64,000 bases of DNA from Pseudovirgaria hyperparasitica (taxonomy: Eukaryota), in NCBI GenBank assembly GCA_010093815.1, contig ML996579.1; one strand, 5' to 3'. Positions 1 through 64,000 of the stretch are shown in pieces. A model generated the notes under the pieces. That model had not been told where the DNA came from and did not search any database. It was given only the letters and a program-made list of their open reading frames with translations. How positions within the stretch are numbered: position 1 is the stretch's first letter; every line of letters begins with the position of its first letter. The translations under genes and the position numbers were made by a program.

Positions 1-1919
1 GAAAACCCTTAAAGACTTAATTAAATCTACCTAGAATTCCGATATATTAGTAAAGAAAGTTATAAGCATGAAAGGAAGCGCTATAGATCCGCCGTGGTTA
101 TTAAGGTAGGAACGACGATTAGACGCGATCTACTTCTAAGGCCAACTCTACGTGCCGGAAGGCGGCTTACAAATTAATGTTTTAAGGGAATAGCATGATT
201 ACGCGTTAGTAGGGTACTTTAGCGTTATAAGGATAGTTAATTTAATCCGAAGGACGTACGACTGGCCGGGTCTTTATAAATATATAAAAGACTACGTAAA
301 AACGTATAACGTTTACCAGCATACGAAAGTATATAGATACTTACTATATGGCGAATTAAGGCCATTACCTATGCTAAAGGAGGCATAGAAGGAATTATCG
401 ATAGATTTCATCACAGATCTACCCCTAAGTAAGTGTTCTAGGTATATTTATAATAGTTTACTCGTAGTTCTAGATAGATTTATAAAGATATTATACTACA
501 TCTCTATAAGGAAGACAATCTAAGCACCGGATCTTATAGATATACTACTCCGTGACGTAGTCCGGCTCTATGGTATACCGAACGGTATAGTTTCGGATAG
601 AGGTCCGTAGATAACGTCTAAATTTTAGAAGGATTTCTACTATATACTAGGAATTAAGCGGAAACTTAGTACTACGTTCCACCTATAAATAGATAGATAG
701 ATAGAGCGGTAGAATTAGATAGTCGAGGCGTATTTACGCGTATATTATAACTATAAGTAGGATAACTAGGTAAGGTTAGTCTGTGTCGCGGAATTCGCGT
801 ATAATAACAGCCGATATACGTTAACCCACGTAAGTCCGTTTAAAGTAAACTTCGGTCGGAACCATAATGCGTAGTTCTTAGGGACTTAGTTTAAAGTAGA
901 ACGATCTAATATTAAAGTAATAGAAATTACTATAGAACTATTCTAAACGTAAAGAAGCGTTATAAAGTTACTATAAGATACTACAAATTATAGTAAATCG
1001 CACTATAATAAGGGTAGAAAACCCATAATCTTTAATATTAGGGATAAAGTTTTACTAAATAGTAAGAATATTTATAGTATTAGGCTAAAGAAGAAGCTTA
1101 ACTATACGATAATAGGTCTATATAAGATTACTTATATAATTAATGACTAGGCGTACGAGTTATAACTCCCTCCTACGTTAAAGATATATAATATATTCTA
1201 TATTACGCTTCTCGAGCCATTTCATGCCTTATTATTACTAGATCGTTCCGAATAGATACTATATAAAGTAGTTACGTAAGAAGGTATAGATATCTACGAA
1301 GTTAAGTAGATACTTAGCTAGTAACGCGCCGAAGATGGCACGTGGCTATATAAAATTCGTTAGAAAGGATATAATCCTAACGAAGATACTTGGGAATCTA
1401 TAATAAACATTAGTAAAGTAGCGATGTTAGTATATGAGTAGCGATTAGTAAAGAAAGCCGCGGAATCATAGAGAATTATACCAAAGTACGGCGATTCGAC
1501 GTTTTTTAGTATAGTTTAGCACCGAGGACGGCCGCCTAAAAGGAAGAAGGTAAAAGAGATATAGATCTTTAAAACATTCTAAGGAATTAAGGAACTTCCT
1601 TAGAAAGTTCGAACTTAGAACTTTAAAAATTTAACTAAAAAAGAGACTTAGAAAAATAATTCACTAAGAGAAATAGACATCGAAAATCGGTACCGATCGG
1701 TATAGATCGGTATAGATTACTAAAGAGATTAAAGAAGTTATTATTAAAGAAAGATAAAATTAAGAAAGCTAAAAGAAAATATAAAGATCTATATAGATCT
1801 ATATAAACTCGCACTAATCTATCTAGAAGAAGCAAGATCGCTTTAAAATTAAAACCGAAAAACCAAAAACGCTAGATAAAAGAGACATGTTAGTACCGAT
1901 CGGTATAGATCTAAACCGA

Positions 1920-2901
1920 TTAAGTCGGAGTAGGAGTAGAAGTACTAATTACCGCGATAGTTATATCTAATTCCTTCTGCTAGTTCTTATTTAGTATAGT
2001 GTAGAGCTTTATAATATAAGTCTCTAGCCTTTCGTTCCGATACTATAAATTCTATATAGCGTGCCTTATAGCTATGAACTCCTCTATAGAAACCTATAGA
2101 GCGGCGGGACCCGGGACGGAGAGAGACGGACTAGCGCGGGTACGCTAAGAATTATATAAATTAGCGAAAAGATTCAATAATCGGTATAGAACCATATACC
2201 TTTAGTATAGAAACTTCTAGATTAGAGCTATCTTCCCTAAATTTATAGCTCTTTAGCACGCGCGAGGAAGGAACCTTAGCCTTTTTACTAGAACCTTTTC
2301 TAGGAATTCTAATATCGCCGGTGTATAGAAAGAAGTCCGAAGTAGTAGAGATTTTAGCACTATTATAGAGATTAATATATATTAGTAAGAATCTATAACG
2401 ATTTAAGAAAAACGATGTTACCTAGTAATCGCGGTAATAATAGCTATAGTAGATTCCGATAAATCCTTACGGATCTTATTAGAATCGTACTCCTAGGCGT
2501 AACCCTTACCTTAGATATATAGCTCGTAGAAAGCCTTCTCTAAGGCGTTACGATCGGTAGTACTACGCTCCTTATTAGTAGAGGTTACTAGAGGCCTAGT
2601 AGTAATCTATACTAATATAAGTAAATCTACGTAAAGTTCTTCGAACTTACTTAAATACCTATAAGTAATAACGCTTCTTAGTTATATAAGTACTATATAT
2701 TATAGATTTAGTACTACCGTAAGTAATATATAACGGAAAGCGATAACTATAATAATATATAGCTAGATTATTAGAGCCCGGCCTAGGTTGGGGTAGATTA
2801 ATAGCTTTTAACATGTCGGTGACGTATACGAGACAGGGATTATTCGAAGGCATCTATTTCCGCGCCGATTACTTTAGAGTATTGAGATTTCGGGAAACCA
2901 T
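1920..2901 (-). pseudogene. Antisense 4-exon accessory gene inside Gypsy A copy 1 (~270 aa; Cys-rich N-terminus, coiled-coil-like C-terminus), RIP-mutated
   Basis: ATG at 2901. GT-AG introns 2658-2607, 2421-2360 and 2199-2145 (the last two with ctaat branch sites) keep one frame to TAA at 1920-1922. Internal stops are TAG/TAA explicable as RIP'd CAG/CAA/TGG. Confidence 0.65.
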
Positions 2902-3385
2902 ATTAAGATTATTATTAATTTATACGGATTATTACGAATTATATTATTACTAGCTAAGGACGGCACGAAAATTAGTAAATTACGTAAATCATACTAAATT
3001 ATAGTAAATCTATATAAATCTATATCTATAAGGATCGGGTGATATACCTAATAATCTAAAAAACTCTATAAAGAGTTAAGAAGTTTTTTAAAGAAAGGAA
3101 TATTTCTAAGAAAAGATTTCAATATAGGTAGTACCCAGGCTTACCTAATTACATCACGTGATACGCTAGGCCTAATTAGATAATCTCACCTATATAAGAA
3201 GTTAAGATAGATAAAATCTAGTTTATTAGGAAAACGCTTATATAAATCTTAGATTAGTAAATATCGGTAAGTATCTAAGACGAAGCGTAGAGAACGACTA
3301 AGGTCTTACGAGACTTAGGATAGGGATATAGAGATAGGTAACGATCTAGGTCGCTAAGGGTAGCTTCCTAGAGGGAAGGGATAAT

Positions 3386-3613
3386 TATTAGAACTTAGTC
3401 TTAGGTAGAACCCGATCTACACGTACCTTAGCTAATAGGGATAGGAGGTAACGTGAAGGGCGGTAAACAGTCACGTGCTAGATAGATCGGCGTCCCTTTA
3501 TATATATACTCTCGGATTCCTACTAAAAGGGTTCGGTAGTAATTCGTTCTATGATAGAATACACCCTATTATTCTATCTAACTACACTACTATCCAATAA
3601 CCCTATTCTTACA
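3386..3613 (+). repeat. 3' LTR of Gypsy A copy 1 (228 bp)
   Basis: TA(<TG)...CA ends; matches LTRs at 19297-19524 and 33768-33995. Confidence 0.95.
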
Positions 3614-5148
3614 CTACCTTTAGTAAGATTTACCTTTAACTCCTTAAGAATCTTAAAGAATAGTAATAAACTATAACTCTTAACGAGGGAGTTCTACCTT
3701 ACGTTAAGCGATACTCCTTTTATCTTAATCCGGAGTTACTTTTTATATATAAAGTTAGTCTAGATAGCTATGAACGCTTATGTATTCTATACTAATTTAT
3801 ACGTGATTTTATAGACTAGGCCTATACTAAAGGCGGACATTAAGGTACTAACGATATATACATTCGTCTATAGTAAAATCTATTTATTCTAAAGCTTAGA
3901 GATTATATATAAGGCTATATAAACTAATACCCTACTTATAGTATCTCTAAAGCGTCGAATAGATAGCCGATTAGAGAATTAATACTAGTAGTTACGCCTC
4001 TAATACTATTCTATATAATCTTAATAGATTTTATCGTGGGATTACTAACGACCGTTAATAGCTATAATTAATACCTTACGGTCACCGATAAATTCACTAA
4101 GGGAGTTAAGCTTATACCCGGAAAAGACACTTAGACTACGTAGAAATAGGCCGTTGGTTTTTATAACTATATAGTCGCTAGTTAGACTATACCTAAAGTT
4201 ATTATCTCTAATTATAATTTCTATTTCCTTAGCTAATTCTAGCGAGTACTATTTAAGATTATAAGGGTTATTATAGTAGTTACGGCCGCTTATAACTCTA
4301 AAGTAAATAGATAGAGCGAACGGACTAATCTAACCGTTAAAATAATCCTCTAATACTTAATTATTAAAGAGAATAAGAATATTACTAAATAGAATAAATT
4401 ACTACTAGTAGTGGAATACACGTTATTAATAACGACAAGCTCTATAATAAATAAAACTCTATTCGAGCTCATGTACAGCGTGCGTCTAAGGGATCTAATA
4501 ATAGTAATAATACTATTCTAACTATTAAACGAAAATAAGCAATCCGTGGAGAATTTTACTCTATCTTACTAAGATATCTATAACTAAGCCGAAGAAGCTA
4601 TTACCGTCGCTTAGGCTAAGATAGTAATATTCTTCGATAATTAATATAGTAAGGTTAATATAGGCGACTAAGTCTAGCTAAAAGTTACTCGTAAGCCTAG
4701 CGCTAAAGGGTACTAATTACCCTCTATATCTTACCTTAATCTAGAGAAAGTTAGCCTATATAAAGTTCTTAAAAAGGTTACTTAAGTTACCTTCCGGCTT
4801 AAACTTTCTAAGTACGTTAAGATTTACCCCGTTATTTTAATTACTTATCTAGAGCCTTACACACCCGATACCCTTAATAGATTAATCCGTAACCTAGGTC
4901 CTATTAAGAAGATTAAGGGTAAGGCCGCCTATATTATTAATCGTATACTAGCTTAAGGATCTCGACGCCCTAAAGGAGAAACTAAAGTAGTATCTTACCT
5001 TAAAGTTATATAGAAAGGCTATAATAAACTAGACTAGGTATACGAATCGGATCTACTACGCGACGTGCTAGAAATAGTAGCTACCTTTAATACGCGTAAG
5101 CGTCTAAGGAAATCATATACTAGCTAGATAATCCTCTCTAAGATTTAA
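3614..5148 (+). pseudogene. Gypsy B pol C-terminus (integrase plus chromodomain)
   Basis: HHCC-like and DDE core motifs are readable after RIP correction. Confidence 0.85.
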
Positions 5149-5411
5149 TGTATTTCTATATTTTATAAGTTTACTTTATAATGTTTTTACTTTCTATTTA
5201 TATATAAATCTATCTAATTAATTACGTAATAGTTATACTAATTTAGGCGAGTATAGCGAATATTAGTCCCGTTAAGCTACCCTATTATCTTATTACCTTA
5301 GCTATAGTTACTCTAGCTCTATTAACTACCACTTCCTTTAGATGTCTTAGTATTAAACTTAACTTTTACTTCTTTCTATTCTTATTTACTCTAATATATA
5401 ATATCTCTAAT

Positions 5412-8400
5412 ATATCTTCTACCGACTAAATAGCCGAAGAACACGAAGGCGCGAAACCTTTTATTACGAACGACGATAAATAGATCTACGAATCTAATAA
5501 AAGTTAGAATAAGACTATAAATATTAATAATAGAGCTATAACTATCGATTCTACTACGATTCCTAACTATACTTCTAATAATAGTACTCCTTAAGTTACT
5601 ACTATAGTAGACGAACCGCTACTCTTTACTACTATTATAGATAATTACCGTCTAAACGATAAGTACGAAGTTACTAGAATTCGACCTTTAAAGGTACTAG
5701 TTCCTAATTACTTTCTATATTAAGTCTCTCTAACGTAGAACGACCTTTAGCTTATATTCGCCGACCTCTATAACGCTATTATTATTAGTAAGGAAATATC
5801 TAAGTAAATATAGGCCGAAATTAAAGAAGTAGCCTTTAAAGTACGTGGTAAAGGGTATAGTTTTAAATAATTAATCTCTTATTCTTATAAGGTACTTGAT
5901 TTTCCTAAATATCGCTCTAAGATTACCCTAAGATACCGCTTCCGTTAGATTAATAATAGAAAATCGGTCTTAATAGTATATATCTTATAGTTAAATCGAA
6001 TTAATATTCTTCTCTCTTCCACGGAGCCTATAGTATAGATTTCTAAAGTTAACTAAGTTAGCGACATCGTTGGTTTCTTTCCCTAGCTTCCCGAACTTAT
6101 TATTAAGAAATATAAAAGAACTAAGCTCTTAAACATTATTAAAGAATAGAATTTTAAGCTCTATAGCTTCTAGGTAATCTATTTTACTATTAACGAACTT
6201 CTCGGTAGTAGTTTTACTACGCCTACTTTTATTAGGCTAGATAATACTTATAAGTAAGTTAAATAATACTTTAGGAACCTTAAGTCCCCTACTATAATAC
6301 GAATCTTATATACTCTTAAAGAGGTAAAGGATTTCACGCGTTTTAACGTAGAGCTAGAGCTTAAAAAGGATCCGATTAGCGCATGGTATATAGATATTAC
6401 TATATCTTATATATAATACGGAATAATAAGTAAACCGGACATATAGCCGTAAGTCGTAGTTCCTCTTCGTGAATCCTTTAATTAGAAATTTAATTACTTA
6501 ATATATATTAGTATTAGCTCGCTCTAAGATAAGTAAGCTAAGCTACCTTCTACGGAATTCTTACTAGTTATAGTTAGATACGTCTAGCTCTTAGGCGTTA
6601 CCTAATCTCTTCTAGCTATTATTAAGCTAGATAATCTAGACGAGTTCTATTAAATAGAACTAGGGATAAATACTTTTCTAAAAGTTAATGTATTAGCGTA
6701 TAATAATAACGTCTACCGAGCCGAGATTCTCTAACTTTGATCTAGAGTACTTCCTTTTAAATGCTTCGCGTTAAAACTTACTAACCTTATTAAACGTCCT
6801 CTAAAGGAACCGGAGCTCCTAGTACCTTTACTACGTACTATCGCGGTAGTATATAAAAAGTACTTAGGTTACTTTATCTACACGAGTAATATTAGCTTAG
6901 AATCTATTAATTCATCTATTACTACGCTAGGTAACTTTAATGAAGTTCCTACTCTCGTCTTAATATAAACATATAATAAGCTTATTAAGTAATAGATAAA
7001 TACTTATTAAAAACTAACGTAATCTACGTTATAAGCGCCTACTATTAAAGTAATAAACTAATAAATAAAAGAAGATAAACTACCTTAAAAGAAAGTTAGT
7101 AAGTATAACGAAGTAGATAACGTGTCTAAGGTAAGCATGGATTTAGTTTAAGATAACGATAGCGAGGACGACGAAGACTATCCCTTATCCGCTACTAATA
7201 GTAACGAGAAAAACGAGTTTTAGTTACCTTCGGCTAGTATAATCCCTACTATAGTACTATTACCTTTACTATTAACTATTTAGAATATTATTCTAGGTAA
7301 TAACTTCCTTACTCTCGAATACCTTAATTATATATAATACGTTAAAGATTAAAGGCCTTTTCACAATATTTAAAACTTTATTAAGAAATAGCTATCTAAT
7401 TAATAATAGGAAGTATACGAAAACTTACGAAAGGTACTAGAAGGTTATTTTATACTTTAAGGCCTAGGAGATACTAGTAAGAGTTATTAGTAGCTTTATA
7501 TTATATTATCTATAATATTAATTAATAAGAATAGTAGTAATTTCATAATAACCTACGTAGCTAAGACTATTATTCTAATTACTAAATAAACTATATACCT
7601 TCTAGCACGATTAGTAATATAGACGCGTCGACATTATTTATACCTTATAGTCTATCTAACTAATCTAACTTACGATAATACTACCGCTAAAGTATATATA
7701 TTTATTAAAGTCTAGATCTAACGGGTAAAATCTCCTAAGTTACTAATAGTAATTCGTCGTTATCTAGAAGATATAGACTATAGAATCTTCCTTACTAGGG
7801 CTAAGAAGTAAAGATATAGTAAACCCTTAATTAGTATAGAATAGGATAAAGCTATTAGTAGTATAATACTATTATAGGCTTAGAGAGAATATAATAAACG
7901 GCTATCTAAGTTTATATCTAACCTATATACATGCTTATAGAAACTATATACTAGTTATATAGCTCTTAAAGTTATTAGGCTAGTTACTTCCTATTACTAA
8001 TATAAATAGCTTCTATCTAGTTTTAAAAAAGATACTACTAAGCCTCTCTAAAATCTTTACTATTACTATAGTAGAAAGGAAGATTTTATATTAGAAGACC
8101 ATAAGCGTATAATAGAACTATATAATATAGTTTAGGACCTTATTACCACTTAAGCTTAGATATATATAGATACGCCCTATATTATAAATATTACTAAAAT
8201 TACTTATAATATCTACCCGATTCTAGTAGTTATAGAAGAGGTAACTCATACGCTAGAGAGCGATATACTTAGAGTTATCGTGAATTATATAATAATAGAC
8301 TAGTAGCCGATATTTATTTATATTAGAGATTCTCGCTAGCTAGATACCTACTATACTAATAACCTTAATATATAGACTATAAACTAAGGAATCTCGTTAA

Positions 8401-9629
8401 TAAAACGACTTCTATAATACGGTTTCCCTTCTACTCGCCTTACGGAGTTAGAACGGTCTATTCTAAGTATTATTAATGTTATTTTAAATATCGCATATTT
8501 AGGCGAACTAATAGCTTCTCCTTATATAGCGGCGAACGTTAATTTCTACCTTACTAAGGCGGTTTAAAAGATATTTTATCTTTCTAGATATTAATATATA
8601 ATTATCGTAGTAGTTAACGGAGATCGAGCCTTTACTATTAATAGTTCTAAATATAATTTAGACTCTCTATATTTCACTTAGTAGGTAATTATAGAGCTCT
8701 TTCTCTAAGACGTAAGCCTCGATTATATTTTATATATTTATATCTACGCCGCCTAATAAGAGTTATTTAAGACTATAGTTCGTACCTTACTTCCGGAAGT
8801 CCTAGCTAACACGGATTAAGCTTATTTTAATAGATTATCTAAAAAGGTATAGTAACTTATCTAATAGCGATCCTAGGATAGATTCTAAGGCTATAATAGT
8901 AATATTATTCTTATCGATCCCGTTTAGACTAGCCGTATTAGATTCCTTATAGAGCTAAATTAGAATATTATCTCTATTACGCGCGTAAGGTAAGTTATAA
9001 TAGTTATTATAAATATTCTATCCCTTAAGCGATAAAAATGCCTCTAAGGTATTCTCCGTAAGCTTTAGAAGAAATATTATAAGTAAAAAGTAGTATATAT
9101 ATATAATACTACTATACTAGGAACTCTTTCTACTCTCTAATATATACTAAATCTAACACGTAGCCATTCTACTTTCGGTATTAGAGAAACACGCGAAGGA
9201 AGATAGAAACGTAAGTAGAGAAGGTCTATAACCTATCGTATCTATAACGCTATCGGTTATAAAGTAATCGACTACCTAGAAGGAACACCTCTTATCTATA
9301 ATAACTATTAAGATATTAGTTATAAATCTAAAGATTATTCTAATCCTAAGACTTTATAGTTACTCTACTACTATAGTTATAAATAGAATAGTTACTTCTA
9401 GTACTACTATTCTAATTATACTAAACTTATAGCTCGTTCTACTAAGGAAGACACTCTATCCGCTACTAAAGTAGAAGAAGTTCTTAACGCCGGCGCTTTT
9501 ACTACTAAAGTAGAAGCTACGCTAGAATAGAACTTATAGGACGATATAAATGAATACAGAGATTCTTTCGTTAAGGATAAGAAATTAATATAGACTACTT
9601 ATAAGACTTATAACACGGTTAACTAGTAG
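5412..9629 (+). pseudogene. Upf1/NAM7-like superfamily-1 helicase with three C-terminal CCHC zinc knuckles (RIP-mutated, ~1,400 codons)
   Basis: All motifs lie in one frame after RIP correction: Walker A LQGPG(G/D)TGKS 7455-7484; Ia VCPTNxACDN 7650-7679; II VVxEEA 8226-8243; III GDSRQL 8325-8342; V DGFQG 8877-8891; VI GFL..SITRAR 8940-8990; CX2CX4HX4C three times from 9234 to ~9410. Confidence 0.85.
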
Positions 9630-9671
9630 GTAATTTACATTTCGGGACGAAATTTAGCGTGGAAGGGCAGA

Positions 9672-9892
9672 TGCTATAGGTAGTTATATAAGGTTATATA
9701 AGTAGCTAAGTCACGTGGTCTAGTCACATAACGCTAGAAGCTTAGTATATATTACTTCTTCTTTCTATATTATTTATAGTTAGAGATGGGAGGAGGAAGA
9801 CGAATAACTGTATTAGCACCTAATTAAAGACTCATTAAGAGTATCTCCATCTCCTTTGCTCTATTATAGACCCTTCGGTAGATAATATAGCA
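9672..9892 (+). repeat. Putative 3' LTR of Gypsy B (221 bp)
   Basis: Begins TGCTATA and ends TATAGCA (7-bp terminal inverted repeat, TG...CA), directly after a purine tract. The partner LTR would lie outside the window. Confidence 0.75.
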
Positions 9893-12800
9893 CCCTCTGA
9901 GTACTGCACTCGGCAACCAGTCTGTCTCTCTAGGATCGACTTCCAAGGACTTCTATTAATTGCCAGAATGACCTGTAGACCTAATTAGCTTTCAAAGCCT
10001 TGCAGATCTCGCGATTGAGAACTCGAAAGAGTTAAGACAATATTTGACAACCGTAACGCGATGTTACGAGGGTAATACAGTAGACATACATGCTACGCAG
10101 AAATCAAAAGTACGAACAATAGTTTAGAGCTCAGCATATCGATGAGACAGCATTATTGAAGGACGTTGTGAAGCGAGGAGGAAGTCAGGAGAACAGCTGA
10201 AGTTAGGCCTTTCATCCATCTATCGCGGCATGCCTAAGGCGCCCAGTACATTAACCTCCCTCCTTTAAGTCATGGGCTGTCTCAGGATGCTTTCACTTTG
10301 GTCTTTTGAAGCAGGTCTCGACAATCAAATGAAGTTTAGCCTGCTGATGTTCTCAGATGAGCGAATATTCTACAAATGAGAGATGCGGATCACTGACTGA
10401 AGCCCCTCAAGCAACTGTGCACCCATGAACCTGCTACCTCTGTTCAGCAACGAATTATCTGACGCCTAAACCAACGCTGTAGTATAGGAGGACTAGACGT
10501 TACTCTGAGACGGACGTTTTCGGGATTGCTAAGCGAGAGTTCTGTTCAAGGGCAGATACTGGTGTTAGGGACTAGACTTGCACTGCCTTGCGGTTTGCCT
10601 GATCAGGCACACCGCAGCGAATCGAGGTCACTATATCTAAGGCCACCCGAGAAGCCGCTTCTAATGGACCTGTTTGGTAGATGACTGCTGGTCTTGGTGG
10701 AGTGGCGCAGACAAAAGCCGGTATATACCAAGGTATGATCGTGTTGACAAGAATTGTGCTTTACCGCCCAGTCTTGACTCTTCACTGCATTTAAGATCCC
10801 ATTCAGGGGCACGAGTTATCTTCGCCTCATGCTCATACTCCACCATGCCTTTCAAACAGTGCTTGAAATATCTCTTCACGCACAGTGAGAAGTATCTGAA
10901 TGATGAGCCACCCCGATACTCAGCTATGGAGTACCAGCAGCTTTGCGACGAACATGAACATATGGCTCCTGTGTTACCCCAGCGCTTCAAGGTTTGTACC
11001 ACCTTGTCCAATGTGAACGAAAATTAATGATCGAAGACTCCATCACTCCATCCTGCCCGCACTCAATCTCCGGAGCTACCCTTTCGAACTTTGTTGAACG
11101 ACACAAACCCTGCAGCTCCTACCGCCGTCTCATCCTGTCCTATGCCAACACGCGATACCAAGATCCAACATTCTGCAGCTCCCCTCAGTACGGGAGGTTC
11201 AACAGCGAGTTGGGACGACTCGGCGACTCTGGCATTGCAGAAGGAAGCTGAGGTCTTCGAGCCCCCTCACCCCTTGCAGAGTCTCATGAAGATATACCAA
11301 AGCCGTTGAGTTGGAAGAAGCTGGCGAGAAAGAGTACAGATGTCGAGGATATATCTACGAAAGAGGACGACACATGATGTGGATACAATTCAATGCCAGT
11401 AGAAGCACATAATTACATGGCAACTATGCGTAGAGTCGACACTTGTGCGAAATTTAATCGTATCATAGTTTTGTATGTATAAGTATCCAAGTTTCAGTCG
11501 GAGGGAAATAAGTAGCGCTTCCTTCGGATCCCAGATCATGCAAGGACACGTCTTCAGATTCACCCAAAACTCTGTTGGCAATTTGATAACTACGCTGCTT
11601 GGAGGCTGTTAAAAGCTAAATAGGCGTCTTGATATAGGTATTCATAGATCTGGAAACATAATAATCCGACTCCAAAGATTTTATTTCGTCAAGCACTGGG
11701 GTTACGTACTCAAAGAGATCACTGAGTACTCTACTAGCTACAGGAGAGAACATATTCTTAAGTCAGGAAGCTGTTCAAGGAGAGTTTTGATTCAACCACT
11801 TGGGAGTTAATCATCAAGCGAACCTTACCCTGGAAGTCTATTTATGTGAATAAGAGGTATCCGGATGTCAAGGAATCCTGAGACCCTCTCTTGACTACTA
11901 AAAGACTCGGCGGATGAAGGCTTGTTAACGGCTTGTGAATCACATTATACTATTGTATGCGTAGATCCTTGGGCTCTTAAGATACTTCGGGTACTGCTCA
12001 GGACACTGCCTATCATGAATTCTTGGGTGGATATATCTAGGAACCTACAGATCCTCCATTGCCTATAACCATTGTCAGTAGATAAGTGACGCACATTGAA
12101 AGGAATCTATTATCCCACCTTCACTGTTATGCAGTAATCATGAGCGTATGAAGAAGTTCAGTTCGCTTCAAGTGCTACAATTTGTTCATTTTTTGACTCC
12201 GCCAGTCAGTCTAGGGCCTTGGGTCCGTTGGCTATCCGCCGTACCCTGTTGGCCATATCTTGGTGGTGTGCGTACGCAACAGAGCCTTTCAGCTGCTCCT
12301 AACGCCTTACATCCTGATTGACTGACTGGTTGGCTTCTAAGTGCTCCTTTGGTGCCGTCTTTGGCTGATTTCGGTTGGTGAAGAGCGGTGTTGACCTTCT
12401 TTTGACCCCGTGGAAAGGGTACCCAGCAGCGGTGAATCGCATCGCCGTAGAATGCATACAGGGTTTGAAGGAGACGGCGAGGTCTCCAGCCGGCTTATCT
12501 CCTGAAGACTGTCGAGGAGGGGCTGATGATTTTGGACGAGTCTTCATGCCCAGAAGGGCGCAGATCTGGCAGTGAACGGTAATTGGAGGGATCTGCCTCT
12601 ATCGGGTCAGGGGTGAGCTCACGTGGTGGGGGAGGAGTGGTAAGACGCTCAACCAACATTGGCTCTGGCTTCACGGAGCGTGCGTGCTAAATCTGTTGAG
12701 ACTCGAGTTCCATAGGTCGTAGTATGAATGTCGTGAAGTCGTCGAACTCCAGAAGTTGTGATCGTTAGAGAATCGAAGGTACACGAGAGTTCAAGTTACG

Positions 12801-13987
12801 ATTTGATTGATAAAGTTTTGTGAAGCAATGGAGAACTAATTCAGTAAAAAAAAACATGATACTCTGGTCAACCTCGTGAGAATAGAAAGATGAAGTTAGA
12901 CTTACTATGAGGGAGTTGTTAAACTCTATGCTAAAAAAGAAAAAGATTTGAGAGTCTACTTCGTGAAGAGTCAAAGTCGTTTAAGACATCATGCGCCGTG
13001 ACAACTAGCGTTTGCTCCACTCCAAGTCTCAGACCTTCCATCGCGACATCACGAGTAGATCGGGATTCGCTAAGATAAGGAAACATGATAGGACAGACTA
13101 TTACACTACTGGCAGCGTGTTGAATCCAGAATGGAGCTAAGAATAAGGATTGTTTTTGGCTCGATAGGTGTCTATTTGTAAATATATTCTGTAACGTACC
13201 CAGTAGTTTCCCGGCTTCGGAGAGGGATACGGCTTGGAAGTTTCTCCCCTCTGTCTTCTAATATAGTACTTAGGCTCCTCCGTCTCCACTCACCTACTCG
13301 GTTTGACACATCGTTATATCATGCGCCTAAGTGCCTAGATAATCAGCAAAAGGCTCTAGAAACGTGACACATGGTATGGTCATACGAAGTAAGACATCTC
13401 AAGTAGACCAGGGGAGACTAATACTTGTTGTTCATCCCTGTTTATCGTGGACGGAATGTTGAGGTGGATCCGTTGCGGAGGCCCTTATGCATTGGAAGAT
13501 CTCCGAATTTGTCATGTTATTTTCCACTACTTGTGGTTCACAGTTCGCTTGATTCTATCCCAATCATCATGTTCGCGTTCTTTATATACTCGGCCAGGAT
13601 CTATAGATGGTACTATTGGTAGTTCATGCAATGAAATGACCACAATGTAGTATGCCGCTCTAAGTACATTATTACAGCTGCCTTCACTCTTACGTCTCGA
13701 AACTTATGTATTAATCGTCTGAAGGCTATTGGAAGGTCTGTAAGATCCGATGCTAGCGATTATCGACGAACTAGGTACCATAATCGGCTTGTAAACTTTG
13801 TGCATCCTGACACGACGAAGGCTACAAGCGTTGAAACTTGAGAGAAGAAATAAGGGTTCTTGAGAGGAAGATGTTCGAGAGAAAATCAGACGGTTAAGCA
13901 AGGCTACTAACTTCACTTAATCTTTTAGTAATAGATGGTGTCAAGGTCCTAAAGGTACAAATCATACAGTAGAGGGCATATCTCTCC

Positions 13988-14450
13988 ATCCGTATATCAA
14001 TTTTTCAGCGCGATTCTTGGCACGGGTCGCGCGCGTAACATAACTCCCTTTCTTATATTCTTAAACTTTATATCTTCTTTAATCCGATATCTCTGGAACT
14101 AGAATTCTAGAAAGTTCTTTAGTTGTATCTAAATATACTTTAACATAGACTCTTACGCTTTATATAAGAAAATAAGAAAATATAAGTAGATAGAAATATT
14201 ATTCTAAGAGAATATATATTAATAGATGTTATAGAGAAGAGAAGAAGAAAGATATCTTATTTAAGACTCTTTAGACTTTGAATTTATATAATAAGTATTC
14301 TTAAGATATAGATATAACTATATTAGACTTTTTAAGTATCTTCTATTTATAAAATATTAAAGAAAATATAAGTTTTAAATATACAAGGAAAAGTATATTT
14401 ACGCACGTGACGTGTACCAAGAGTGGCGTTTAAAAAGTTATCTAGATTGA
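13988..14450. mobile_element. MITE-like element (degenerate copy of the 36398-36904 family)
   Basis: Ends tttttcagcgcgattcttggcacgggtcgcgcgcgtaac and ttacgcacgtgacgtgtaccaagagtggcgtttaaaaag resemble the TIRs at 36398/36904; AT-rich core. Confidence 0.75.
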
Positions 14451-15737
14451 TAAATAGACGCTCACGGTAGATAGCGCACCTCTACCGGAGATCTACGCCG
14501 GCGGCCGCATACGGTTCACAGTCCATGTAGCTAGCTCTTAGAGACCATTGACAAATTTTCAGGTCATCTCATTACCATGACTTATGAGCACGCCCTGACC
14601 ATCCTACGATGCATTGTTCTTGGAAATCAAATCGAAATAGAACTGTGAGTGGGCATACCTCGAATCCATAGCACCCTCCAAATGCTAATAAAACAGAGTA
14701 CCATCTTCCATGTCCATCATCACTATGAATGTCCTTGTGTCTTATTACTTACAAGATGAATGGTACATAGAAGCTCAAATAGTCGAAATAAGAATGCATA
14801 ATACGATTGCTACCAACGAATAAAGCGCAAATGCAAGAATCAGCCGATAAGAATTCGGGATTTTCGAATGAGTGATACCCTCTGGTGATCCTCGTCAAAC
14901 AATTTTTAAAGCCGTATAAGTGATGTCCATTTCCAGCAATAACGCATTCGATGATCAACCGGATGCAACATGATTCGGAACGGTCGAGACATATCCTCGG
15001 GTAAGTGTCACACATTGATAATTAAATTCAAGGTTTGATATGTCACCACAACATAATAGAACGCGTCACGGCCTTCATCTTTGGGTATCCTTGATCTCAT
15101 GAAACCCATATCACCAAAAAACATCTTACCAAACGCCTATAGCGGTTTGTACCTTTACGTGCAAGATGACATACAAGCTAGATATACCTAGATCAAAAGA
15201 GCTAGAGTTAATATAGCCGATGCATAAAACAAGCACGAACTCCTACTATACATGCACTAGTCGCCTATCTTTTCCCTAACCAAGCTTGAATAGATGTACT
15301 CGACAGGGCATGAACCAGTCCTGATAAGACACCAAACCAGTATATGACTGACTTCGAGATCAACATAGCACTAGCGTACTACATGAAGGCCTCCAAGACT
15401 AGTATGATATACTCAACTACGCTAACGCAATGAGATGGAGAGGCATCAGAGGAGCCATCGGCAGTGGACCACTAGTAAGACTGGAAAAATCGTCAAATAC
15501 ATCCTTGAATGGCACTGCTTGAACCACAGCATACCTAATTACTGTTAATCAGACTTCCTATCAATCAGTTCAGTTCAACTTTGGGCCTCTAGTTAAACTA
15601 GATTAAAGTACTTCAATCCTAGCCGTCGTAGAATTAGATTAAACTATTAATTCTAGTAGTAGAATTAAAGTTAAACTAGACTAGACTAAAGTATATCCGT
15701 AGAAGTAGCTAAAAGTCTTAAAAATAGATATAATTTA

Positions 15738-16080
15738 CTCGATTTTCGCCCATTTAAGTTAATATATTAAATTTTACCACGTCTACGTCCATATATCTAT
15801 ATAGTCTATCTCTATATTAGCTAAATCGTTTAAATCCGTAGAGAAACTCACGAGTATACTTTTACATTAGCCTTACGTAAGTATACCGTCCGTGATAAGG
15901 TTATATACATGCTCGATTTTTGCCTATTTAAGTTAATATATTAAATTTTACTATATCCACGTCCGTATATCTATATAGTCTATCTCTATATTAGCTAAAT
16001 CGTTCGAATCCGTAGAGAAACTTACGAGTATACTTTTACGTTAGCCTTACGTAATCTTCTAGTCCGTAATAAGGTTATAT
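15738..16080. repeat. 174-bp tandem duplication in the hAT subterminal region
   Basis: Unit starting ctcgatttt(c/t)gcc(c/t)atttaagttaatatattaaatttta occurs at 15738 and 15912. Confidence 0.9.
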
Positions 16081-18640
16081 CTCTACTAACTCTTAAGATT
16101 CTATAGTTATCTAATTAGGATCGGGCTTATCTTACTTCTTCTTAGTATAATTATATCTCTAGCCTTACTAAACGTTCGCTCGTCGTTATAGATTAAGGCT
16201 AGTATAGATAGAATATCGATTACTATCTTATAAAGCTATAGAAACTATAATTTCCGATCTAACCACCACTTAATAGGGTTATTATAGTTAAACTTACTAT
16301 CGAGTCGACGATAGCGGCTAAGTTTATCCTCCTCTTATCTTCTTTAGCTAATTAACTTTATTTTATTTAGGTATTCGCCTATTAGAGAGCTCGAGAGAGG
16401 TATTTTTAGAGATTATATATAAGGTAGAGGTATATATAACGGTAAGGAGGGTCTTAGAGGTTTATACGTCTACTAAAGGGCTAGGAAGTCGAGTTCTAGC
16501 TAGTTAATAGTCTTCTATAGGTATAATCTAGTAAACTCCTCCTTATTCTATTTAAAGAAGTTCTTCTATAAAGGATAGAGATAAGTTCTACTATAATATA
16601 GCGGGTTTAGCTTTACTAAGTTATAATACTTCGCTAGCTTTACCTTCGCGTTATTAATTACTATCTATAAGTAGTCCTTAAGCGGTAGATTTAGTTAAAC
16701 CTTATTAGCTAGTATATAAGGCGTAGATTTAGAAACCTTAAGGTTATCGAAGTAGTTCTCTAGGTAATATATTAAAGGAAGTACTTACTAGATTACTCTA
16801 AAATTAGCTTTATAGCCTCGTCCCTCGCTTCGTAGTAATACCTCTTTAATTAGTAATAAGATATTAGTATATATCTAGATAATACTCTAGTCATAGCCGT
16901 TAAGTCTACTTTCTATAATAAATAATAGAGTCTTATTCATTAAATTAACGTCTTTATTATTAGAATCTCCGTCTCTATTATCTATAAAGACATCTATATT
17001 AACTACTATCCGGGTACTACTCCGACGCGTCTACTAGAAGAGGAATTCCTCTATATACTTATTAATTACGGCTCGGAGCTTAAGGCTATACTCTATAAAG
17101 TCGTAGTAGCTATTCTAGTATATCTTAACTAGCTTAATAAGCTTAGTAGAAGTAAAGTTTATACCTAAAGTAATCATGTTTATATTATACTATCGCTTCT
17201 ATATAGTAATAAATTTCTATTATCTCTTAGCTAAGCGATAGATAAACGTAACGATTAACTATAGTACCGTAATTAGTTCTATTTTCCGCTACTCTTATAG
17301 GAAGGTAAGCTCCGCGATAAGGTCCTTAGATAGATTATTAAAGGCGTCCTTATCTTTACTAATAAGATTAAGAGTATATAGAAAGTAGTAAAGCTATAAG
17401 AACTTACTTACTCTAGGAAGAGCTTAAGAGAGGAGTTCCACGGCCCTAGTATTATTACTTACTCCGTTAAGGATAAAGTAACTAACCTTATTCTTAATTC
17501 TATACCTCTTAAGTACTATAAGAGTTAAATCTCTAAAGTTTTTACTAGTATAGCTACCTCTAACCTTAGGTAATTCTAAGGAGATATCGATAAAGATACC
17601 CTCCTTATTTATAAAGTGCGCTATATAGAATTATAGAGATAGACGGTAGTTCCGTGAACTCTAGCTATTAAACGTAATATAAATCTTCGAGATAGTAGTA
17701 CTAAGGACCTTCTAAAGTCGTGCTAAGCCACGTCTATAGATATTTAAGATATAGCTTTAAAGGGTATCTATACTCTCCTATATTAAGGCTTCTACCTCTA
17801 GGTTTACTCTTAAGATAGCTTTAAAGAGATAAGGGTCTTTAATAACACGAAGAGACTATAAGTTAAGTATAATCTACTTTACTAGTAGTTAATTAAATCT
17901 ATTAGAACGAAAGGTCTAGATAAGTAGATTTACCGTAGTCTAATCCATTCTAGCCTTCTTAACTATTATCTTTAGTATATTACCCTCCTTACACTTCCTC
18001 TTACTACTTAGGTACTACTAGTATATATTATAGAGATAGTCTATAGCGTTAGTAGTTAAGGCTACCTTAAATCTCCCTCCTATACGTTTCTCTTTATAGT
18101 AGACTCGATACTACTAGTACTTACCTCTATTACTAATTTACTCTAGGCGGAAACTATACTTCTAGATCTAGCTAAACGCGTTTACGCGCTTAAGTAGTAC
18201 TATAGGTTTTATAAAGTCTAGAAGGTAGGACTATATAACGCCCTTATACGAAGACTCTATATCTAGGCCTATAAAACTCTAGGAATCTTTATTATCTTTA
18301 TCTCCCCTAGTACTATCTATCTCTATTACCTCTCTCTCTTATACTAGGTAGCTATAAAGGTCTTTAGGTATAGACTAGTATAGTATAGGGCTAGCGCTAG
18401 GTAGAGGTAGTAGTATTAGCCTACGGGTAGTTATATTATTATTATTATCTTTATTATCTTTATTAAGAGGTAATATATTCTAGAACTTTCTAGAACGCGC
18501 GATTCTCTACGTATACTCGACCTAGGAATATTACTATTTAAATATATTATAAGAGTATACTTTAGGCGCGCGAAACAGGCGCTAAGAAGCTATATTAATA
18601 GTATTAACGCGTGGTAGTAGACGTGATAATTATAAGTCGA
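16050..18640 (-). pseudogene. hAT transposase remnant (boundaries approximate)
   Basis: RIP-corrected motifs on the minus strand: BED finger CRVC..H-x4-H (~18120-18020), SKIHITFDGWSS (~17690-17655), CIAH (~17625), RWNS (~17115), dimerisation motif ILSIPA..ERTFSKAG (~16220-16155). Confidence 0.88.
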
Positions 18641-19296
18641 GATAGTAAATACTTTAAAAATATAAGGCTTAGAATAATAGCTAGAATAGACTAGACGTAG
18701 AGAGACTAGTATAGGTTACTATTAGCTAACGGACTATCCTTAGTAGGTAGTCCCCTAAACTTAATATCTAAAAATACTACTCTATATATATATATATACT
18801 ATATATAACTTTAGTTTAACTTAACTATTAGTAACTTAATCCTACCCTAGAATTAAATTAGACTAAAGATCTAACTCTTAGTAAGAGGCCTTAGTTGAAC
18901 TAGACTAAGTTAATTCTAGAGAGGTAGAATTGAAGTTGGACTAATTGATAGGAACTCTACTATTGATATCGGTATCTACATATGAGTTTCCACTTACAGT
19001 TGATCTATTCTTACGCTAGAGGTAATCATTAATCTAAGAGTACACGAATCCTACCTTACGTTAGTAAGTTACTAATGGTATCACGAACTATGTATTTCGT
19101 ACCATTAAGGATTTAGGATAGGCATAATATAGAAGTTAAATTTATCTACAATAGCTTTCACTATAGAATCGCTAGCGTAGCGTGTTAAAAGCTAGTATAC
19201 CATGTGTTTAACGGTCTAAGACAAAGTTAGTAAGATCGAATCTTTCATACTAAGTCGATGTATTATTGTAGTAATCTACTCGTAAGCATGAACTAT

Positions 19297-19524
19297 TGTT
19301 AGAACTTAGCCTTAGGTAGGACCTAACCTATATATACCTTAGCTAATAGGGTTAGGAGGTAACGTAAAGGGCGGTAAATAGTTACGTGCTAGATAGATCG
19401 GCGTCCCTTTATATATATACTCTTAGATTTCTACCGAAAGGGTTCGGTAGTAATTTATTCTATAATAGAATATACTCTATTATTCTATCTAACTATACTA
19501 CTATCTAATAACCCTATTCTTATA
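19297..19524 (+). repeat. 5' LTR of Gypsy A copy 2
   Basis: TG start, preceded by TSD actat. Confidence 0.95.
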
Positions 19525-20752
19525 TTCGAATTACTCCCTATATAGTACTATAGTTAAGATAGTCTAACTAGAACCAAGAAGGTCGACACGATCTACTATA
19601 GGGATAAGTAATACTATATTAAATAATAGAGATTCTCTATAATTAGTATTAATCCTAGCCGTTTCTAACTAAGAAGTAGAAATATTAGACTAAATCACGG
19701 AGCTTTTAGACGAAGAAATAGTAGATACACTAAGTAACTTCTAATAATATAAAGCCGGATAATAAGTCGTGGCGGAGCCATATAAGGTATTATAATAAAC
19801 TATCGCTAAACTTTAGGAATACGTCGCGAATTAGACTCGAGAGATTTAAACCCTTAAAGAATAGATAGAACGCGCGAAACTCCTCGTAAAGAGACGAGAA
19901 CTTAAGAAGTCTCTTAAAGAACTATGCCGAACGATAGTAGGTAGATAACTTCCTATACTAATTTAGGCGGAATTAGTTTACCTACTATTAGAGTTACGAT
20001 AATCTACTATATACCTAGCCGCTTCGTTACCGATTTACTCTACTTCTTCCCTAGATATACCGAAACCTAAAGACCTAACTATATTTATAGGGAAGAACTA
20101 AAAGGAGTAGAAAGACTAGAAGAAAGACTATAAAAAGTACTTCCTCGATAACCCTCTACTCTTTTCTACTAAAGTATAACGCATTTCGTTTAGAGAACGA
20201 TACCTAGGATTATAATTCCACGATTAATAGGATAGATAGAAGGAAGTATAGCTACTATCTACGATAACCTAGAAATATTTAGCTATATTTATACTAAATA
20301 CCCTCGGAACGGATAGAGAACGTGAAAGAAAGGCACTATCTAAGTTAAGAAGCGTAGTATAACGACCGAACTAGACACCTACTTAACTACTATAATACCT
20401 CTAAAACCTATAGAATAATATCCCTATACTATAGAAAAATATTCGTATATTCTAGTTTCGCGAAGTACTACTTCTATTAATCCGCGAAAGACTAGGAATA
20501 GTATTATTAAGTTTTAACTATCTATATAAATTAGAGGAGAAAGCTAATAAATACTACCGTATCCTTAAGGAACGCGGCTCTCTAGGTAAAACCGACGAAC
20601 CCTATACGGGTTAGAAACGAGGTCGATTAAATACGTTCGATTAAGAGTAACCTTACCGCGATTAGCGCTAGAAGAGCGTAAATTAGGGTAGAAACGCGTT
20701 AAGAGAATACTAATATAATTAAGGCGGTACTTCTTAACACGGAAAAGGATAA

Positions 20753-22167
20753 TAATAATAATATTATATAACTAGGTAGAGTAGTACTCTATAGGCCTAT
20801 GCCTCCTCTAGTCTAAGCTACTATATAAGAAGAAACCTAAGAGGGGAAAACTTCCTTATGTCGATAATTACATCTCGTTAAACCTTTATTTCTTCTTAAG
20901 TATATAGCTATAGGGTACACCTATTAGCCTATAGCCTATATTACCGTTATTTTACCCTTAGGTAGCACGTGTAGGTGCGGAGGTTATTAGTTAAGGGGTT
21001 CTTCCGGCATATACCGGGTTTCCTCCGATATATACCGGGTTTCTTCTAGTATATATTTCCGGGTCTACTAGAATTAGAGGAGTAGTAGATATATAATTAT
21101 CTACCGGGCGATATTCTTAGGGTACTTATTAAGCTATCGTACGATATTAGAGGTTCTTATTATATAGATAAGCTTCTACCTTTACGTGTGAAGATCGGGG
21201 TATATTACGAGATAGTAGCGTATTATATCTCTCTAGCCGTACGCCTTATACCATAGAGACATGTTAGGGACGCCTCTCTTATAGAGGTAGTATAGAAGTC
21301 CTATAGCGCCCGTTCGGGCTTAGAGGAGTATAGATGCCTAGGCCTTTATAAGCCCTTTATATATCTATTTACTCGGCTCCTTCTATGGTCCTCGGATCTA
21401 CTCTAGGTACCTATTCTACTAGGAGGCCTACTAGGCCCGGAGTGTCTCTTTCTACTTATCTTAGATCTATAACCGTATACTTCGTCCGAGCTCTTAAAGG
21501 CTCTATTAGTCTAGAAGAGTATCTAGGTTATTCTTAATCTCTTATACTACTTAGTTTAAGTCTATTTCTATCGGGCACTTATACCGTAGTCGAGTCCGGC
21601 CTATATATAAGAGTACTTAGTAGTATACGCTAACTCGCGCGCGTAGCGCGGCGAAGATATATTCTATATTTTCTATATATTTCTATACTTATTATTTAGT
21701 AAAGTATACTACCCTCTATGTCTAGTAGAAGTCCTATATACTTATTATATTTATCTCGCGTCGTAGTAGCGCTATAGTAGTAGCTTTATATATACTAGAG
21801 ATAAGACGGAGTATACGGTTTTATATGGATTCGAGCTTCGTTCGCCTAGCCTATATAAGGGCTATATACTAGTACTCGTGTCCGTATATAAAGGCTAGTC
21901 GTGCTATAGAGATATATAGTTAGCGTGCCTTATCCTAGGCGGTTCCCTATATAGAGGCCGTAATCCGGCGTATAGCGGCTTCTACCTAGAGGGCCCTAGA
22001 AACGGCGTATACTACCTATGGTCCCTATTTAAGCTTATTATCGATCATGACACCGAGTACGCGTATACTTTGTATCGGCGGTTCGTTAAAGGCGTCTATT
22101 CTAGGGCGTCGCTCGCCTTCCCTAGTAGCCCATTTCCCACGGCGGTTAATGAAGTACATGAGTTGGT
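20753..22167 (-). mobile_element. 5'-truncated copy of the Tad1-like LINE inserted in Gypsy A gag
   Basis: Reverse complement matches ~30830-32285 including the (ATT)n tail. TSD acacggaaaaggat(aa) at 20737-20752 and 22168-22183. Confidence 0.93.
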
Positions 22168-25100
22168 ACACGGAAAAGGATAAGATATAGACTTAAATAT
22201 AATACCTATTATAAAATAGTAGGATTATAGTATACTTCGTTACTATAAGTATAGAGAAATAGAATATATTTCATCTAACTATAAGAATCCGAAAAAAGAA
22301 TAGGCTAGTATACGAGACCTAACCGCGTTCTTAGCTAAATTATATATACTTAGGAGAAGCCGTAGCGCCTTCCGGTAAGTAAAGACCTAATATTACTAAA
22401 AGTATTATTACCTATAGTAAATAGTAATAAAACTATATAGGCCCTCGTAGATACTAGTATAGAAGATAACTATATTTCATTAATTCTTATAAAGGAGTAT
22501 AGATTATCGTACGATCTCGGTAAAGTTAGCTAAACTATTATAGTTAATAGATATAAAGTTAGAACTTTAGGTAAAGCTATAATAAATTACGAAGTTTATA
22601 ACTCGAAGATAATAAAATAGTAGATGTCTAATAAATTTATCGTAGCTAATATTAGCTAATAGAATATGATTCTAGGGATGCCTTAGCTTAGACGTCTAAA
22701 CCCTATCCTTAATTTTTAGAAGGAGATATTAACGTTCCGATAATACCGTGGTAAATTATACTAGTAAGTCATAACTATTAGTAAGGAGGCATGGAACCTT
22801 ACCGTGCGGACCCGATTATCGCTAATCTATCTTACGTCCTTATCGATTATTAATAAAGATAAGGATAATAGTAATAATCGGGGTAAAGACACGCTATCTA
22901 ACGTATATTCGTAGTATACGGATGTATTTTCGGTAGGAGATATATTACTTCTCCCTAATCACGGGCTATATAAGCTAAAGATCGAGCTTAAAGAGGGAGT
23001 AGACGTCTCTTATAGTCTACTTTACCTACTTTTAAGACTAGAACTCGAAGTTCTTCGTAAATATATTAAAGAATACCTTAAAAGAGGCTAGATATATTAT
23101 AGTATATTATTGGCTAGCGTACCTATTCTCTTCGTAAAGAAGAAAGACGGAAGTTTACGTCTATATATTAACTATTAGATACTAAATATAGTAACTAAGA
23201 AGAATCATCACCTATTACCGCTAGTTAATAAATCTTTAGACTAATTAATAAAGGTAAAGTACTTTACGAAGCTAGATTTATAAGATATATATTACCGGCT
23301 TCGAATTCATCGCGGAGGAAAGTAGAAAACCGCATTTCGGACTAGATATAGTTATTTTAAGTATACTATTATACTATTCGGGCTAATAAATGCGCTAGGA
23401 GCGTTTTAAGGATATATTAATACTATACTCGTAGGATTACTTAACGTGATTTACGTAGTTTATCTTAATAATATACTAATTTACTCCGATAGTATATAGA
23501 ATTATAAAGAACACGTGAAATTAGTGCTAAATCGTCTAAGGTAGTATAAACTCTACGTAAAATTATCTAAATGCGAGTTTTACTAATAAGAAGTTAGGTT
23601 TCTCGGCTTTATTATAATATATAGCGGCCTAAAAATAGAGCTAGAGCGTATAAAGACTATTATGGAATAGCTAGAACCTACTACTATACGTTAAATTAGA
23701 ATATTTATAGGTTTCGTGAACTATTATTATAAATTCATTATAGGCTTCTTACGAATTATAGCGCCGCTTAATAAACTTATAGAGAATAGTAGTAAAATCT
23801 CTATAGGTAGGCGAGTATAGTATAAAGCTAAGTTAGTCGAGATATAGTTAATACCGGAAGCGTAAGATACGTTCTAATCGTTAAAGAATTACTTTATAAC
23901 TACGCCGATTCTTAGGTATTTTAATTCTAAGAAGTATATTCGGGTTAAAACTAACGCGTTAGAATTCGTAATTACTAGAATTATTAGTTAACTATATAAA
24001 GATATAAAAGATAAGGTATAATAGCACCCGGTCGCTTTCTTTTCCTATAAAATGGCGGATATAGAGACGCGTTATAATATATACGACTAGGAACTACTTA
24101 TAATCGTTAAGAGTTTTAAGTAATAGTAATATTATTTAGAAGGCTCTATATATTAGATCGAATTATTATCGGATTACGTAAATCTATATTACTTTATATT
24201 AACTAAGGTCCTTAATCGCTAATAAGTACGTTAGGCTAAGTAGATATTAATATTTAACTTTAAAATCTTATATAAAGCTAGAAGAGAGAATAAAGCTAAT
24301 CCTCTATTGCGGTATAAAGATTATAAGAAATCGTTATAGAATAATATAGATAGTCGGTATAAGTTAGACTATACTATACTTTAGATACTATAAGACTAGT
24401 TATCTAATAGAATACTAGAAGCTAGGGTACTTTCGGCGATTCTCCGCGGGAATTAGAGCGGGTATTAAGTAATCTAAATAAATATCTAAGAAACTAAGAA
24501 AACCCTCGAAGACTTAATTAAATCTACCTAGAATTCTAATATATTAGTAAAGAAAGTTATAAGTATAAAAGGAAGCGCTATAGATCCGCCGTAGTTATTA
24601 AGGTAGGAACGATAATTAGATATAATCTACTTCTAAGGCCGACTCTACGTGCCGGAAGACGGCTTACGAATTAATATTTTAAGGGAATAGCACGATTACG
24701 CGTTAGTAGGGTACTTTAGTATTATAAGGACGGTTAATTTAATCTAAAGAACGTACGACTAGCTGGGTCTTTATAAATATATAAAAGACTATATAAAAAC
24801 GTGTAACGTTTACTAGTATACGAAAGTATATAGATACTTACTATATAGTAAATTAAGGCTATTACCTATACTAAAGGAGGTATAGAAGGAATTATCGATG
24901 GATTTTATTATAGATCTACCTCTAAGTAAGTATTCTAGGTATATTTATAATAGTTTACTTATAGTTCTAGATAGATTTACGAAGATATTATACTATATCC
25001 CTATAAGAAAGATAATCTAAGTACCGGATCTTATAGATATACTACTCCGTGACGTAGTCTAGCTCTATAGTATACTAAATAGTATAGTTTCGGATAGAGG

Positions 25101-26416
25101 TCCGTAGATAACGTCTAAACTTTAGAAGGATTTCTACTATATACTAGGAATTAAGCGGAAACTTAGTACTACGTTCTATCTATAAATAGATAGGTAGACG
25201 GAGCGGTAGAATTAGATAGTCGAGGCGTATTTACGTGTATATTATAACTATAAGTAGAATAACTAGATAAGGTTAGTCTATATCGCGGAATTCGCGTATA
25301 ATAATAGCCGATATATATTAACCTACGTAAGTCTATTCGAAGTAAACTTCGGTTAGAACTATAATATATAGTTCTTAGGGACTTAGTTTAAAGTAGAACG
25401 ACCTAACGTTAAAGTAATAGAAATTACTATAGAACTATTCTAAACGTAAAGAAGCGTTATAAAGTTACTATAAGATACTACGAATTATAGTAAATCATAC
25501 TATAATAAGGGTAGAAAACCTATAATCTTTAATATTAGGGATAAAGTTTTACTAAATAGTAAGAATATTTATAGTATTAGGCTAAAGAAGAAGCTTAACT
25601 ATATAATAATAGGTCTATATAAGATTACTCGTGTAATTAATAACTAGGTATACGAGTTATAACTCCCTCCTACGTTAAAGATATATAATATATTCTATAT
25701 TACGCTTCTCGAGCTATTTTATACCTTATTATTACCGGATTATTCTAAATAGATACTATATAAAGTAGTTACGTAAGAAGGTATAGATATCTATAAAGTT
25801 AAGTAGATACTTAGCTAGTAACGCGCCGAAGATAGTATATAGCTATATAAAATTTATTAGAAAGAATATAATCCTAACAAAGATACTTAGGAACCTATAA
25901 TAAATATTAGTAAAGTAGCGATATTAGTATATAAGTAGCGATTAGTAAAGGAAGCCGCGGAATCGTAGAGAATTATACTAAAGTACGGCGATTTAACGTT
26001 TTTTAGTATAGTTTAGCGCTAAGAACGGCCGTCTAAAAGAAAGAAGGTAAAAGAGATATAGATCTTTAAAATATTCTAAGGAATTAAGGAACTTCCTTAG
26101 AAAGTTCGAACTTAGAACTTTAAAAATTTAACTAAAAAAGAGACTTAGAAAAATAATTTACTAAGAGAAATAGACATTAAAAATCGGTGCCGATCGGTAT
26201 AGATTAGTATAGATTACTAAAGAGATTAAAGAAGTTATTATTAAAGAAAGATAAAATTAAGAAAGCTAAAAGAAAATATAAAGATCTATATAGATCTATA
26301 TAAACTTATACTAATCTATCTAGAAGAAGTAAGATCGCTTTAAAATTAAAACTAAAAAACTAAAAACGCTAGATAAAAGAGATATATTAGTACTAATTAG
26401 TATAGATCTAAACTAA

Positions 26417-29400
26417 AAAAAGAACTTCTTATACTCTAACGGACTAAACTGGTTAATTCGGGGTAAAATAGCGATTTACATACATCAAACGATAGAGTAC
26501 ACCGAGTATAATAACCTCCGACATACGTGCGTACGTATAGCGTATAATACGCAACGATACCGACGTATAGAGATACTATATATATATACTTAAAGACTCT
26601 TCGATAACACGAGTATAGACTATATCTAATAAACGCTAATACGCCGACCCCCTTTTATTAGTTAAGGGCTGCCCTTAACTAATAACTATAGCGGCCTTAG
26701 GTATCGTAATACCCTAGCATACGCCGGATATACCCCTACTAGTATAGTAGAAACGGCTATATAGCGATATTAATATGGATAGCTAGATACCTATCTAAAA
26801 TATAGGAACTAACTAAGGGTGCGAAGTACTATAGATAACCTAGACCAAGGGGACCCTGAGAGGGGAGACCCTCCTAGATAAAATTAAATACTAGATAACA
26901 CGTATAGAGAGGGACGCTAAGGAGGGAAAGAAGACCCTTCTTTATATATTCCGGGACCTTATCCGGAACCTAAGAGGAATCACAGAGGAAGAAAGAAAGT
27001 CGCCACGAGAGGAACCTAGTAGTAGACTCGACCGAATAGAAGCCAGCCTACGGAGAATCTAGAAAGAGCTATCCTAAGGTAAGCGCCCTAATACGTAGGC
27101 TTAGATTATAGTAACACCCGGAGCCACCGTACTAAGGACTACTAGGACTATAGATAGAGTATATAGTATACGTATCGTAATCTAGAATAAGGATACGCTA
27201 GCGTAGGTCTAACGGACATCCCTAAAGGAAATTATAAATAAGATTAATAAATAGAAAGGAATATAGTTAAGTGTTATAGCTACTAAAGTTACGCTAGGTG
27301 GGGTAGTACTTACTACTATAATAAATACTACGTAGTAAAACATCTTACGAGATCCGAACGCGATAGATAGTATCTTCCCCGGCGCGTCTATTAGAGTAGC
27401 TATATACCCGATTATAGTACACGTAGTACCCGTGCAGGGATAGGCTATTAGAGCGGAGGATATTACATGTATAGAATAATCTAACACGCGAAAATACCCA
27501 GGGATTAAGATCGTAAAAGCGTGGTAGAAGAACCCATAGGCGATTAAGACGACGGCGAAAAAACACTCTACTATAATTATAGAGCTCCGAGACCCCGCCC
27601 TCGTATAATATATTATATAGAAGGGATTTCTAATAGAAGGAGAGCTCCTTATAGCCGAGCTATAGGATAGGGTATAGGTAATAATATAGTACTTTGACTA
27701 TTAAGGGTATAGATATACTATATAAAGGTACTTATAGAAGACTAAGTGCGGATAATACCGTGGGGACCACGCTACCTAGGAGTACCCTTATTGTTAGGCA
27801 CGTGGCCTGCCAGTTGATTCTACATGTATGTAGTAGTCGTATATAAGTAGTGTGCTCCACCCTTAAAGTAGTAGCTTTAAGATTCGGTCCTTTTAGTGTA
27901 GTTAGTTAGTACGTGGAGCCCGCCTCCTTATATAATCTTAAAGCTACTACGGGGTCACGGGTTTAACTCTCGGTCTAGTTAACCGTTATTGAATTTTACA
28001 CGATTCCGTTTAGCTTACTACGTTACGTGTACTTTATATACGTAACGGATAACATGGTAGTAACGTTACTACGGTAAGTTAGCGTGTCTAGTACTAGAGG
28101 CGGTATTGCGAGTATTAGTTATGTGTGTATATCGTTTATACTAGGCCTGTTACGGCTAGTTCAGCTTATCTTTCGTAAGGTAGCATGCCCATGACGCGTA
28201 AGGACACGCGCCTTCGAAAAGGGGAGATATTGTTAGGCACGTGGCCTGCTAGTTAATTCTACATGTATGTAGCAGTCGTATATAAGTAGTGTGCTCCACC
28301 CTTGAAGTAGTAGCTTTAAGATTCGGTCCTTTTGGTGTAGTTGGTTGGTACGTGGAGCCTACCTTCTTATACTTATAAACCACGAGGAGACGGACTAAGA
28401 AATAGAGATATAGCATAGTATTTAAACTACGATGGGAAATACCTATCATAGTCGTTAACGTATATAAAACGTAAATAGATTATAGAATACATTCGTACGA
28501 TAAAAGCGAGAGACGCGAGATAGTTATAGAATATAATACCTACCACGAGCCCTTCCTTTATAACACCCCTAACCTCCCCTCCGGAAGGTAGTTAGGCGGG
28601 ATAGTAGACTATCCTAAAGATAATAGAACGACTAAAAGGTATAGTTAAAGCCGCTACCGCGCGAGGATAGTCGCGCCTCCGAGGAATAAGTATATAGATA
28701 TATATACTCTCTAGTACCTAATAAGGGACTAGAATATACTCTAAATTATATAGGTAAATATATAATATAAAAGAGAGAACTAGGCGACGCTCCTCGAAGA
28801 GACCGGGGCTATAATACTCGCTATCTAGGAACCCTATAAATACTACTAGACGAGTAAACCAACCACACACCCCGGATACCATACTATATACCCTCTAGGA
28901 CTAGAAAGACGAGTCCTCTTCCACATTTATAGGTTAATACTACTCTTATTATGGTTATATACTAAGCGCGATAACCTTAGGATAACACTACACCTATAAA
29001 TAGATATAGGCCCCCTATATATATATAATATATATAACTAATAACGTGTACTTATACTAGATAAGATGCTCGAGGGTACTACGGAACTAGGGTAATACAT
29101 CCTCCTAGGAGACTTTAACCTCTACTACTAATGGTAGAGAGGCCTAGCCGTGGTTAGGGAAGAACTTAGAGTAAGGGAACTACGTACCCGCTACTACGAC
29201 TTCCTATATCTACTCACACCTATAGAATAAGTTATATAGAAAAAATATAAATAGGACGAAGACGGGTCTATACTTAACCTTACCTTCGCCACGGAGTATA
29301 TTAGTTACTAGATCTAATACTACCGCCTAGGCTAGGTATAGACGGATTCCGACCACGAATACATGGAAACCGTAATAAACGTATATACCCCGAATGAATA

Positions 29401-32285
29401 ACGGGGATAATAGATATAGAAGGATACCGACTAGGAAAAGTACCTAAAGGACCTGGAATCGGCGATCCTAGATCCCTCTATAGTCGATATATCTAACGAC
29501 CTAGCCATAGACCAGGCCGTATAGATACTCCTATAAATATACTAGAATGCGAGAAATAAACACATACTATACCGAATATACCGGCCCCTAGAAGTAAAGG
29601 GGATTCCTTAAGTACGGGAAAGTAGATAAGACGCCCGAAGGCTATATAGACGCGTATACTATATAAGAATACCCGAGTCGTAGGAAGAATAGAAGGAAGC
29701 GATATAATAACGCGATAAAGTCCTTCGTAATAAAAGGCGTAAATAGTAGTATATAATTACTAGTTAATAGACACGACACGTAATAGGGCTATAGCGCATA
29801 GCGAAATAGGCTAAGGGCGTAGATACTCCGACACCCCCGCCACTTATGCCTCCCCTTATATATTAGGGGAGAATATACTCCACGGGCCTTAAGAAAACTA
29901 AGGCCCTACGGGAGGCTATTTTCCCTCTCCCGGAACTAGTAGACCTATTAGACGTTCACGGCGCTAAATATCTATACGTAGTAGATATCCCCGAAGAAGT
30001 TACGGAGGAGGATATACTTAATATTATTAAGATACTCCTAAATGATAAAGCACCCGGACTAGATGGAATTCTAAATTAATACCTAAAAAGTACTATAAAA
30101 GCGACCCTACTACTTATTACTCGTATATTCTAAGCATGCGTCACGTAGGGGTACTACCCCTAGAGCTTCCGAGTCGTCTATACTATTATACTCCCGAAGC
30201 TAGGAAAGAGCCCTAACTCTCTAAAGGGATAGAGACTAATCGCCCTTCTCTTCTACCTAGGTAAGATACTAGAGGCTACGATAGCGAAGAAGATAAGCAC
30301 CGCGGTATAGGAATATAATCTCCTCCCTCCGAACCAGAAGGCAAAGGTAGATAGCTCCCTAATAATAGCTATCTAATATATTATTAAAGTCGTCTAGGCC
30401 GCATAGAAATAGGGACGGGTAGTATCGCTCCTCTCCCTCGATATGGCCGGAGCGTTTAATAAGGTAAACCATATAAGACTTATTTATAACCTCCGGATAA
30501 GACGGATACTAGAATGGATTATACGCTTTATATAGTTATTCCTTATAGGAAGAATAACTTAGATATATATCTCTAGGTACTAGAGCGAATATAAAGAGAC
30601 GGTATACGGCATCCTATAAGGGAGCACCATCTCTCTAATCCTATTCCTCTTCTTTACGGTAGACCTTCTTTAAGGAATAAAGTATATAGAGGTAGTCGGA
30701 TACGCTAATAACATATACCTTCTAGCTATTAATAATAATACTAACCGAACGTGTAGACAACTAGAATAGAACCATAAGAGGTGCCTCTAGTAGGTAAAAC
30801 GCCACGGAGTAAAGTTCGCCCCGGAGAAATACTAGCTCATGCACTTCATTAATCGTTAAGGGAAATAGGTAACTAGGGAAGGCGAACGACGCCCCCGAAT
30901 CAACGTATTTAACGAACCACTAGTATAAAGTATACGCGCGCTCGGAGTCATACTAGATAGTAAGCTTAAATGGGGACTATAAGTGGTATATACCGTCTCT
31001 AGGGCCCTCTAGGTAGAAGCCGCTATATAATAGATTATAGTCTCTATATAGGGAACCGCCCGGGATAAGGCACGCTAGCTATATATATCTATAGCGCGAC
31101 CCGCCTTTACGTATAGACACGAGTACTAATATACAGCCCTTATATAGACTAGGCGAATAAAGCTCGAATCTATATAGAACCGTATACTCCGTCTTATATT
31201 AGGCGTATATAAAGCTACTAACACGGTGCTACTACGACGCGAGATAGACGTTATAAGTATATATAACTTCTACTAGATATAGAGGGTGGTATACTTTACT
31301 AAATAATAAGTATAGGAACGTATAGGAAACGTAGAATATACTTTCGCCGCGCTACGTATACGAATTAGTATATATTACCGCGTACTCCTATATATAGGCC
31401 GGAATTAAATACGGTATAGGTGCTTAATAGAAGCCGACTCTAGCTAAGTAGTATAAGAAGTCTAAGATAACCCGGACGCTCTCCTAGACTAGTAGAGCCT
31501 TTAAGAACTCGTGAAAAATATACGGTCGTAGACTTAAGATAAGTAGAAAGAGGCACTCCGTGCCTACTAGACCTCCTAGTAGAATAGGTACCTAGAGTGG
31601 ATTCGAGGGCTATAGAAGGAACTGAGTAAATAGATATATAAAGGGCTAACGAAAGCCTAAGTATCTATACTCATCTAAGCCCGAACGGGCGCCATAGAAC
31701 TCCTATACTATATCTATAAGAGAGGCGTTCCTAATATCTCCCTATAGTATAAGGCGTACGGCTAGAGAGGTATAATACGCCACTATCTAGCTATATACCC
31801 TAACCTCTATATATAACGGTAATAGCTTATCCACGTTACGAAGACTTTAGATATCGTATAATAGCTTAATAAGTACCCTAAGGACGTCTCCCGATAGATG
31901 CTTATATATCTACTACTCCTCTAGTACTAGTAGACCCGGAAATATATACTAGAAGAGACCCGGTATACGCTAGTAGTAACCCGATATATACCGGAAGAAC
32001 CCCGGGAGAACCCCGATTATTAGTTAAGGGCAGCCCTTAACTAATAACCTCCGCACCTATACGTGCTGCCTAAGGGTAAAATAACGGTAATATAGGCTAT
32101 AGGCTAATAGGCGTACCCTAGGGCTATATACTTAAGACGAAACAGAGGTTTAATAAGATATAGTTATAGATATAAGGAAGTTTTTCCCTATAGGGTTTCT
32201 TCTTATATAGTAGCTTAGACTAGAGAAGGCATAGGCCTATAGAGTACTACTCTACCTAGTTATATAATATTATTATTATTATTAT
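26417..32285 (+). mobile_element. Full-length Tad1-like LINE (ORF1 with CCHC knuckles; ORF2 APE endonuclease plus RT), RIP-inactivated
   Basis: TSD tatagatctaaactaa at 26401-26416 and 32286-32301. ORF1 knuckles ~27690-27790; GDFNLHH ~29108, SDH ~29348, APGPDGI ~30050, GIPQGS ~30608, GYADD ~30698; (ATT)n 3' tail. Confidence 0.93.
27792..28371 (+). mobile_element. TRIM (non-autonomous miniature LTR retrotransposon, 580 bp) inserted in LINE ORF1
   Basis: 141-bp LTRs 27792-27932 and 28231-28371 with 5-bp TSD cttat (27787-27791, 28372-28376). PPT aaaaggggaga before LTR2; 298-bp non-coding interior. Confidence 0.95.
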
Positions 32286-32301
32286 TATAGATCTAAACTA
32301 A

Positions 32302-33283
32302 TTAAGTCGGAGTAGAAGTAGAAGTACTAATTACCGCGATAGTTATATCTAATTCCTTCCGCTAGTTCTTATTTAGCATAGTATAGAGCTTTATAATATA
32401 AGTCTCTAGCCTTTCGTTCCGACGCTATAAATTCTATATAGCGCGCCTTATAGCTATAAACTCCTCTATAGAAATCTATAGAGTAGCGGGACCTAGGATA
32501 GAGAGGGACGGACTAGCGTAGACACGCTAAGAATTATATAAATTAGCGAAAAGATTTAACGATTAGTATAGAACTATATACCTTTAGTATAGAAACTTCT
32601 AGATTAGAGCTATCTTCCCTAAATTTACGGCTCTTTAGCACGCGTAGGAAAGGAACCTTAGTCTTTTTACTAGAATCTTTTCTAGGAATTTTAATATTAC
32701 TAGTATATAGAAAGAAGTCCGAAGTAGTAGAGATTTTAGTACTATTATAGAGATTAATATATATTAGTAAGAATCTATAACGATTTAAGAAAAACGATAT
32801 TACCTAGTAATCACGGTAATAATAACTATAGTAGATTCTAATAAATCCTTACGGATCTTATTAGAATCGTACTTCTAGGCGTAACCCTTACCTTAGATAT
32901 ATAGCTCGTAGAAAGCCTTCTCTAAGGCGTTACGATCGGTAGTACTATACTCCTTATTAGTAGAGGTTACTAGAGGCCTAGTAGTAATCTATACTAATAT
33001 AAGTAAATCTATATAAAGTTCTTTAAACTTACTTAAATACCTATAAGTAATAACGCTTCTTAGTTATATAAGTACTATATATTATAGATTTAGTACCACC
33101 ATAAGTAATATACGATAGAAAGTAATAACTATAATAATATATAGCTAGATTATTAGAGCCCGGCCTAGGTCGGGATAGATTAATAGCTTTTAATATATTA
33201 GTAACGTATACGAGATAGGGATTATTTAAAGGCGTCTATTTCTATACTAATTACTTTAGAGTATCGAGATTTTAGGAAACTAT
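32302..33283 (-). pseudogene. Antisense accessory gene, copy in Gypsy A copy 2
   Basis: Colinear (offset 30382) with 1920-2901; start codon RIP'd. Confidence 0.6.
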
Positions 33284-33767
33284 ATTATAATTATTATTAA
33301 TTTATATGGATTATTACGAATTATATTATTACTAGCTAAGGATAGTACGAAAATTAGTAAATTACGTAAATTATACTAAATTATAGTAAATCTATATAAA
33401 TCTATATCTATAAGGATCGGGTAATATACCTAATAATCTAAAAAACTCTATAAAGAGTTAAGAAGTTTTTTAAAGAAAGGAATATTTCTAAGAAAAGATT
33501 TTAATATAGGTAGTACCCGGGCTTATCTAATTATATTACGTAATACGCTAGGCCTAATTAGGTAATCTTACCTATATAAGAAGTTAAGATAGATAAAATC
33601 CAGTTTATTAGGAAAACGCTTATATAAATCTTAGATTAGTAAATATTAGTAAGTATCTAAGACGAAGCGTAGAGAATAACTAAGGTCTTATAAGACTTAG
33701 GATAGGGATATAGAGATAGGTAACGATCTAGGTCGCTAAGGGTAGCTTCCTAGAGGGAAGGGATAAT

Positions 33768-33995
33768 TATTAGGACTTAGCCTTAGGTAGGACCCGACCT
33801 ATATATACCTTAGCTAATAGAGTTAGGAGGTGATGTAAAGGGCGGTAAATAGTTATGTACTAGATAGATCGGCGTCTCTTTATATATATACTCTTAGATT
33901 TCTACCGAAAGGGTTCGGTAGTAATTCGTTCTATAATAGAATACACCCTATTATTCTATCTAACTATACTACTATCTAATAACCCTATTCTTATA
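33768..33995 (+). repeat. 3' LTR of Gypsy A copy 2
   Basis: Matches the 5' LTR; followed by TSD actat. Confidence 0.95.
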
Positions 33996-34000
33996 ACTAT

Positions 34001-35500
34001 ACCATGAAATAGAATAGCCGGCATTGATCTCTTTCTACTTAAGCCTTAGATATAGATGTTATTAGTAGTATAACCTCTAGTAGACGATCCCATAGTAATA
34101 ATCTTTAATATCGCGGTGTACCTTCCTTGAAGATCTTTAAAGAATTGAGTGTAATCCGTATAGCTATGGTACGCTGTAAACCAGCTCGTCCTAAGTACTA
34201 CAATTGTACTTCAGCTTATATACTTTGGAGTGTGTCTTATATAATAGAATATAGGGGTTCAGTCCTTAATAGTATCTTATCTTCTTTAGTAGCGCTAAAT
34301 AGATTAAGAATACTACTATATTATATAATCTCTAGCTTTTCTAAAGTTACTATAAAACTATTATTATCTAGGTCGACTATTAGCGTATTAAACAGAGTAT
34401 ATAATAATACATAGCTCTACTTTTAAGTAGCAATAGTTAGATATACTCTTGCTTATACTTATCGTATAGGAATACTCATCCTAGTAATAAGTAAAATAAG
34501 CTATATATAGTATATAGAGTTCTTCTTCTCTATTGAACCGCCTAATATCTTATATAAGATCTTTATCTAGTTTATATACGGGTACTAGGTCCTAAGGGGC
34601 CCCTAGGTGAAATGCTTCGGTCCTTTATAAAGGGCTTAAGAAACGTACTATACGATCAAGGCGTATTCTAAAGTCTCCTAGGAGTGCAAGCATGCCAAGG
34701 TACCCTACATTGCTTGTTAATAGTTATTTTTTATTATAGAAATAAGTATATAACGCTTACCATAGCTTGGTATACTATAGAGAGCTAAGGGCTACCGTAT
34801 ATTAATAAGAGCCTACTATGTACGAAGATAATTTAGCTTAGCGTCTTATAGATCTATTAGTATTAGATATCTCTAATTAGATATATCGAATATACTTTTA
34901 AACTCATCGGTCTATAAAAACTAAGTAAGTATAACTACGCTTAAAACTATAATTAGTCCCGCGCTCTTAGGCTCCGAAAGTAAAGTAAGAATAGAGGAAC
35001 CATAGCTTATCTAGTCTAGCGTCGTAGTGGTTTCTCTTTTATATAGGCCGTAGATAGTTATAGTACTATATCTCTTATTATTACTAACATAAGTAATAGC
35101 GCGCCGGTCTAAGATAGTCCTATAGAGGGTAATTCTATATAACGGCTTTGTATTCTACTAGAAATGGTATTGTTTAATATCTAAATTAAGAAAGGTAAAC
35201 TAAGGTATTGTATCTCTCTATCTATATAGATTTAGTGGCTATATTCTTATTAGTGGATCATTAGGTAAGCTTTGCTAGCGCCTATGGTCGTTGCAGAAGA
35301 TACGCGTTACTCGGTCTCCTTAAGATAGCTCCTATATAACCTTTGTTACCCGTTCTATACGATCTATTATATCTAATACTATAATGGATATAACTAAGGT
35401 GTTACTACAATGGTAATTAAGATATATTATAATTTAACTTAGAGAGAGTAGGGATAAGCCGTATGGTTATAGCTTTAAGTATAGTCTTAAGCGAGGTCAC
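34001..35500 (-). pseudogene. Unidentified RIP-degraded, possibly intron-containing gene remnant
   Basis: TpA-rich sequence with an intron-like gtaagcg...tag segment on the minus strand (~34760-34707); no family recognised. Confidence 0.25.
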
Positions 35501-36397
35501 GTGATACCCCTATACTAGTCTCTATCCGTCCCGGCTCCGTCATGTAATGCTAGAGACAAGGCAAAGCCGAAGTCTATAACAAATACCTTTTTAAAGGCTT
35601 CTTCTTCCGGGTTAGAAATCTTAAAGAGTTAATATAAAATGAGTCTTATATCTTTATCGTTCTAGAAGCCTTATATACGAGACTAAGCCCGCTATACTAT
35701 ATATATTACTTCGTTAACAGCTGGTTAAATATCTAAGGTATAACTATAACATAACCTATTAATATAATACTTTAGTACCGTAATAAAAGGAAGGTAAAGA
35801 AGATAAGCGGAGAGTAGAAATACTATTAGAGAAACCATTATAAAGTAGAACGAAAGTAATAAAGAACAAACATTCTGAGAAACTACTACTTATAACTTGA
35901 ATATTATAATTCTATTAAAAAGCACGAGCGAGGGATTTTCTATCTCTCTAGACTAGTAAAACATCGAAGTTAACATGCTTAGTCTTAGCTTATTTTAAAT
36001 GCCTCGTCCTTGGGAGCAGCTCCTATAGCGTTGTTAGCCTTAGACCTCTTCGAGGAAAGGCGTAGCACCTTAGCGTCCTCTTCGTAGAGGTCTAAGTTAA
36101 CTAAAATAAAACCATATAGTAGCATCGTATCGCGATAACCTAAACCGGAAGGTTATTTAGGCGTGACGTGTCGCCGAAAATCGCCAAGCCCATGGATCTA
36201 TCTCCGGCCACCTGGCTTATTCATTAAGTAACGACCCACCCAAACATTAATTACGTGTTTTCAACCTGCTATTTGTGTCTAATTTTGGGTGTGGGGTCTT
36301 ATCCTTGTTTGTTACGTGCTTTCCTCGCCCTAGGGATGCATCTAGACGGCCTGCATCGCTTAATGAATCTTGCTTTGTATCCTTGATCGACCGGTTG

Positions 36398-36904
36398 ATC
36401 CGTCTATAGCTTTTTCAGCGCGACTCTTAGCACGCGTCGCGCGTGTAACACACTACTTTTTCTCTTATTCTTTAAACTTACCTTTTCCCTAATATCTCTA
36501 GAACTAGAACTCTAGAAAGTTTTCTAATTATATATAAATATACCTCTATATAGTTTCTTACTTTCTATATAAGAAAATTAATAAAAAAAGAATAGACTAA
36601 TTAGTTATTCTAAGAAAAGCTCTATAAAGTAGAGAACTATTAAAGTACTAAGGTACGTAGTAGAGAAAATAAGAAATTAGAGATTTTCTCTATTATCTAT
36701 CTCTTTAAGACTCTTTAGTCTTTAAAAGAACATAAAAAGTATTCTTTAGATATAACTAAAAGTATATATAATCTTTTAATATCTTCTAGAGGCTTAATAT
36801 TAGGGTTATTAAAGGAAATAGCGGTTTTTAAGAATAAGAGAAAAAGTGGTGTGTTACGCGCGCGACGCGTGCCAAGAGTCGCGCTGAAAAAGCTACAGAC
36901 GGAT
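36398..36904. mobile_element. MITE-like element with ~70-bp TIRs
   Basis: atccgtctatagctttttcagcgcgactcttagcacgcgtcgcgcgtgtaacacactactttttctcttattctt is mirrored at the right end with only transition differences; RIP'd AT-rich core. Confidence 0.9.
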
Positions 36905-37384
36905 GCCAACTAATTCTTGCCTCATAGATTCCTGCAGCCGCTGAGCACAGTGGGATACATGGGTGATGCCCGTCAGTCCCGCCCGAATGAACGATCGCAC
37001 TCTTTACCAAACGTAACGTACCGAGGAAAGGAAACCTGCAATCTTCGCAGGCGCATTCTGTAGGGTGTGGTGAGTGGCATTGGTATCGTTGTTGACGCGA
37101 TGAGACAGACACCGTTTTGCGTGTGTCCTGCTTTCGACGGATAGTGTGCTTACAGACTACCGCATCCATAGGCACCTCACTTGTATGAGGGTTCATCTCA
37201 CTAAAACGACAATGATGCGCAGACTGTGTAATGAAAGAGTGCGGTAGCACACGAGCCTGTGCGTATATGTTTACACGTGAGGTAGTGCAATCACCGGGAT
37301 TCTGGCTTATATGGCTAATTACCCCAGACATACAGATCCTGGAGCTGTGTATTTCTAGGTATGCGATCTCATACTTCCACCTAA

Positions 37385-39546
37385 TTACAACCCAAGGATA
37401 GGAAGTCGGTTCCTCCCGTATCCAAAGTCTCCCCTCGTGTTCGCAAACTCCTGGAGTTGCTTCCACGAGTTCATCGTCTTGTGCATCTCCCACATTTCCC
37501 TGTCGGTCGTTGCGTTTCTGGTACCCTCTTGACCGTACATGGGTTCGTATGGTTTCCACGGTGTCTCATCGGCTTCACACGTCTCCCAGTCATGGCTTAT
37601 GAATTCTCCTGGTGCGCTGGGAACTTTACCCCGGCTCAAGTAATCGCGGATCTTGGTCGTCATGCATCTGCTAACTGCGGCGAGAGTGCAATGGCCCTCA
37701 GTCTTCAGCTCGACGAGACCGGCGTCAACAAATTTCCGGGCCATCAGGTTACCCGCGACGAGAGGAGTCACGGGATCAAAAGTGTTGGACAGGAATAGTA
37801 ATGGGAAGCGTGTTTTGATAGGCTTGGGTTTCTTTGTGGGATGATCGTCCCAGCGCATAGGGGGATCCTTGCTGGGTATGCTCCATCCAGAGCAGGTATC
37901 CATCAGTGTCATCCAGACATCAGCAAAGTTGGACGTTTCAGCAATCTTTCTGTGGCGCTCCTCAAGAATGGGTATCGTGTCGTTGAGAGGGTATCGCTTG
38001 TCGCCACACATGATGGCCAATTGTGAGTCAACCCCGACAGCGAGGCTAGGTGCGTGCTGAACCGAAGGCGTAGACGGGAACCCTTGTTCTTGGTATACCA
38101 GAAAGATAGTGTTCAGATAGCTTGCAATGTACGGAAAATTATGAATTGGTGCGTAGAGTGCTATAAAAAGCATACTCTTCACCCTCGGGTATTCGATGAG
38201 CGCAGGAACATGGCGCACCGGGTCTACGCCGTGAATTGGACTGTCCTTCAATGATTGGAAGATTATGTCTATGCGGGCACATATATCTGCCTCAGAGTCG
38301 CCCTTGCGATACAAGTCGCACCAGACACCGGCCTCATAGCAGTAGTGACAAAATTGGTTCACGATGTCATCGGTGTTAACAATACTTTCACTCCACGTCG
38401 GGCTAACGTAGTGGTCGGCATCCACTACGCCATCAAGGATGATGCGATGCACCCGATCTGGGAACATAGCGGCGAATGTGGCCCCAAGTAGAGTGCCGTA
38501 GCTGAAGCCCCAATAGACAAGTTTGCCTTCAGGGTCCTCATGAGCAGAGACGATGCATTCCTCGTCCTCGCAGCATCCAGACTTAGACCTGTGACTCGCG
38601 CATTGAGTTTGACGCCAGTCCTTCCAGGCATCGATGATGGAAACCATATCTTGGGCGACATTTGGGGTGGCTATATGACGAAGAAGGCTGTCTTCTCCCT
38701 GGATTGCATCCTTTTCGGCACAAGTTTGACCCAGGGCCCTATTACGGCTATCAATGTCCAGTGTAGAGCGGCTACTGTAGTTGAAGAGTCCGTGGCCGGC
38801 CAATTCGTTGGTATACAGTACGCGCTGCGAATCACCATATGCTCGATCATCGTTCGAGGGAACTTTGCCGTTCGATGGAAAGGCAAAGCAGTCAGCAGTG
38901 GGACGCGAGTAGCCTATGCCACGAGGATCAAAAGAAACTAAGTCGTAGTCGTCTCCAACAATCTGTTGAAGTTGCGGCGCCCTTCCTAGTAGAAATTCTA
39001 CACCGGAACCTCCTGGACCTATTCGCCTGGTTATTAAGTGTTCTAATCGATGTGGCCAAGAAAGCCCCTCACCTCCAGGATTGAATAGCATCGGAGTCCT
39101 GGACCAGTGGACATCACTAGATGACCTGGCTGGATACATTACCAGTGCCAAGTCGACATGAGGGCTGCCAGACTTATTGAGCGGGCGATGATAATCCATG
39201 GGCACACGAAGTTTGGAGCACAAAAATCGTGGACCGAGTTCTTCATGACAAGGATACCACTTGAGGGTTGCACTTGCTTCTATCTGTCTACGAATTAGAT
39301 TTCCATGTGGTGTTTGATATGGTGACTTTGACCTACCTTATCAAAATCAGGATATCTTGGCGACTGTTCAATGGCGTAGTTCATACTACTCCATAACCAG
39401 AGCCCGATAGTCATCAGTCCCAGTAGGACTGCAGCAACTAAGCGAACCGCCCGGTTTCTTTGCGATCGGTCCGTGGTCAGCGCAGCCCCGACATTGTGAA
39501 TGCGGGCCGTCTCCGACAGAAACAGGTTCGTCTTCTCTGAGTCCAT
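37385..39546 (-). CDS. TAP-like alpha/beta hydrolase (peptidase S33 type) with N-terminal transmembrane anchor; exons 39546-39337, 39283-37385
   Basis: NPGG, FDPRGIG, nucleophile GFSYG, ILDG, DPVTP and GHC motifs. A GT-AG intron 39336-39284 joins the two ORFs in frame. Confidence 0.88.
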
Positions 39547-40092
39547 CAGTAGTCGGATGTCTTGGTATGATGATTCATTGGTATTTCTCGGAGAGTCATG
39601 CAAAAGAGGTGAGGTGTCAGAAGTGGGCAGCGACTCTTTATTAGATTGGCGGAGGCGGAATGTCGACAGGGGGCAAGTCAAGGTGCCCAGGTGGAGAACT
39701 GTAGTTGGCGCTACGCTGTTGTAGGAAATCATCGACTAATCAGCGCTGGAATTCTCTCGAAGCAGGAGTAGCAAAACAAATATGCATACGAAGCTGCGGA
39801 CAATTGCTTCCCAATAATTGGTAATTTACTCTTGCAAACAAACGAATGCTTTCTTCAATGCTTCACGTGATATTTTCCGGACGACTCATCTATGTACAAA
39901 GGCCATCCGTCCATCTTGTTACTATCTCAGTAATATTTTGGCGAACGTATATTCGTGACAGCCTCCTATGCTGTAGACGCAAAAAGCCTATAACGATGTT
40001 GTGCTTGCAGAAAACAACGCCTTGGGGTATGCCATGAGATTGGCCGACAGGGTAACATAAACCACCAACTCCATGGAAACCCGCCTGTGTGC

Positions 40093-41587
40093 TCATGATG
40101 CAAATAATCGAACATTTAAGTCGACGCTTCCTGTGGCTATGACGCACCGGATTTGTACTTTACCCACAGCATCTTCTTTCTTTGATGGAGTTCCATTGGC
40201 TCCATTCGTGTCGCCATTAGTAGTTGCTGCACTATCTTTAGAGAGGCTTGGAGCCCACCGCATGCAACTGATAAAATGGCCGTGGGCATCTGCGACTATC
40301 TTAACACACTTCCCTTCTTGGTCTAGATCCCAACATCGGATCGTTTTGTCGTCGCTGGCAGACAGTAGATATTTGCCACCAGGATGCCAAACAAGTGCTC
40401 GTACCCAGTTATCATGGCCCACTAAAGTTTTAATTAGCGTTCCGCGTCCATCCCATATTTTGACGGTTTTGTCTCTTGAGCCCGTCGCAAGGAATTCAGC
40501 AGATGATGAGCTGGCCGGTGCTTTCTTTAAGCCAGCAAGAGATGCTAGATGTTTATATGATGCTGGTGGGGCCAGAGCTACGCACTCGATAGTGTGCTCG
40601 TGGCCGAGAAACGTGACTTTGGCCTCTCCCGATTGTGCGTCCCATAGTCTTGCTGTCTGATCTACTCCTGCAGAAAGCAGCCAGCGACCATCGAATGACG
40701 GGCAAACACTTCGGACCCAGTCAGAGTGACCTCGAATCGTCTTGACGCAGTATCCCGTTGTAACATCCCATATCCTCAGTGTGTGATCGCGTGAAGCCGA
40801 GACCAGAAGATTCCCAGAAGATGGTGCACCTGCTGCTCCAGAGGGGACAAAACGTATGCTGGACACGGAGTGGTCATGGCCAGGAAGAGTCCGTATATTC
40901 TTGTATTCGTCTGACGGATCCCATAGCTTGATCGTCAGATCTGAAGAACATGATGCCAATAGCGTACCTCCTCTTGGGCCTCCAAAGTCGACGTCTAGGA
41001 CACCTTTCGTATGTCCTTTAACAGTCCGTTCCAATTCTCCAAGTTCCCAATCCCAAATCTTGATTGTTGTATCCTCAGACCCGGACGCAAGAGACGAGAA
41101 TACGGGATGAAAAGCGACACAGGAGACTGGCGAACGATGCGATTGTAGGGTGTGTTGCGCGGGTGATCGCGGCAACCAGGCAGAAGGGTCTTGATTTCGG
41201 CGCATGAGTGACGTTGGTGTTGCAGAGTCTAATTCTTTCTGTAGTGTGGCACTGCGCGATTCCAGATCCATAATCTGTTCGACTCGGGTAATTAGATATC
41301 TTTATAGCCGCGCTACGTGGATTTTGCAAACCTTCTTCTGGAGCCTCACAACGCTCGTCCATTTCTTCTCCAACAAGCCCTCATACTTTTTACTCGTGAC
41401 ATCGTCGAATGTATCTCCAATCTCTATCTCTTCTCGTAGCGTCGCTGCCGTCTTGTTGAGTCCAGTAGCCGAAAGATATGCGATCATTGCCTTGTGCCTA
41501 AATGTGGTTAGTAAGTATTGTTACTAGGAGAATCACAACCAAAACATACAGCTCTTCGGCTTGCCGCGACGTTAGTAGCTGGGACAT
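40093..41587 (-). CDS. PAC1: Nuclear distribution protein PAC1/LIS1/NudF (dynein regulator); exons 41587-41550, 41497-41332, 41274-40093
   Basis: LisH N-terminus [41 protein letters not shown] coiled coil, WD40 repeats; two GT-AG introns in frame. Confidence 0.96.
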
Positions 41588-42409
41588 GCTTGGTCCCGCA
41601 ACCTATTGGCATGCCTCGAGAAAAGAAGAGAGACGTGGATGCAGTGACTACTTCAAACGAAGACAGTCGGAGGATGTGTAGTCTGTGGTGTCGTTGACCA
41701 GACCGGAGGCGGTCTATGAGTGGGGTGGACAACCGCTTCGCGACGACGCGAAACGGTCGGATATATCTGCACCTGCCTGCACAAACGCGACAGACAACAA
41801 TGCCAGCTCGTCAGTGAACTAGTGAATGTCGTATGTGACAGAAGAGCTATGGGCAGAACATGTATGTGGAAGGGCGAAATTGGGCAGTACAAGAGAAGGG
41901 AGCAGATGACGTTAACCGTTGAATGGATACCCCCTCCCCCCTGCGCTGGTTGGGTGCGATTTTGTTAGTTGGGTTGGCCGCGAAACCAGGGTCAAGCGAC
42001 TTTTGTCAACACCACGCTTAAGCCTCTTTGCTACTCCACCAAACAACCCAACGACACTCCGTATTTCTATACTCATACCCAACTTATCCCTAAGAGTGCG
42101 CCTCTGGTGCTATTGAACCTTCGCTCGCGATTCCGGTAATAAGAGTACTGAGCGAAGGATCCAGGCCGTTGCTCATTCGTACAGTACGTCGAACCCCAAG
42201 CCGTTACTTCCTCGCGCGCAATGCGATCTCGCTATTCAAGCGGATGTGTTGAGGGCAAAGTAACTCGTCCTTGTACCCTGCTTTGCTGTGTCGCAGTCAT
42301 GCACAAGAGTCTTATATTCAGGCCGCTAAGACATTTATCAGGACTCCGGTTAAGCCCACAGAAAACCCCGCCTCGTCCGCCTTTACCCTCACAACAGTTC
42401 GTCGCAACT

Positions 42410-45175
42410 ATGGCGGATGGTGAGGATGATTTCAGTCAACTTCCTCTGTCAGACCAGTTCATACATAAGAACTGGAAAGCTCGAAAAGGTGGATATGAAG
42501 CTGCCACCAAAGCCTTTGATGTGGCCCAGACAGAGAATGATCCACTAGTGAGACAATTTGTGTCTGACTCGGGAATCTGGAAGGGAGTTGTAGCAGATTC
42601 AAATGTTGCGGCACAACAGGAAGGTTTGGCTGCACTGTGCTCATTTCTTCAGATCGCGGGCAAGGACGGCTGCACGAGGTAGGAACAAGGGTTTATAGGA
42701 TCCAGTCGATAGCTGCGTACTGATAATAAGCAGGACAAGGAAAGAGACCATTGCACCCATTGTCGAAAAAGGTCTCACAGGACGACCTGCTGCAAAGCAA
42801 AGAGCACAAGAGGCTATATTACTATATATCGAGCTTGATAAGGCAGATCCCATTATTGAAGAGCTCCTCGCCCTGCTTTCGCATAAGCAACCAAAGGTCA
42901 TCGCTGCAACTCTAGGCGCTCTCACTGCTGCTTATCACGCTTATGGGTGTAAAACTATCGATCCTAAGCAGACCCTGAAAGTGCTTCCAAAGGTGTACGG
43001 ACATGCGGACAAAAATGTACGAGCGGCCGCACAAGAGCTCACTGTCGAATTTTACAGGTGGCTCAAGGACTCAATGAAGCCATTATTCTGGAATGATCTC
43101 AAGCCCGTGCAGCAGCAGGACCTCGATAAATTGTTCGAGAAAGTAAAAGATGAGCCAACTCCGAGACAAGAACGACTGCTCCGGACTCAACAAGCTGCTC
43201 CCCCGCCAGCAGCTGCAGTCGCAGGTCCAGGTGGCGGTGACGAGGGCTATGAGGACGAACTACCTGAAGAGGCCGAGGACCTCGAGCTAGCAGTAGATGT
43301 GATGCCAAAGGTACCTAAGGACTTCGAGGAGAGACTAGGCTCGTCCAAGTGGAAAGATAGGAAAGAAGCCCTCGACGAACTTCACACTGCAATCAACGTA
43401 CAAAAAATGGAAGAAGGTCCTTTTGACAATATCATGCGGGGGCTCGCCAAATCGATGAAGGATGCCAATATTGCGGTCGTTACAGTGGCAGCTAATTGTA
43501 TTGAACTCTTCGGCCGGGGACTGAGACGTAGCTTCGCGAAGTACCGATCCACTGTTATGGGTCCCATGATGGAAAGACTCAAAGAGAAGAAACAAGCTGT
43601 GGCTGATGCCATCGGCTCGGCTTTGGACGCCGTGTTTGCATCGACAAGTTTTAATGACTGCCTAGAAGAGATTTTAGAGTTCCTCAAACATAAGAATCCC
43701 CAGGTAAAGTTGGAGTCGACAAAATTCCTCATTCGGTGTTTGAAGAGCACGAAAGCCGCGCCGGAACTCGCTCAAGTCAAGTCCATTGCAGATGCTTCAA
43801 CCAAGCTTCTCACCGAGAGTCAGGAGGTTCAGCGAAATGCCGGCGCAGAAGTGCTTGGTACTCTTTGGAAAATCATGGGTGACCGCATCATGAACGCACA
43901 TCTCGAGGGACTTGATGAGATCCGGAAGACCAAGATAAAGGAGTATCACGACGCCGCTGAAGTTAAGGCTAAGTACAAGCCAAAAGCTGCAGTGCCTCCA
44001 AAGCCGGCACCTGCTGCAGCTGGCAAGAGGCCGGTTGGCAAAAAACCTATGGCGAAAAAGCCAACGCCCGCTGCAGCACCTCCAGCTGAAGATACAGCGC
44101 CTCTAGCACCGAAACCGACCAGCCGCCCTGGGGTGTCAAAACTAGGTCCACCCAAGTCAGGTCTCACAGCGCCGTCAGGTTTAAGGGCACCTGGACTTGC
44201 AAAGAAGGCACCTGGCCTACCTCTGCCAGGCACTTCGACAGCTTCACCTAAACGGCAGGGCTTTATTGGCGCCCCCGCGACTCGCGAGCTTAGCCCGGAG
44301 GAGGAGGATTATGCACCCCCAGCGGCACCTAAATTTGGTCTCGGTCGAGGTCTGGCAGGGAGACCGCTTGGTAAGCCAGCAGTATCCGAGGCTCCACCAC
44401 CTCCTGTGGTCTCGGGACTCGCAGCTGCTGACCGAGCCGAACTTGATGAACTCCGAATGGAGGTTGAACGCCTACGGAAACAGACGGAAGACCTAAGATC
44501 GGATCGTACCAGACTGTCGTCACAAATACACGAGCTTCAAAATCAAAACGCTCAGCTCATTGAGGATCATACACGCGATGTGCTAAGCATCAAAGCCAAG
44601 GAAACACAGCTGGTACGTGCAAGGTCTGATGCTGACGCTGCCGAGCAGCTCGTGGCCACTCAGCAGCGGGAAGTAGACCGCTTGAAACGCGAGCTCAGCC
44701 GACAGATCCGCGCAACCTCTCCTGCCCCATACGATGCAAGTGAGCAGATTCTGTCTGACACTGGTATGAATGGATCTGTTGGTGGTCGTTTTGGTGACAG
44801 TGGTTATGAAGGTGCCGCTGTAGGTCGGTACCGTGCCAGCAGGACTTACGGAGGAGCAGGCGCTGCCAGTCCTGGAGGGGAAGGTAAGGAGAACTTTAGT
44901 GATGGAAGATCTTCGAAGCTGAGTCCGCTACGCGGTTCAGGTTCAGGATTTAGAGCATCTGCCTCCATTTCGTCTAGCTCTGGTGGTAGAGCATCTCCTG
45001 CAGACATGGGCGCCAGCACAAACGGCGCAGAGAGCTGGAAGAGGGCTGCAGAAGTCACTCAGAACCTCAAGGAGAGAATAGCATTGATGAAGGTCAGTTA
45101 CAACGGTTTACACGATCGACATACCAGTTAACGGGATTTCAGGCAAAGCAAGCTGCTCGGAATCAAGGGCAGTAG
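42410..45175 (+). CDS. STU2: XMAP215/Dis1-family microtubule polymerase (Stu2/Alp14); exons 42410-42678, 42734-45092, 45143-45175
   Basis: Two TOG domains (HKNWKARK, SSKWKDRKEAL, HKNPQVK), basic Pro/Lys linker, coiled coil and C-terminal ESWKRAAEVT; introns in frame. Confidence 0.93.
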
Positions 45176-45717
45176 TTCAAGAGGTCTTGCGTTTATGATG
45201 GCATTTGCGCTGGCGTTAGGGTCGACGAATGATGTATGGATGGTGATGAAGAGCGTCGGACAAACTGTATGACAGGGAAATGCTTTTTGTTTGTTCCGTT
45301 TCCGAATGACTGACATCTGGTGTCGTCTTGTAGCATTCAGATGGTGCCGAACCTGGTAGAGCGCTGGAGTAGCATTATACCAATACTTTTTTCTGGGGCG
45401 TTGGTCTTAGGATTTAGGACCGTCCACAGAGCTTATTTTGAATTTGTTAACCTTTTTCGAGTTGGTGACAATTCATTGCCTCATTGCCTTAGCTGTGGAA
45501 CTCTAGGCTTGATAGTAGTGACTTACCTACCCCCGGGCAGTCGGTCCACCACCGACGTCATCAATGCGCGTCACAATATTCGAGGTGGAATCCCAACTCC
45601 AAACCGCTTCATGGCTCCGTCACTCCTTATCCGCCACGGTCTACAATGCGACCCATTGTCTCCTAATGATGGACCAAATCTAGCAGCTCCGTCTACTGAG
45701 ATCTCCTTTCAACCACA

Positions 45718-47306
45718 ATGATATCTTGTACACGAGCCGTTCCACGAACGCTCCTGTGTTTCAGAACTGGACTGCACTCAGGCCATACACATATTAAAAG
45801 CAGAACTGCTACCTGCGGTCCGCGACGCACCCCAGCGAGAACGTTCGCATCTTCGCAAATCGTTCTCATCTCTGAGCCTCACGACTCGTCTTATTCGCAA
45901 CCAGCTGCCAATCTCAGCCAAAACGTCACGGATGAAGAGAAAAACCACTACCATGAAGCTGTTGTCGCGAGTAAGGAGAAGCAGATACGGACACCATGGC
46001 ACCGAGAAGGATCGGATAAAGCCCCCGTAGCACGTCAAAGGAGTGCTGGAGCTATGACGAAAGGCATGATTTCGTGGGCGAATTCCTCTTCCCCCGCCAT
46101 CTGCCATTTCTGCTTGAAAGCTAACAGTCTACGATAGGGAAACTTTTAACCACGCCATCGCGAATGCTAAAGTTGATTCTTCCCCTAACGACGAAGGACG
46201 TAAACACAGATCGCAAAGATGTCGAGCCTCTTGCACTCTTGGTTCATCCCCAACAACCTCTCTCTTATCTAGAACGCCTTATACAGTCTGAACTTCCAAT
46301 TCTTGAAATCGATAACAAAGAGAAAATTCCAGCTGTCTACTTCCGAGCTGAAGACTCTACCGACAGTGCCATCGAACACAAAAAAAAGATTAACAGAGAA
46401 GCCACGCAACAAGAACCCGAAGAAGAGCGCACCGACGAACAAGACGATGACGCCCAACATCTCGAAAAAGCCGATGAGATCAAGATTGATGGCAAGACAG
46501 AACGCACCGGGAAGATCAACAAGAAAGACTCCACGATTGCCAATAAACTTCGAGGTGGTCCCGGCGAGGGTGGGGTTGAATCTTACTCCGGCCTCGGCCA
46601 CGAAAACTCATCCTCGCACGAGCGCAAGTTTGTGCGCTGGTCCTCGAGCACCGAGATTGGCGACTTTATTCGAGATGCTGCGCGCGGCAAAGAGTTCGCC
46701 GTCGAGATAGAGGGAGCGCCAGCAGATATTCGCGTCGGCGTACCAAGTTTCGGTGATCGCACTTACTATTTGCGTATGCGCTTGCGGAAGACTGCGAAGA
46801 AATTAAGCACTCTGGCGGATTTGAAAAATGAGTGTGATCATATCGCGCATCGCCATGCGCAACGTGTCGCGTTCAGCGGGTTCTTCGGGCTATGTGGATG
46901 GTGGGGTGTAGTTTCGTGGTTGACGTTTGCGACGGAACTGGGATGGGATACGATGGAGCCCGTAACATATCTCGTGGGTCTTTCGACGCTGATTGGGGGT
47001 TACGTGTGGTTCTTGTATCACAACCGCGAGGTGTCCTATCGATCGGCGATGAACATCACCATCTCACGGCGGCAGCAAAAGTTGTACTCGTCAAAAGGGT
47101 TTGATGTGGACAAATGGCAGCACCTGATCGAGGAGGGTAATGCCCTGAGGAAGGAAATCAAGGCGGTTGCGGATGAATACGATGTCGAGTGGGACGAACA
47201 GAGGGACGAAAAAGACGAGAAAGTCATGAAAGCTCTTCGAGAGGAGCGGGAGAAGAAAAAAGAGAGGAAAAAGGACAAAGAGGAGGAAGAGAAAGATGAT
47301 GAGTGA
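45718..47306 (+). CDS. MCU: Mitochondrial calcium uniporter; exons 45718-46063, 46138-47306
   Basis: Arg-rich presequence and two TM segments flanking the WDTMEPVTY (DIME-type) selectivity filter. The in-frame splice needs a GC-AG intron. Confidence 0.92.
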
Positions 47307-47815
47307 GGAGCATATGTGAAGGCTAAACCTATTGCAACAACATCTTGAAGGCATGCCTATCAACGGGGATTCACAGCGAGGCGTCTGAGGTCTGCATAGA
47401 GAAGTAAAACGAGTCAGAGCTTATTTAATAGTGCAATCAACAGGGAGAGAACATGATCATCGCTGCTATGTTACTATTGTGCAGATCTCGCGTGTCTTGG
47501 CGATCAGAAGATACAAGTACTGTTTCAGAGTTCAGGGAAGGTAGCATGTCCTGTCCCCCATATGCTGTCTTTTGTTGTGTTATAAAGTGTCATCTGTCCT
47601 AGTCTGATCTAGGATATGTATATTGAAACCCGAATAGCAAGCCCAACAGCTTCCACACAAACCTCTACAGCCTTCACGCTTGTTCATCATGCCTTCCAGA
47701 TTCATAAGTCAGTGAGAGGATTTTTAAAGGTGAGGAGAAGATTGAACACAGGCCACCGTATTCGTAATAGCCAATCGGAACCAGAGCCCTGATAGTTCTA
47801 TTCATGGACTAATGC

Positions 47816-48320
47816 ATCTGTCATTTCCTTAGAACCTGAGTCGGCTTAGCACTTTTCAATTTCACGCATGTACTCACACACCTCTATTAGATAGCTATCC
47901 CACCTCTCTACCTCTATATAAGGGTTTATATAATAAAATATCTATATAGACTTATAGAGTAAAGTAAGGCGATTAATCCTATATATTTTTTAAGCTCTAT
48001 ACCCCCTAATCTATTCTATAATAAGAGGGTCTAGTTTCTTAGAGGAGAGGAGGAAGGTGGTTTTCCTAGAACCTAACGTAGTTTTCGCACGGGCCCTCTT
48101 CTAAGAACCTTTTAAAATTCTTCTCTATCCCTTTAAGGAGACCTTATAAGAATAAGATAACCTTATAGAAGGATAGAAATATATTTAATTACTTATTATA
48201 TCTACTTTTTAAAGCTCCTATACACTTAGAATAGGTATAGAAAGAGCTCTAGGTAGAAAGATGGGAGAGAGAACACGCGTGCACTAGTGCTAGCGACTCA
48301 GGTTCAGGAAAACGACGGAT
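47816..48320. mobile_element. MITE-like element (second family), RIP'd core
   Basis: Left end atctgtcatttccttagaacctgagtcggcttagcact versus reverse complement of right end atccgtcgttttcctgaacctgagtcgctagcact; TpA-rich interior within GC-balanced DNA. Confidence 0.8.
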
Positions 48321-48456
48321 AGAACCGGATCCGGGCTAGCCCAACCGCGATCGGCGCGCCCTTCGTATCTTCTTCAAGTCATGAATGCAGCACATCATGT
48401 CAACATAACCAGCTTCTCGGGTTCTACCATACCCACAATTCCGTTTTGTGTCAACT

Positions 48457-49686
48457 ATGCATCCCAATAATACTCTTCAGAGCCATGCTGATGCCTCTGA
48501 TCTTGCGATAAACCCAATTTATCTGCGCATGTCCCCCTCCAAGCTCAGTGGCACCCACTTCCCCGCACGGAATGTTGGAGCTCTACCTGCACTGACAGTC
48601 ACTGCAGAGGTACGATCTAATACAGCACGACACGGGCATTCAAGTGGTATGAGCAGTCTGAGTGGGCTGAGTAGCCATTGGAGCGTAACCTCAATCCCCT
48701 CCAGGCCAAGGCATGTCGCGGGTCAATTTTCATCTTATAACGAATCTACCGCTGTTCTACAACCGCTTGGGACGAAACACCAGCGAGCGAAGTCCGCCGG
48801 GTCGTCGACAACTGTGTCCTCGCAACCGGTAGTCGTTCGTACGTACATGGGCAGTCGCGGCTCTTCACGAAACGGAAGCCCACATCCGACAACAATACCG
48901 CGCAACATGTCTCGACGGAGTCACTTGCCACCTACGAATGAGTTCAGCTTCGACGCTGTGTTAAGAGCTGTTGAACCCGAGATACAAAGCGCCATCGATG
49001 CAATTGCCGAAATATGTGCGCGCAGCAGGATGAGCTTGGCAGATGAACACGAAGCACATATACCACCTCAGGGCGAGATTCGAGAAAGCGAGCCCAGCTG
49101 GATAGGAAGACAGCACGGCGGACGGCAAGGGTGGCGGATGACGCAGGGGACGTTGACTGCTGTGCCTGAGGCGTCAAGTAGTAGTGAAAGACTAGCTGGT
49201 GGGAGCAAGGCCAGCAGTGAATCTGGCAAAGGGAAGAACTCGGCTTACGGTAGCTTGAAAGAAATCATTACGGGGAAACAAGTTGGACACTGGTCTGAGG
49301 GCGAAGGGGATGCAAGTGAAAGCACGTTTGTGGGCGAGGCTTCTTCTTCTAAAAAATATGGACAGTATGTCACGAAAACCGGAAATGAGTGTCAAAACAC
49401 GCCGTCTACGGCGTTGATATCGCCAGCAACGGCTTCCAAACAGCTTTCTTTTGACACTCCCACTGCAGAGCCTCTCACACTGGCCGATCCGCTGGTCTTT
49501 ACTTCGTCTTCAGGGCCAGGAAAGCCACGACTTCATGGGCGATCTGGATCTGGCTCTCTTACTTCTTGGCTGCCGTGGCCGCGCTTTCCTGCAATCTCAG
49601 GCCCAGCGTCAGGAAATTCAGAGCGTCTTCAAGCCGAGACTAGGCTCAAGAGCCTTCTGCAAAACACGACAGCTCCAATTACCTGA
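48457..49686 (+). CDS. Hypothetical Ser-rich protein with a helical core (FSFDAVLRAVEPEIQSAIDAIAEICARSRMSLADE)
   Basis: Open frame of ~409 codons in GC-balanced DNA; function not recognised and start uncertain. Confidence 0.75.
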   Translation: MHPNNTLQSHADASDLAINPIYLRMSPSKLSGTHFPARNVGALPALTVTAEVRSNTARHGHSSGMSSLSGLSSHWSVTSIPSRPRHVAGQFSSYNESTAVLQPLGTKHQRAKSAGSSTTVSSQPVVVRTYMGSRGSSRNGSPHPTTIPRNMSRRSHLPPTNEFSFDAVLRAVEPEIQSAIDAIAEICARSRMSLADEHEAHIPPQGEIRESEPSWIGRQHGGRQGWRMTQGTLTAVPEASSSSERLAGGSKASSESGKGKNSAYGSLKEIITGKQVGHWSEGEGDASESTFVGEASSSKKYGQYVTKTGNECQNTPSTALISPATASKQLSFDTPTAEPLTLADPLVFTSSSGPGKPRLHGRSGSGSLTSWLPWPRFPAISGPASGNSERLQAETRLKSLLQNTTAPIT

Positions 49687-50856
49687 ATTGAGACCATAAA
49701 TATCATAGTGCAAACCTGCGGAAGTATGGATTAACAGACACTGTTAATTTAAAGCATGTTCAGATAAAACGACACCTTTCAAATCTGGAACGATTACTAG
49801 CGCCATAGCCTAGGCTAGAAAAGGGAAGTGTCGAGCCTACAACATAATGTTTCAATGCTACCGTATAGCGTCATATGCGTGTAGGGCTGACTGACTACTA
49901 TTAATACCTGCTACGGCCAGCACAGCTATGAGAGCAGGATTTGAGCGATGGCTGGTCCGGGACATCACGTTTTCATTGGTGCTGGTGCTGGTGCTGATAC
50001 TGGTGTTGGTCCACTGGCGTCCACGGCATGGGTCCATCAAAACTGCAACGCTAAAATTAGACTGAAACACTCACGGCGGAGGGCGGTGGGCAGCAGGAGA
50101 TCATAGCCCTGTCGTTTGTTTCCTCCGCTGGTATCTGTCCTGAAACAAAGATGCATCAATACAGTCGTTTGTGCGCGATACATAGAACCAGCCAGAGCCT
50201 TCAAAAGCCAGGCAGTTAGAGCAGCATGAGCATGTTAAGTTTATACCAATCTGGATATTTATGGCTTGCTGCAGATCATGCGGATCACGTAGACGGTCGT
50301 GATCACGTGAGTCAATGCCAAGCTCTTCTGACAACCTATTGCCCGGTACCACTACCTGTGCATTCCTGTCCGTCTTGCACTGCACCAACATCATCACAAC
50401 ATATCTAAGATCTTAAGAAATGCAATGACAAAATTGGCTCTTCGCTGAGCTACAGTCAGCTCTTTTCTCATGTCAATGTATCCCTCTCACTGCGCCGGAA
50501 ACGTCAGCAGCAGCCAGCTGTCCACTGCATTCCAGAGTGGATACGCCGTGAATGCAAACAACCCTGTGTCAAGCTCGTCATGGCAGAACATAACATTCCC
50601 TGTCCCTGTCCCTGCGCCTGCGCCTAGGATGCCTTTGGTAAAATGATTCTGATGCCTGTCACTATGTCGACTTGTCGTACCGCATCCTTCACCATTTTTT
50701 CTCTTGAGAAGTTCCATACTATCCACACGCACTTTGCTATATTAAAACTACCTCTCATTGTAGGCTTCACCCCATATTTAGAAACACCGCAAATTCTGCT
50801 ATTTCGCCATTCTTCGTTGCCCTCTCTTGCTTCACTATCCATCCCAACTTGGCGAT

Positions 50857-53702
50857 ATGCCTGTAGAACAGGGTCATCAGAATTTCCAAGTCGACGAGGA
50901 ACTGCAAGATTTAAGTCACACGCCCTACGTACGTGTGAACCCTGTGGCGCCGAAAGTAATCACCAACTGACTGACTTGGCTTTAGTACCAAGATGAGGGT
51001 GGCCACACGTCGCAGTCCATACCAGACACACTGACAACTCTACAAGATGAATATGCTCAGAATTTATTATTGGCCCATTCGGATAGCCCCCGATACTCCA
51101 TTCGAGATTCCCGCTACGATCTCAGAGAGACGTATGCGCCTGTTACGAACTGGACGAGAGACCCTGGCACTGGACAAGCACTCAGAGGTAGCTTTGGCTA
51201 CCGCCCACAACTCATGCACTCTACGAGCTCGGACGACAGCTGGGTACAAAGACAACAGCCACATATTCTTGCAGAGAGCGGCCCAGGGGTCAAGCGCTCG
51301 CGAACGCGTAGGGTCAAGCTGGGCCAGAAAAACGTCCTTAGCATCGACTACCCAGTGCCCAGCGCTGTGAAGAATGCCGTAGAGCTACAATACCGCAATT
51401 CCGAGGGCGCTGTCCAAGAAGAATTCACACAAATGCGCTACACAGCTGCTACTTGCGATCCGAACGATTTCACGCTCAATAACGGGTACAGCCTCCGACC
51501 ACAGACCTACAACCGCCACACCGAGCTCCTCATTGCAATCACCTATTATAATGAAGACAAGACTCTCCTTGCGCGAACTTTACACGGAACAATGCGCAAT
51601 ATCCGCGACATCTGCAACACAAAATCAAAGTTCTGGCATGTCGGAGGGCCTGCGTGGCAGAAGATTGTCGTCTGTCTTGTGTTTGATGGAATTAATAATG
51701 TCGACACTGAAGTCTTTGACGTCTTGGCGACAATCGGAATATATCAAGATGGCGTACTTAAGAAGGATGTCAATGGCAATGAGACTGTTGCACACATATT
51801 TGAATACACCAGCCCATTGTCTGTTACGCCGGACCAAGAGCTCATTCAACCTAGGAATGACAAGGGCAGTGCGTGTACGAATCTGCCACCTGTTCAATTC
51901 ATCTTCTGTCTGAAGCAGAAAAACAGTAAAAAAATCAACTCACACCGATGGTTGTTCAACGCTTTCGGGAGGATCCTAAATCCAGAAGTTACCATTCTCA
52001 TAGATGCAGGCACAAAGCCTGGGCCGGGCTCACTACGAGCACTATGGGAGTCATTCTACAATGATCGGGATCTAGGTGGTGCTTGCGGCGAAATTCATGC
52101 AATGCTGGAAGGTGGCAAGGCCCTTTTGAACCCGCTGGTTGCCATACAGAATTTCGAATACAAGATCTCCAATATTCTCGACAAGCCATTAGAAAGCGCA
52201 TTCGGTTATGTTAGTGTCCTCCCGGGTGCGTTCTCGGCTTATCGCTTCCGGGCTATCATGGGTCGACCATTGGAACAGTACTTTCATGGGGATCATACCT
52301 TATCGAAACAGCTCGGTCACAAGGGCATTGACGGAATGAACATCTTTAAGAAGAACATGTTCCTTGCTGAGGATCGCATCCTTTGTTTTGAGCTTGTCGC
52401 CAAAGCCGGTCAGAAATGGTAAGTCGGCAGATGCTGGTTGTAGACGATGCAGGTTGACAATATGGGTTTGGCTGACATGTATCTCTGAATTATAGGCACC
52501 TTGGCTACGTCAAATCATCCAAGGGTGAAACGGATGTCCCGGATGGTGTTGCAGAGTTTATTGGCCAACGTCGACGGTGGCTGAATGGATCCTTCGCTGC
52601 ATCCCTTTACTCTATGATGCATTTTGCTCGTCTCTACTCGTCTGGCCACAGCATCGTACGACTTGCTTTCCTGCACATACATCTCCTTTACAATTTCCTG
52701 AATGTGGTGTTTACGTGGTTCTCGCTCGCCGGCTACTACCTCACAACGACCATCATCATGGAACTCGTCGGCACGCCACAACCCATTACAAATTACCACG
52801 GCTGGCCCTTCGGCGACAAGGTTACGCCGGTCCTGAACGTGATCCTTGGCTGGATCTATGTTGCTTTCCTCGTTCTTCAATTCATCCTAGCACTCGGCAA
52901 CCGTCCGAAGGGATCGCGGTACACGTACGTTGCATCTTTCATCGTTTTCGGTATCATACAAACGTACATCTTGCTCCTCACGGGATACCTCGTATACCGA
53001 GCCTTCAGTGCAGCACCAATTACCGAGCAGATATCCTTTGATTCTCTAGGGGCCTTCTTCAATAGTTTCTTCGGAGGGGGGACAGGTGTTGCCGGTCTAA
53101 TACTGATCGCCATCGTGACTATCTATGGGCTCAACTTCGTGGCATCCATCCTATATCTTGATCCTTGGCATATGTTCCATTCATTTCCGCAATACCTTGT
53201 ACTCATGTCGACGTATATCAACATCCTCATGGTGTATGCCTTCAACAATTGGCATGATGTCAGCTGGGGTACCAAAGGCTCTGATGTAGCCGACAAATTA
53301 CCATCAGCTCAAACGATAGCTGGCGAGGCAAACGTCGTAGAGGAAATTGTGGAGGAGCAGGAAGATATCGACATGAAGTTCAAAAATGTCGTACTTCGAG
53401 CGCTTGCACCGCCCAAGGCCAAGAGTGCCCCCGGAAAGGAAGCCAAACCCGTAGATGACTCATACAAGAGCTTCCGCACGGGCTTGGTGTATTCGTGGCT
53501 GCTGTCTAATCTCATCCTCATCCTTATCGTCACAACAGATCGATTCCAGGCGGCGGGTGTGCCTTTGGCGTCCAAGACACGTACGCCAATCTATTTCCGA
53601 ATTCTGCTGTATTCGACGGCTGTGCTTTCTATTCTCCGTTTCCTTGGCTTTCTAGTTTTTCTCGGGAAGACAATGATAGCGACATTGTTGAGGAAAAGGT
53701 GA
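50857..53702 (+). CDS. Chitin synthase, class III-like; exons 50857-50928, 50986-52418, 52496-53702
   Basis: [49 protein letters not shown] and HDVSWGTKG motifs; two GT-AG introns in frame. Confidence 0.95.
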
Positions 53703-54927
53703 GATCGAGGTGTTACAGCGCTTGCAAATCGTCCCCGCTGTGTCGCATCTCACTGGCATCTGGCGTCTCCTAGAAGACAACAAAGTGCCACTGGATCCGC
53801 TTCAGTTATCCGCATGTCATATTTCGTCTGCAGTACTGGTCTCGTCATGATTTCCTCCCTGTGCATACATGTCGTTCCGATCAGCAATCAGTGACTACAT
53901 CGGTGAATGCACCCAAGCACCTGCAGCTGTGTTTACATACATAAGTTTGTCATGACCCCAAACGCACGCCTCCGTAGGATGCGATGATTACTAAGCAGCC
54001 ACCTGTAACAACACGTGGCAATGCAGTCGCAGCAACAGTTACGTTCGCTACCGAAGTAGCACACTGAACGCCAGATCTACGAAGTTTGTTTTAGTACTCC
54101 ACTGCTGCTCCTATTAGCGGTGACGTCCTGCAATAAAGGTAGCTTGTACAAGGGTACTGCAGCTAAGAGTCGAAGCGTCCTAGGGATATCAGAAGTGCAT
54201 CTACTTGGCACTATAATGTGGAGTTGCACATAGATTTTACGTAGCAAGCACTTCTGTATCTAAATATGCACCGTCTCGTGCTCGATGAGTTATAGACCCG
54301 CGGTCTATGGTGGTTAACTGGCGATCATTTCTGCAGACTTTCCCACCTCGAGTTAGACTCCTGTAGAGGTATATACGCGTATAGAACAGACAGAACCCGG
54401 GGCCAGGATCTGAGTGAGGAGGATCATTCAGAGAAACCCCCCTTCCTGACGACTTTGGTATCGATTCTATGTCAGCGCATGCATTCGGATGCAAGACAGT
54501 TCTGGCTGACATCAGCTTGTTTCGGGCAAACAAGAGATCAATCATCATCAGTCTCGGAGCATATGAAATGAGAAGGGTAGACATACAGAGAAACAAGCTG
54601 CCCACGAATGTAGAGTGTAGAGGCGGAGGCGAAAACAAAAGTAGACTTTCAATAGCATCATATCCGATGGGCACCCGTCGTTCTTCTCTTCTATGCATTC
54701 AAGCATCCACTCTGGTATCAATTACAAACTATCTGGAGACCGTCTAATTTAATACATGACGTAGTAGAGATGAATGCTGTTGAGAAGAAATCCTACCTTT
54801 CACTATCTGAGCTCCCCAATAACATGTGAACAGCCACAATTTGTGGGTAAGCAGTCGTATCGCGCCGCAAGATACGTTCACACATCGCCCTCACCAAGTA
54901 TCTCCCAGTACCCGCCGCTTTCGCATC

Positions 54928-57900
54928 CTATACCCTTGAGAGAACACTACTCCGAGAGCATATCAGCCCCGCAAATTCCACTAATGAAGCCGACTGTAAG
55001 ATCTCGAAGATAGTGACCCGCGCCTTGACCTCACTGCTGATCCAATTGCGGAATCGCACAGCGACCAGTGAATCTACACCATGGTGTGTCAAGGGAACGG
55101 CGGGATCAATGTCTGTTGGGTCTATGTTGAATAGCTCCCCAATCTCAGCTGACAACAACTCTCGCACAAGCTGTTTGGCTTCTGGCTCGGCCATAGTCGG
55201 CCCTGTGTTAACAAACTCTCGAATGAGCGTTTGTACACGGCTTGCCGATGGGGATTGAATGTCGGTCGGTGATATATCGTCATCGCCTAACCTCAGTGTG
55301 CCGAATCGTTTGTCGCCCTTAATCCCTCGATCATCGGGAAGGGCCGCATACTGTGGGAAACACGTGATGGTATGGCTATGCGCTTGATCTCGACGGAGCG
55401 GATTCGTGATACCACCCTCGACAAGGCGCATTACGTGATCCACAGAGAGGCTAATGGCCGATACTGCTGTGCCTACACGCTTCATCACGTCTTCGCCCTG
55501 CTCCGCCACGTATCCAACGTCGTCCACAGCCCCTAGATCGATTGAGAGTGCAGGATGGCCGGCTTGGGTGCGGTGGCGAGCAAGCATGTCCTCAAATGTG
55601 TTTCCTGCTGCGTAGTTTGCCTGTGATGGATTGCCTGTTATGCCAGTACCTGAAGAAAGCATGATAAAGTAGTTCAATTCAGGTAAAAGATTGTGCAAGT
55701 TCCACGTTCCAGCAATCTTGGGTCTTACACCATTCTGCCATTGCTCGTATGTCATCCGCTCAAGCACTGTATCCTGTAGGCTTGTAAGAAGGAGTCATCA
55801 AGTAGGGTGGGAAGTACTCAGTGCTGCTTACATCAAGGACCATGGCAGCTTGAACAACTCCTCCGATAGGTGGAATGTCCTTCTCTCTCAAGTCCTGCAC
55901 AAGTTGAAGTAATTGCTCATCGTTTGCAATATCGCAGTTCTGGATAAGCAGCCTACAGCCATGCTCTTGTGCCATCTCCCGAAGCGCTGCCGCGTTCCGG
56001 TGGGAAACGGCATTACGTGAAACGGCCACAATATTTTTGGCCCCTTTATCGATTAATCTCATGACGATGGTATTTCCAATACCAGTCAAACCCCCAACGA
56101 CCAGATGGCTGAAGTCCATCTTATCAAGCTCCAAGACTGGTGTACGAGGAATTACACTGACGAGACTGTTGGGTTCCACATGGATTACCAACTTACCAGT
56201 ATGTGTTCCCCCTTGCATGAACTTCATGGCCTTGCCCATGTCGGTAACACTAAATGTTGTGATGGGAACAACCGGTCTCAACTTTCCAGCATGATATAGT
56301 CTCATGATATCCTTGTAAGCGTCGGCTATCACCATTCGCTTCAACTCGCTGTAAGCTATTAGGTCGACTCCAGACATAGTTATGTTTCTCGCAAAGGGCG
56401 ACATGTCGAGTCGTTTCGCTGCATGCAAGTCGATTTTGCCGATTTCGACAAACCGACCAAAGTCTGCGAGACACTGCCAGGTCGCTTTCAGCAGCGGTCC
56501 ACCTAGGGAGTTGAGAACTACATCGACACCTTTACCATCCGTTGCTTTCATGACCCCAGTTACGAAAGAGGTGTTTCGGCTCGAAAATATATGGTCAGCT
56601 GGGATACCAAAGCTTTCCTGCAAAAGGAGGTTCTTTTCTTTGGTCCCACAGGTTGCGAATATCTCTGCACCAATAGACTGCGCCCACATAATAGCAGCCT
56701 GACCAACACCACCGGCAGCGGAATGAATGAGAATGCGTTCACCTTTCTGCAGTCGTGCGGTGTAGACAAGACTGATGTTCACTGTGAGGTGGACAATCGG
56801 GAAAGCTGCTGCTTCCTCCCAGGATAATTCGTCTGGAGCCTTGATCATATTCTCCCACCATCCTCTGCTAGTGCTGGCGAAACCGCCACGAAACGCACCA
56901 CAGACACGATCACCGACCTTGAGACCGCTCCGGTCTGTTCCAGGGCCCAGGCGCTTAACGACTCCGGCAGCTTCGTGTGCAAGGGTCATCACTTCCTTCA
57001 CAAAGCCTAGTGCTAGCATGAGATCTTGGAAGTTCAGTGCGAAGGCCTTGGTGTCGATTTCAATCATGCCATACGGAAGGTCATCATTTGCATCAGGTAC
57101 CTCGTGGAAGGCGATATGGTCGAGCAAATCAATGGATCCCTCGGGCAGTTGATACTGCAAGTCTCTTCCTGGTACGCGCCACGGCTGAGGCTCGGCCAAG
57201 GACTTTTGTCCGCTGTTCGCCACATCTTGAGCTTCATCAGGATAGTATCGGAGGACATGCAGCACCGAGTCTTTGACTGCATATTCCCAGTCCATGTCAC
57301 TGTCAGTGGTGGAATAGTCTAATGACTCTTCGAATACATGCATGATGTGCTGCACTGTTTCTAGACCCCAAGGATTCGTGTTGGTGTCGAAGTCGAGATG
57401 CACGCATCGCTTGTTCGTGTCTTCTCGCCGTAACGTTCGCAAAAGACCCGAGATCGATCCCCAATGAGGCTTTTCGGCATCAATAAATCCACCACGTCCA
57501 ACCCAAAGAATTCCCATGCCATCCACCAAGAGATGCCGTAATTTCTCAAAGGTCTTTTGGTCCATCGAGCTGACCAGGCACCTACTCATTTCGACGGTGA
57601 CGATATACAGAGTTTTCTCATCTGGCTGGACATCTTCGAGAAATTCAATGTGTGGCGATGTCCCGGTCTTGTGGTACAGTGTGGTAGCGAGCTCCCTATG
57701 CCAGTTTGGTGGAGCATCTCGATCTCCAACGATAGAGATGCGAGAGGGGAATGTGGGCATTTTAAATGCGGTACTCATTATCAGGCTGCTGACTTGAACT
57801 TCTGTATGCACGCAATCCTGAATGTTGAAATCGACCCCGGTGAATCCGCTTGATCGCAACACCTTATTCCATGTCGGTACGTTAGCGATAGCACTCATCT

Positions 57901-60900
57901 GGCGGTAGGGCTCTTCACCCAGCCACCAGCCTGGTAGAGTCCCGAAAATGAGCTCGAAATTGATGCTATGCTGTGTTCCTTCCAGGTAGATCAGCTTGCC
58001 TCCAGGCTTGAGAAGCGTTCTCACATTTGTTAATGTGTTTCTCAAGCTGACTGTGGCATGCAACACTTGCGACGCGATGACCAGGTCATAAGTTCCAGCA
58101 TCAAAGCCTTGTTGTATCGGGTCGGCCTCAATATTCAGTTTCCGAAAATCCATCTTGCTTCTGCAATGAGCAAACTTTTCTTTTGCTGCGGCAAAGAAGT
58201 CGCTGGAGATGTCAGTGTAGTCGTAGTGGCCGACCAATGTCTTCGTTGCTCGTCTCTCGTCTTTCGCACTAAAGGCTGCCAGAGCATACGTAGTGGCACC
58301 GCCAGTACCAGCGCCAATCTCCAAGACTCTTGCACCAGGGTTCTTGACGGCATAGAGCTCCAGTGTCCTTCGCAGGTGCTGATAGGTATGGTTGAACTGG
58401 GGTGTCTCGGCATAGTAGCGTTCGAGTAGACCACCCTCTGTCATAATTTCCAATGCGTTGATATCGCCTCGAATGATCTGGGCAAGATGTCTCCCTATGT
58501 CCACGAGAAGTCGTCCACCGGCGTTCTTCTTGGCCACGGCGTCTAATAACGTTTCCCGGTGTGTCTGAGAGGTTGAAGTCCAGGCGCTTGCCCGAAGCCC
58601 GTGTCCGTTTTCTAGCTGCCCTGTTTCCACCGCCACAGTGATGGCCTTCATCCATTGGAAGTACCTTTTATGATACGACTGCCATGTCTCAGAATCCTCC
58701 GACTGAAGCTCAGTAAGCGCTTCAACCATTAGGTAATACGCAGCTTCGCGATATGACCTTTCATCAGCTAATTCTGCTTCCGAGAGAGCTATCTGCATTG
58801 ACTCCTTCACAGCTTGGGGTACACGGTGAAGCACGTCAAGCTCCCATCGCGCCTGAGAATGGGCTCGGAATACGTTATCTGTGGGCTCCTCATCGGCGGC
58901 GACCCTCTGCACACGGAAGTTGCTTATCTCCAATGCCAGGCCAAGTTGGTCATGCTTCGGCTCCATGGTAACTGTTCCTGCAAATATTCCGGCATCTTTG
59001 CGACAGCGTTGTAACTCCACAGTTGACGTTAGAGGCTTACCAGTCTCTGGTAAAAGGCCTCGTGGGACAGTCATGCTACCAATGGACCGCGGAACCATCA
59101 TGGCACCTTCTCTTGCCTCTCTGGGCAGTGAAAAATAACAAGTCTGGAAGATGGAGTCCAGAGTAATTGGGTGTAGGACGTATTCATTGTGTTTATTCTG
59201 TGCTTCTGCAGACAGTCTAAACGTAGTGGTAGATTTTAGACCAAGGATACGACTCGCATCCAGGTGCCGGAACGTCGGGCCATGGTATATACCCATCCGC
59301 CGTAGACTGTCAAAGACGACTTCTGCATCAACCACCTCTCCCTGGTTCTCTGGAACGTGGGGGCTGACGCCATTGATGGCATCATCTGATCCCGGGAACG
59401 TAGTCTTACTAGGCAATATATCTTCGGTGGAGACGAAGCCGATGCAGTGTCGTGACCAGGCGTCGTTTGGACCAATGGAGAACAGCTCAAATTCGTGCCA
59501 TCCCCTGTAGTCCAACTCCTTATCGCTACAATCGCGGAGCGTGAAGACAACTTCAACGCCTGTTGCGTCCGGAGGAATCACAAGGGCGCTCTGAATATCG
59601 ACATCGCGCAGACGGTACGCCGCCGGATCTTGCTTTGCTCCAGCAGACATCTTGAGCTGCCGTACGGCCTCGATAGCCATGCAGACATAACCGGCCCCGG
59701 GGAATACAGTCTTGGACTCAAGTTGGTGGTCAGATAGCCAGGGGAGATCAGTGGTGCGGAGGAAGTTGCGCCACGTGGGAACTAGACTATTCGTGCCTGG
59801 TGCAGAGCTTCCTAGAAGTTCGTGGGGAGGATAGCGGCGATATCGGTTCTGGTGTGATGTGCGTGGCTCGACCGTGTATGTGTTGCGGTGATCCCAGCAG
59901 TACGTGGGTAGATTTGGAACGAAGGAGGCAGATTCCCCCGACGGGTGGTTGACAACATAGAGGTCGACGGGACAGCCTCTTGTCACAAGATCACCAGCTG
60001 CGGCCTGCATTGTCTTAACAGCGTCTGCATTTCGTCGTAAACATGTGGTGTAAGGAATGGGTGTTTGGGACAAAGTCTCCTTGATGGCGCCTGAGAGTGT
60101 ATTGTGGGCTCCGATCTCGAGCAGAACATCGACACAGGGAGTGTGATCGCTAGCACCGTTGGGCGTCTTCTGCCCATCGCTCCCATACACCATGCATTCT
60201 AGGGCGCTGGAGAATAAGACTGGACTAACGAGGTTCTTGACCCAGTGCTTCGCGTCAAGACCTTCGCCGGTACCGAGGAGGCGACCGGTCACAGGTGAGG
60301 CGAATGGGATTTTTGGAATGCTGCTTTTACTGCCGACTTTACTGTTCAGCCGATCCTCGTATATCTCAGCCACTTGCTGCATGTGATGAGAGTGGTATGC
60401 CACTGGGACATTCAATTTCCTTGCAGACACTGCGTCGTTGGCCAGTCGTACGGCAACCTCATCGAGGGCACTGAGATCGCCGGAGAGTGTGACACTGGCT
60501 GGGCTATTGACACAAGCAACCACAATCTTTCCGGTCGATGTGTCCTTGATATACTCCTCCGCCTCGTTGGCGCTTAGTCGCGCGGCCATCATCCCGCCCT
60601 TCAAGCCACCTTCATCTCGGTGTCTGGCTGCGATCGAGCCGCGATGATAAACCACGCCCAGCGCTTCTTCAGCAGTGAGCATACCCACAGCATATGCCGC
60701 CGCTATCTCTCCACTGGAATGGCTAGCCACAGCTGCTGGTACTATACCCCATGACTTGAGCAGATCCACCAAACAAATCTGTAGCGCGACGTTTGCGGGC
60801 TGGCTAATCTCTGCGTCGTCAATACGGGACGTTTCTGCGTTGCGGCACAGCTCGTCTGAGATATGTTAGTGTATAATGCGGGATGGGAATGGACAAGCTG

Positions 60901-62810
60901 CTGTCTCACCATAGAGTGACCAGGATGCGCCGTGTGACTCCTGGAGAATTGACGTGCACTTGCGCATGGCATCACTGAACACAGGATAACGAGCAAGGAG
61001 CTCACGACCCATTCCAGGCCATTGCCCACCTTGCCCGTTGAAGACAAATCCTATGCGAGGGGGCGTACCGGCACGAATGCTCTTGAATTGTTGGTCCTCG
61101 AGCTTCTCAGCTAACTGTTCGACACTCATTGCCTGAATTGCCGTCGACCATTGGAAGCGAGATCGTCGTTCGCTAAGAGTGTAGGCTACGTCAGCAAGGG
61201 ATAGATTATGATCCTGCCGTAGTGACTCTCTAAGGTGGACGGAAAGTTTTTTTGCCATTTCCGAGACACCTGCCGAGTGCCGCGCGCTGAGTATAACTAC
61301 GTATGACTGGGACACATCAGCGTCCTCGCTCATGTCGACTGTAATGCCATTGCTGACAGAACTTTTACTTGTGCCCTTCTGTCCGTTTATATTAGATATA
61401 TGAGATGAGGTCCAGAGAGCTGCCGTTCGCGGCGCTGCCTCCATAATGACATGGACATTCGTGCCTCCATAACCGAAGTTATTGACCGACGCCCGTAATG
61501 GTGCCCCGGCCGGCCACGGAGTCGTCTCAAGTGGTAACTTCAGATTCCACTCTTCCAGACGTATCGCCGGGTTAGTTTTCTCGTAATTGATATGCGGAGG
61601 AATGATCTGATGTTGCAGTACAAGGGCGGTTTTGATGACCGCTGCCAGCCCGCTTACGGGTTCTGTATGGCCCAGGTTTCCCTTACAAGACCCTACGTAC
61701 ACTGGCCTACCCGGAGCCCTCGACGCACCAAACGTAGTCGCCAGCGCCTCTGCCTCGATCGGATCCCCAGTCGGCGTTCCGGTCATATGTGCTTCGATAT
61801 ACGCCGTATCGGCAAGATTAAGCCCGGCACGCCGGTAGCAATCCCGGATTAGCTCCTGCTGTGCTCGCATTGCCGGCGACGTTATAGTCCCTGTCTTACC
61901 GTCTTGGTTCATCACAGACTCTCGTATAACAGCATGCACATGATCTCCATCCCGCAGTGCCTCATCAAGGTCTTTCAGTATCACAACCGCCATGCCCTCG
62001 CCACGCCCATAACCATTTGCGCGCTCGTCCCACGGTAGACATTTTCCCTGCGGGCTCAGTACTCCCAGGTTCGATAGTGCGATCACTAGGTCTGGGTTCA
62101 TGGACAGGTGGGCGACACATGCAATCGCAATTTTCGCCTCTCCACTGCGGATACTCTGCGCCGCGAGGTGCAGAGCCGCCATACCGCCCGAGCATCCTGT
62201 ATCTGTAGTGACGCTGGGCCCGCGCAAGTCGTAGAAGTGCGAAATGCGATTTGAGTACATGGCGGCACCATTGCCAGTGAAGTAAGACGCGGGTAGCGTT
62301 TCGGGGTCCTTTATAAGGCGGTCACTATAATCACGGCCGAATGTGCCTGAAAAGACCGAGGTGTTTGAACCGGCCATGCGTTCGAGTGTGTAGCCGGCAT
62401 CTTCGAATGCTTCGAATACTCCTTCCATCGAGAGTCTCAGCTGAGGATCCATGGCCTCCGCCGCCTCCGTTGCAACTCCGAAGAATGGCGCGTCGAATGC
62501 GCTGATGTCCTCGTCGAGGAAATACCCTCCCTGTACATGATGCTAATTTTCTCATTAGTATCGGTTGATTCATAATATCGATCTCGCTAAGAGTAGGAGT
62601 GTGACTTACTCGGTCTAGTCGCTGCTGCTCAGGGTGGTACAAGGACGCACCGTCGAAGCGTGTGGCTGGGATTGGGGACCATGCGTCTGTACCAGAAGAA
62701 AGGAGAGTCCAGAGCTTGGATGGTGTGCTTGAAGAACCTGCGAAGCGGCAGCTTAAGCCAGTAATGGCTAATGGGCGAGAAGATGGTGGTTTAGGCGATG
62801 GAGGTACCAT
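54928..62810 (-). CDS. Highly reducing iterative type I polyketide synthase (KS-AT-DH-CMeT-ER-KR-ACP); introns 62609-62543, 60909-60856, 55831-55774
   Basis: KS DTGCSGG and KGNLGHTE, AT SHSSGE and AYHSHH, DH DHQLESKTVFPGAGY, CMeT LEIGAGTGG, ER IHSAAGGVG, KR GGLTGIG and YAAGN, ACP GVDSL. Three GT-AG introns restore one frame. Confidence 0.96.
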
Positions 62811-64000
62811 TTTGGACGTTGAAGATTTGTGGAAGTTGAGATGTAGGAACTGGGAGAGAAGAAAGCAGAGAACTGGCTGTTTCAGACTGGGACTGGGCTA
62901 CGTGAAGTTAACTTGAATGTTAAGTTGCCATATATGTTGTGTTGCGTACAAGCACTCGTCCATTCACTCACGCTCACACGCACACATACGCGTAGCCAAA
63001 TTACACGCGCGTGCGATGTGAAATTGTTCTTGAAAACATTTGCCCACTCGTATTATTACTTATTTCTACTCAGCGCAAATATCTTCCTCGGGCACATTGC
63101 GAGGATAATATAAGTCTCCAATCCATCGCAAACAGACATGACTACCGCAAATAGACATTACCACCGGAAGCAGACATTCACGTCGCACATACAACCCCTG
63201 CCAACTTGCGAAAATACTCCGAGCGCATCCATGTCCACCGCCCACTTTATTAGTGATCTAACAATAATTTCAGGTGCATGAGTCAACATTGTATAGTGAA
63301 GAGCCAACATAGCAAGTAAAGAGCTAAAATCGTGGGTGAAGAGCTAACCGCGTATCCCTGCACGATCCTCGGAGAATTTTGATAGTATGTATGGCGTGAA
63401 AATTAATCAACCAGAGTGTGGAGAAGAGTTTAAGTTATTAATTCTGCCTGGCCTCGGCAAAAAAAGACGTGGTCCCTGAGGAGAAACTGAGCCACCGGCA
63501 GTTGCAGCGTTGGGAGCGCTGTATGCTGTACACGTGGAGAGATTTCAGGCCCGGCGATACTATCGGAGGTAGCTCCGAACGTAATTGTAGAGCCGGGGAA
63601 ATGTTGTGCCTACCACTGATCTCCAAGTTCAGGTAGCTTCATAATGATATGCCATGAATGCACCGCAATATCGTTCAGTATGGCCGATGGTTTGGGGGAT
63701 GGGGATGAGCGATAGAAGAGCTATTTGTACAGGCTTCTGCTTGTAGGACAACCCCTGGTAGTGTGAGATGCCGCAATCGCATCATGCCTGTATGAGGATT
63801 TTGGGCATCCATATATATGACTTATTGCAGATTTAGTCACACTAAACGTACTGTTGGGGTGGACATTGACTATCCCATGAACAGTATATGTTTTACTGGT
63901 TAGAAGAAGTTACAATGTTATAGGCATTGTAGCTAGTTAAAAGACTACTACAATTGAAGCTGGAAAGCTCTAGTCCTTGCTGGTCATCTATGAAGCTGCA

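What the first reader, a model, noticed from the sequence alone, without database searches (positions are those of the whole stretch)
1920..2901. Spliced antisense accessory gene inside Gypsy family A, present in both copies
Seen: on the minus strand between pol and the 3' LTR, an ATG and three short GT-AG introns (52, 62, 55 nt) give a phase-consistent ~270-aa frame. After RIP correction it has Cys clusters (CLxC...CxxCxxKKRxC) and a coiled-coil-like C-terminus. The same region is at 32302-33283. Established: introns antisense to the genomic RNA survive reverse transcription. Inference: an element-borne regulatory or DNA-binding factor, perhaps expressed from a promoter in or near the 3' LTR. 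Both Gypsy families here therefore carry unrelated extra genes.
Basis: partly seen in the sequence, partly recalled or inferred. Interest (0 to 1): 0.7.

Follow-up and report, generated by a model that had tools for sequence, protein, structure and literature searches.

The report
Dead antisense spliced gene in fungal retrotransposon
Two mutation-wrecked copies of a fungal Gypsy-type jumping gene keep the remains of an extra, backwards-facing, intron-containing gene for a small cysteine-rich protein, a layout already known from the grey-mould fungus and from plants.

Summary
The features described are in the sequence. Window 1-3611 and 19297-33993 are two RIP-mutated copies of a Ty3/Gypsy chromovirus with pol on the + strand. 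A 1.8 kb spacer separates pol from the 3' LTR. It has 9 internal TAA/TAG stops in copy A and 11 in copy B.

On its own this is only modestly beyond chance (about 0.03-0.05 in three tests). No sequence search finds a relative.

The main support is comparative. Intact related chromoviruses from metagenomes carry an antisense, spliced gene at the same place. L001 encodes 266 aa. L003 encodes 286 aa and is identical to an annotated Stemphylium lycopersici protein. In five intact relatives, exon 1 ends two codons after the last Cys of a C-x2-C-x5-7-C motif. The window matches this if its Tyr codons are read as mutated Cys.

Verdict: most likely (about 0.7) a dead relic of an element-borne antisense accessory gene. 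Function, promoter and DNA binding are untested. It is a new member of a known kind (brtn of Boty; plant antisense aORFs). The scan has noted this kind before on other DNA, including in this genome.

The parts
2..1560 (+). 3' part of pol of Gypsy copy A (integrase zinc-binding domain, integrase core, SH3, chromodomain). The 5' end is cut by the window start.
   Evidence: Pfam on + frame 2, with stops read as X: Integrase_H2C2 5.1e-10, SH3_Tf2-1 6e-10, Chromo 6.9e-5, rve 8.1e-5. The other five frames give no family at E<=1. tblastn of P0002 covers 35-1555.
1561..3383 (.). Spacer of about 1.8 kb between the end of pol and the 3' LTR; it holds the antisense gene relic.
   Evidence: The intact relative L001 has a 1.9 kb spacer at the same place.
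2659..2901 (-). Exon 1 relic, copy A (81 codons): ATG, NNPC..Y, then Y..Y......YL, stop, GT.
   Evidence: The exon 1 peptide of L001 maps best of six frames to 2859-2698 in this frame.
2607..2658 (-). Intron 1 (52 nt, phase 0), GTATTT...TATAG.
   Evidence: The donor lies two codons after the last Cys-equivalent, as in 5 of 5 intact relatives.
2422..2606 (-). Exon 2 relic (185 nt).
   Evidence: It has 2 stops in the model frame against 4 and 10 in the other two. The exon 2 peptide of L001 does NOT map here.
2360..2421 (-). Intron 2 (62 nt, phase 2), GTAACA...TACTAAT...ATAG.
   Evidence: Same phase as intron 2 of L001 and L003; it falls on the aligned column in the RIP-aware alignment to L001.
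2200..2359 (-). Exon 3 relic (160 nt, no stop), with a basic KK.K patch.
   Evidence: It is part of the longest open stretch of copy A (86 codons, 2421-2164). The exon 3 peptide of L001 maps here only as the third of six hits.
2145..2199 (-). Intron 3 (55 nt, phase 0), GTATAT...GCTAAT...TTAG.
   Evidence: Same phase as intron 3 of L001 and L003.
1920..2144 (-). Exon 4 relic (225 nt) ending in TAA at 1922-1920.
   Evidence: The exon 4 peptide of L001 maps best of six frames to 2180-2055 in this frame.
3370..3381 (+). Polypurine tract AGAGGGAAGGGA just before the 3' LTR.
   Evidence: Read directly from the sequence.
3384..3611 (+). 3' LTR of copy A (about 228 nt, ends ...TTACA).
   Evidence: It matches 19295-19522 and 33766-33993.
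19297..33993 (+). Copy B, full length, flanked by the 5-bp target duplication ACTAT (19292-19296 and 33994-33998). It is interrupted by non-LTR element pieces at 20749-22168 and 26414-32285.
   Evidence: RT-like motifs were seen in the translation printed with the error.
32302..33283 (-). Antisense gene relic, copy B. Exons 33283-33041, 32988-32804, 32741-32582 and 32526-32302; the start reads ATA; 11 internal stops.

Best explanation
The stretch is the RIP-killed relic of an accessory gene that belonged to this Ty3/Gypsy chromovirus family. The gene lay between pol and the 3' LTR on the strand opposite gag-pol. It had four exons and three short introns and encoded about 270 residues.

Shown here:
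- Place, strand and splice-site dinucleotides, in both copies.
- The same architecture in intact relatives.

Inferred:
- The ancestral protein had an N-terminal cluster of about six Cys (now mostly Tyr, through TGY to TAY), a basic patch that looks like a nuclear-localisation signal, and a helical C-terminus.
- It was made from an antisense transcript starting in the 480 nt between its ATG and the 3' LTR, or in the LTR itself.
- Its introns persisted because they are antisense in the genomic RNA and so cannot be spliced out before reverse transcription.
- It acted in the nucleus as a zinc-binding, probably nucleic-acid-binding, oligomeric factor that regulated the element.

Neither copy in this window can function now.
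For: (1) Position inside the element.

(2) The frame has fewer stops than chance: 5 of 150 shuffles and 1 of 37 natural windows do as well.

(3) Codon usage without stops: the model frames give the best sum of the six frames in both copies. 43 and 53 of 1000 shuffled controls reach it. The same test scores the intact antisense genes at +22.7 (L001) and +37.1 (L003).

(4) Intact relatives:
- L001 has pol at 1653-5681, with LTRs starting at 20 and 7590. Its antisense gene has 4 exons, introns of 44/47/51 nt, 266 aa, and intron phases 0,2,0.
- L003 has a 4-exon antisense gene, phases 0,2,0, 286 aa. It is letter for letter the NCBI protein P0133 of Stemphylium lycopersici.
- The window model has exons of 243/185/160/225 nt, phases 0,2,0, 270 aa.

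(5) In 5 of 5 intact genes (L001, L003, L010, L012, L017), exon 1 ends two codons after the last Cys of C-x2-C-x5-7-C, in phase 0. The window reads Y-x2-Y-x6-Y-L-stop|GT. That pattern occurs 6 times in 63,994 RIP'd codon positions, and 2 of the 6 are these two copies.

(6) NNP[CY]..[CY], as in L001's NNPCVKC, occurs only in these two copies among the 63,994 positions. P0141 shows the same motif RIP-mutated to NNPY.

(8) RIP-aware alignment to L001: score 43.9 against decoys at 31.2 +/- 4.9, with 20 of 850 decoys reaching it. It is colinear, and introns 1 and 2 fall on aligned columns.

(9) Of the five loci whose integrase best matches the window's, L017, L003 and L001 carry such a gene.
Against: No direct sequence homology could be shown:
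- HMMER of the frame-0 translation against 1.84 billion representatives found only a spurious repeat protein.
- tblastx of the spacer against the 80 loci gave a best E of 0.69.
- Plain blastp against the L001 protein gave E 0.33.
- With permissive RIP-aware scoring, 48 of 536 natural decoys score as high.
- With the softer scoring, 81 of 1000 shuffled L001 targets reach the observed score. L003, L012 and L017 give nothing (67, 143 and 240 of 850 decoys).
- An HMM of the Cys domain gives no positive hit in the window, even with Tyr read as Cys.

Other points against:
- The model-frame codon scores are negative.
- The intact genes themselves barely align to each other; only L010-L012 are significant. 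'Same family' therefore rests on architecture.
- L007, one of the best integrase matches, shows no such gene in my reading.
- I chose L001 after looking at many loci, so the matches carry a multiple-testing cost.
- CpA and TpG are about 90% converted, so the ancestral residues cannot be recovered from two copies.
Confidence: 0.72

Rival explanations
1. Chance pattern. The spacer is a non-coding 3' region of the element. In DNA this rich in TpA and this poor in information, a reader free to choose an ATG and three GT-AG pieces can always build a frame with few stops. Tyr-rich translations will mimic Cys motifs.
For: - The path with fewest stops uses other introns.
- 5 of 150 shuffles do as well.
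- 48 of 536 decoys reach the permissive similarity score.
- The exon-1-end pattern occurs 4 times elsewhere in the RIP'd DNA.
- No database relative was found.
Against: Several partly independent signals point the same way:
- Stops.
- Codon usage without stops.
- The NNPC motif is unique to this place.
- Intron phases 0,2,0 and exon sizes match L001 and L003.
- Two of four L001 exons map to the right exon and frame with no gene model given.
- Intact relatives have a gene exactly there.
Confidence: 0.17
2. A real former gene, but not the one modelled. Either the spacer holds the relic of an antisense gene with different exon borders, or a fragment of a host gene or another element was captured by the ancestor of both copies and is unrelated to the Cys-cluster genes of L001 and L003.
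For:
- Open stretches run through intron 2 (2421-2164).
- The class is so divergent that relatedness cannot be tested by sequence.
Against: - No Pfam family on any frame of the spacer, and no similarity to other elements in the 80 loci.
- Both copies share the stretch, and run X1 covers all 30 bins of it with thousands of short contigs, so it belongs to the family and is not a one-off capture.
- The exon-1 end and the intron phases fit the class.
Confidence: 0.11

Closest known systems
brtn, the additional antisense gene of Boty-like (BcGypsy1) Ty3/Gypsy elements of Botrytis cinerea (Zhao et al. 2011, Virology 417:248). The paper is not held. I saw it only as a reference, and in passages of PMC8365987, PMC7264820 and PMC4227169.
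   Same: An extra gene on the strand opposite gag-pol in a fungal chromodomain-bearing Gypsy element. The review lists Boty among the elements with antisense ORFs between pol and the 3' LTR.
   Different: The brtn sequence and exon structure were not available, so relatedness is untested. The window copies are RIP-dead. The Cys-cluster motif and the conserved exon-1 end seen here are not mentioned in the passages I read.
Antisense aORFs between pol and the 3' LTR of plant Ty3/Gypsy elements: maize Grande gene23, rice RIRE2, Silene Retand, Phaseolus PvRetro13 (review PMC7264820; passages read).
   Same: Same place and orientation. They are present in most copies of a family. The review reports no clear database similarity, nuclear localisation for some, and a promoter upstream of gene23.
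   Different: They are in plants and no sequence relation is known. Introns and a Cys cluster are not described in the passages read.
Antisense spliced genes of intact related chromoviruses found here: L001 (266 aa); L003, identical to P0133 (hypothetical protein DDE82_009063, Stemphylium lycopersici, 286 aa); L010, L012 and L017.
   Same: - They lie in the pol-to-3'-LTR spacer on the antisense strand.
- They have 2-4 exons with introns of 44-79 nt.
- Exon 1 ends two codons after the last Cys of C-x2-C-x5-7-C, in phase 0.
- L001 and L003 share phases 0,2,0 and about 270-290 aa with the window model.
- The C-terminus is helical (AlphaFold model of P0133, residues 236-285).
   Different: - They are intact, whereas the window copies have 9-11 stops.
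- Sequence similarity to the window is not significant, apart from a weak signal with L001.
- They carry no Pfam family.
- I found no published description of them.
Fungal Zn(2)-Cys(6) binuclear cluster DNA-binding domain (GAL4 type, Pfam PF00172).
   Same: A six-Cys pattern with two C-x2-C pairs, followed by a helical or coiled-coil part. Three other loci (L030, L044, L062) have the canonical spacing C-x2-C-x6-C-x8-10-C-x2-C-x6-C on the antisense strand behind pol.
   Different: Pfam does not report Zn_clus for the window or for L001, L003, L010, L012 or L017. L062 reaches 17 bits and L030 13 bits, against a cut-off of 21. The spacing in the first half is far longer in L001 and in the window.
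HBZ of HTLV-1, a spliced antisense gene transcribed from the 3' LTR. HBZ is recalled from my own knowledge; the review passage mentions only the HTLV antisense promoter in the 3' LTR.
   Same: An analogy of layout: a retroelement-borne antisense, spliced gene for a nuclear factor.
   Different: It is a retrovirus of people, with an unrelated bZIP protein. No homology is implied.

Membership tests
Antisense additional ORF between pol and 3' LTR of Ty3/Gypsy elements (brtn / plant aORF-3R class) | Lies inside the element, between the end of pol and the polypurine tract / 3' LTR | tested here: met
   pol ends near 1560, the polypurine tract is at 3370-3381 and the LTR at 3384-3611. Copy B has the 5-bp target duplication ACTAT.
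Antisense additional ORF between pol and 3' LTR of Ty3/Gypsy elements (brtn / plant aORF-3R class) | Reads on the strand opposite gag-pol | tested here: met
   pol is on +. The frame with few stops and the codon signal are on -.
Antisense additional ORF between pol and 3' LTR of Ty3/Gypsy elements (brtn / plant aORF-3R class) | Present in all or most copies of the family, not in one copy only | tested here: met
   It is in 2 of 2 copies in the window. Run X1 covers all 30 bins of 1200-3650, with 9,890 short contigs laid.
Antisense additional ORF between pol and 3' LTR of Ty3/Gypsy elements (brtn / plant aORF-3R class) | An open reading frame (coding capacity) | tested here: not met
   There are 9 internal stops in copy A and 11 in copy B. 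Only a former frame can be argued.
Antisense additional ORF between pol and 3' LTR of Ty3/Gypsy elements (brtn / plant aORF-3R class) | Antisense transcription | not testable with these tools
   No run on record as RNA holds the stretch. Contigs cannot show strand.
Antisense additional ORF between pol and 3' LTR of Ty3/Gypsy elements (brtn / plant aORF-3R class) | Sequence relatedness to brtn itself | not tested
   The brtn sequence and the paper are not held.
Cys-cluster antisense genes of fungal chromoviruses (L001, L003=P0133, L010, L012, L017) | Exon 1 ends two codons after the last Cys of C-x2-C-x5-7-C, with a phase-0 GT donor | tested here: inconclusive
   5 of 5 intact genes show it. 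The window reads Y-x2-Y-x6-Y-L-stop|GT in both copies, so it is met only if Tyr stands for mutated Cys. The background is 4 other hits in 63,994 positions.
Cys-cluster antisense genes of fungal chromoviruses (L001, L003=P0133, L010, L012, L017) | Several exons with short introns; phases 0,2,0 in the four-exon members | tested here: met
   The window model has 4 exons, introns of 52/62/55 nt and phases 0,2,0. L001 has introns of 44/47/51 nt and L003 of 79/72/58 nt, both with phases 0,2,0.
Cys-cluster antisense genes of fungal chromoviruses (L001, L003=P0133, L010, L012, L017) | Detectable protein similarity to a member | tested here: inconclusive
   Against L001, 20 of 850 decoys but 81 of 1000 shuffles reach the score; the others give nothing. 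2 of 4 L001 exons map to the right exon and frame. blastp gives E 0.33. The HMM gives no hit.
Zn(2)-Cys(6) binuclear cluster (Pfam PF00172 Zn_clus) | Pfam match at the gathering score; spacing C-x2-C-x6-C-x5-12-C-x2-C-x6-8-C (the spacing is recalled from my own knowledge) | tested here: not met
   No family for the window frames at E<=1 or for exon 1 of either copy at E<=10. The first half of the cluster is far longer than the canonical spacing.
DUF3716 (a Cys-rich fungal domain named in earlier notes of this scan) | Pfam match | tested here: not met
   No Pfam family at E<=10 for exon 1 of the window copies or of L001, nor for L003, L010 and L012; L017 gave only an unrelated DUF7044 at E 1.4.

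The most novel reading that the evidence does not exclude
The relic belongs to an old, widespread and so far undescribed lineage of chromovirus-borne antisense genes. Their proteins have diverged beyond alignment. Their gene skeleton has nevertheless been kept through countless rounds of reverse transcription: a zinc-type Cys cluster, a phase-0 intron two codons after the last Cys, then phase-2 and phase-0 introns, a basic patch and a helical tail. The protein would be an element-encoded nuclear zinc-cluster factor that controls the element's own transcription or its silencing. Genome annotations, such as P0133 in Stemphylium, would be listing these as host genes.
Probability: 0.35. Interest if true: 0.65.

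Novelty: new member of a known kind. Interest (0 to 1): 0.36.

Why it matters
Antisense extra genes of LTR retrotransposons are known but poorly understood. The review read here says their functions are unknown and asks for attention to antisense and spliced transcripts (PMC7264820, passages).

This window adds only a dead example. The comparison made to judge it is more useful:
- Intact relatives carry spliced antisense genes with a shared Cys-cluster and intron signature.
- One of these genes is annotated as an ordinary fungal protein.

If that signature marks a real gene family, there is a concrete set of intact genes (L001, and L003, identical to P0133) on which to test what such genes do.

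Tried and rejected
- Whole genome: none is held for this window.
- HMMER of the frame-0 translation (exons 1 and 3 in frame) found only P0001, a repetitive protein matching out-of-frame junk. Rejected as spurious.
- Sequencing runs: no RNA holder is listed. X4 and X5 are of unknown kind and cover only the LTR and one 148-nt piece of exon 4. The one joint seen (1762 to 2275, one contig) does not fit the introns. Only 40 of 169 variant places were printed, and none lies on a model stop.
- tblastx of the spacer against the 80 loci: nothing.
- Viral-contig scans with P0002 and P0122: nothing.
- Word search with the L001 exon 1 ORF found only itself.
- Atlas search: best score 0.77, no lead.
- The 'max' RIP-aware score looked good against shuffles (16 of 2000). 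It failed against natural decoys (48 of 536), so I dropped it.
- The HMM of the Cys domain gave no hit.
- The codon tests used a control homologous to the training set. I discarded them and redid the test cleanly.
- AlphaFold of P0133 alone: mean pLDDT 48.6 and the Cys domain was not modelled, so I ran no fold search. PDB sequence search: nothing below E 0.5.
- The alignment A4 was too poor to use for folding.
- Region 3612-10012, minus frames: no Pfam family. I therefore did not follow the motif hit at +6254.
- L007: no antisense gene was seen.
Full report
WHAT IS THERE

The left 36 kb of the window is AT-rich (GC about 0.29-0.40). TpA/ApT is 1.5-1.6 and (CpA+TpG)/(ApC+GpT) is about 0.2-0.3. 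In the GC-rich right part these indices are 0.73 and 1.24. This is the signature of repeat-induced point mutation (RIP).

A self-comparison gives these matches:
- 1-1916 matches 24498-26413 (91.9%).
- 1904-3611 matches 32286-33993 (92.3%).
- 3384-3611 matches 19295-19522 and 33766-33993. These are the LTRs.
- 20749-22168 matches 32282-30830, inverted (81.9%).

Pfam, with stops read as X, puts Integrase_H2C2, rve, SH3_Tf2-1 and Chromo on + frame 2 of 1-3600. The other five frames give nothing at E<=1.

Copy A is therefore the 3' part of a chromovirus, cut by the window start. Copy B is complete (19297-33993) and flanked by the 5-bp duplication ACTAT. It is interrupted by a non-LTR element at 26414-32285 and by an inverted fragment of the same kind at 20749-22168.

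A polypurine tract (3370-3381) abuts the 3' LTR. The 1.8 kb between the end of pol (about 1560) and the LTR is therefore internal to the element.

THE OBSERVATION

On the minus strand the ATG at 2901 and the three GT-AG pieces are as described: 2658-2607, 2421-2360 and 2199-2145 (52, 62 and 55 nt). The splice dinucleotides are kept in both copies.

Splicing gives 813 nt. Copy A has 9 internal stops, copy B has 11, and the two-copy deRIP has 9. All are TAA or TAG. All 82 differences between the copies in this stretch are transitions.

The start is ATG only in copy A. Copy B and most of the depth in run X1 read ATA, which is the RIP direction.

The 'Cys clusters' are Tyr codons in both copies, so that part is inference.

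IS IT MORE THAN CHANCE?

Only modestly, taken by itself.
- A search for the path with fewest stops (up to 3 GT-AG introns of 45-75 nt) finds 7 stops. Dinucleotide shuffles give 12.5 +/- 2.6. 5 of 150 shuffles and 1 of 37 natural ATG windows from other RIP'd DNA do as well.
The minimal paths cut out the Cys-like motif.
- A codon-usage model was trained on 671 pol codons of copy B that are not homologous to copy A's held part. Stop codons were excluded.
  - It ranks the true frame first in 4 of 6 pol chunks of copy A (sum +6.4).
  - For the candidate, the model frames give the best sum of six frames in both copies (-10.4 and -5.2).
  - 43 and 53 of 1000 shuffled-exon controls, with the frame of fewest stops chosen, reach those values.
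- An earlier version of this test was discarded because its control overlapped the training set.

DIRECT HOMOLOGY SEARCHES FAILED

- HMMER of the frame-0 translation against 1.84 billion representatives gave one spurious repeat protein.
- Pfam gave nothing for exon 1 even at E<=10.
- No RNA run holds the stretch, and no spliced joint was seen.

This failure is expected. CpA and TpG make up 0.8% and 0.7% of dinucleotides here, against about 7% in normal DNA. TpA makes up 18.3% against 4.7%. About three in four TpA are therefore mutated, and the two copies share most of those changes.

RELATIVES

The pol fragment finds 223 long chromovirus polyproteins at E<=1e-10; the best is P0002 at 1.2e-102. 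An alignment of ten of them retrieved 80 metagenome loci. tblastx of the spacer against these loci found nothing.

Reading the loci themselves was informative.

L001 is an intact element. Its pol is at 1653-5681 and its LTRs start at 20 and 7590, leaving a 1.9 kb spacer. The minus strand of the spacer carries a gene of four exons (6844-6551, 6506-6343, 6295-6154, 6102-5905). Its introns are 44, 47 and 51 nt with GT-AG ends and CTRAY branch sites. It encodes 266 aa, with intron phases 0,2,0.

L003 gives a four-exon model of 286 aa with phases 0,2,0. A profile search later returned P0133, an NCBI protein of Stemphylium lycopersici, which is identical to that model over all 286 residues. An independent annotation thus agrees with the splicing.

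L010, L012 and L017 carry further antisense spliced genes at the same place.

With a pol-trained codon model, the L001 and L003 genes score +22.7 and +37.1 in the model frames. Every other frame is negative. These are real coding genes.

In all five genes, exon 1 ends exactly two codons after the last Cys of a C-x2-C-x5-7-C motif, in phase 0.

Three more loci (L030, L044, L062) have a single antisense ORF with the spacing C-x2-C-x6-C-x8-10-C-x2-C-x6-C followed by a coiled-coil-like stretch. Zn_clus is reported only below Pfam's cut-off, at 17 and 13 bits against 21.

HOW THE WINDOW COMPARES

It has four exons (243/185/160/225 nt), phases 0,2,0 and 270 codons. L001 has 294/164/142/201 nt and L003 has 267/197/211/186 nt.

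- Exon 1 end. The window's exon 1 ends Y-x2-Y-x6-Y-L-stop|GT. This is the family signature if Tyr is read as RIP-mutated Cys (TGY to TAY) and TAG as a former CAG. The pattern occurs 6 times in 63,994 RIP'd codon positions, and 2 of the 6 are these copies.
- NNPC motif. Upstream, NNPC-x2-Y matches L001's NNPC-x2-C. That motif occurs nowhere else in the RIP'd DNA. P0141, a mutated relative of L001, shows NNPY at the same spot.
- Mapping without a gene model. Each L001 exon peptide was mapped onto the unspliced spacer in six frames with a RIP-aware score. Exon 3 is third. Exon 2 lands elsewhere.
- Soft RIP-aware alignment. The spliced model against L001 is colinear and puts introns 1 and 2 on aligned columns. 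Its score is weak: 20 of 850 decoys and 81 of 1000 shuffles reach it. L003, L012 and L017 give nothing.
- Other scores. A more permissive score fails against decoys (48 of 536), and an HMM of the Cys domain finds nothing.
- Divergence within the class. The intact genes hardly align to each other. Only L010-L012 are significant, L001-L017 is marginal, and L001-L003 show nothing. Lack of sequence similarity says little here, and 'family' means shared architecture.
- Closest integrases. Of the five loci whose integrase best matches the window's, L017, L003 and L001 carry the gene. L004 has too little downstream DNA. L007 shows none in my reading.

MECHANISM

Shown: an accessory gene of this architecture exists in intact relatives, and the window has matching remains in both copies.

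Inferred:
- The protein had a zinc-type Cys cluster.
- It had a basic patch like a nuclear-localisation signal: SSKKAK in the window, GKKRR in L001, AKRAK in L003.
- It had a helical C-terminus. The AlphaFold model of P0133 is confident only for helices 236-285.
- It was expressed from an antisense promoter between its ATG and the 3' LTR, or in the LTR.
- It acted in the nucleus on the element's own expression.
- The introns can persist because they are antisense in the genomic RNA.

None of the functional steps was tested.

COMPARISON WITH WHAT IS KNOWN, AND NOVELTY

Antisense extra ORFs between pol and the 3' LTR are described for plant elements and for Boty of Botrytis (brtn). I saw these in review passages, and saw the original paper only as a reference.

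Two full-text searches found no description of a Cys-cluster antisense gene in fungal Gypsy elements:
- antisense / LTR retrotransposon / fungal / additional ORF / zinc cluster.
- retrotransposon / antisense / intron / Zn2Cys6 / Gypsy.

Earlier notes of this scan report the same kind of relic on other DNA, including two in this genome. I used them as leads and tested what I could.

VERDICT

The finding is a dead, new member of a known kind.

Noticed in passing
window 26414-32285 and 20749-22168: A non-LTR (LINE-like) element of 5.9 kb sits in copy B just beyond the stop of the antisense gene. The two homology blocks overlap by 13 nt (copy A 1904-1916), which may be its target duplication. An inverted 1.4 kb piece of its 3' part (82% alike) interrupts the same copy further upstream. 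RT-like motifs were visible in the translation printed with the error.
   Followed up: partly
window 1-3611 versus 24498-26413 / 32286-33993: The mutation spectrum has two layers. The remaining differences between the copies lie mostly at CpG (163 of 286 strand-normalised C-to-T differences; CpA 84, CpC 34, CpT 5). They often appear as CG versus TA doublets.
   Followed up: partly
L003:3679-4748 (minus strand); protein P0133: An NCBI 'hypothetical protein' of Stemphylium lycopersici (286 aa) is identical to the antisense gene of a chromovirus locus. It is therefore a retrotransposon-borne gene filed as a host gene.
   Followed up: partly
L030:2839-3411, L044:4586-5134, L062:5255-5908 (all minus strand): Other chromovirus loci carry a single antisense ORF whose 3' end overlaps the end of pol. 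It has the canonical six-Cys spacing of Zn2Cys6 domains followed by a coiled-coil-like stretch. Zn_clus is reported only below cut-off, in L062 and L030.
   Followed up: partly
window 3393-3519 (3' LTR), run X4: In a run of unknown kind from the same species label, a 2,840-nt contig of very high depth (about 2,600) ends in a 127-nt stretch like the LTR (18 differences). Its loose ends are GC-rich. An LTR fragment may be part of an abundant transcript or of another repeat.
   Followed up: no
window 1638-1871, minus strand: The second-longest open stretch of copy A (78 codons) is low-complexity (Phe/Leu/Asn-rich). It is the mirror of the Lys/Arg-rich tail region after the chromodomain on the + strand, so it is probably not a gene.
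   Followed up: partly
window 15738-16080; and 13988-14440 versus 36398-36895: There is a tandem pair of 169-nt units (89% alike). There is also a 69%-alike repeat pair at the two borders of the AT-rich block.
   Followed up: no
window about 6215-6254, + strand: One of the four background hits of the exon-1-end pattern (Y..Y......YL. followed by GTAAGT) lies in another RIP'd stretch. The three minus frames of 3612-10012 have no Pfam family, so the nature and orientation of that stretch remain unknown.
   Followed up: partly

Follow-up and report, generated by a model that had tools for sequence, protein, structure and literature searches.

Between the 3' end of pol of a Ty3/Gypsy retrotransposon, here 'element B', and the polypurine tract (PPT) and long terminal repeat (LTR) beyond it, the window, i.e., the whole stretch of 64,000 nucleotides that was analysed, carries on the sense strand a third open reading frame (ORF). 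That frame is ruined by RIP. Judged by its sequence, it is demonstrably that of a genuine Upf1-like SF1 helicase, and the helicase is followed in the same frame by three CCHC zinc knuckles. This helicase-knuckle ORF probably belonged to element B and was copied along with it. The more far-reaching claim, that elements of a fungal chromoviral lineage have a true third gene of their own, one for an Upf1-like RNA helicase joined to nucleocapsid-style knuckles, is put forward only tentatively and should be viewed as rather doubtful. Coordinates are collected in the table, with an ‘X-read’ being a frame translated with X at its stops and with no RIP reversal.

Table. Features of the element A and element B region, given as positions within the window.
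Feature	Position	Strand	Basis
Element A, 3' part of a different Gypsy, nested in element B	1..3613	+	Pfam on X-read, frame +2
3' end of element B pol: integrase zinc-binding domain, core, SH3, chromodomain	3614..5127	+	Frame +1; X-read match to Gypsy pol
Spacer after pol, possibly start of third ORF	5128..5411 (284 nt)	+	Frame +3 ATGs at 5148, 5181
Third ORF, RIP-degraded	5412..9629	+	Frame +3; ends nominal, as drawn in the first-pass annotation
N-terminal domain, weak likeness to P0004 (residues 232-453) and P0006	6312..7016	+	RIP-aware score
Upf1-like SF1 helicase core (AAA_11/AAA_12 type), motifs I, Ia, II, III, V, VI	7230..9137	+	Alignments to P0007, P0004; HMM domain 2
Walker A	7461-7484	+	GLGDTSKS, reverting to GPGDTGKS
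Motif Ia	7656-7679	+	RIP-reverted reading
Motif II	8226-8243	+	VVIEEV, reverting to VVIEEA
Motif III	8322-8342	+	IRDSR(stop)L, reverting to GDSRQL
SLMKRL	8394-8411	+	SLIKRL, reverting to SLMKRL
Motif V	8877-8897	+	RIP-reverted reading
Motif VI	8934-8990	+	RIP-reverted reading
Three CX2CX4HX4C zinc knuckles	9234-9275, 9297-9338, 9369-9410	+	RIP-reverted reading
Polypurine tract GGAAGGGCAGA	9661-9671	+	Read directly
LTR-like terminal repeat, 221 bp, TGCTATA...TATAGCA	9672-9892	+	Perfect 7-bp inverted ends; RIP edge

RIP is the C-to-T and G-to-A mutation of repeats seen in fungi, and is indicated by a TpA/ApT ratio above about 0.89 along with a (CpA+TpG)/(ApC+GpT) ratio below about 1.03. Over positions 5001-9000 these indices stand at 1.53-1.83 and 0.09-0.16, respectively, which is heavy RIP on both counts, versus 0.83-0.86 and 1.11-1.26 in a control stretch (10001-13000), with values normal from 10001 on. 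The damage is evenly severe across 4001-9000 and ends abruptly at 9892/9893, a uniformity and a sharpness of edge which together do not fit a gradient of leakage out of a neighbouring repeat. Differences among contigs from the source sample over this region are chiefly transitions. Measured from stop to stop, ORFs in the region do not exceed 75 aa; frame +3 from 5412 contains 106 stops in its 1406 codons, of which all except one (a TGA at 6738) revert under TpA to CpA or TpG changes. RIP is the cause of these stops in the helicase frame. As minus frame 1 carries 103 stops, it is not possible to single out the helicase frame by stop count alone. The first-pass annotation had described a sense-strand frame of about 4.2 kb hidden by RIP stops, and the RIP indices, the reverting stops, and the frame-specific helicase match together bear this out.

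Identification of the helicase does not depend upon reversal of RIP. A phmmer search with the X-read of 6030-9629 returned, among 1.84e9 proteins, five at E<=1e-3 (E of 2.7e-7 to 9.1e-4), all five of which possess AAA_11 plus AAA_12. Searching all six frames of the window, as X-reads, with an HMM built from these five relatives then gave matches in frame +3 chunks only (E of 7.9e-22 and 3.2e-20), all other chunks giving E of at least 4.1; domain 2 of the HMM spans 7602-9096. Similarity to members of the Upf1-like SF1 family is significant, that is, both by phmmer and by profile, as the original identification of the ORF would have it. Plain alignment scoring, without reversal, gives 125-169 versus 33-47 for controls. 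With RIP-aware scoring, i.e., probability-weighted TpA reversal, the helicase frame reaches 237-255, other frames and reversed targets score 38-65, and a scan of the window in 258 chunk-by-frame tests finds one helicase locus (231 and 225), the next score being 56.7. Scoring as the maximum over possible ancestors was dropped in favour of the probability-weighted version, as controls were inflated to 520-630. No second copy of the helicase, nor of 3612-10000, was found within the window.

As read, the core matches residues 557-1114 of P0007 at 116 of 545 aligned positions, rising to 185 with RIP reverted, and residues 492-996 of P0004 at 107 of 485, rising to 172. Identity to the nearest helicases is thus at most about 35%, even with every compatible RIP change reverted. 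Pfam searches of the raw X-read (the three plus frames, and all six frames of 1-14000) gave no helicase or knuckle family at E<=1; the raw core, searched against PDB sequences, similarly had no match at E<=1; and plain tblastn with the relatives gave short matches only, which is because the alignments break at stops.

Under TpA-to-CpA/TpG reversal all of the helicase motifs return, in order and in one frame, which is as had been proposed for motifs I, Ia, II, III, V, and VI upon C>T/G>A correction. Motif II possesses EE instead of DE, a change for which RIP cannot account, and the enzyme therefore may have been atypical. Ahead of the core lies the N-terminal domain, with a RIP-aware score of 87.5 versus 32-65 for controls; the corresponding HMM domain 1 (nt 6294-6537) is weak, with an i-Evalue of 0.12. 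Among the relatives this domain is common to P0004 and P0006 (E of 4e-17) and is without a Pfam family. Every recognisable part of the ORF, from 6312 to 9410 (3.1 kb), is found in a single frame. Over that span the claim that motifs and knuckles follow one another in one frame stands. The third ORF may hold in-frame introns.

The three knuckles lie within 60 codons of one another in the helicase frame, following the helicase just as had been suggested. The CX2CX4HX4C spacing appears only after RIP reversal, with no Pfam zf-CCHC match on the raw reading, and all 12 of the ligands now read Y; each knuckle has G, or a residue reverting to G, ahead of its His. RIP-compatible knuckle matches number eight in the 127,998 codons of the whole window, with these three among them; in 20,000 local shuffles a count of three knuckles was never reached. 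As none of the five nearest helicase proteins possesses a knuckle, the combination points to a chimaera that was made within a retroelement setting.

What is visible of element B within the window is its right-hand part only (3614-9892), element A interrupting it at 3613/3614. The X-read of 3616-5148 matches the Gypsy pol proteins P0012 (E of 3.3e-33) and P0013 (2.6e-32), and the RIP-aware alignment places 3709-5094 against residues 1690-2139 of the 2143 of P0012, with a score of 545. A Gypsy-type integrase, i.e., zinc-binding domain plus catalytic core, is thereby present; RT and RNase H fall outside of the visible part. Pol had been taken to end at about 5148. It does end ahead of the ORF, but with homology stopping at 5094 and the first pol-frame stop at 5125-5127. 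The ATG at 5148 lies 21 nt past that stop, in the helicase frame, and over the spacer frame +3 contains just 4 stops in 94 codons versus 10-17 in the five other frames. No LTR remnant was found between pol and the ORF (the spacer scores 47, while shuffles average 45.7 and reach 58 at most), nor, flanking the ORF, were there inverted or direct repeats as expected of a nested insert, other than low-complexity chance matches.

About 31 nt beyond the last stops of the helicase frame begins a PPT, and this is directly ahead of a TG...CA 3' LTR that is dissimilar to the LTR of element A and whose last base coincides exactly with the edge of the RIPped sequence. The PPT and 3' LTR that had been reported jointly for 9661-9892 are both there, the former ending and the latter beginning at 9671/9672. 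The pol alignment, GGAAGGGCAGA, and the TG...CA repeat together confirm that the ORF lies on the sense strand between a Gypsy pol end and a PPT plus LTR.

A search of sequencing runs gave matches in two runs only (X1 and X2), these from one sample, probably the source of the window, and with no RNA run among them. Contigs were aligned to the window at 80% likeness. The window's own copy is found among them with 0 differences and at a depth of 230-244, and there are as well diverged contigs, 16-21% different, at a depth of 170-183. One such record, covering 3877-5367, bridges the pol stop into the spacer, so that this junction is common to the second copy; others cover 6094-6636 (early ORF) and 8409-9414 (late ORF with knuckles), the latter with joints back to about 7500. 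This suggests one further copy, 16-21% diverged, comprising pol end plus spacer, early ORF, and late ORF, with its continuity resting on similar depth and divergence, there being no single diverged contig that links pol to helicase core. At LTR position 9817 the summed contig depth in run X1 is 979.8 (752.3 of this in three other contigs) versus 234.8 for unique flank, i.e., about 4.2-fold the flank depth in X1 and 3.9-fold in X2, versus 1.3- to 2-fold for the interior. Summed contig depth is not copy number. A pair of elements with an LTR at either end would produce such depths. Joints 3593 to 5384, 1520 to 9577, and 3611 to 6894 were seen also, with short sides (23-26), too weak for any reading to be placed on them.

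In the database, the best matches to the ORF, and the only ones, are uncharacterised ascomycete AAA_11/AAA_12 proteins (P0004, P0006, P0007), with which it shares, in the case of P0004 and P0006, a colinear N-terminal domain and core. They differ from the ORF in lacking knuckles, and identity does not exceed about 35%. Their Atlas clusters are mostly of Ascomycota, P0007 being from Phyllosticta. The cores of these relatives themselves best match Upf1/Nam7 (P0004, E of 7e-38), then Sen1, SMUBP2, Aquarius, ZNFX1, and DNA2. By sequence similarity, that is, the closest relatives of the ORF form an ascomycete group of helicases about which little is known, with Upf1, Sen1, and ZNFX1 themselves farther away. 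With the Upf1-like SF1B helicases in general (Upf1/Nam7, Sen1, SMUBP2/IGHMBP2, Aquarius, ZNFX1, DNA2) the ORF shares the motif order I-Ia-II-III-V-VI, but it differs in its triple C-terminal CCHC and in the EE of motif II, and its raw reading matches no solved member at E<=1. A Helitron was considered and rejected, as the top families of the relatives are AAA_11/AAA_12 and the best solved match is Upf1 rather than a Pif1-type helicase; the six-frame Pfam scan of 1-14000 gave no Rep or other domain.

With chromovirus-type Ty3/Gypsy elements, element B shares the C-terminus of pol (H2C2, core, Tf2-type SH3, C-terminal chromodomain), the PPT, and a short TG...CA LTR. In the usual chromovirus layout the PPT and LTR are close behind pol, whereas in element B about 4.5 kb containing the helicase-knuckle ORF intervenes. 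Neither of the two nearest Gypsy pol proteins has a helicase, and the contig of P0012, at 7218 bases, is too short to accommodate one. At 80 metagenome loci encoding helicase relatives, as found with a three-protein alignment, Gypsy pol was present at none, but these are generic Upf1-like helicases and so say little about close relatives. Locus searches gave no relatives with P0004 in metagenomes and none with the five-protein alignment in viral contigs, and a word-based search with P0004 gave three distant proteins only. The suggestion that the element captured a helicase as a third gene is upheld as to the helicase, the knuckles, the position, and the strand, but no relative with the same layout was found (0 of 2 pol proteins, 0 of 5 helicases, 0 of 80 loci).

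How else might a helicase come to lie between a Gypsy pol and an LTR? An unlikely, if serious, answer is that a cellular ascomycete helicase gene happened to be flanked by a truncated Gypsy fragment on one side and by a solo LTR on the other, with the block then segmentally duplicated and both copies subjected to RIP. Internal copies number only about two and hence may stem from segmental duplication, and the closest proteins are stand-alone, ascomycete-type genes, e.g., P0007 from Phyllosticta. In addition, the nearest Gypsy pol relatives are without a helicase, and the visible right-hand part supplies no 5' LTR or target-site duplication. Such an arrangement nevertheless needs pol and the gene to be neighbours in the same orientation, without an LTR between them, and needs the gene to end some 31 nt ahead of a PPT and LTR. 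It must contend as well with CCHC knuckles that are found in 0 of 5 relatives, with an LTR depth that is about twice that of the interior, and with a recognisable 3.1 kb that is all in one frame.

It is a little harder to credit that the helicase-knuckle block is a separate mobile element, either a pol-less LTR element that owns 9672-9892 or some unknown element nested within the 3' UTR of element B. That no gag or RT of element B lies within the window to tie pol to the LTR speaks for such separateness, as do the unassigned content of the 284-nt spacer behind pol and the heavy nesting of the region (element A inside of element B). Between 5128 and 6312, however, no junction is marked, whether by another LTR, by a terminal inverted repeat, or by a duplication, and the diverged contig extends past the pol stop as far as 5367 in the spacer. 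Lastly, the helicase and knuckle signals might be seen as chance, that is, as AT-rich, RIPped sequence read too generously, since every knuckle Cys and His, along with many of the motif residues, has to be supplied by hypothetical reversal, and since Pfam and PDB searches with the raw reading are empty. This is very improbable indeed given that phmmer without reversal finds solely AAA_11/AAA_12 proteins (5 of 5), that HMMER gives an E of 8e-22 in one frame only with plain scores well clear of their controls (125-169 versus 33-47), and that shuffles never yield three knuckles.

More probably the ORF did belong to element B, and 3614-9892 is the right-hand part of a RIP-killed, chromovirus-type Ty3/Gypsy element of a filamentous ascomycete, with a third sense-strand frame of about 4.2-4.5 kb between the pol stop and the PPT. 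That frame encodes an N-terminal domain and an Upf1-like SF1 core fused to three retroviral-type CCHC knuckles, and may have originated by the joining of a retro-copied cellular helicase gene to nucleocapsid-like knuckles. Its product might have bound element RNA via the knuckles and unwound it in an ATP-driven manner, thereby aiding RNP assembly or reverse transcription, or else melting the dsRNA that feeds RNA silencing. A role of this sort, whether in assembly and reverse transcription or against silencing, is a speculative possibility based on analogy, and the helicase gene may have been a passive passenger. The roles put forward in the first-pass annotation, i.e., RNP remodelling or the countering of quelling, meiotic silencing, or NMD, are likewise conjectural.

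Retroviruses and LTR retrotransposons are generally described as without a helicase of their own and as dependent on host RNA helicases; host helicases such as MOV10 and Upf1 also restrict retroelements. If the proposed reading is correct, then element B would supply for itself an RNA-remodelling or anti-silencing activity that otherwise is borrowed from, or suffered from, the host. It would be as well the first LTR element known to possess an Upf1-family helicase. In the literature searched, outside of which fall most subscription journals and Repbase entries, there was no account of a fungal LTR element bearing an Upf1-like helicase. The presence of an Upf1-type helicase plus nucleocapsid-like knuckles in an element would demonstrate that elements are able to acquire a function of this kind, making this a candidate for study of how fungal transposons contend with RNA quality control and RNA silencing. 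As this copy is dead, its value lies in intact relatives. More generally, genes ruined by RIP are still identifiable, with X-read searches of very large libraries and scoring that takes TpA reversal into account both working.

Precedent exists in insects, where, in published accounts (Lazareva 2015, Morozov 2017; PMC6338049, PMC5563155), retrotransposons including TRAS/R1 and Jockey LINEs, and LTR elements of Diptera and Hymenoptera, have acquired an SF1 helicase. Those helicases are described there as originating from plus-strand RNA viruses and as fused into ORF1, ORF2, or a polyprotein, with roles proposed in RNA quality control, as an aid to reverse transcription, or in unwinding dsRNA against silencing (PMC6338049, PMC5563155); as hypotheses, these roles carry over to element B. 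The insect elements resemble element B in that an SF1 helicase, complete in its motifs, has been added to a retroelement as an accessory module, but the fungal ORF is of cellular, Upf1-like AAA_11/AAA_12 type, is separate and placed after pol, and possesses CCHC knuckles. The pattern reported for virus-derived SF1 helicases in insect retrotransposons (PMC5563155, PMC6338049) would in this way be extended to fungi and to cellular-type helicases. Additional ORFs or captured, host-derived sequences within LTR elements are, as a concept, reported also for bdelloid rotifers (PMC5408684) and for rice and sorghum (PMC3726574), in abstracts which name no helicase-knuckle ORF.

The window itself starts inside of element A. 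Its integrase and chromodomain occupy approximately 170-1420 (Pfam: Integrase_H2C2 1.7e-9, SH3_Tf2-1 2.7e-9, Chromo 2.8e-4, rve 3.9e-4), followed by a 1.96-kb stretch without a recognised domain and then by a 3' LTR at 3384-3613. Further copies of element A, with about 92% identity, occupy 24498-26413 and 32286-33993, and its LTR recurs at 19295-19524 and 33766-33995.

The open reading frame considered here (ORF), taken as 5412-9629 of the + strand (frame +3), is RIP-degraded, with 106 stops in 1406 codons; apart from a single TGA (6738), every one of them is TAA or TAG. Stop counts as such were rejected as a test of frame, as minus frame 1 has 103 and the ORF frame thus is not singled out. 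A Pfam scan of the raw X-read, that is, of the translation with X at stops, found no helicase or knuckle family. Exhaustive phmmer comparison of the X-read of 6030-9629 with 1.84 billion representatives returned five proteins at E<=1e-3 (2.7e-7 to 9.1e-4), one labelled a Phyllosticta 'P-loop NTPase', one a 'hypothetical protein', and three unnamed. All five possess both AAA_11 and AAA_12, and a profile of the five matched, across the entire window X-read in six frames, only frame +3 chunks of this region (E 7.9e-22 and 3.2e-20; all remaining chunks E>=4.1). These two results bear out the Upf1-like SF1 helicase frame proposed by the first-pass annotation. Among solved structures, Upf1/Nam7 is the best match (E 7e-38) to the core of P0004, an ascomycete-type AAA_11/AAA_12 relative, with Sen1, SMUBP2, Aquarius, ZNFX1, and DNA2 next in order; Atlas look-alikes are mostly ascomycete AAA_11/AAA_12 clusters.

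Alignment can also be made RIP-aware, i.e., with TpA allowed to have been CpA or TpG ('reversal'). The ORF frame then scores 237-255 half-bits against P0004 and two further such relatives, P0006 and P0007, versus 38-65 for other frames and reversed targets; under plain scoring the values are 125-169 versus 33-47 for controls. Over the core, 116 of 545 positions aligned to P0007 are identical as read and 185 with compatible RIP changes reverted, and for P0004 these numbers are 107 and 172 of 485. The helicase motifs listed in the first-pass annotation were all recovered, between 7461 and 8990, some residues only upon reversal. Motif II reads Glu-Glu at 8235-8240 (GAA GAG) versus Asp-Glu in relatives, a difference which, judged from the codons, predates RIP since RIP-type transitions cannot yield EE from DE. 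Ahead of the core, 6312-7016 displays a weak, colinear likeness to an N-terminal domain common to P0004 and P0006 (score 87.5 versus 32-65 for controls).

Coordinates of features in the window (PPT, purine tract)
Feature	Position	Strand	Remark
Gypsy A, 3' part	1-3613		integrase and chromodomain by Pfam on X-read
Gypsy A, other copies	24498-26413 and 32286-33993		
Gypsy A LTR copies	3384-3613, 19295-19524, 33766-33995		
Helicase core alignment	7230-9137	+	RIP-aware, to P0007 and P0004
Walker A	7461-7484	+	GLGDTSKS to GPGDTGKS on reversal
Motif Ia	7656-7679	+	
Motif II	8226-8243	+	VVIEEV to VVIEEA on reversal
Motif III	8322-8342	+	
SLMKRL	8394-8411	+	
Motif V	8877-8897	+	
Motif VI	8934-8990	+	
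Three CX2CX4HX4C knuckles	9234-9275, 9297-9338, 9369-9410	+	helicase frame, only after RIP reversal
PPT GGAAGGGCAGA	9661-9671	+	~31 nt after last stops of ORF frame
LTR-like unit, 221 bp, TGCTATA...TATAGCA	9672-9892	+	perfect 7-bp inverted ends

Upstream, the X-read of 3616-5148 matches two pol proteins of Gypsy type (E 3.3e-33 and 2.6e-32). RIP-aware alignment equates 3709-5094 with residues 1690-2139 of the 2143 of P0012, the nearest pol relative (score 545), a stretch running from the integrase zinc-binding domain through the last chromodomain residues. By this match to a Gypsy pol C-terminus, chromodomain included, element B is therefore classed as a Gypsy of chromovirus type, which element A, the abundant Gypsy to its left, interrupts at 3613/3614. 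Its pol frame (+1) stops at 5125-5127, and an ATG in the ORF frame lies at 5148, within the spacer after pol, where that frame has fewer stops than any other. The ORF thus does lie, as had been claimed, between the pol end and the PPT and LTR-like unit. In P0012 itself the ~1,180 residues that precede the reverse transcriptase contain neither a Pfam family (E<=1) nor a strict CX2CX4HX4C knuckle, and Gag of its lineage may for that reason be one without the usual zinc knuckle.

No other copy of 3612-10000 is present within the window. Elsewhere the stretch was found in only two sequencing runs, X1 and X2, both of one sample which probably is the window's source, with contigs compared at 80% likeness. 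The window's own copy is seen there with 0 differences (depth 230-244), along with diverged contigs that are 16-21% different from it (depth 170-183). Of the diverged records, one extends over 3877/3976-4529, 4603-5040, and 5151-5367, spanning the pol stop into the spacer, with weak joints on to ~6000; others cover 6094-6636 and 8409-9414, the latter with joints back to ~7500. No diverged contig among those of the two runs joins pol to the helicase core. Summed depth, which is not a copy number and comes from contigs that are not independent of the window, over 4001-9200 is 1.3-2x that of unique flank (234.8 in X1), and at LTR position 9817 is ~4.2x in X1 (979.8, with 752.3 in three other contigs) and 3.9x in X2. 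This pattern is what a pair of elements, each with two LTRs, would produce. One diverged contig joins the Gypsy A LTR end (3611) to 6894, its short side being only 26 letters, and because of that joint the second ORF copy may itself be interrupted by a Gypsy A insertion.

The ORF probably is internal cargo of element B, that is, of an element ordered as pol, short spacer, ORF, PPT, and LTR. This reading is favoured because the uniformly severe RIP ends at the LTR, RIP-type composition stopping at 9892/9893, and because the contigs suggest a second copy. Counting against it, Gypsy pol occurs in 0 of 80 metagenome loci encoding helicase relatives and neither of the two nearest pol proteins has a helicase; among nearest pol, helicase, and metagenome relatives no intact pol-helicase-knuckle-LTR layout was found. 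In an unlikely alternative, the ORF is a cellular gene trapped with a Gypsy fragment on one side and a solo LTR on the other, with segmental duplication following. Knuckles are found in 0 of the 5 helicase relatives and, as they are a retroelement hallmark yet are absent from these cellular relatives, their presence suggests that a retro-copied helicase gene and nucleocapsid-like sequence were joined into a chimaera.

Slightly less likely still is that a separate element owns the LTR-like unit. That unit has no likeness to the element A LTR nor to the spacer after pol (score 47 versus a shuffle mean of 45.7), and no repeats marking a nested insert were found around the ORF. As for the helicase and knuckle signals being there by chance, this is highly improbable. 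In 258 chunk-by-frame tests over the window the ORF locus alone scores well above the rest (231 and 225, with the runner-up at 56.7 and a median of 37). All twelve knuckle ligands read Tyr today, with the residue before each His being G or reverting to G, and the six frames of the window, 127,998 codons in all, hold just 8 RIP-compatible matches, 3 of them these. When the 164-codon tail was shuffled by codon 20,000 times, a single match arose in 618 cases, two in 6, and three never, so the three knuckles annotated after the helicase hold up on reversal.

Under the internal-cargo reading, the protein encoded by the ORF may have acted on the element's RNA, binding and unwinding it in particle assembly or reverse transcription, or what it unwound may instead have been dsRNA that would otherwise set off silencing; equally possibly the ORF was a passive passenger. 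Passages of PMC5563155 and PMC6338049 propose both kinds of unwinding for virus-derived SF1 helicases of insect LINE and LTR retrotransposons, the nearest precedents, whereas element B has a Upf1-like helicase and is fungal. No description of a fungal LTR element with such a helicase was found in full-text literature, a scope outside of which lie most subscription journals and Repbase. The window copy of the ORF is dead, and interest lies in intact relatives.

In the source sample Gypsy A reaches very high abundance, at a summed contig depth (not a copy number) of ~85,000-211,000 versus 235 for unique flank. Some 1.96 kb separate its chromodomain from its 3' LTR (1421-3383; in the second copy, 25918-26413 plus 32286-33765), and 1421-3383 has no Pfam family in any frame and no helicase signal. 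The second copy, apparently full-length (19295-33995), is interrupted by a RIPped 5.9-kb insert of higher GC (~40%) at 26414-32285, within which one RIP-compatible CCHC pattern lies at 27690.

GC of ~30% and a RIP signature mark the first 10 kb and 16-36.5 kb of the window. TpA/ApT is 1.53-1.83 and (CpA+TpG)/(ApC+GpT) 0.09-0.16 across 5001-9000, versus normal values of 0.83-0.86 and 1.11-1.26 from 10001 onward. The ~4 kb directly 3' of the LTR (9893-13900) are of normal composition (GC 43-48%), with no Pfam family in a six-frame scan and, over 9893-12000, no stop-to-stop ORF >120 aa. The genes recognised in the right-hand half are ordinary fungal ones (chitin synthase, highly reducing polyketide synthase, Stu2/TOG, MCU, and a WD40 protein), and because of these, and of a chitin synthase exon 72-82% identical to Pleosporales and Sordariomycetes proteins, the host is by sequence a filamentous ascomycete without a close relative in the protein collection. 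The polyketide synthase (KS-AT-DH-MT-ER-KR; 55763-62542, -) adjoins the class I/III-type chitin synthase (50986-53699, +), ~20 kb from the RIP block. A MITE-like unit of 450-500 bp with ~90-bp inverted ends is present by each edge of the 16-36.5 kb block (13988-14444 and 36398-36905, ~69% identical), and a 169-bp tandem duplication, 89% identical, occupies 15738-15906 and 15912-16080.
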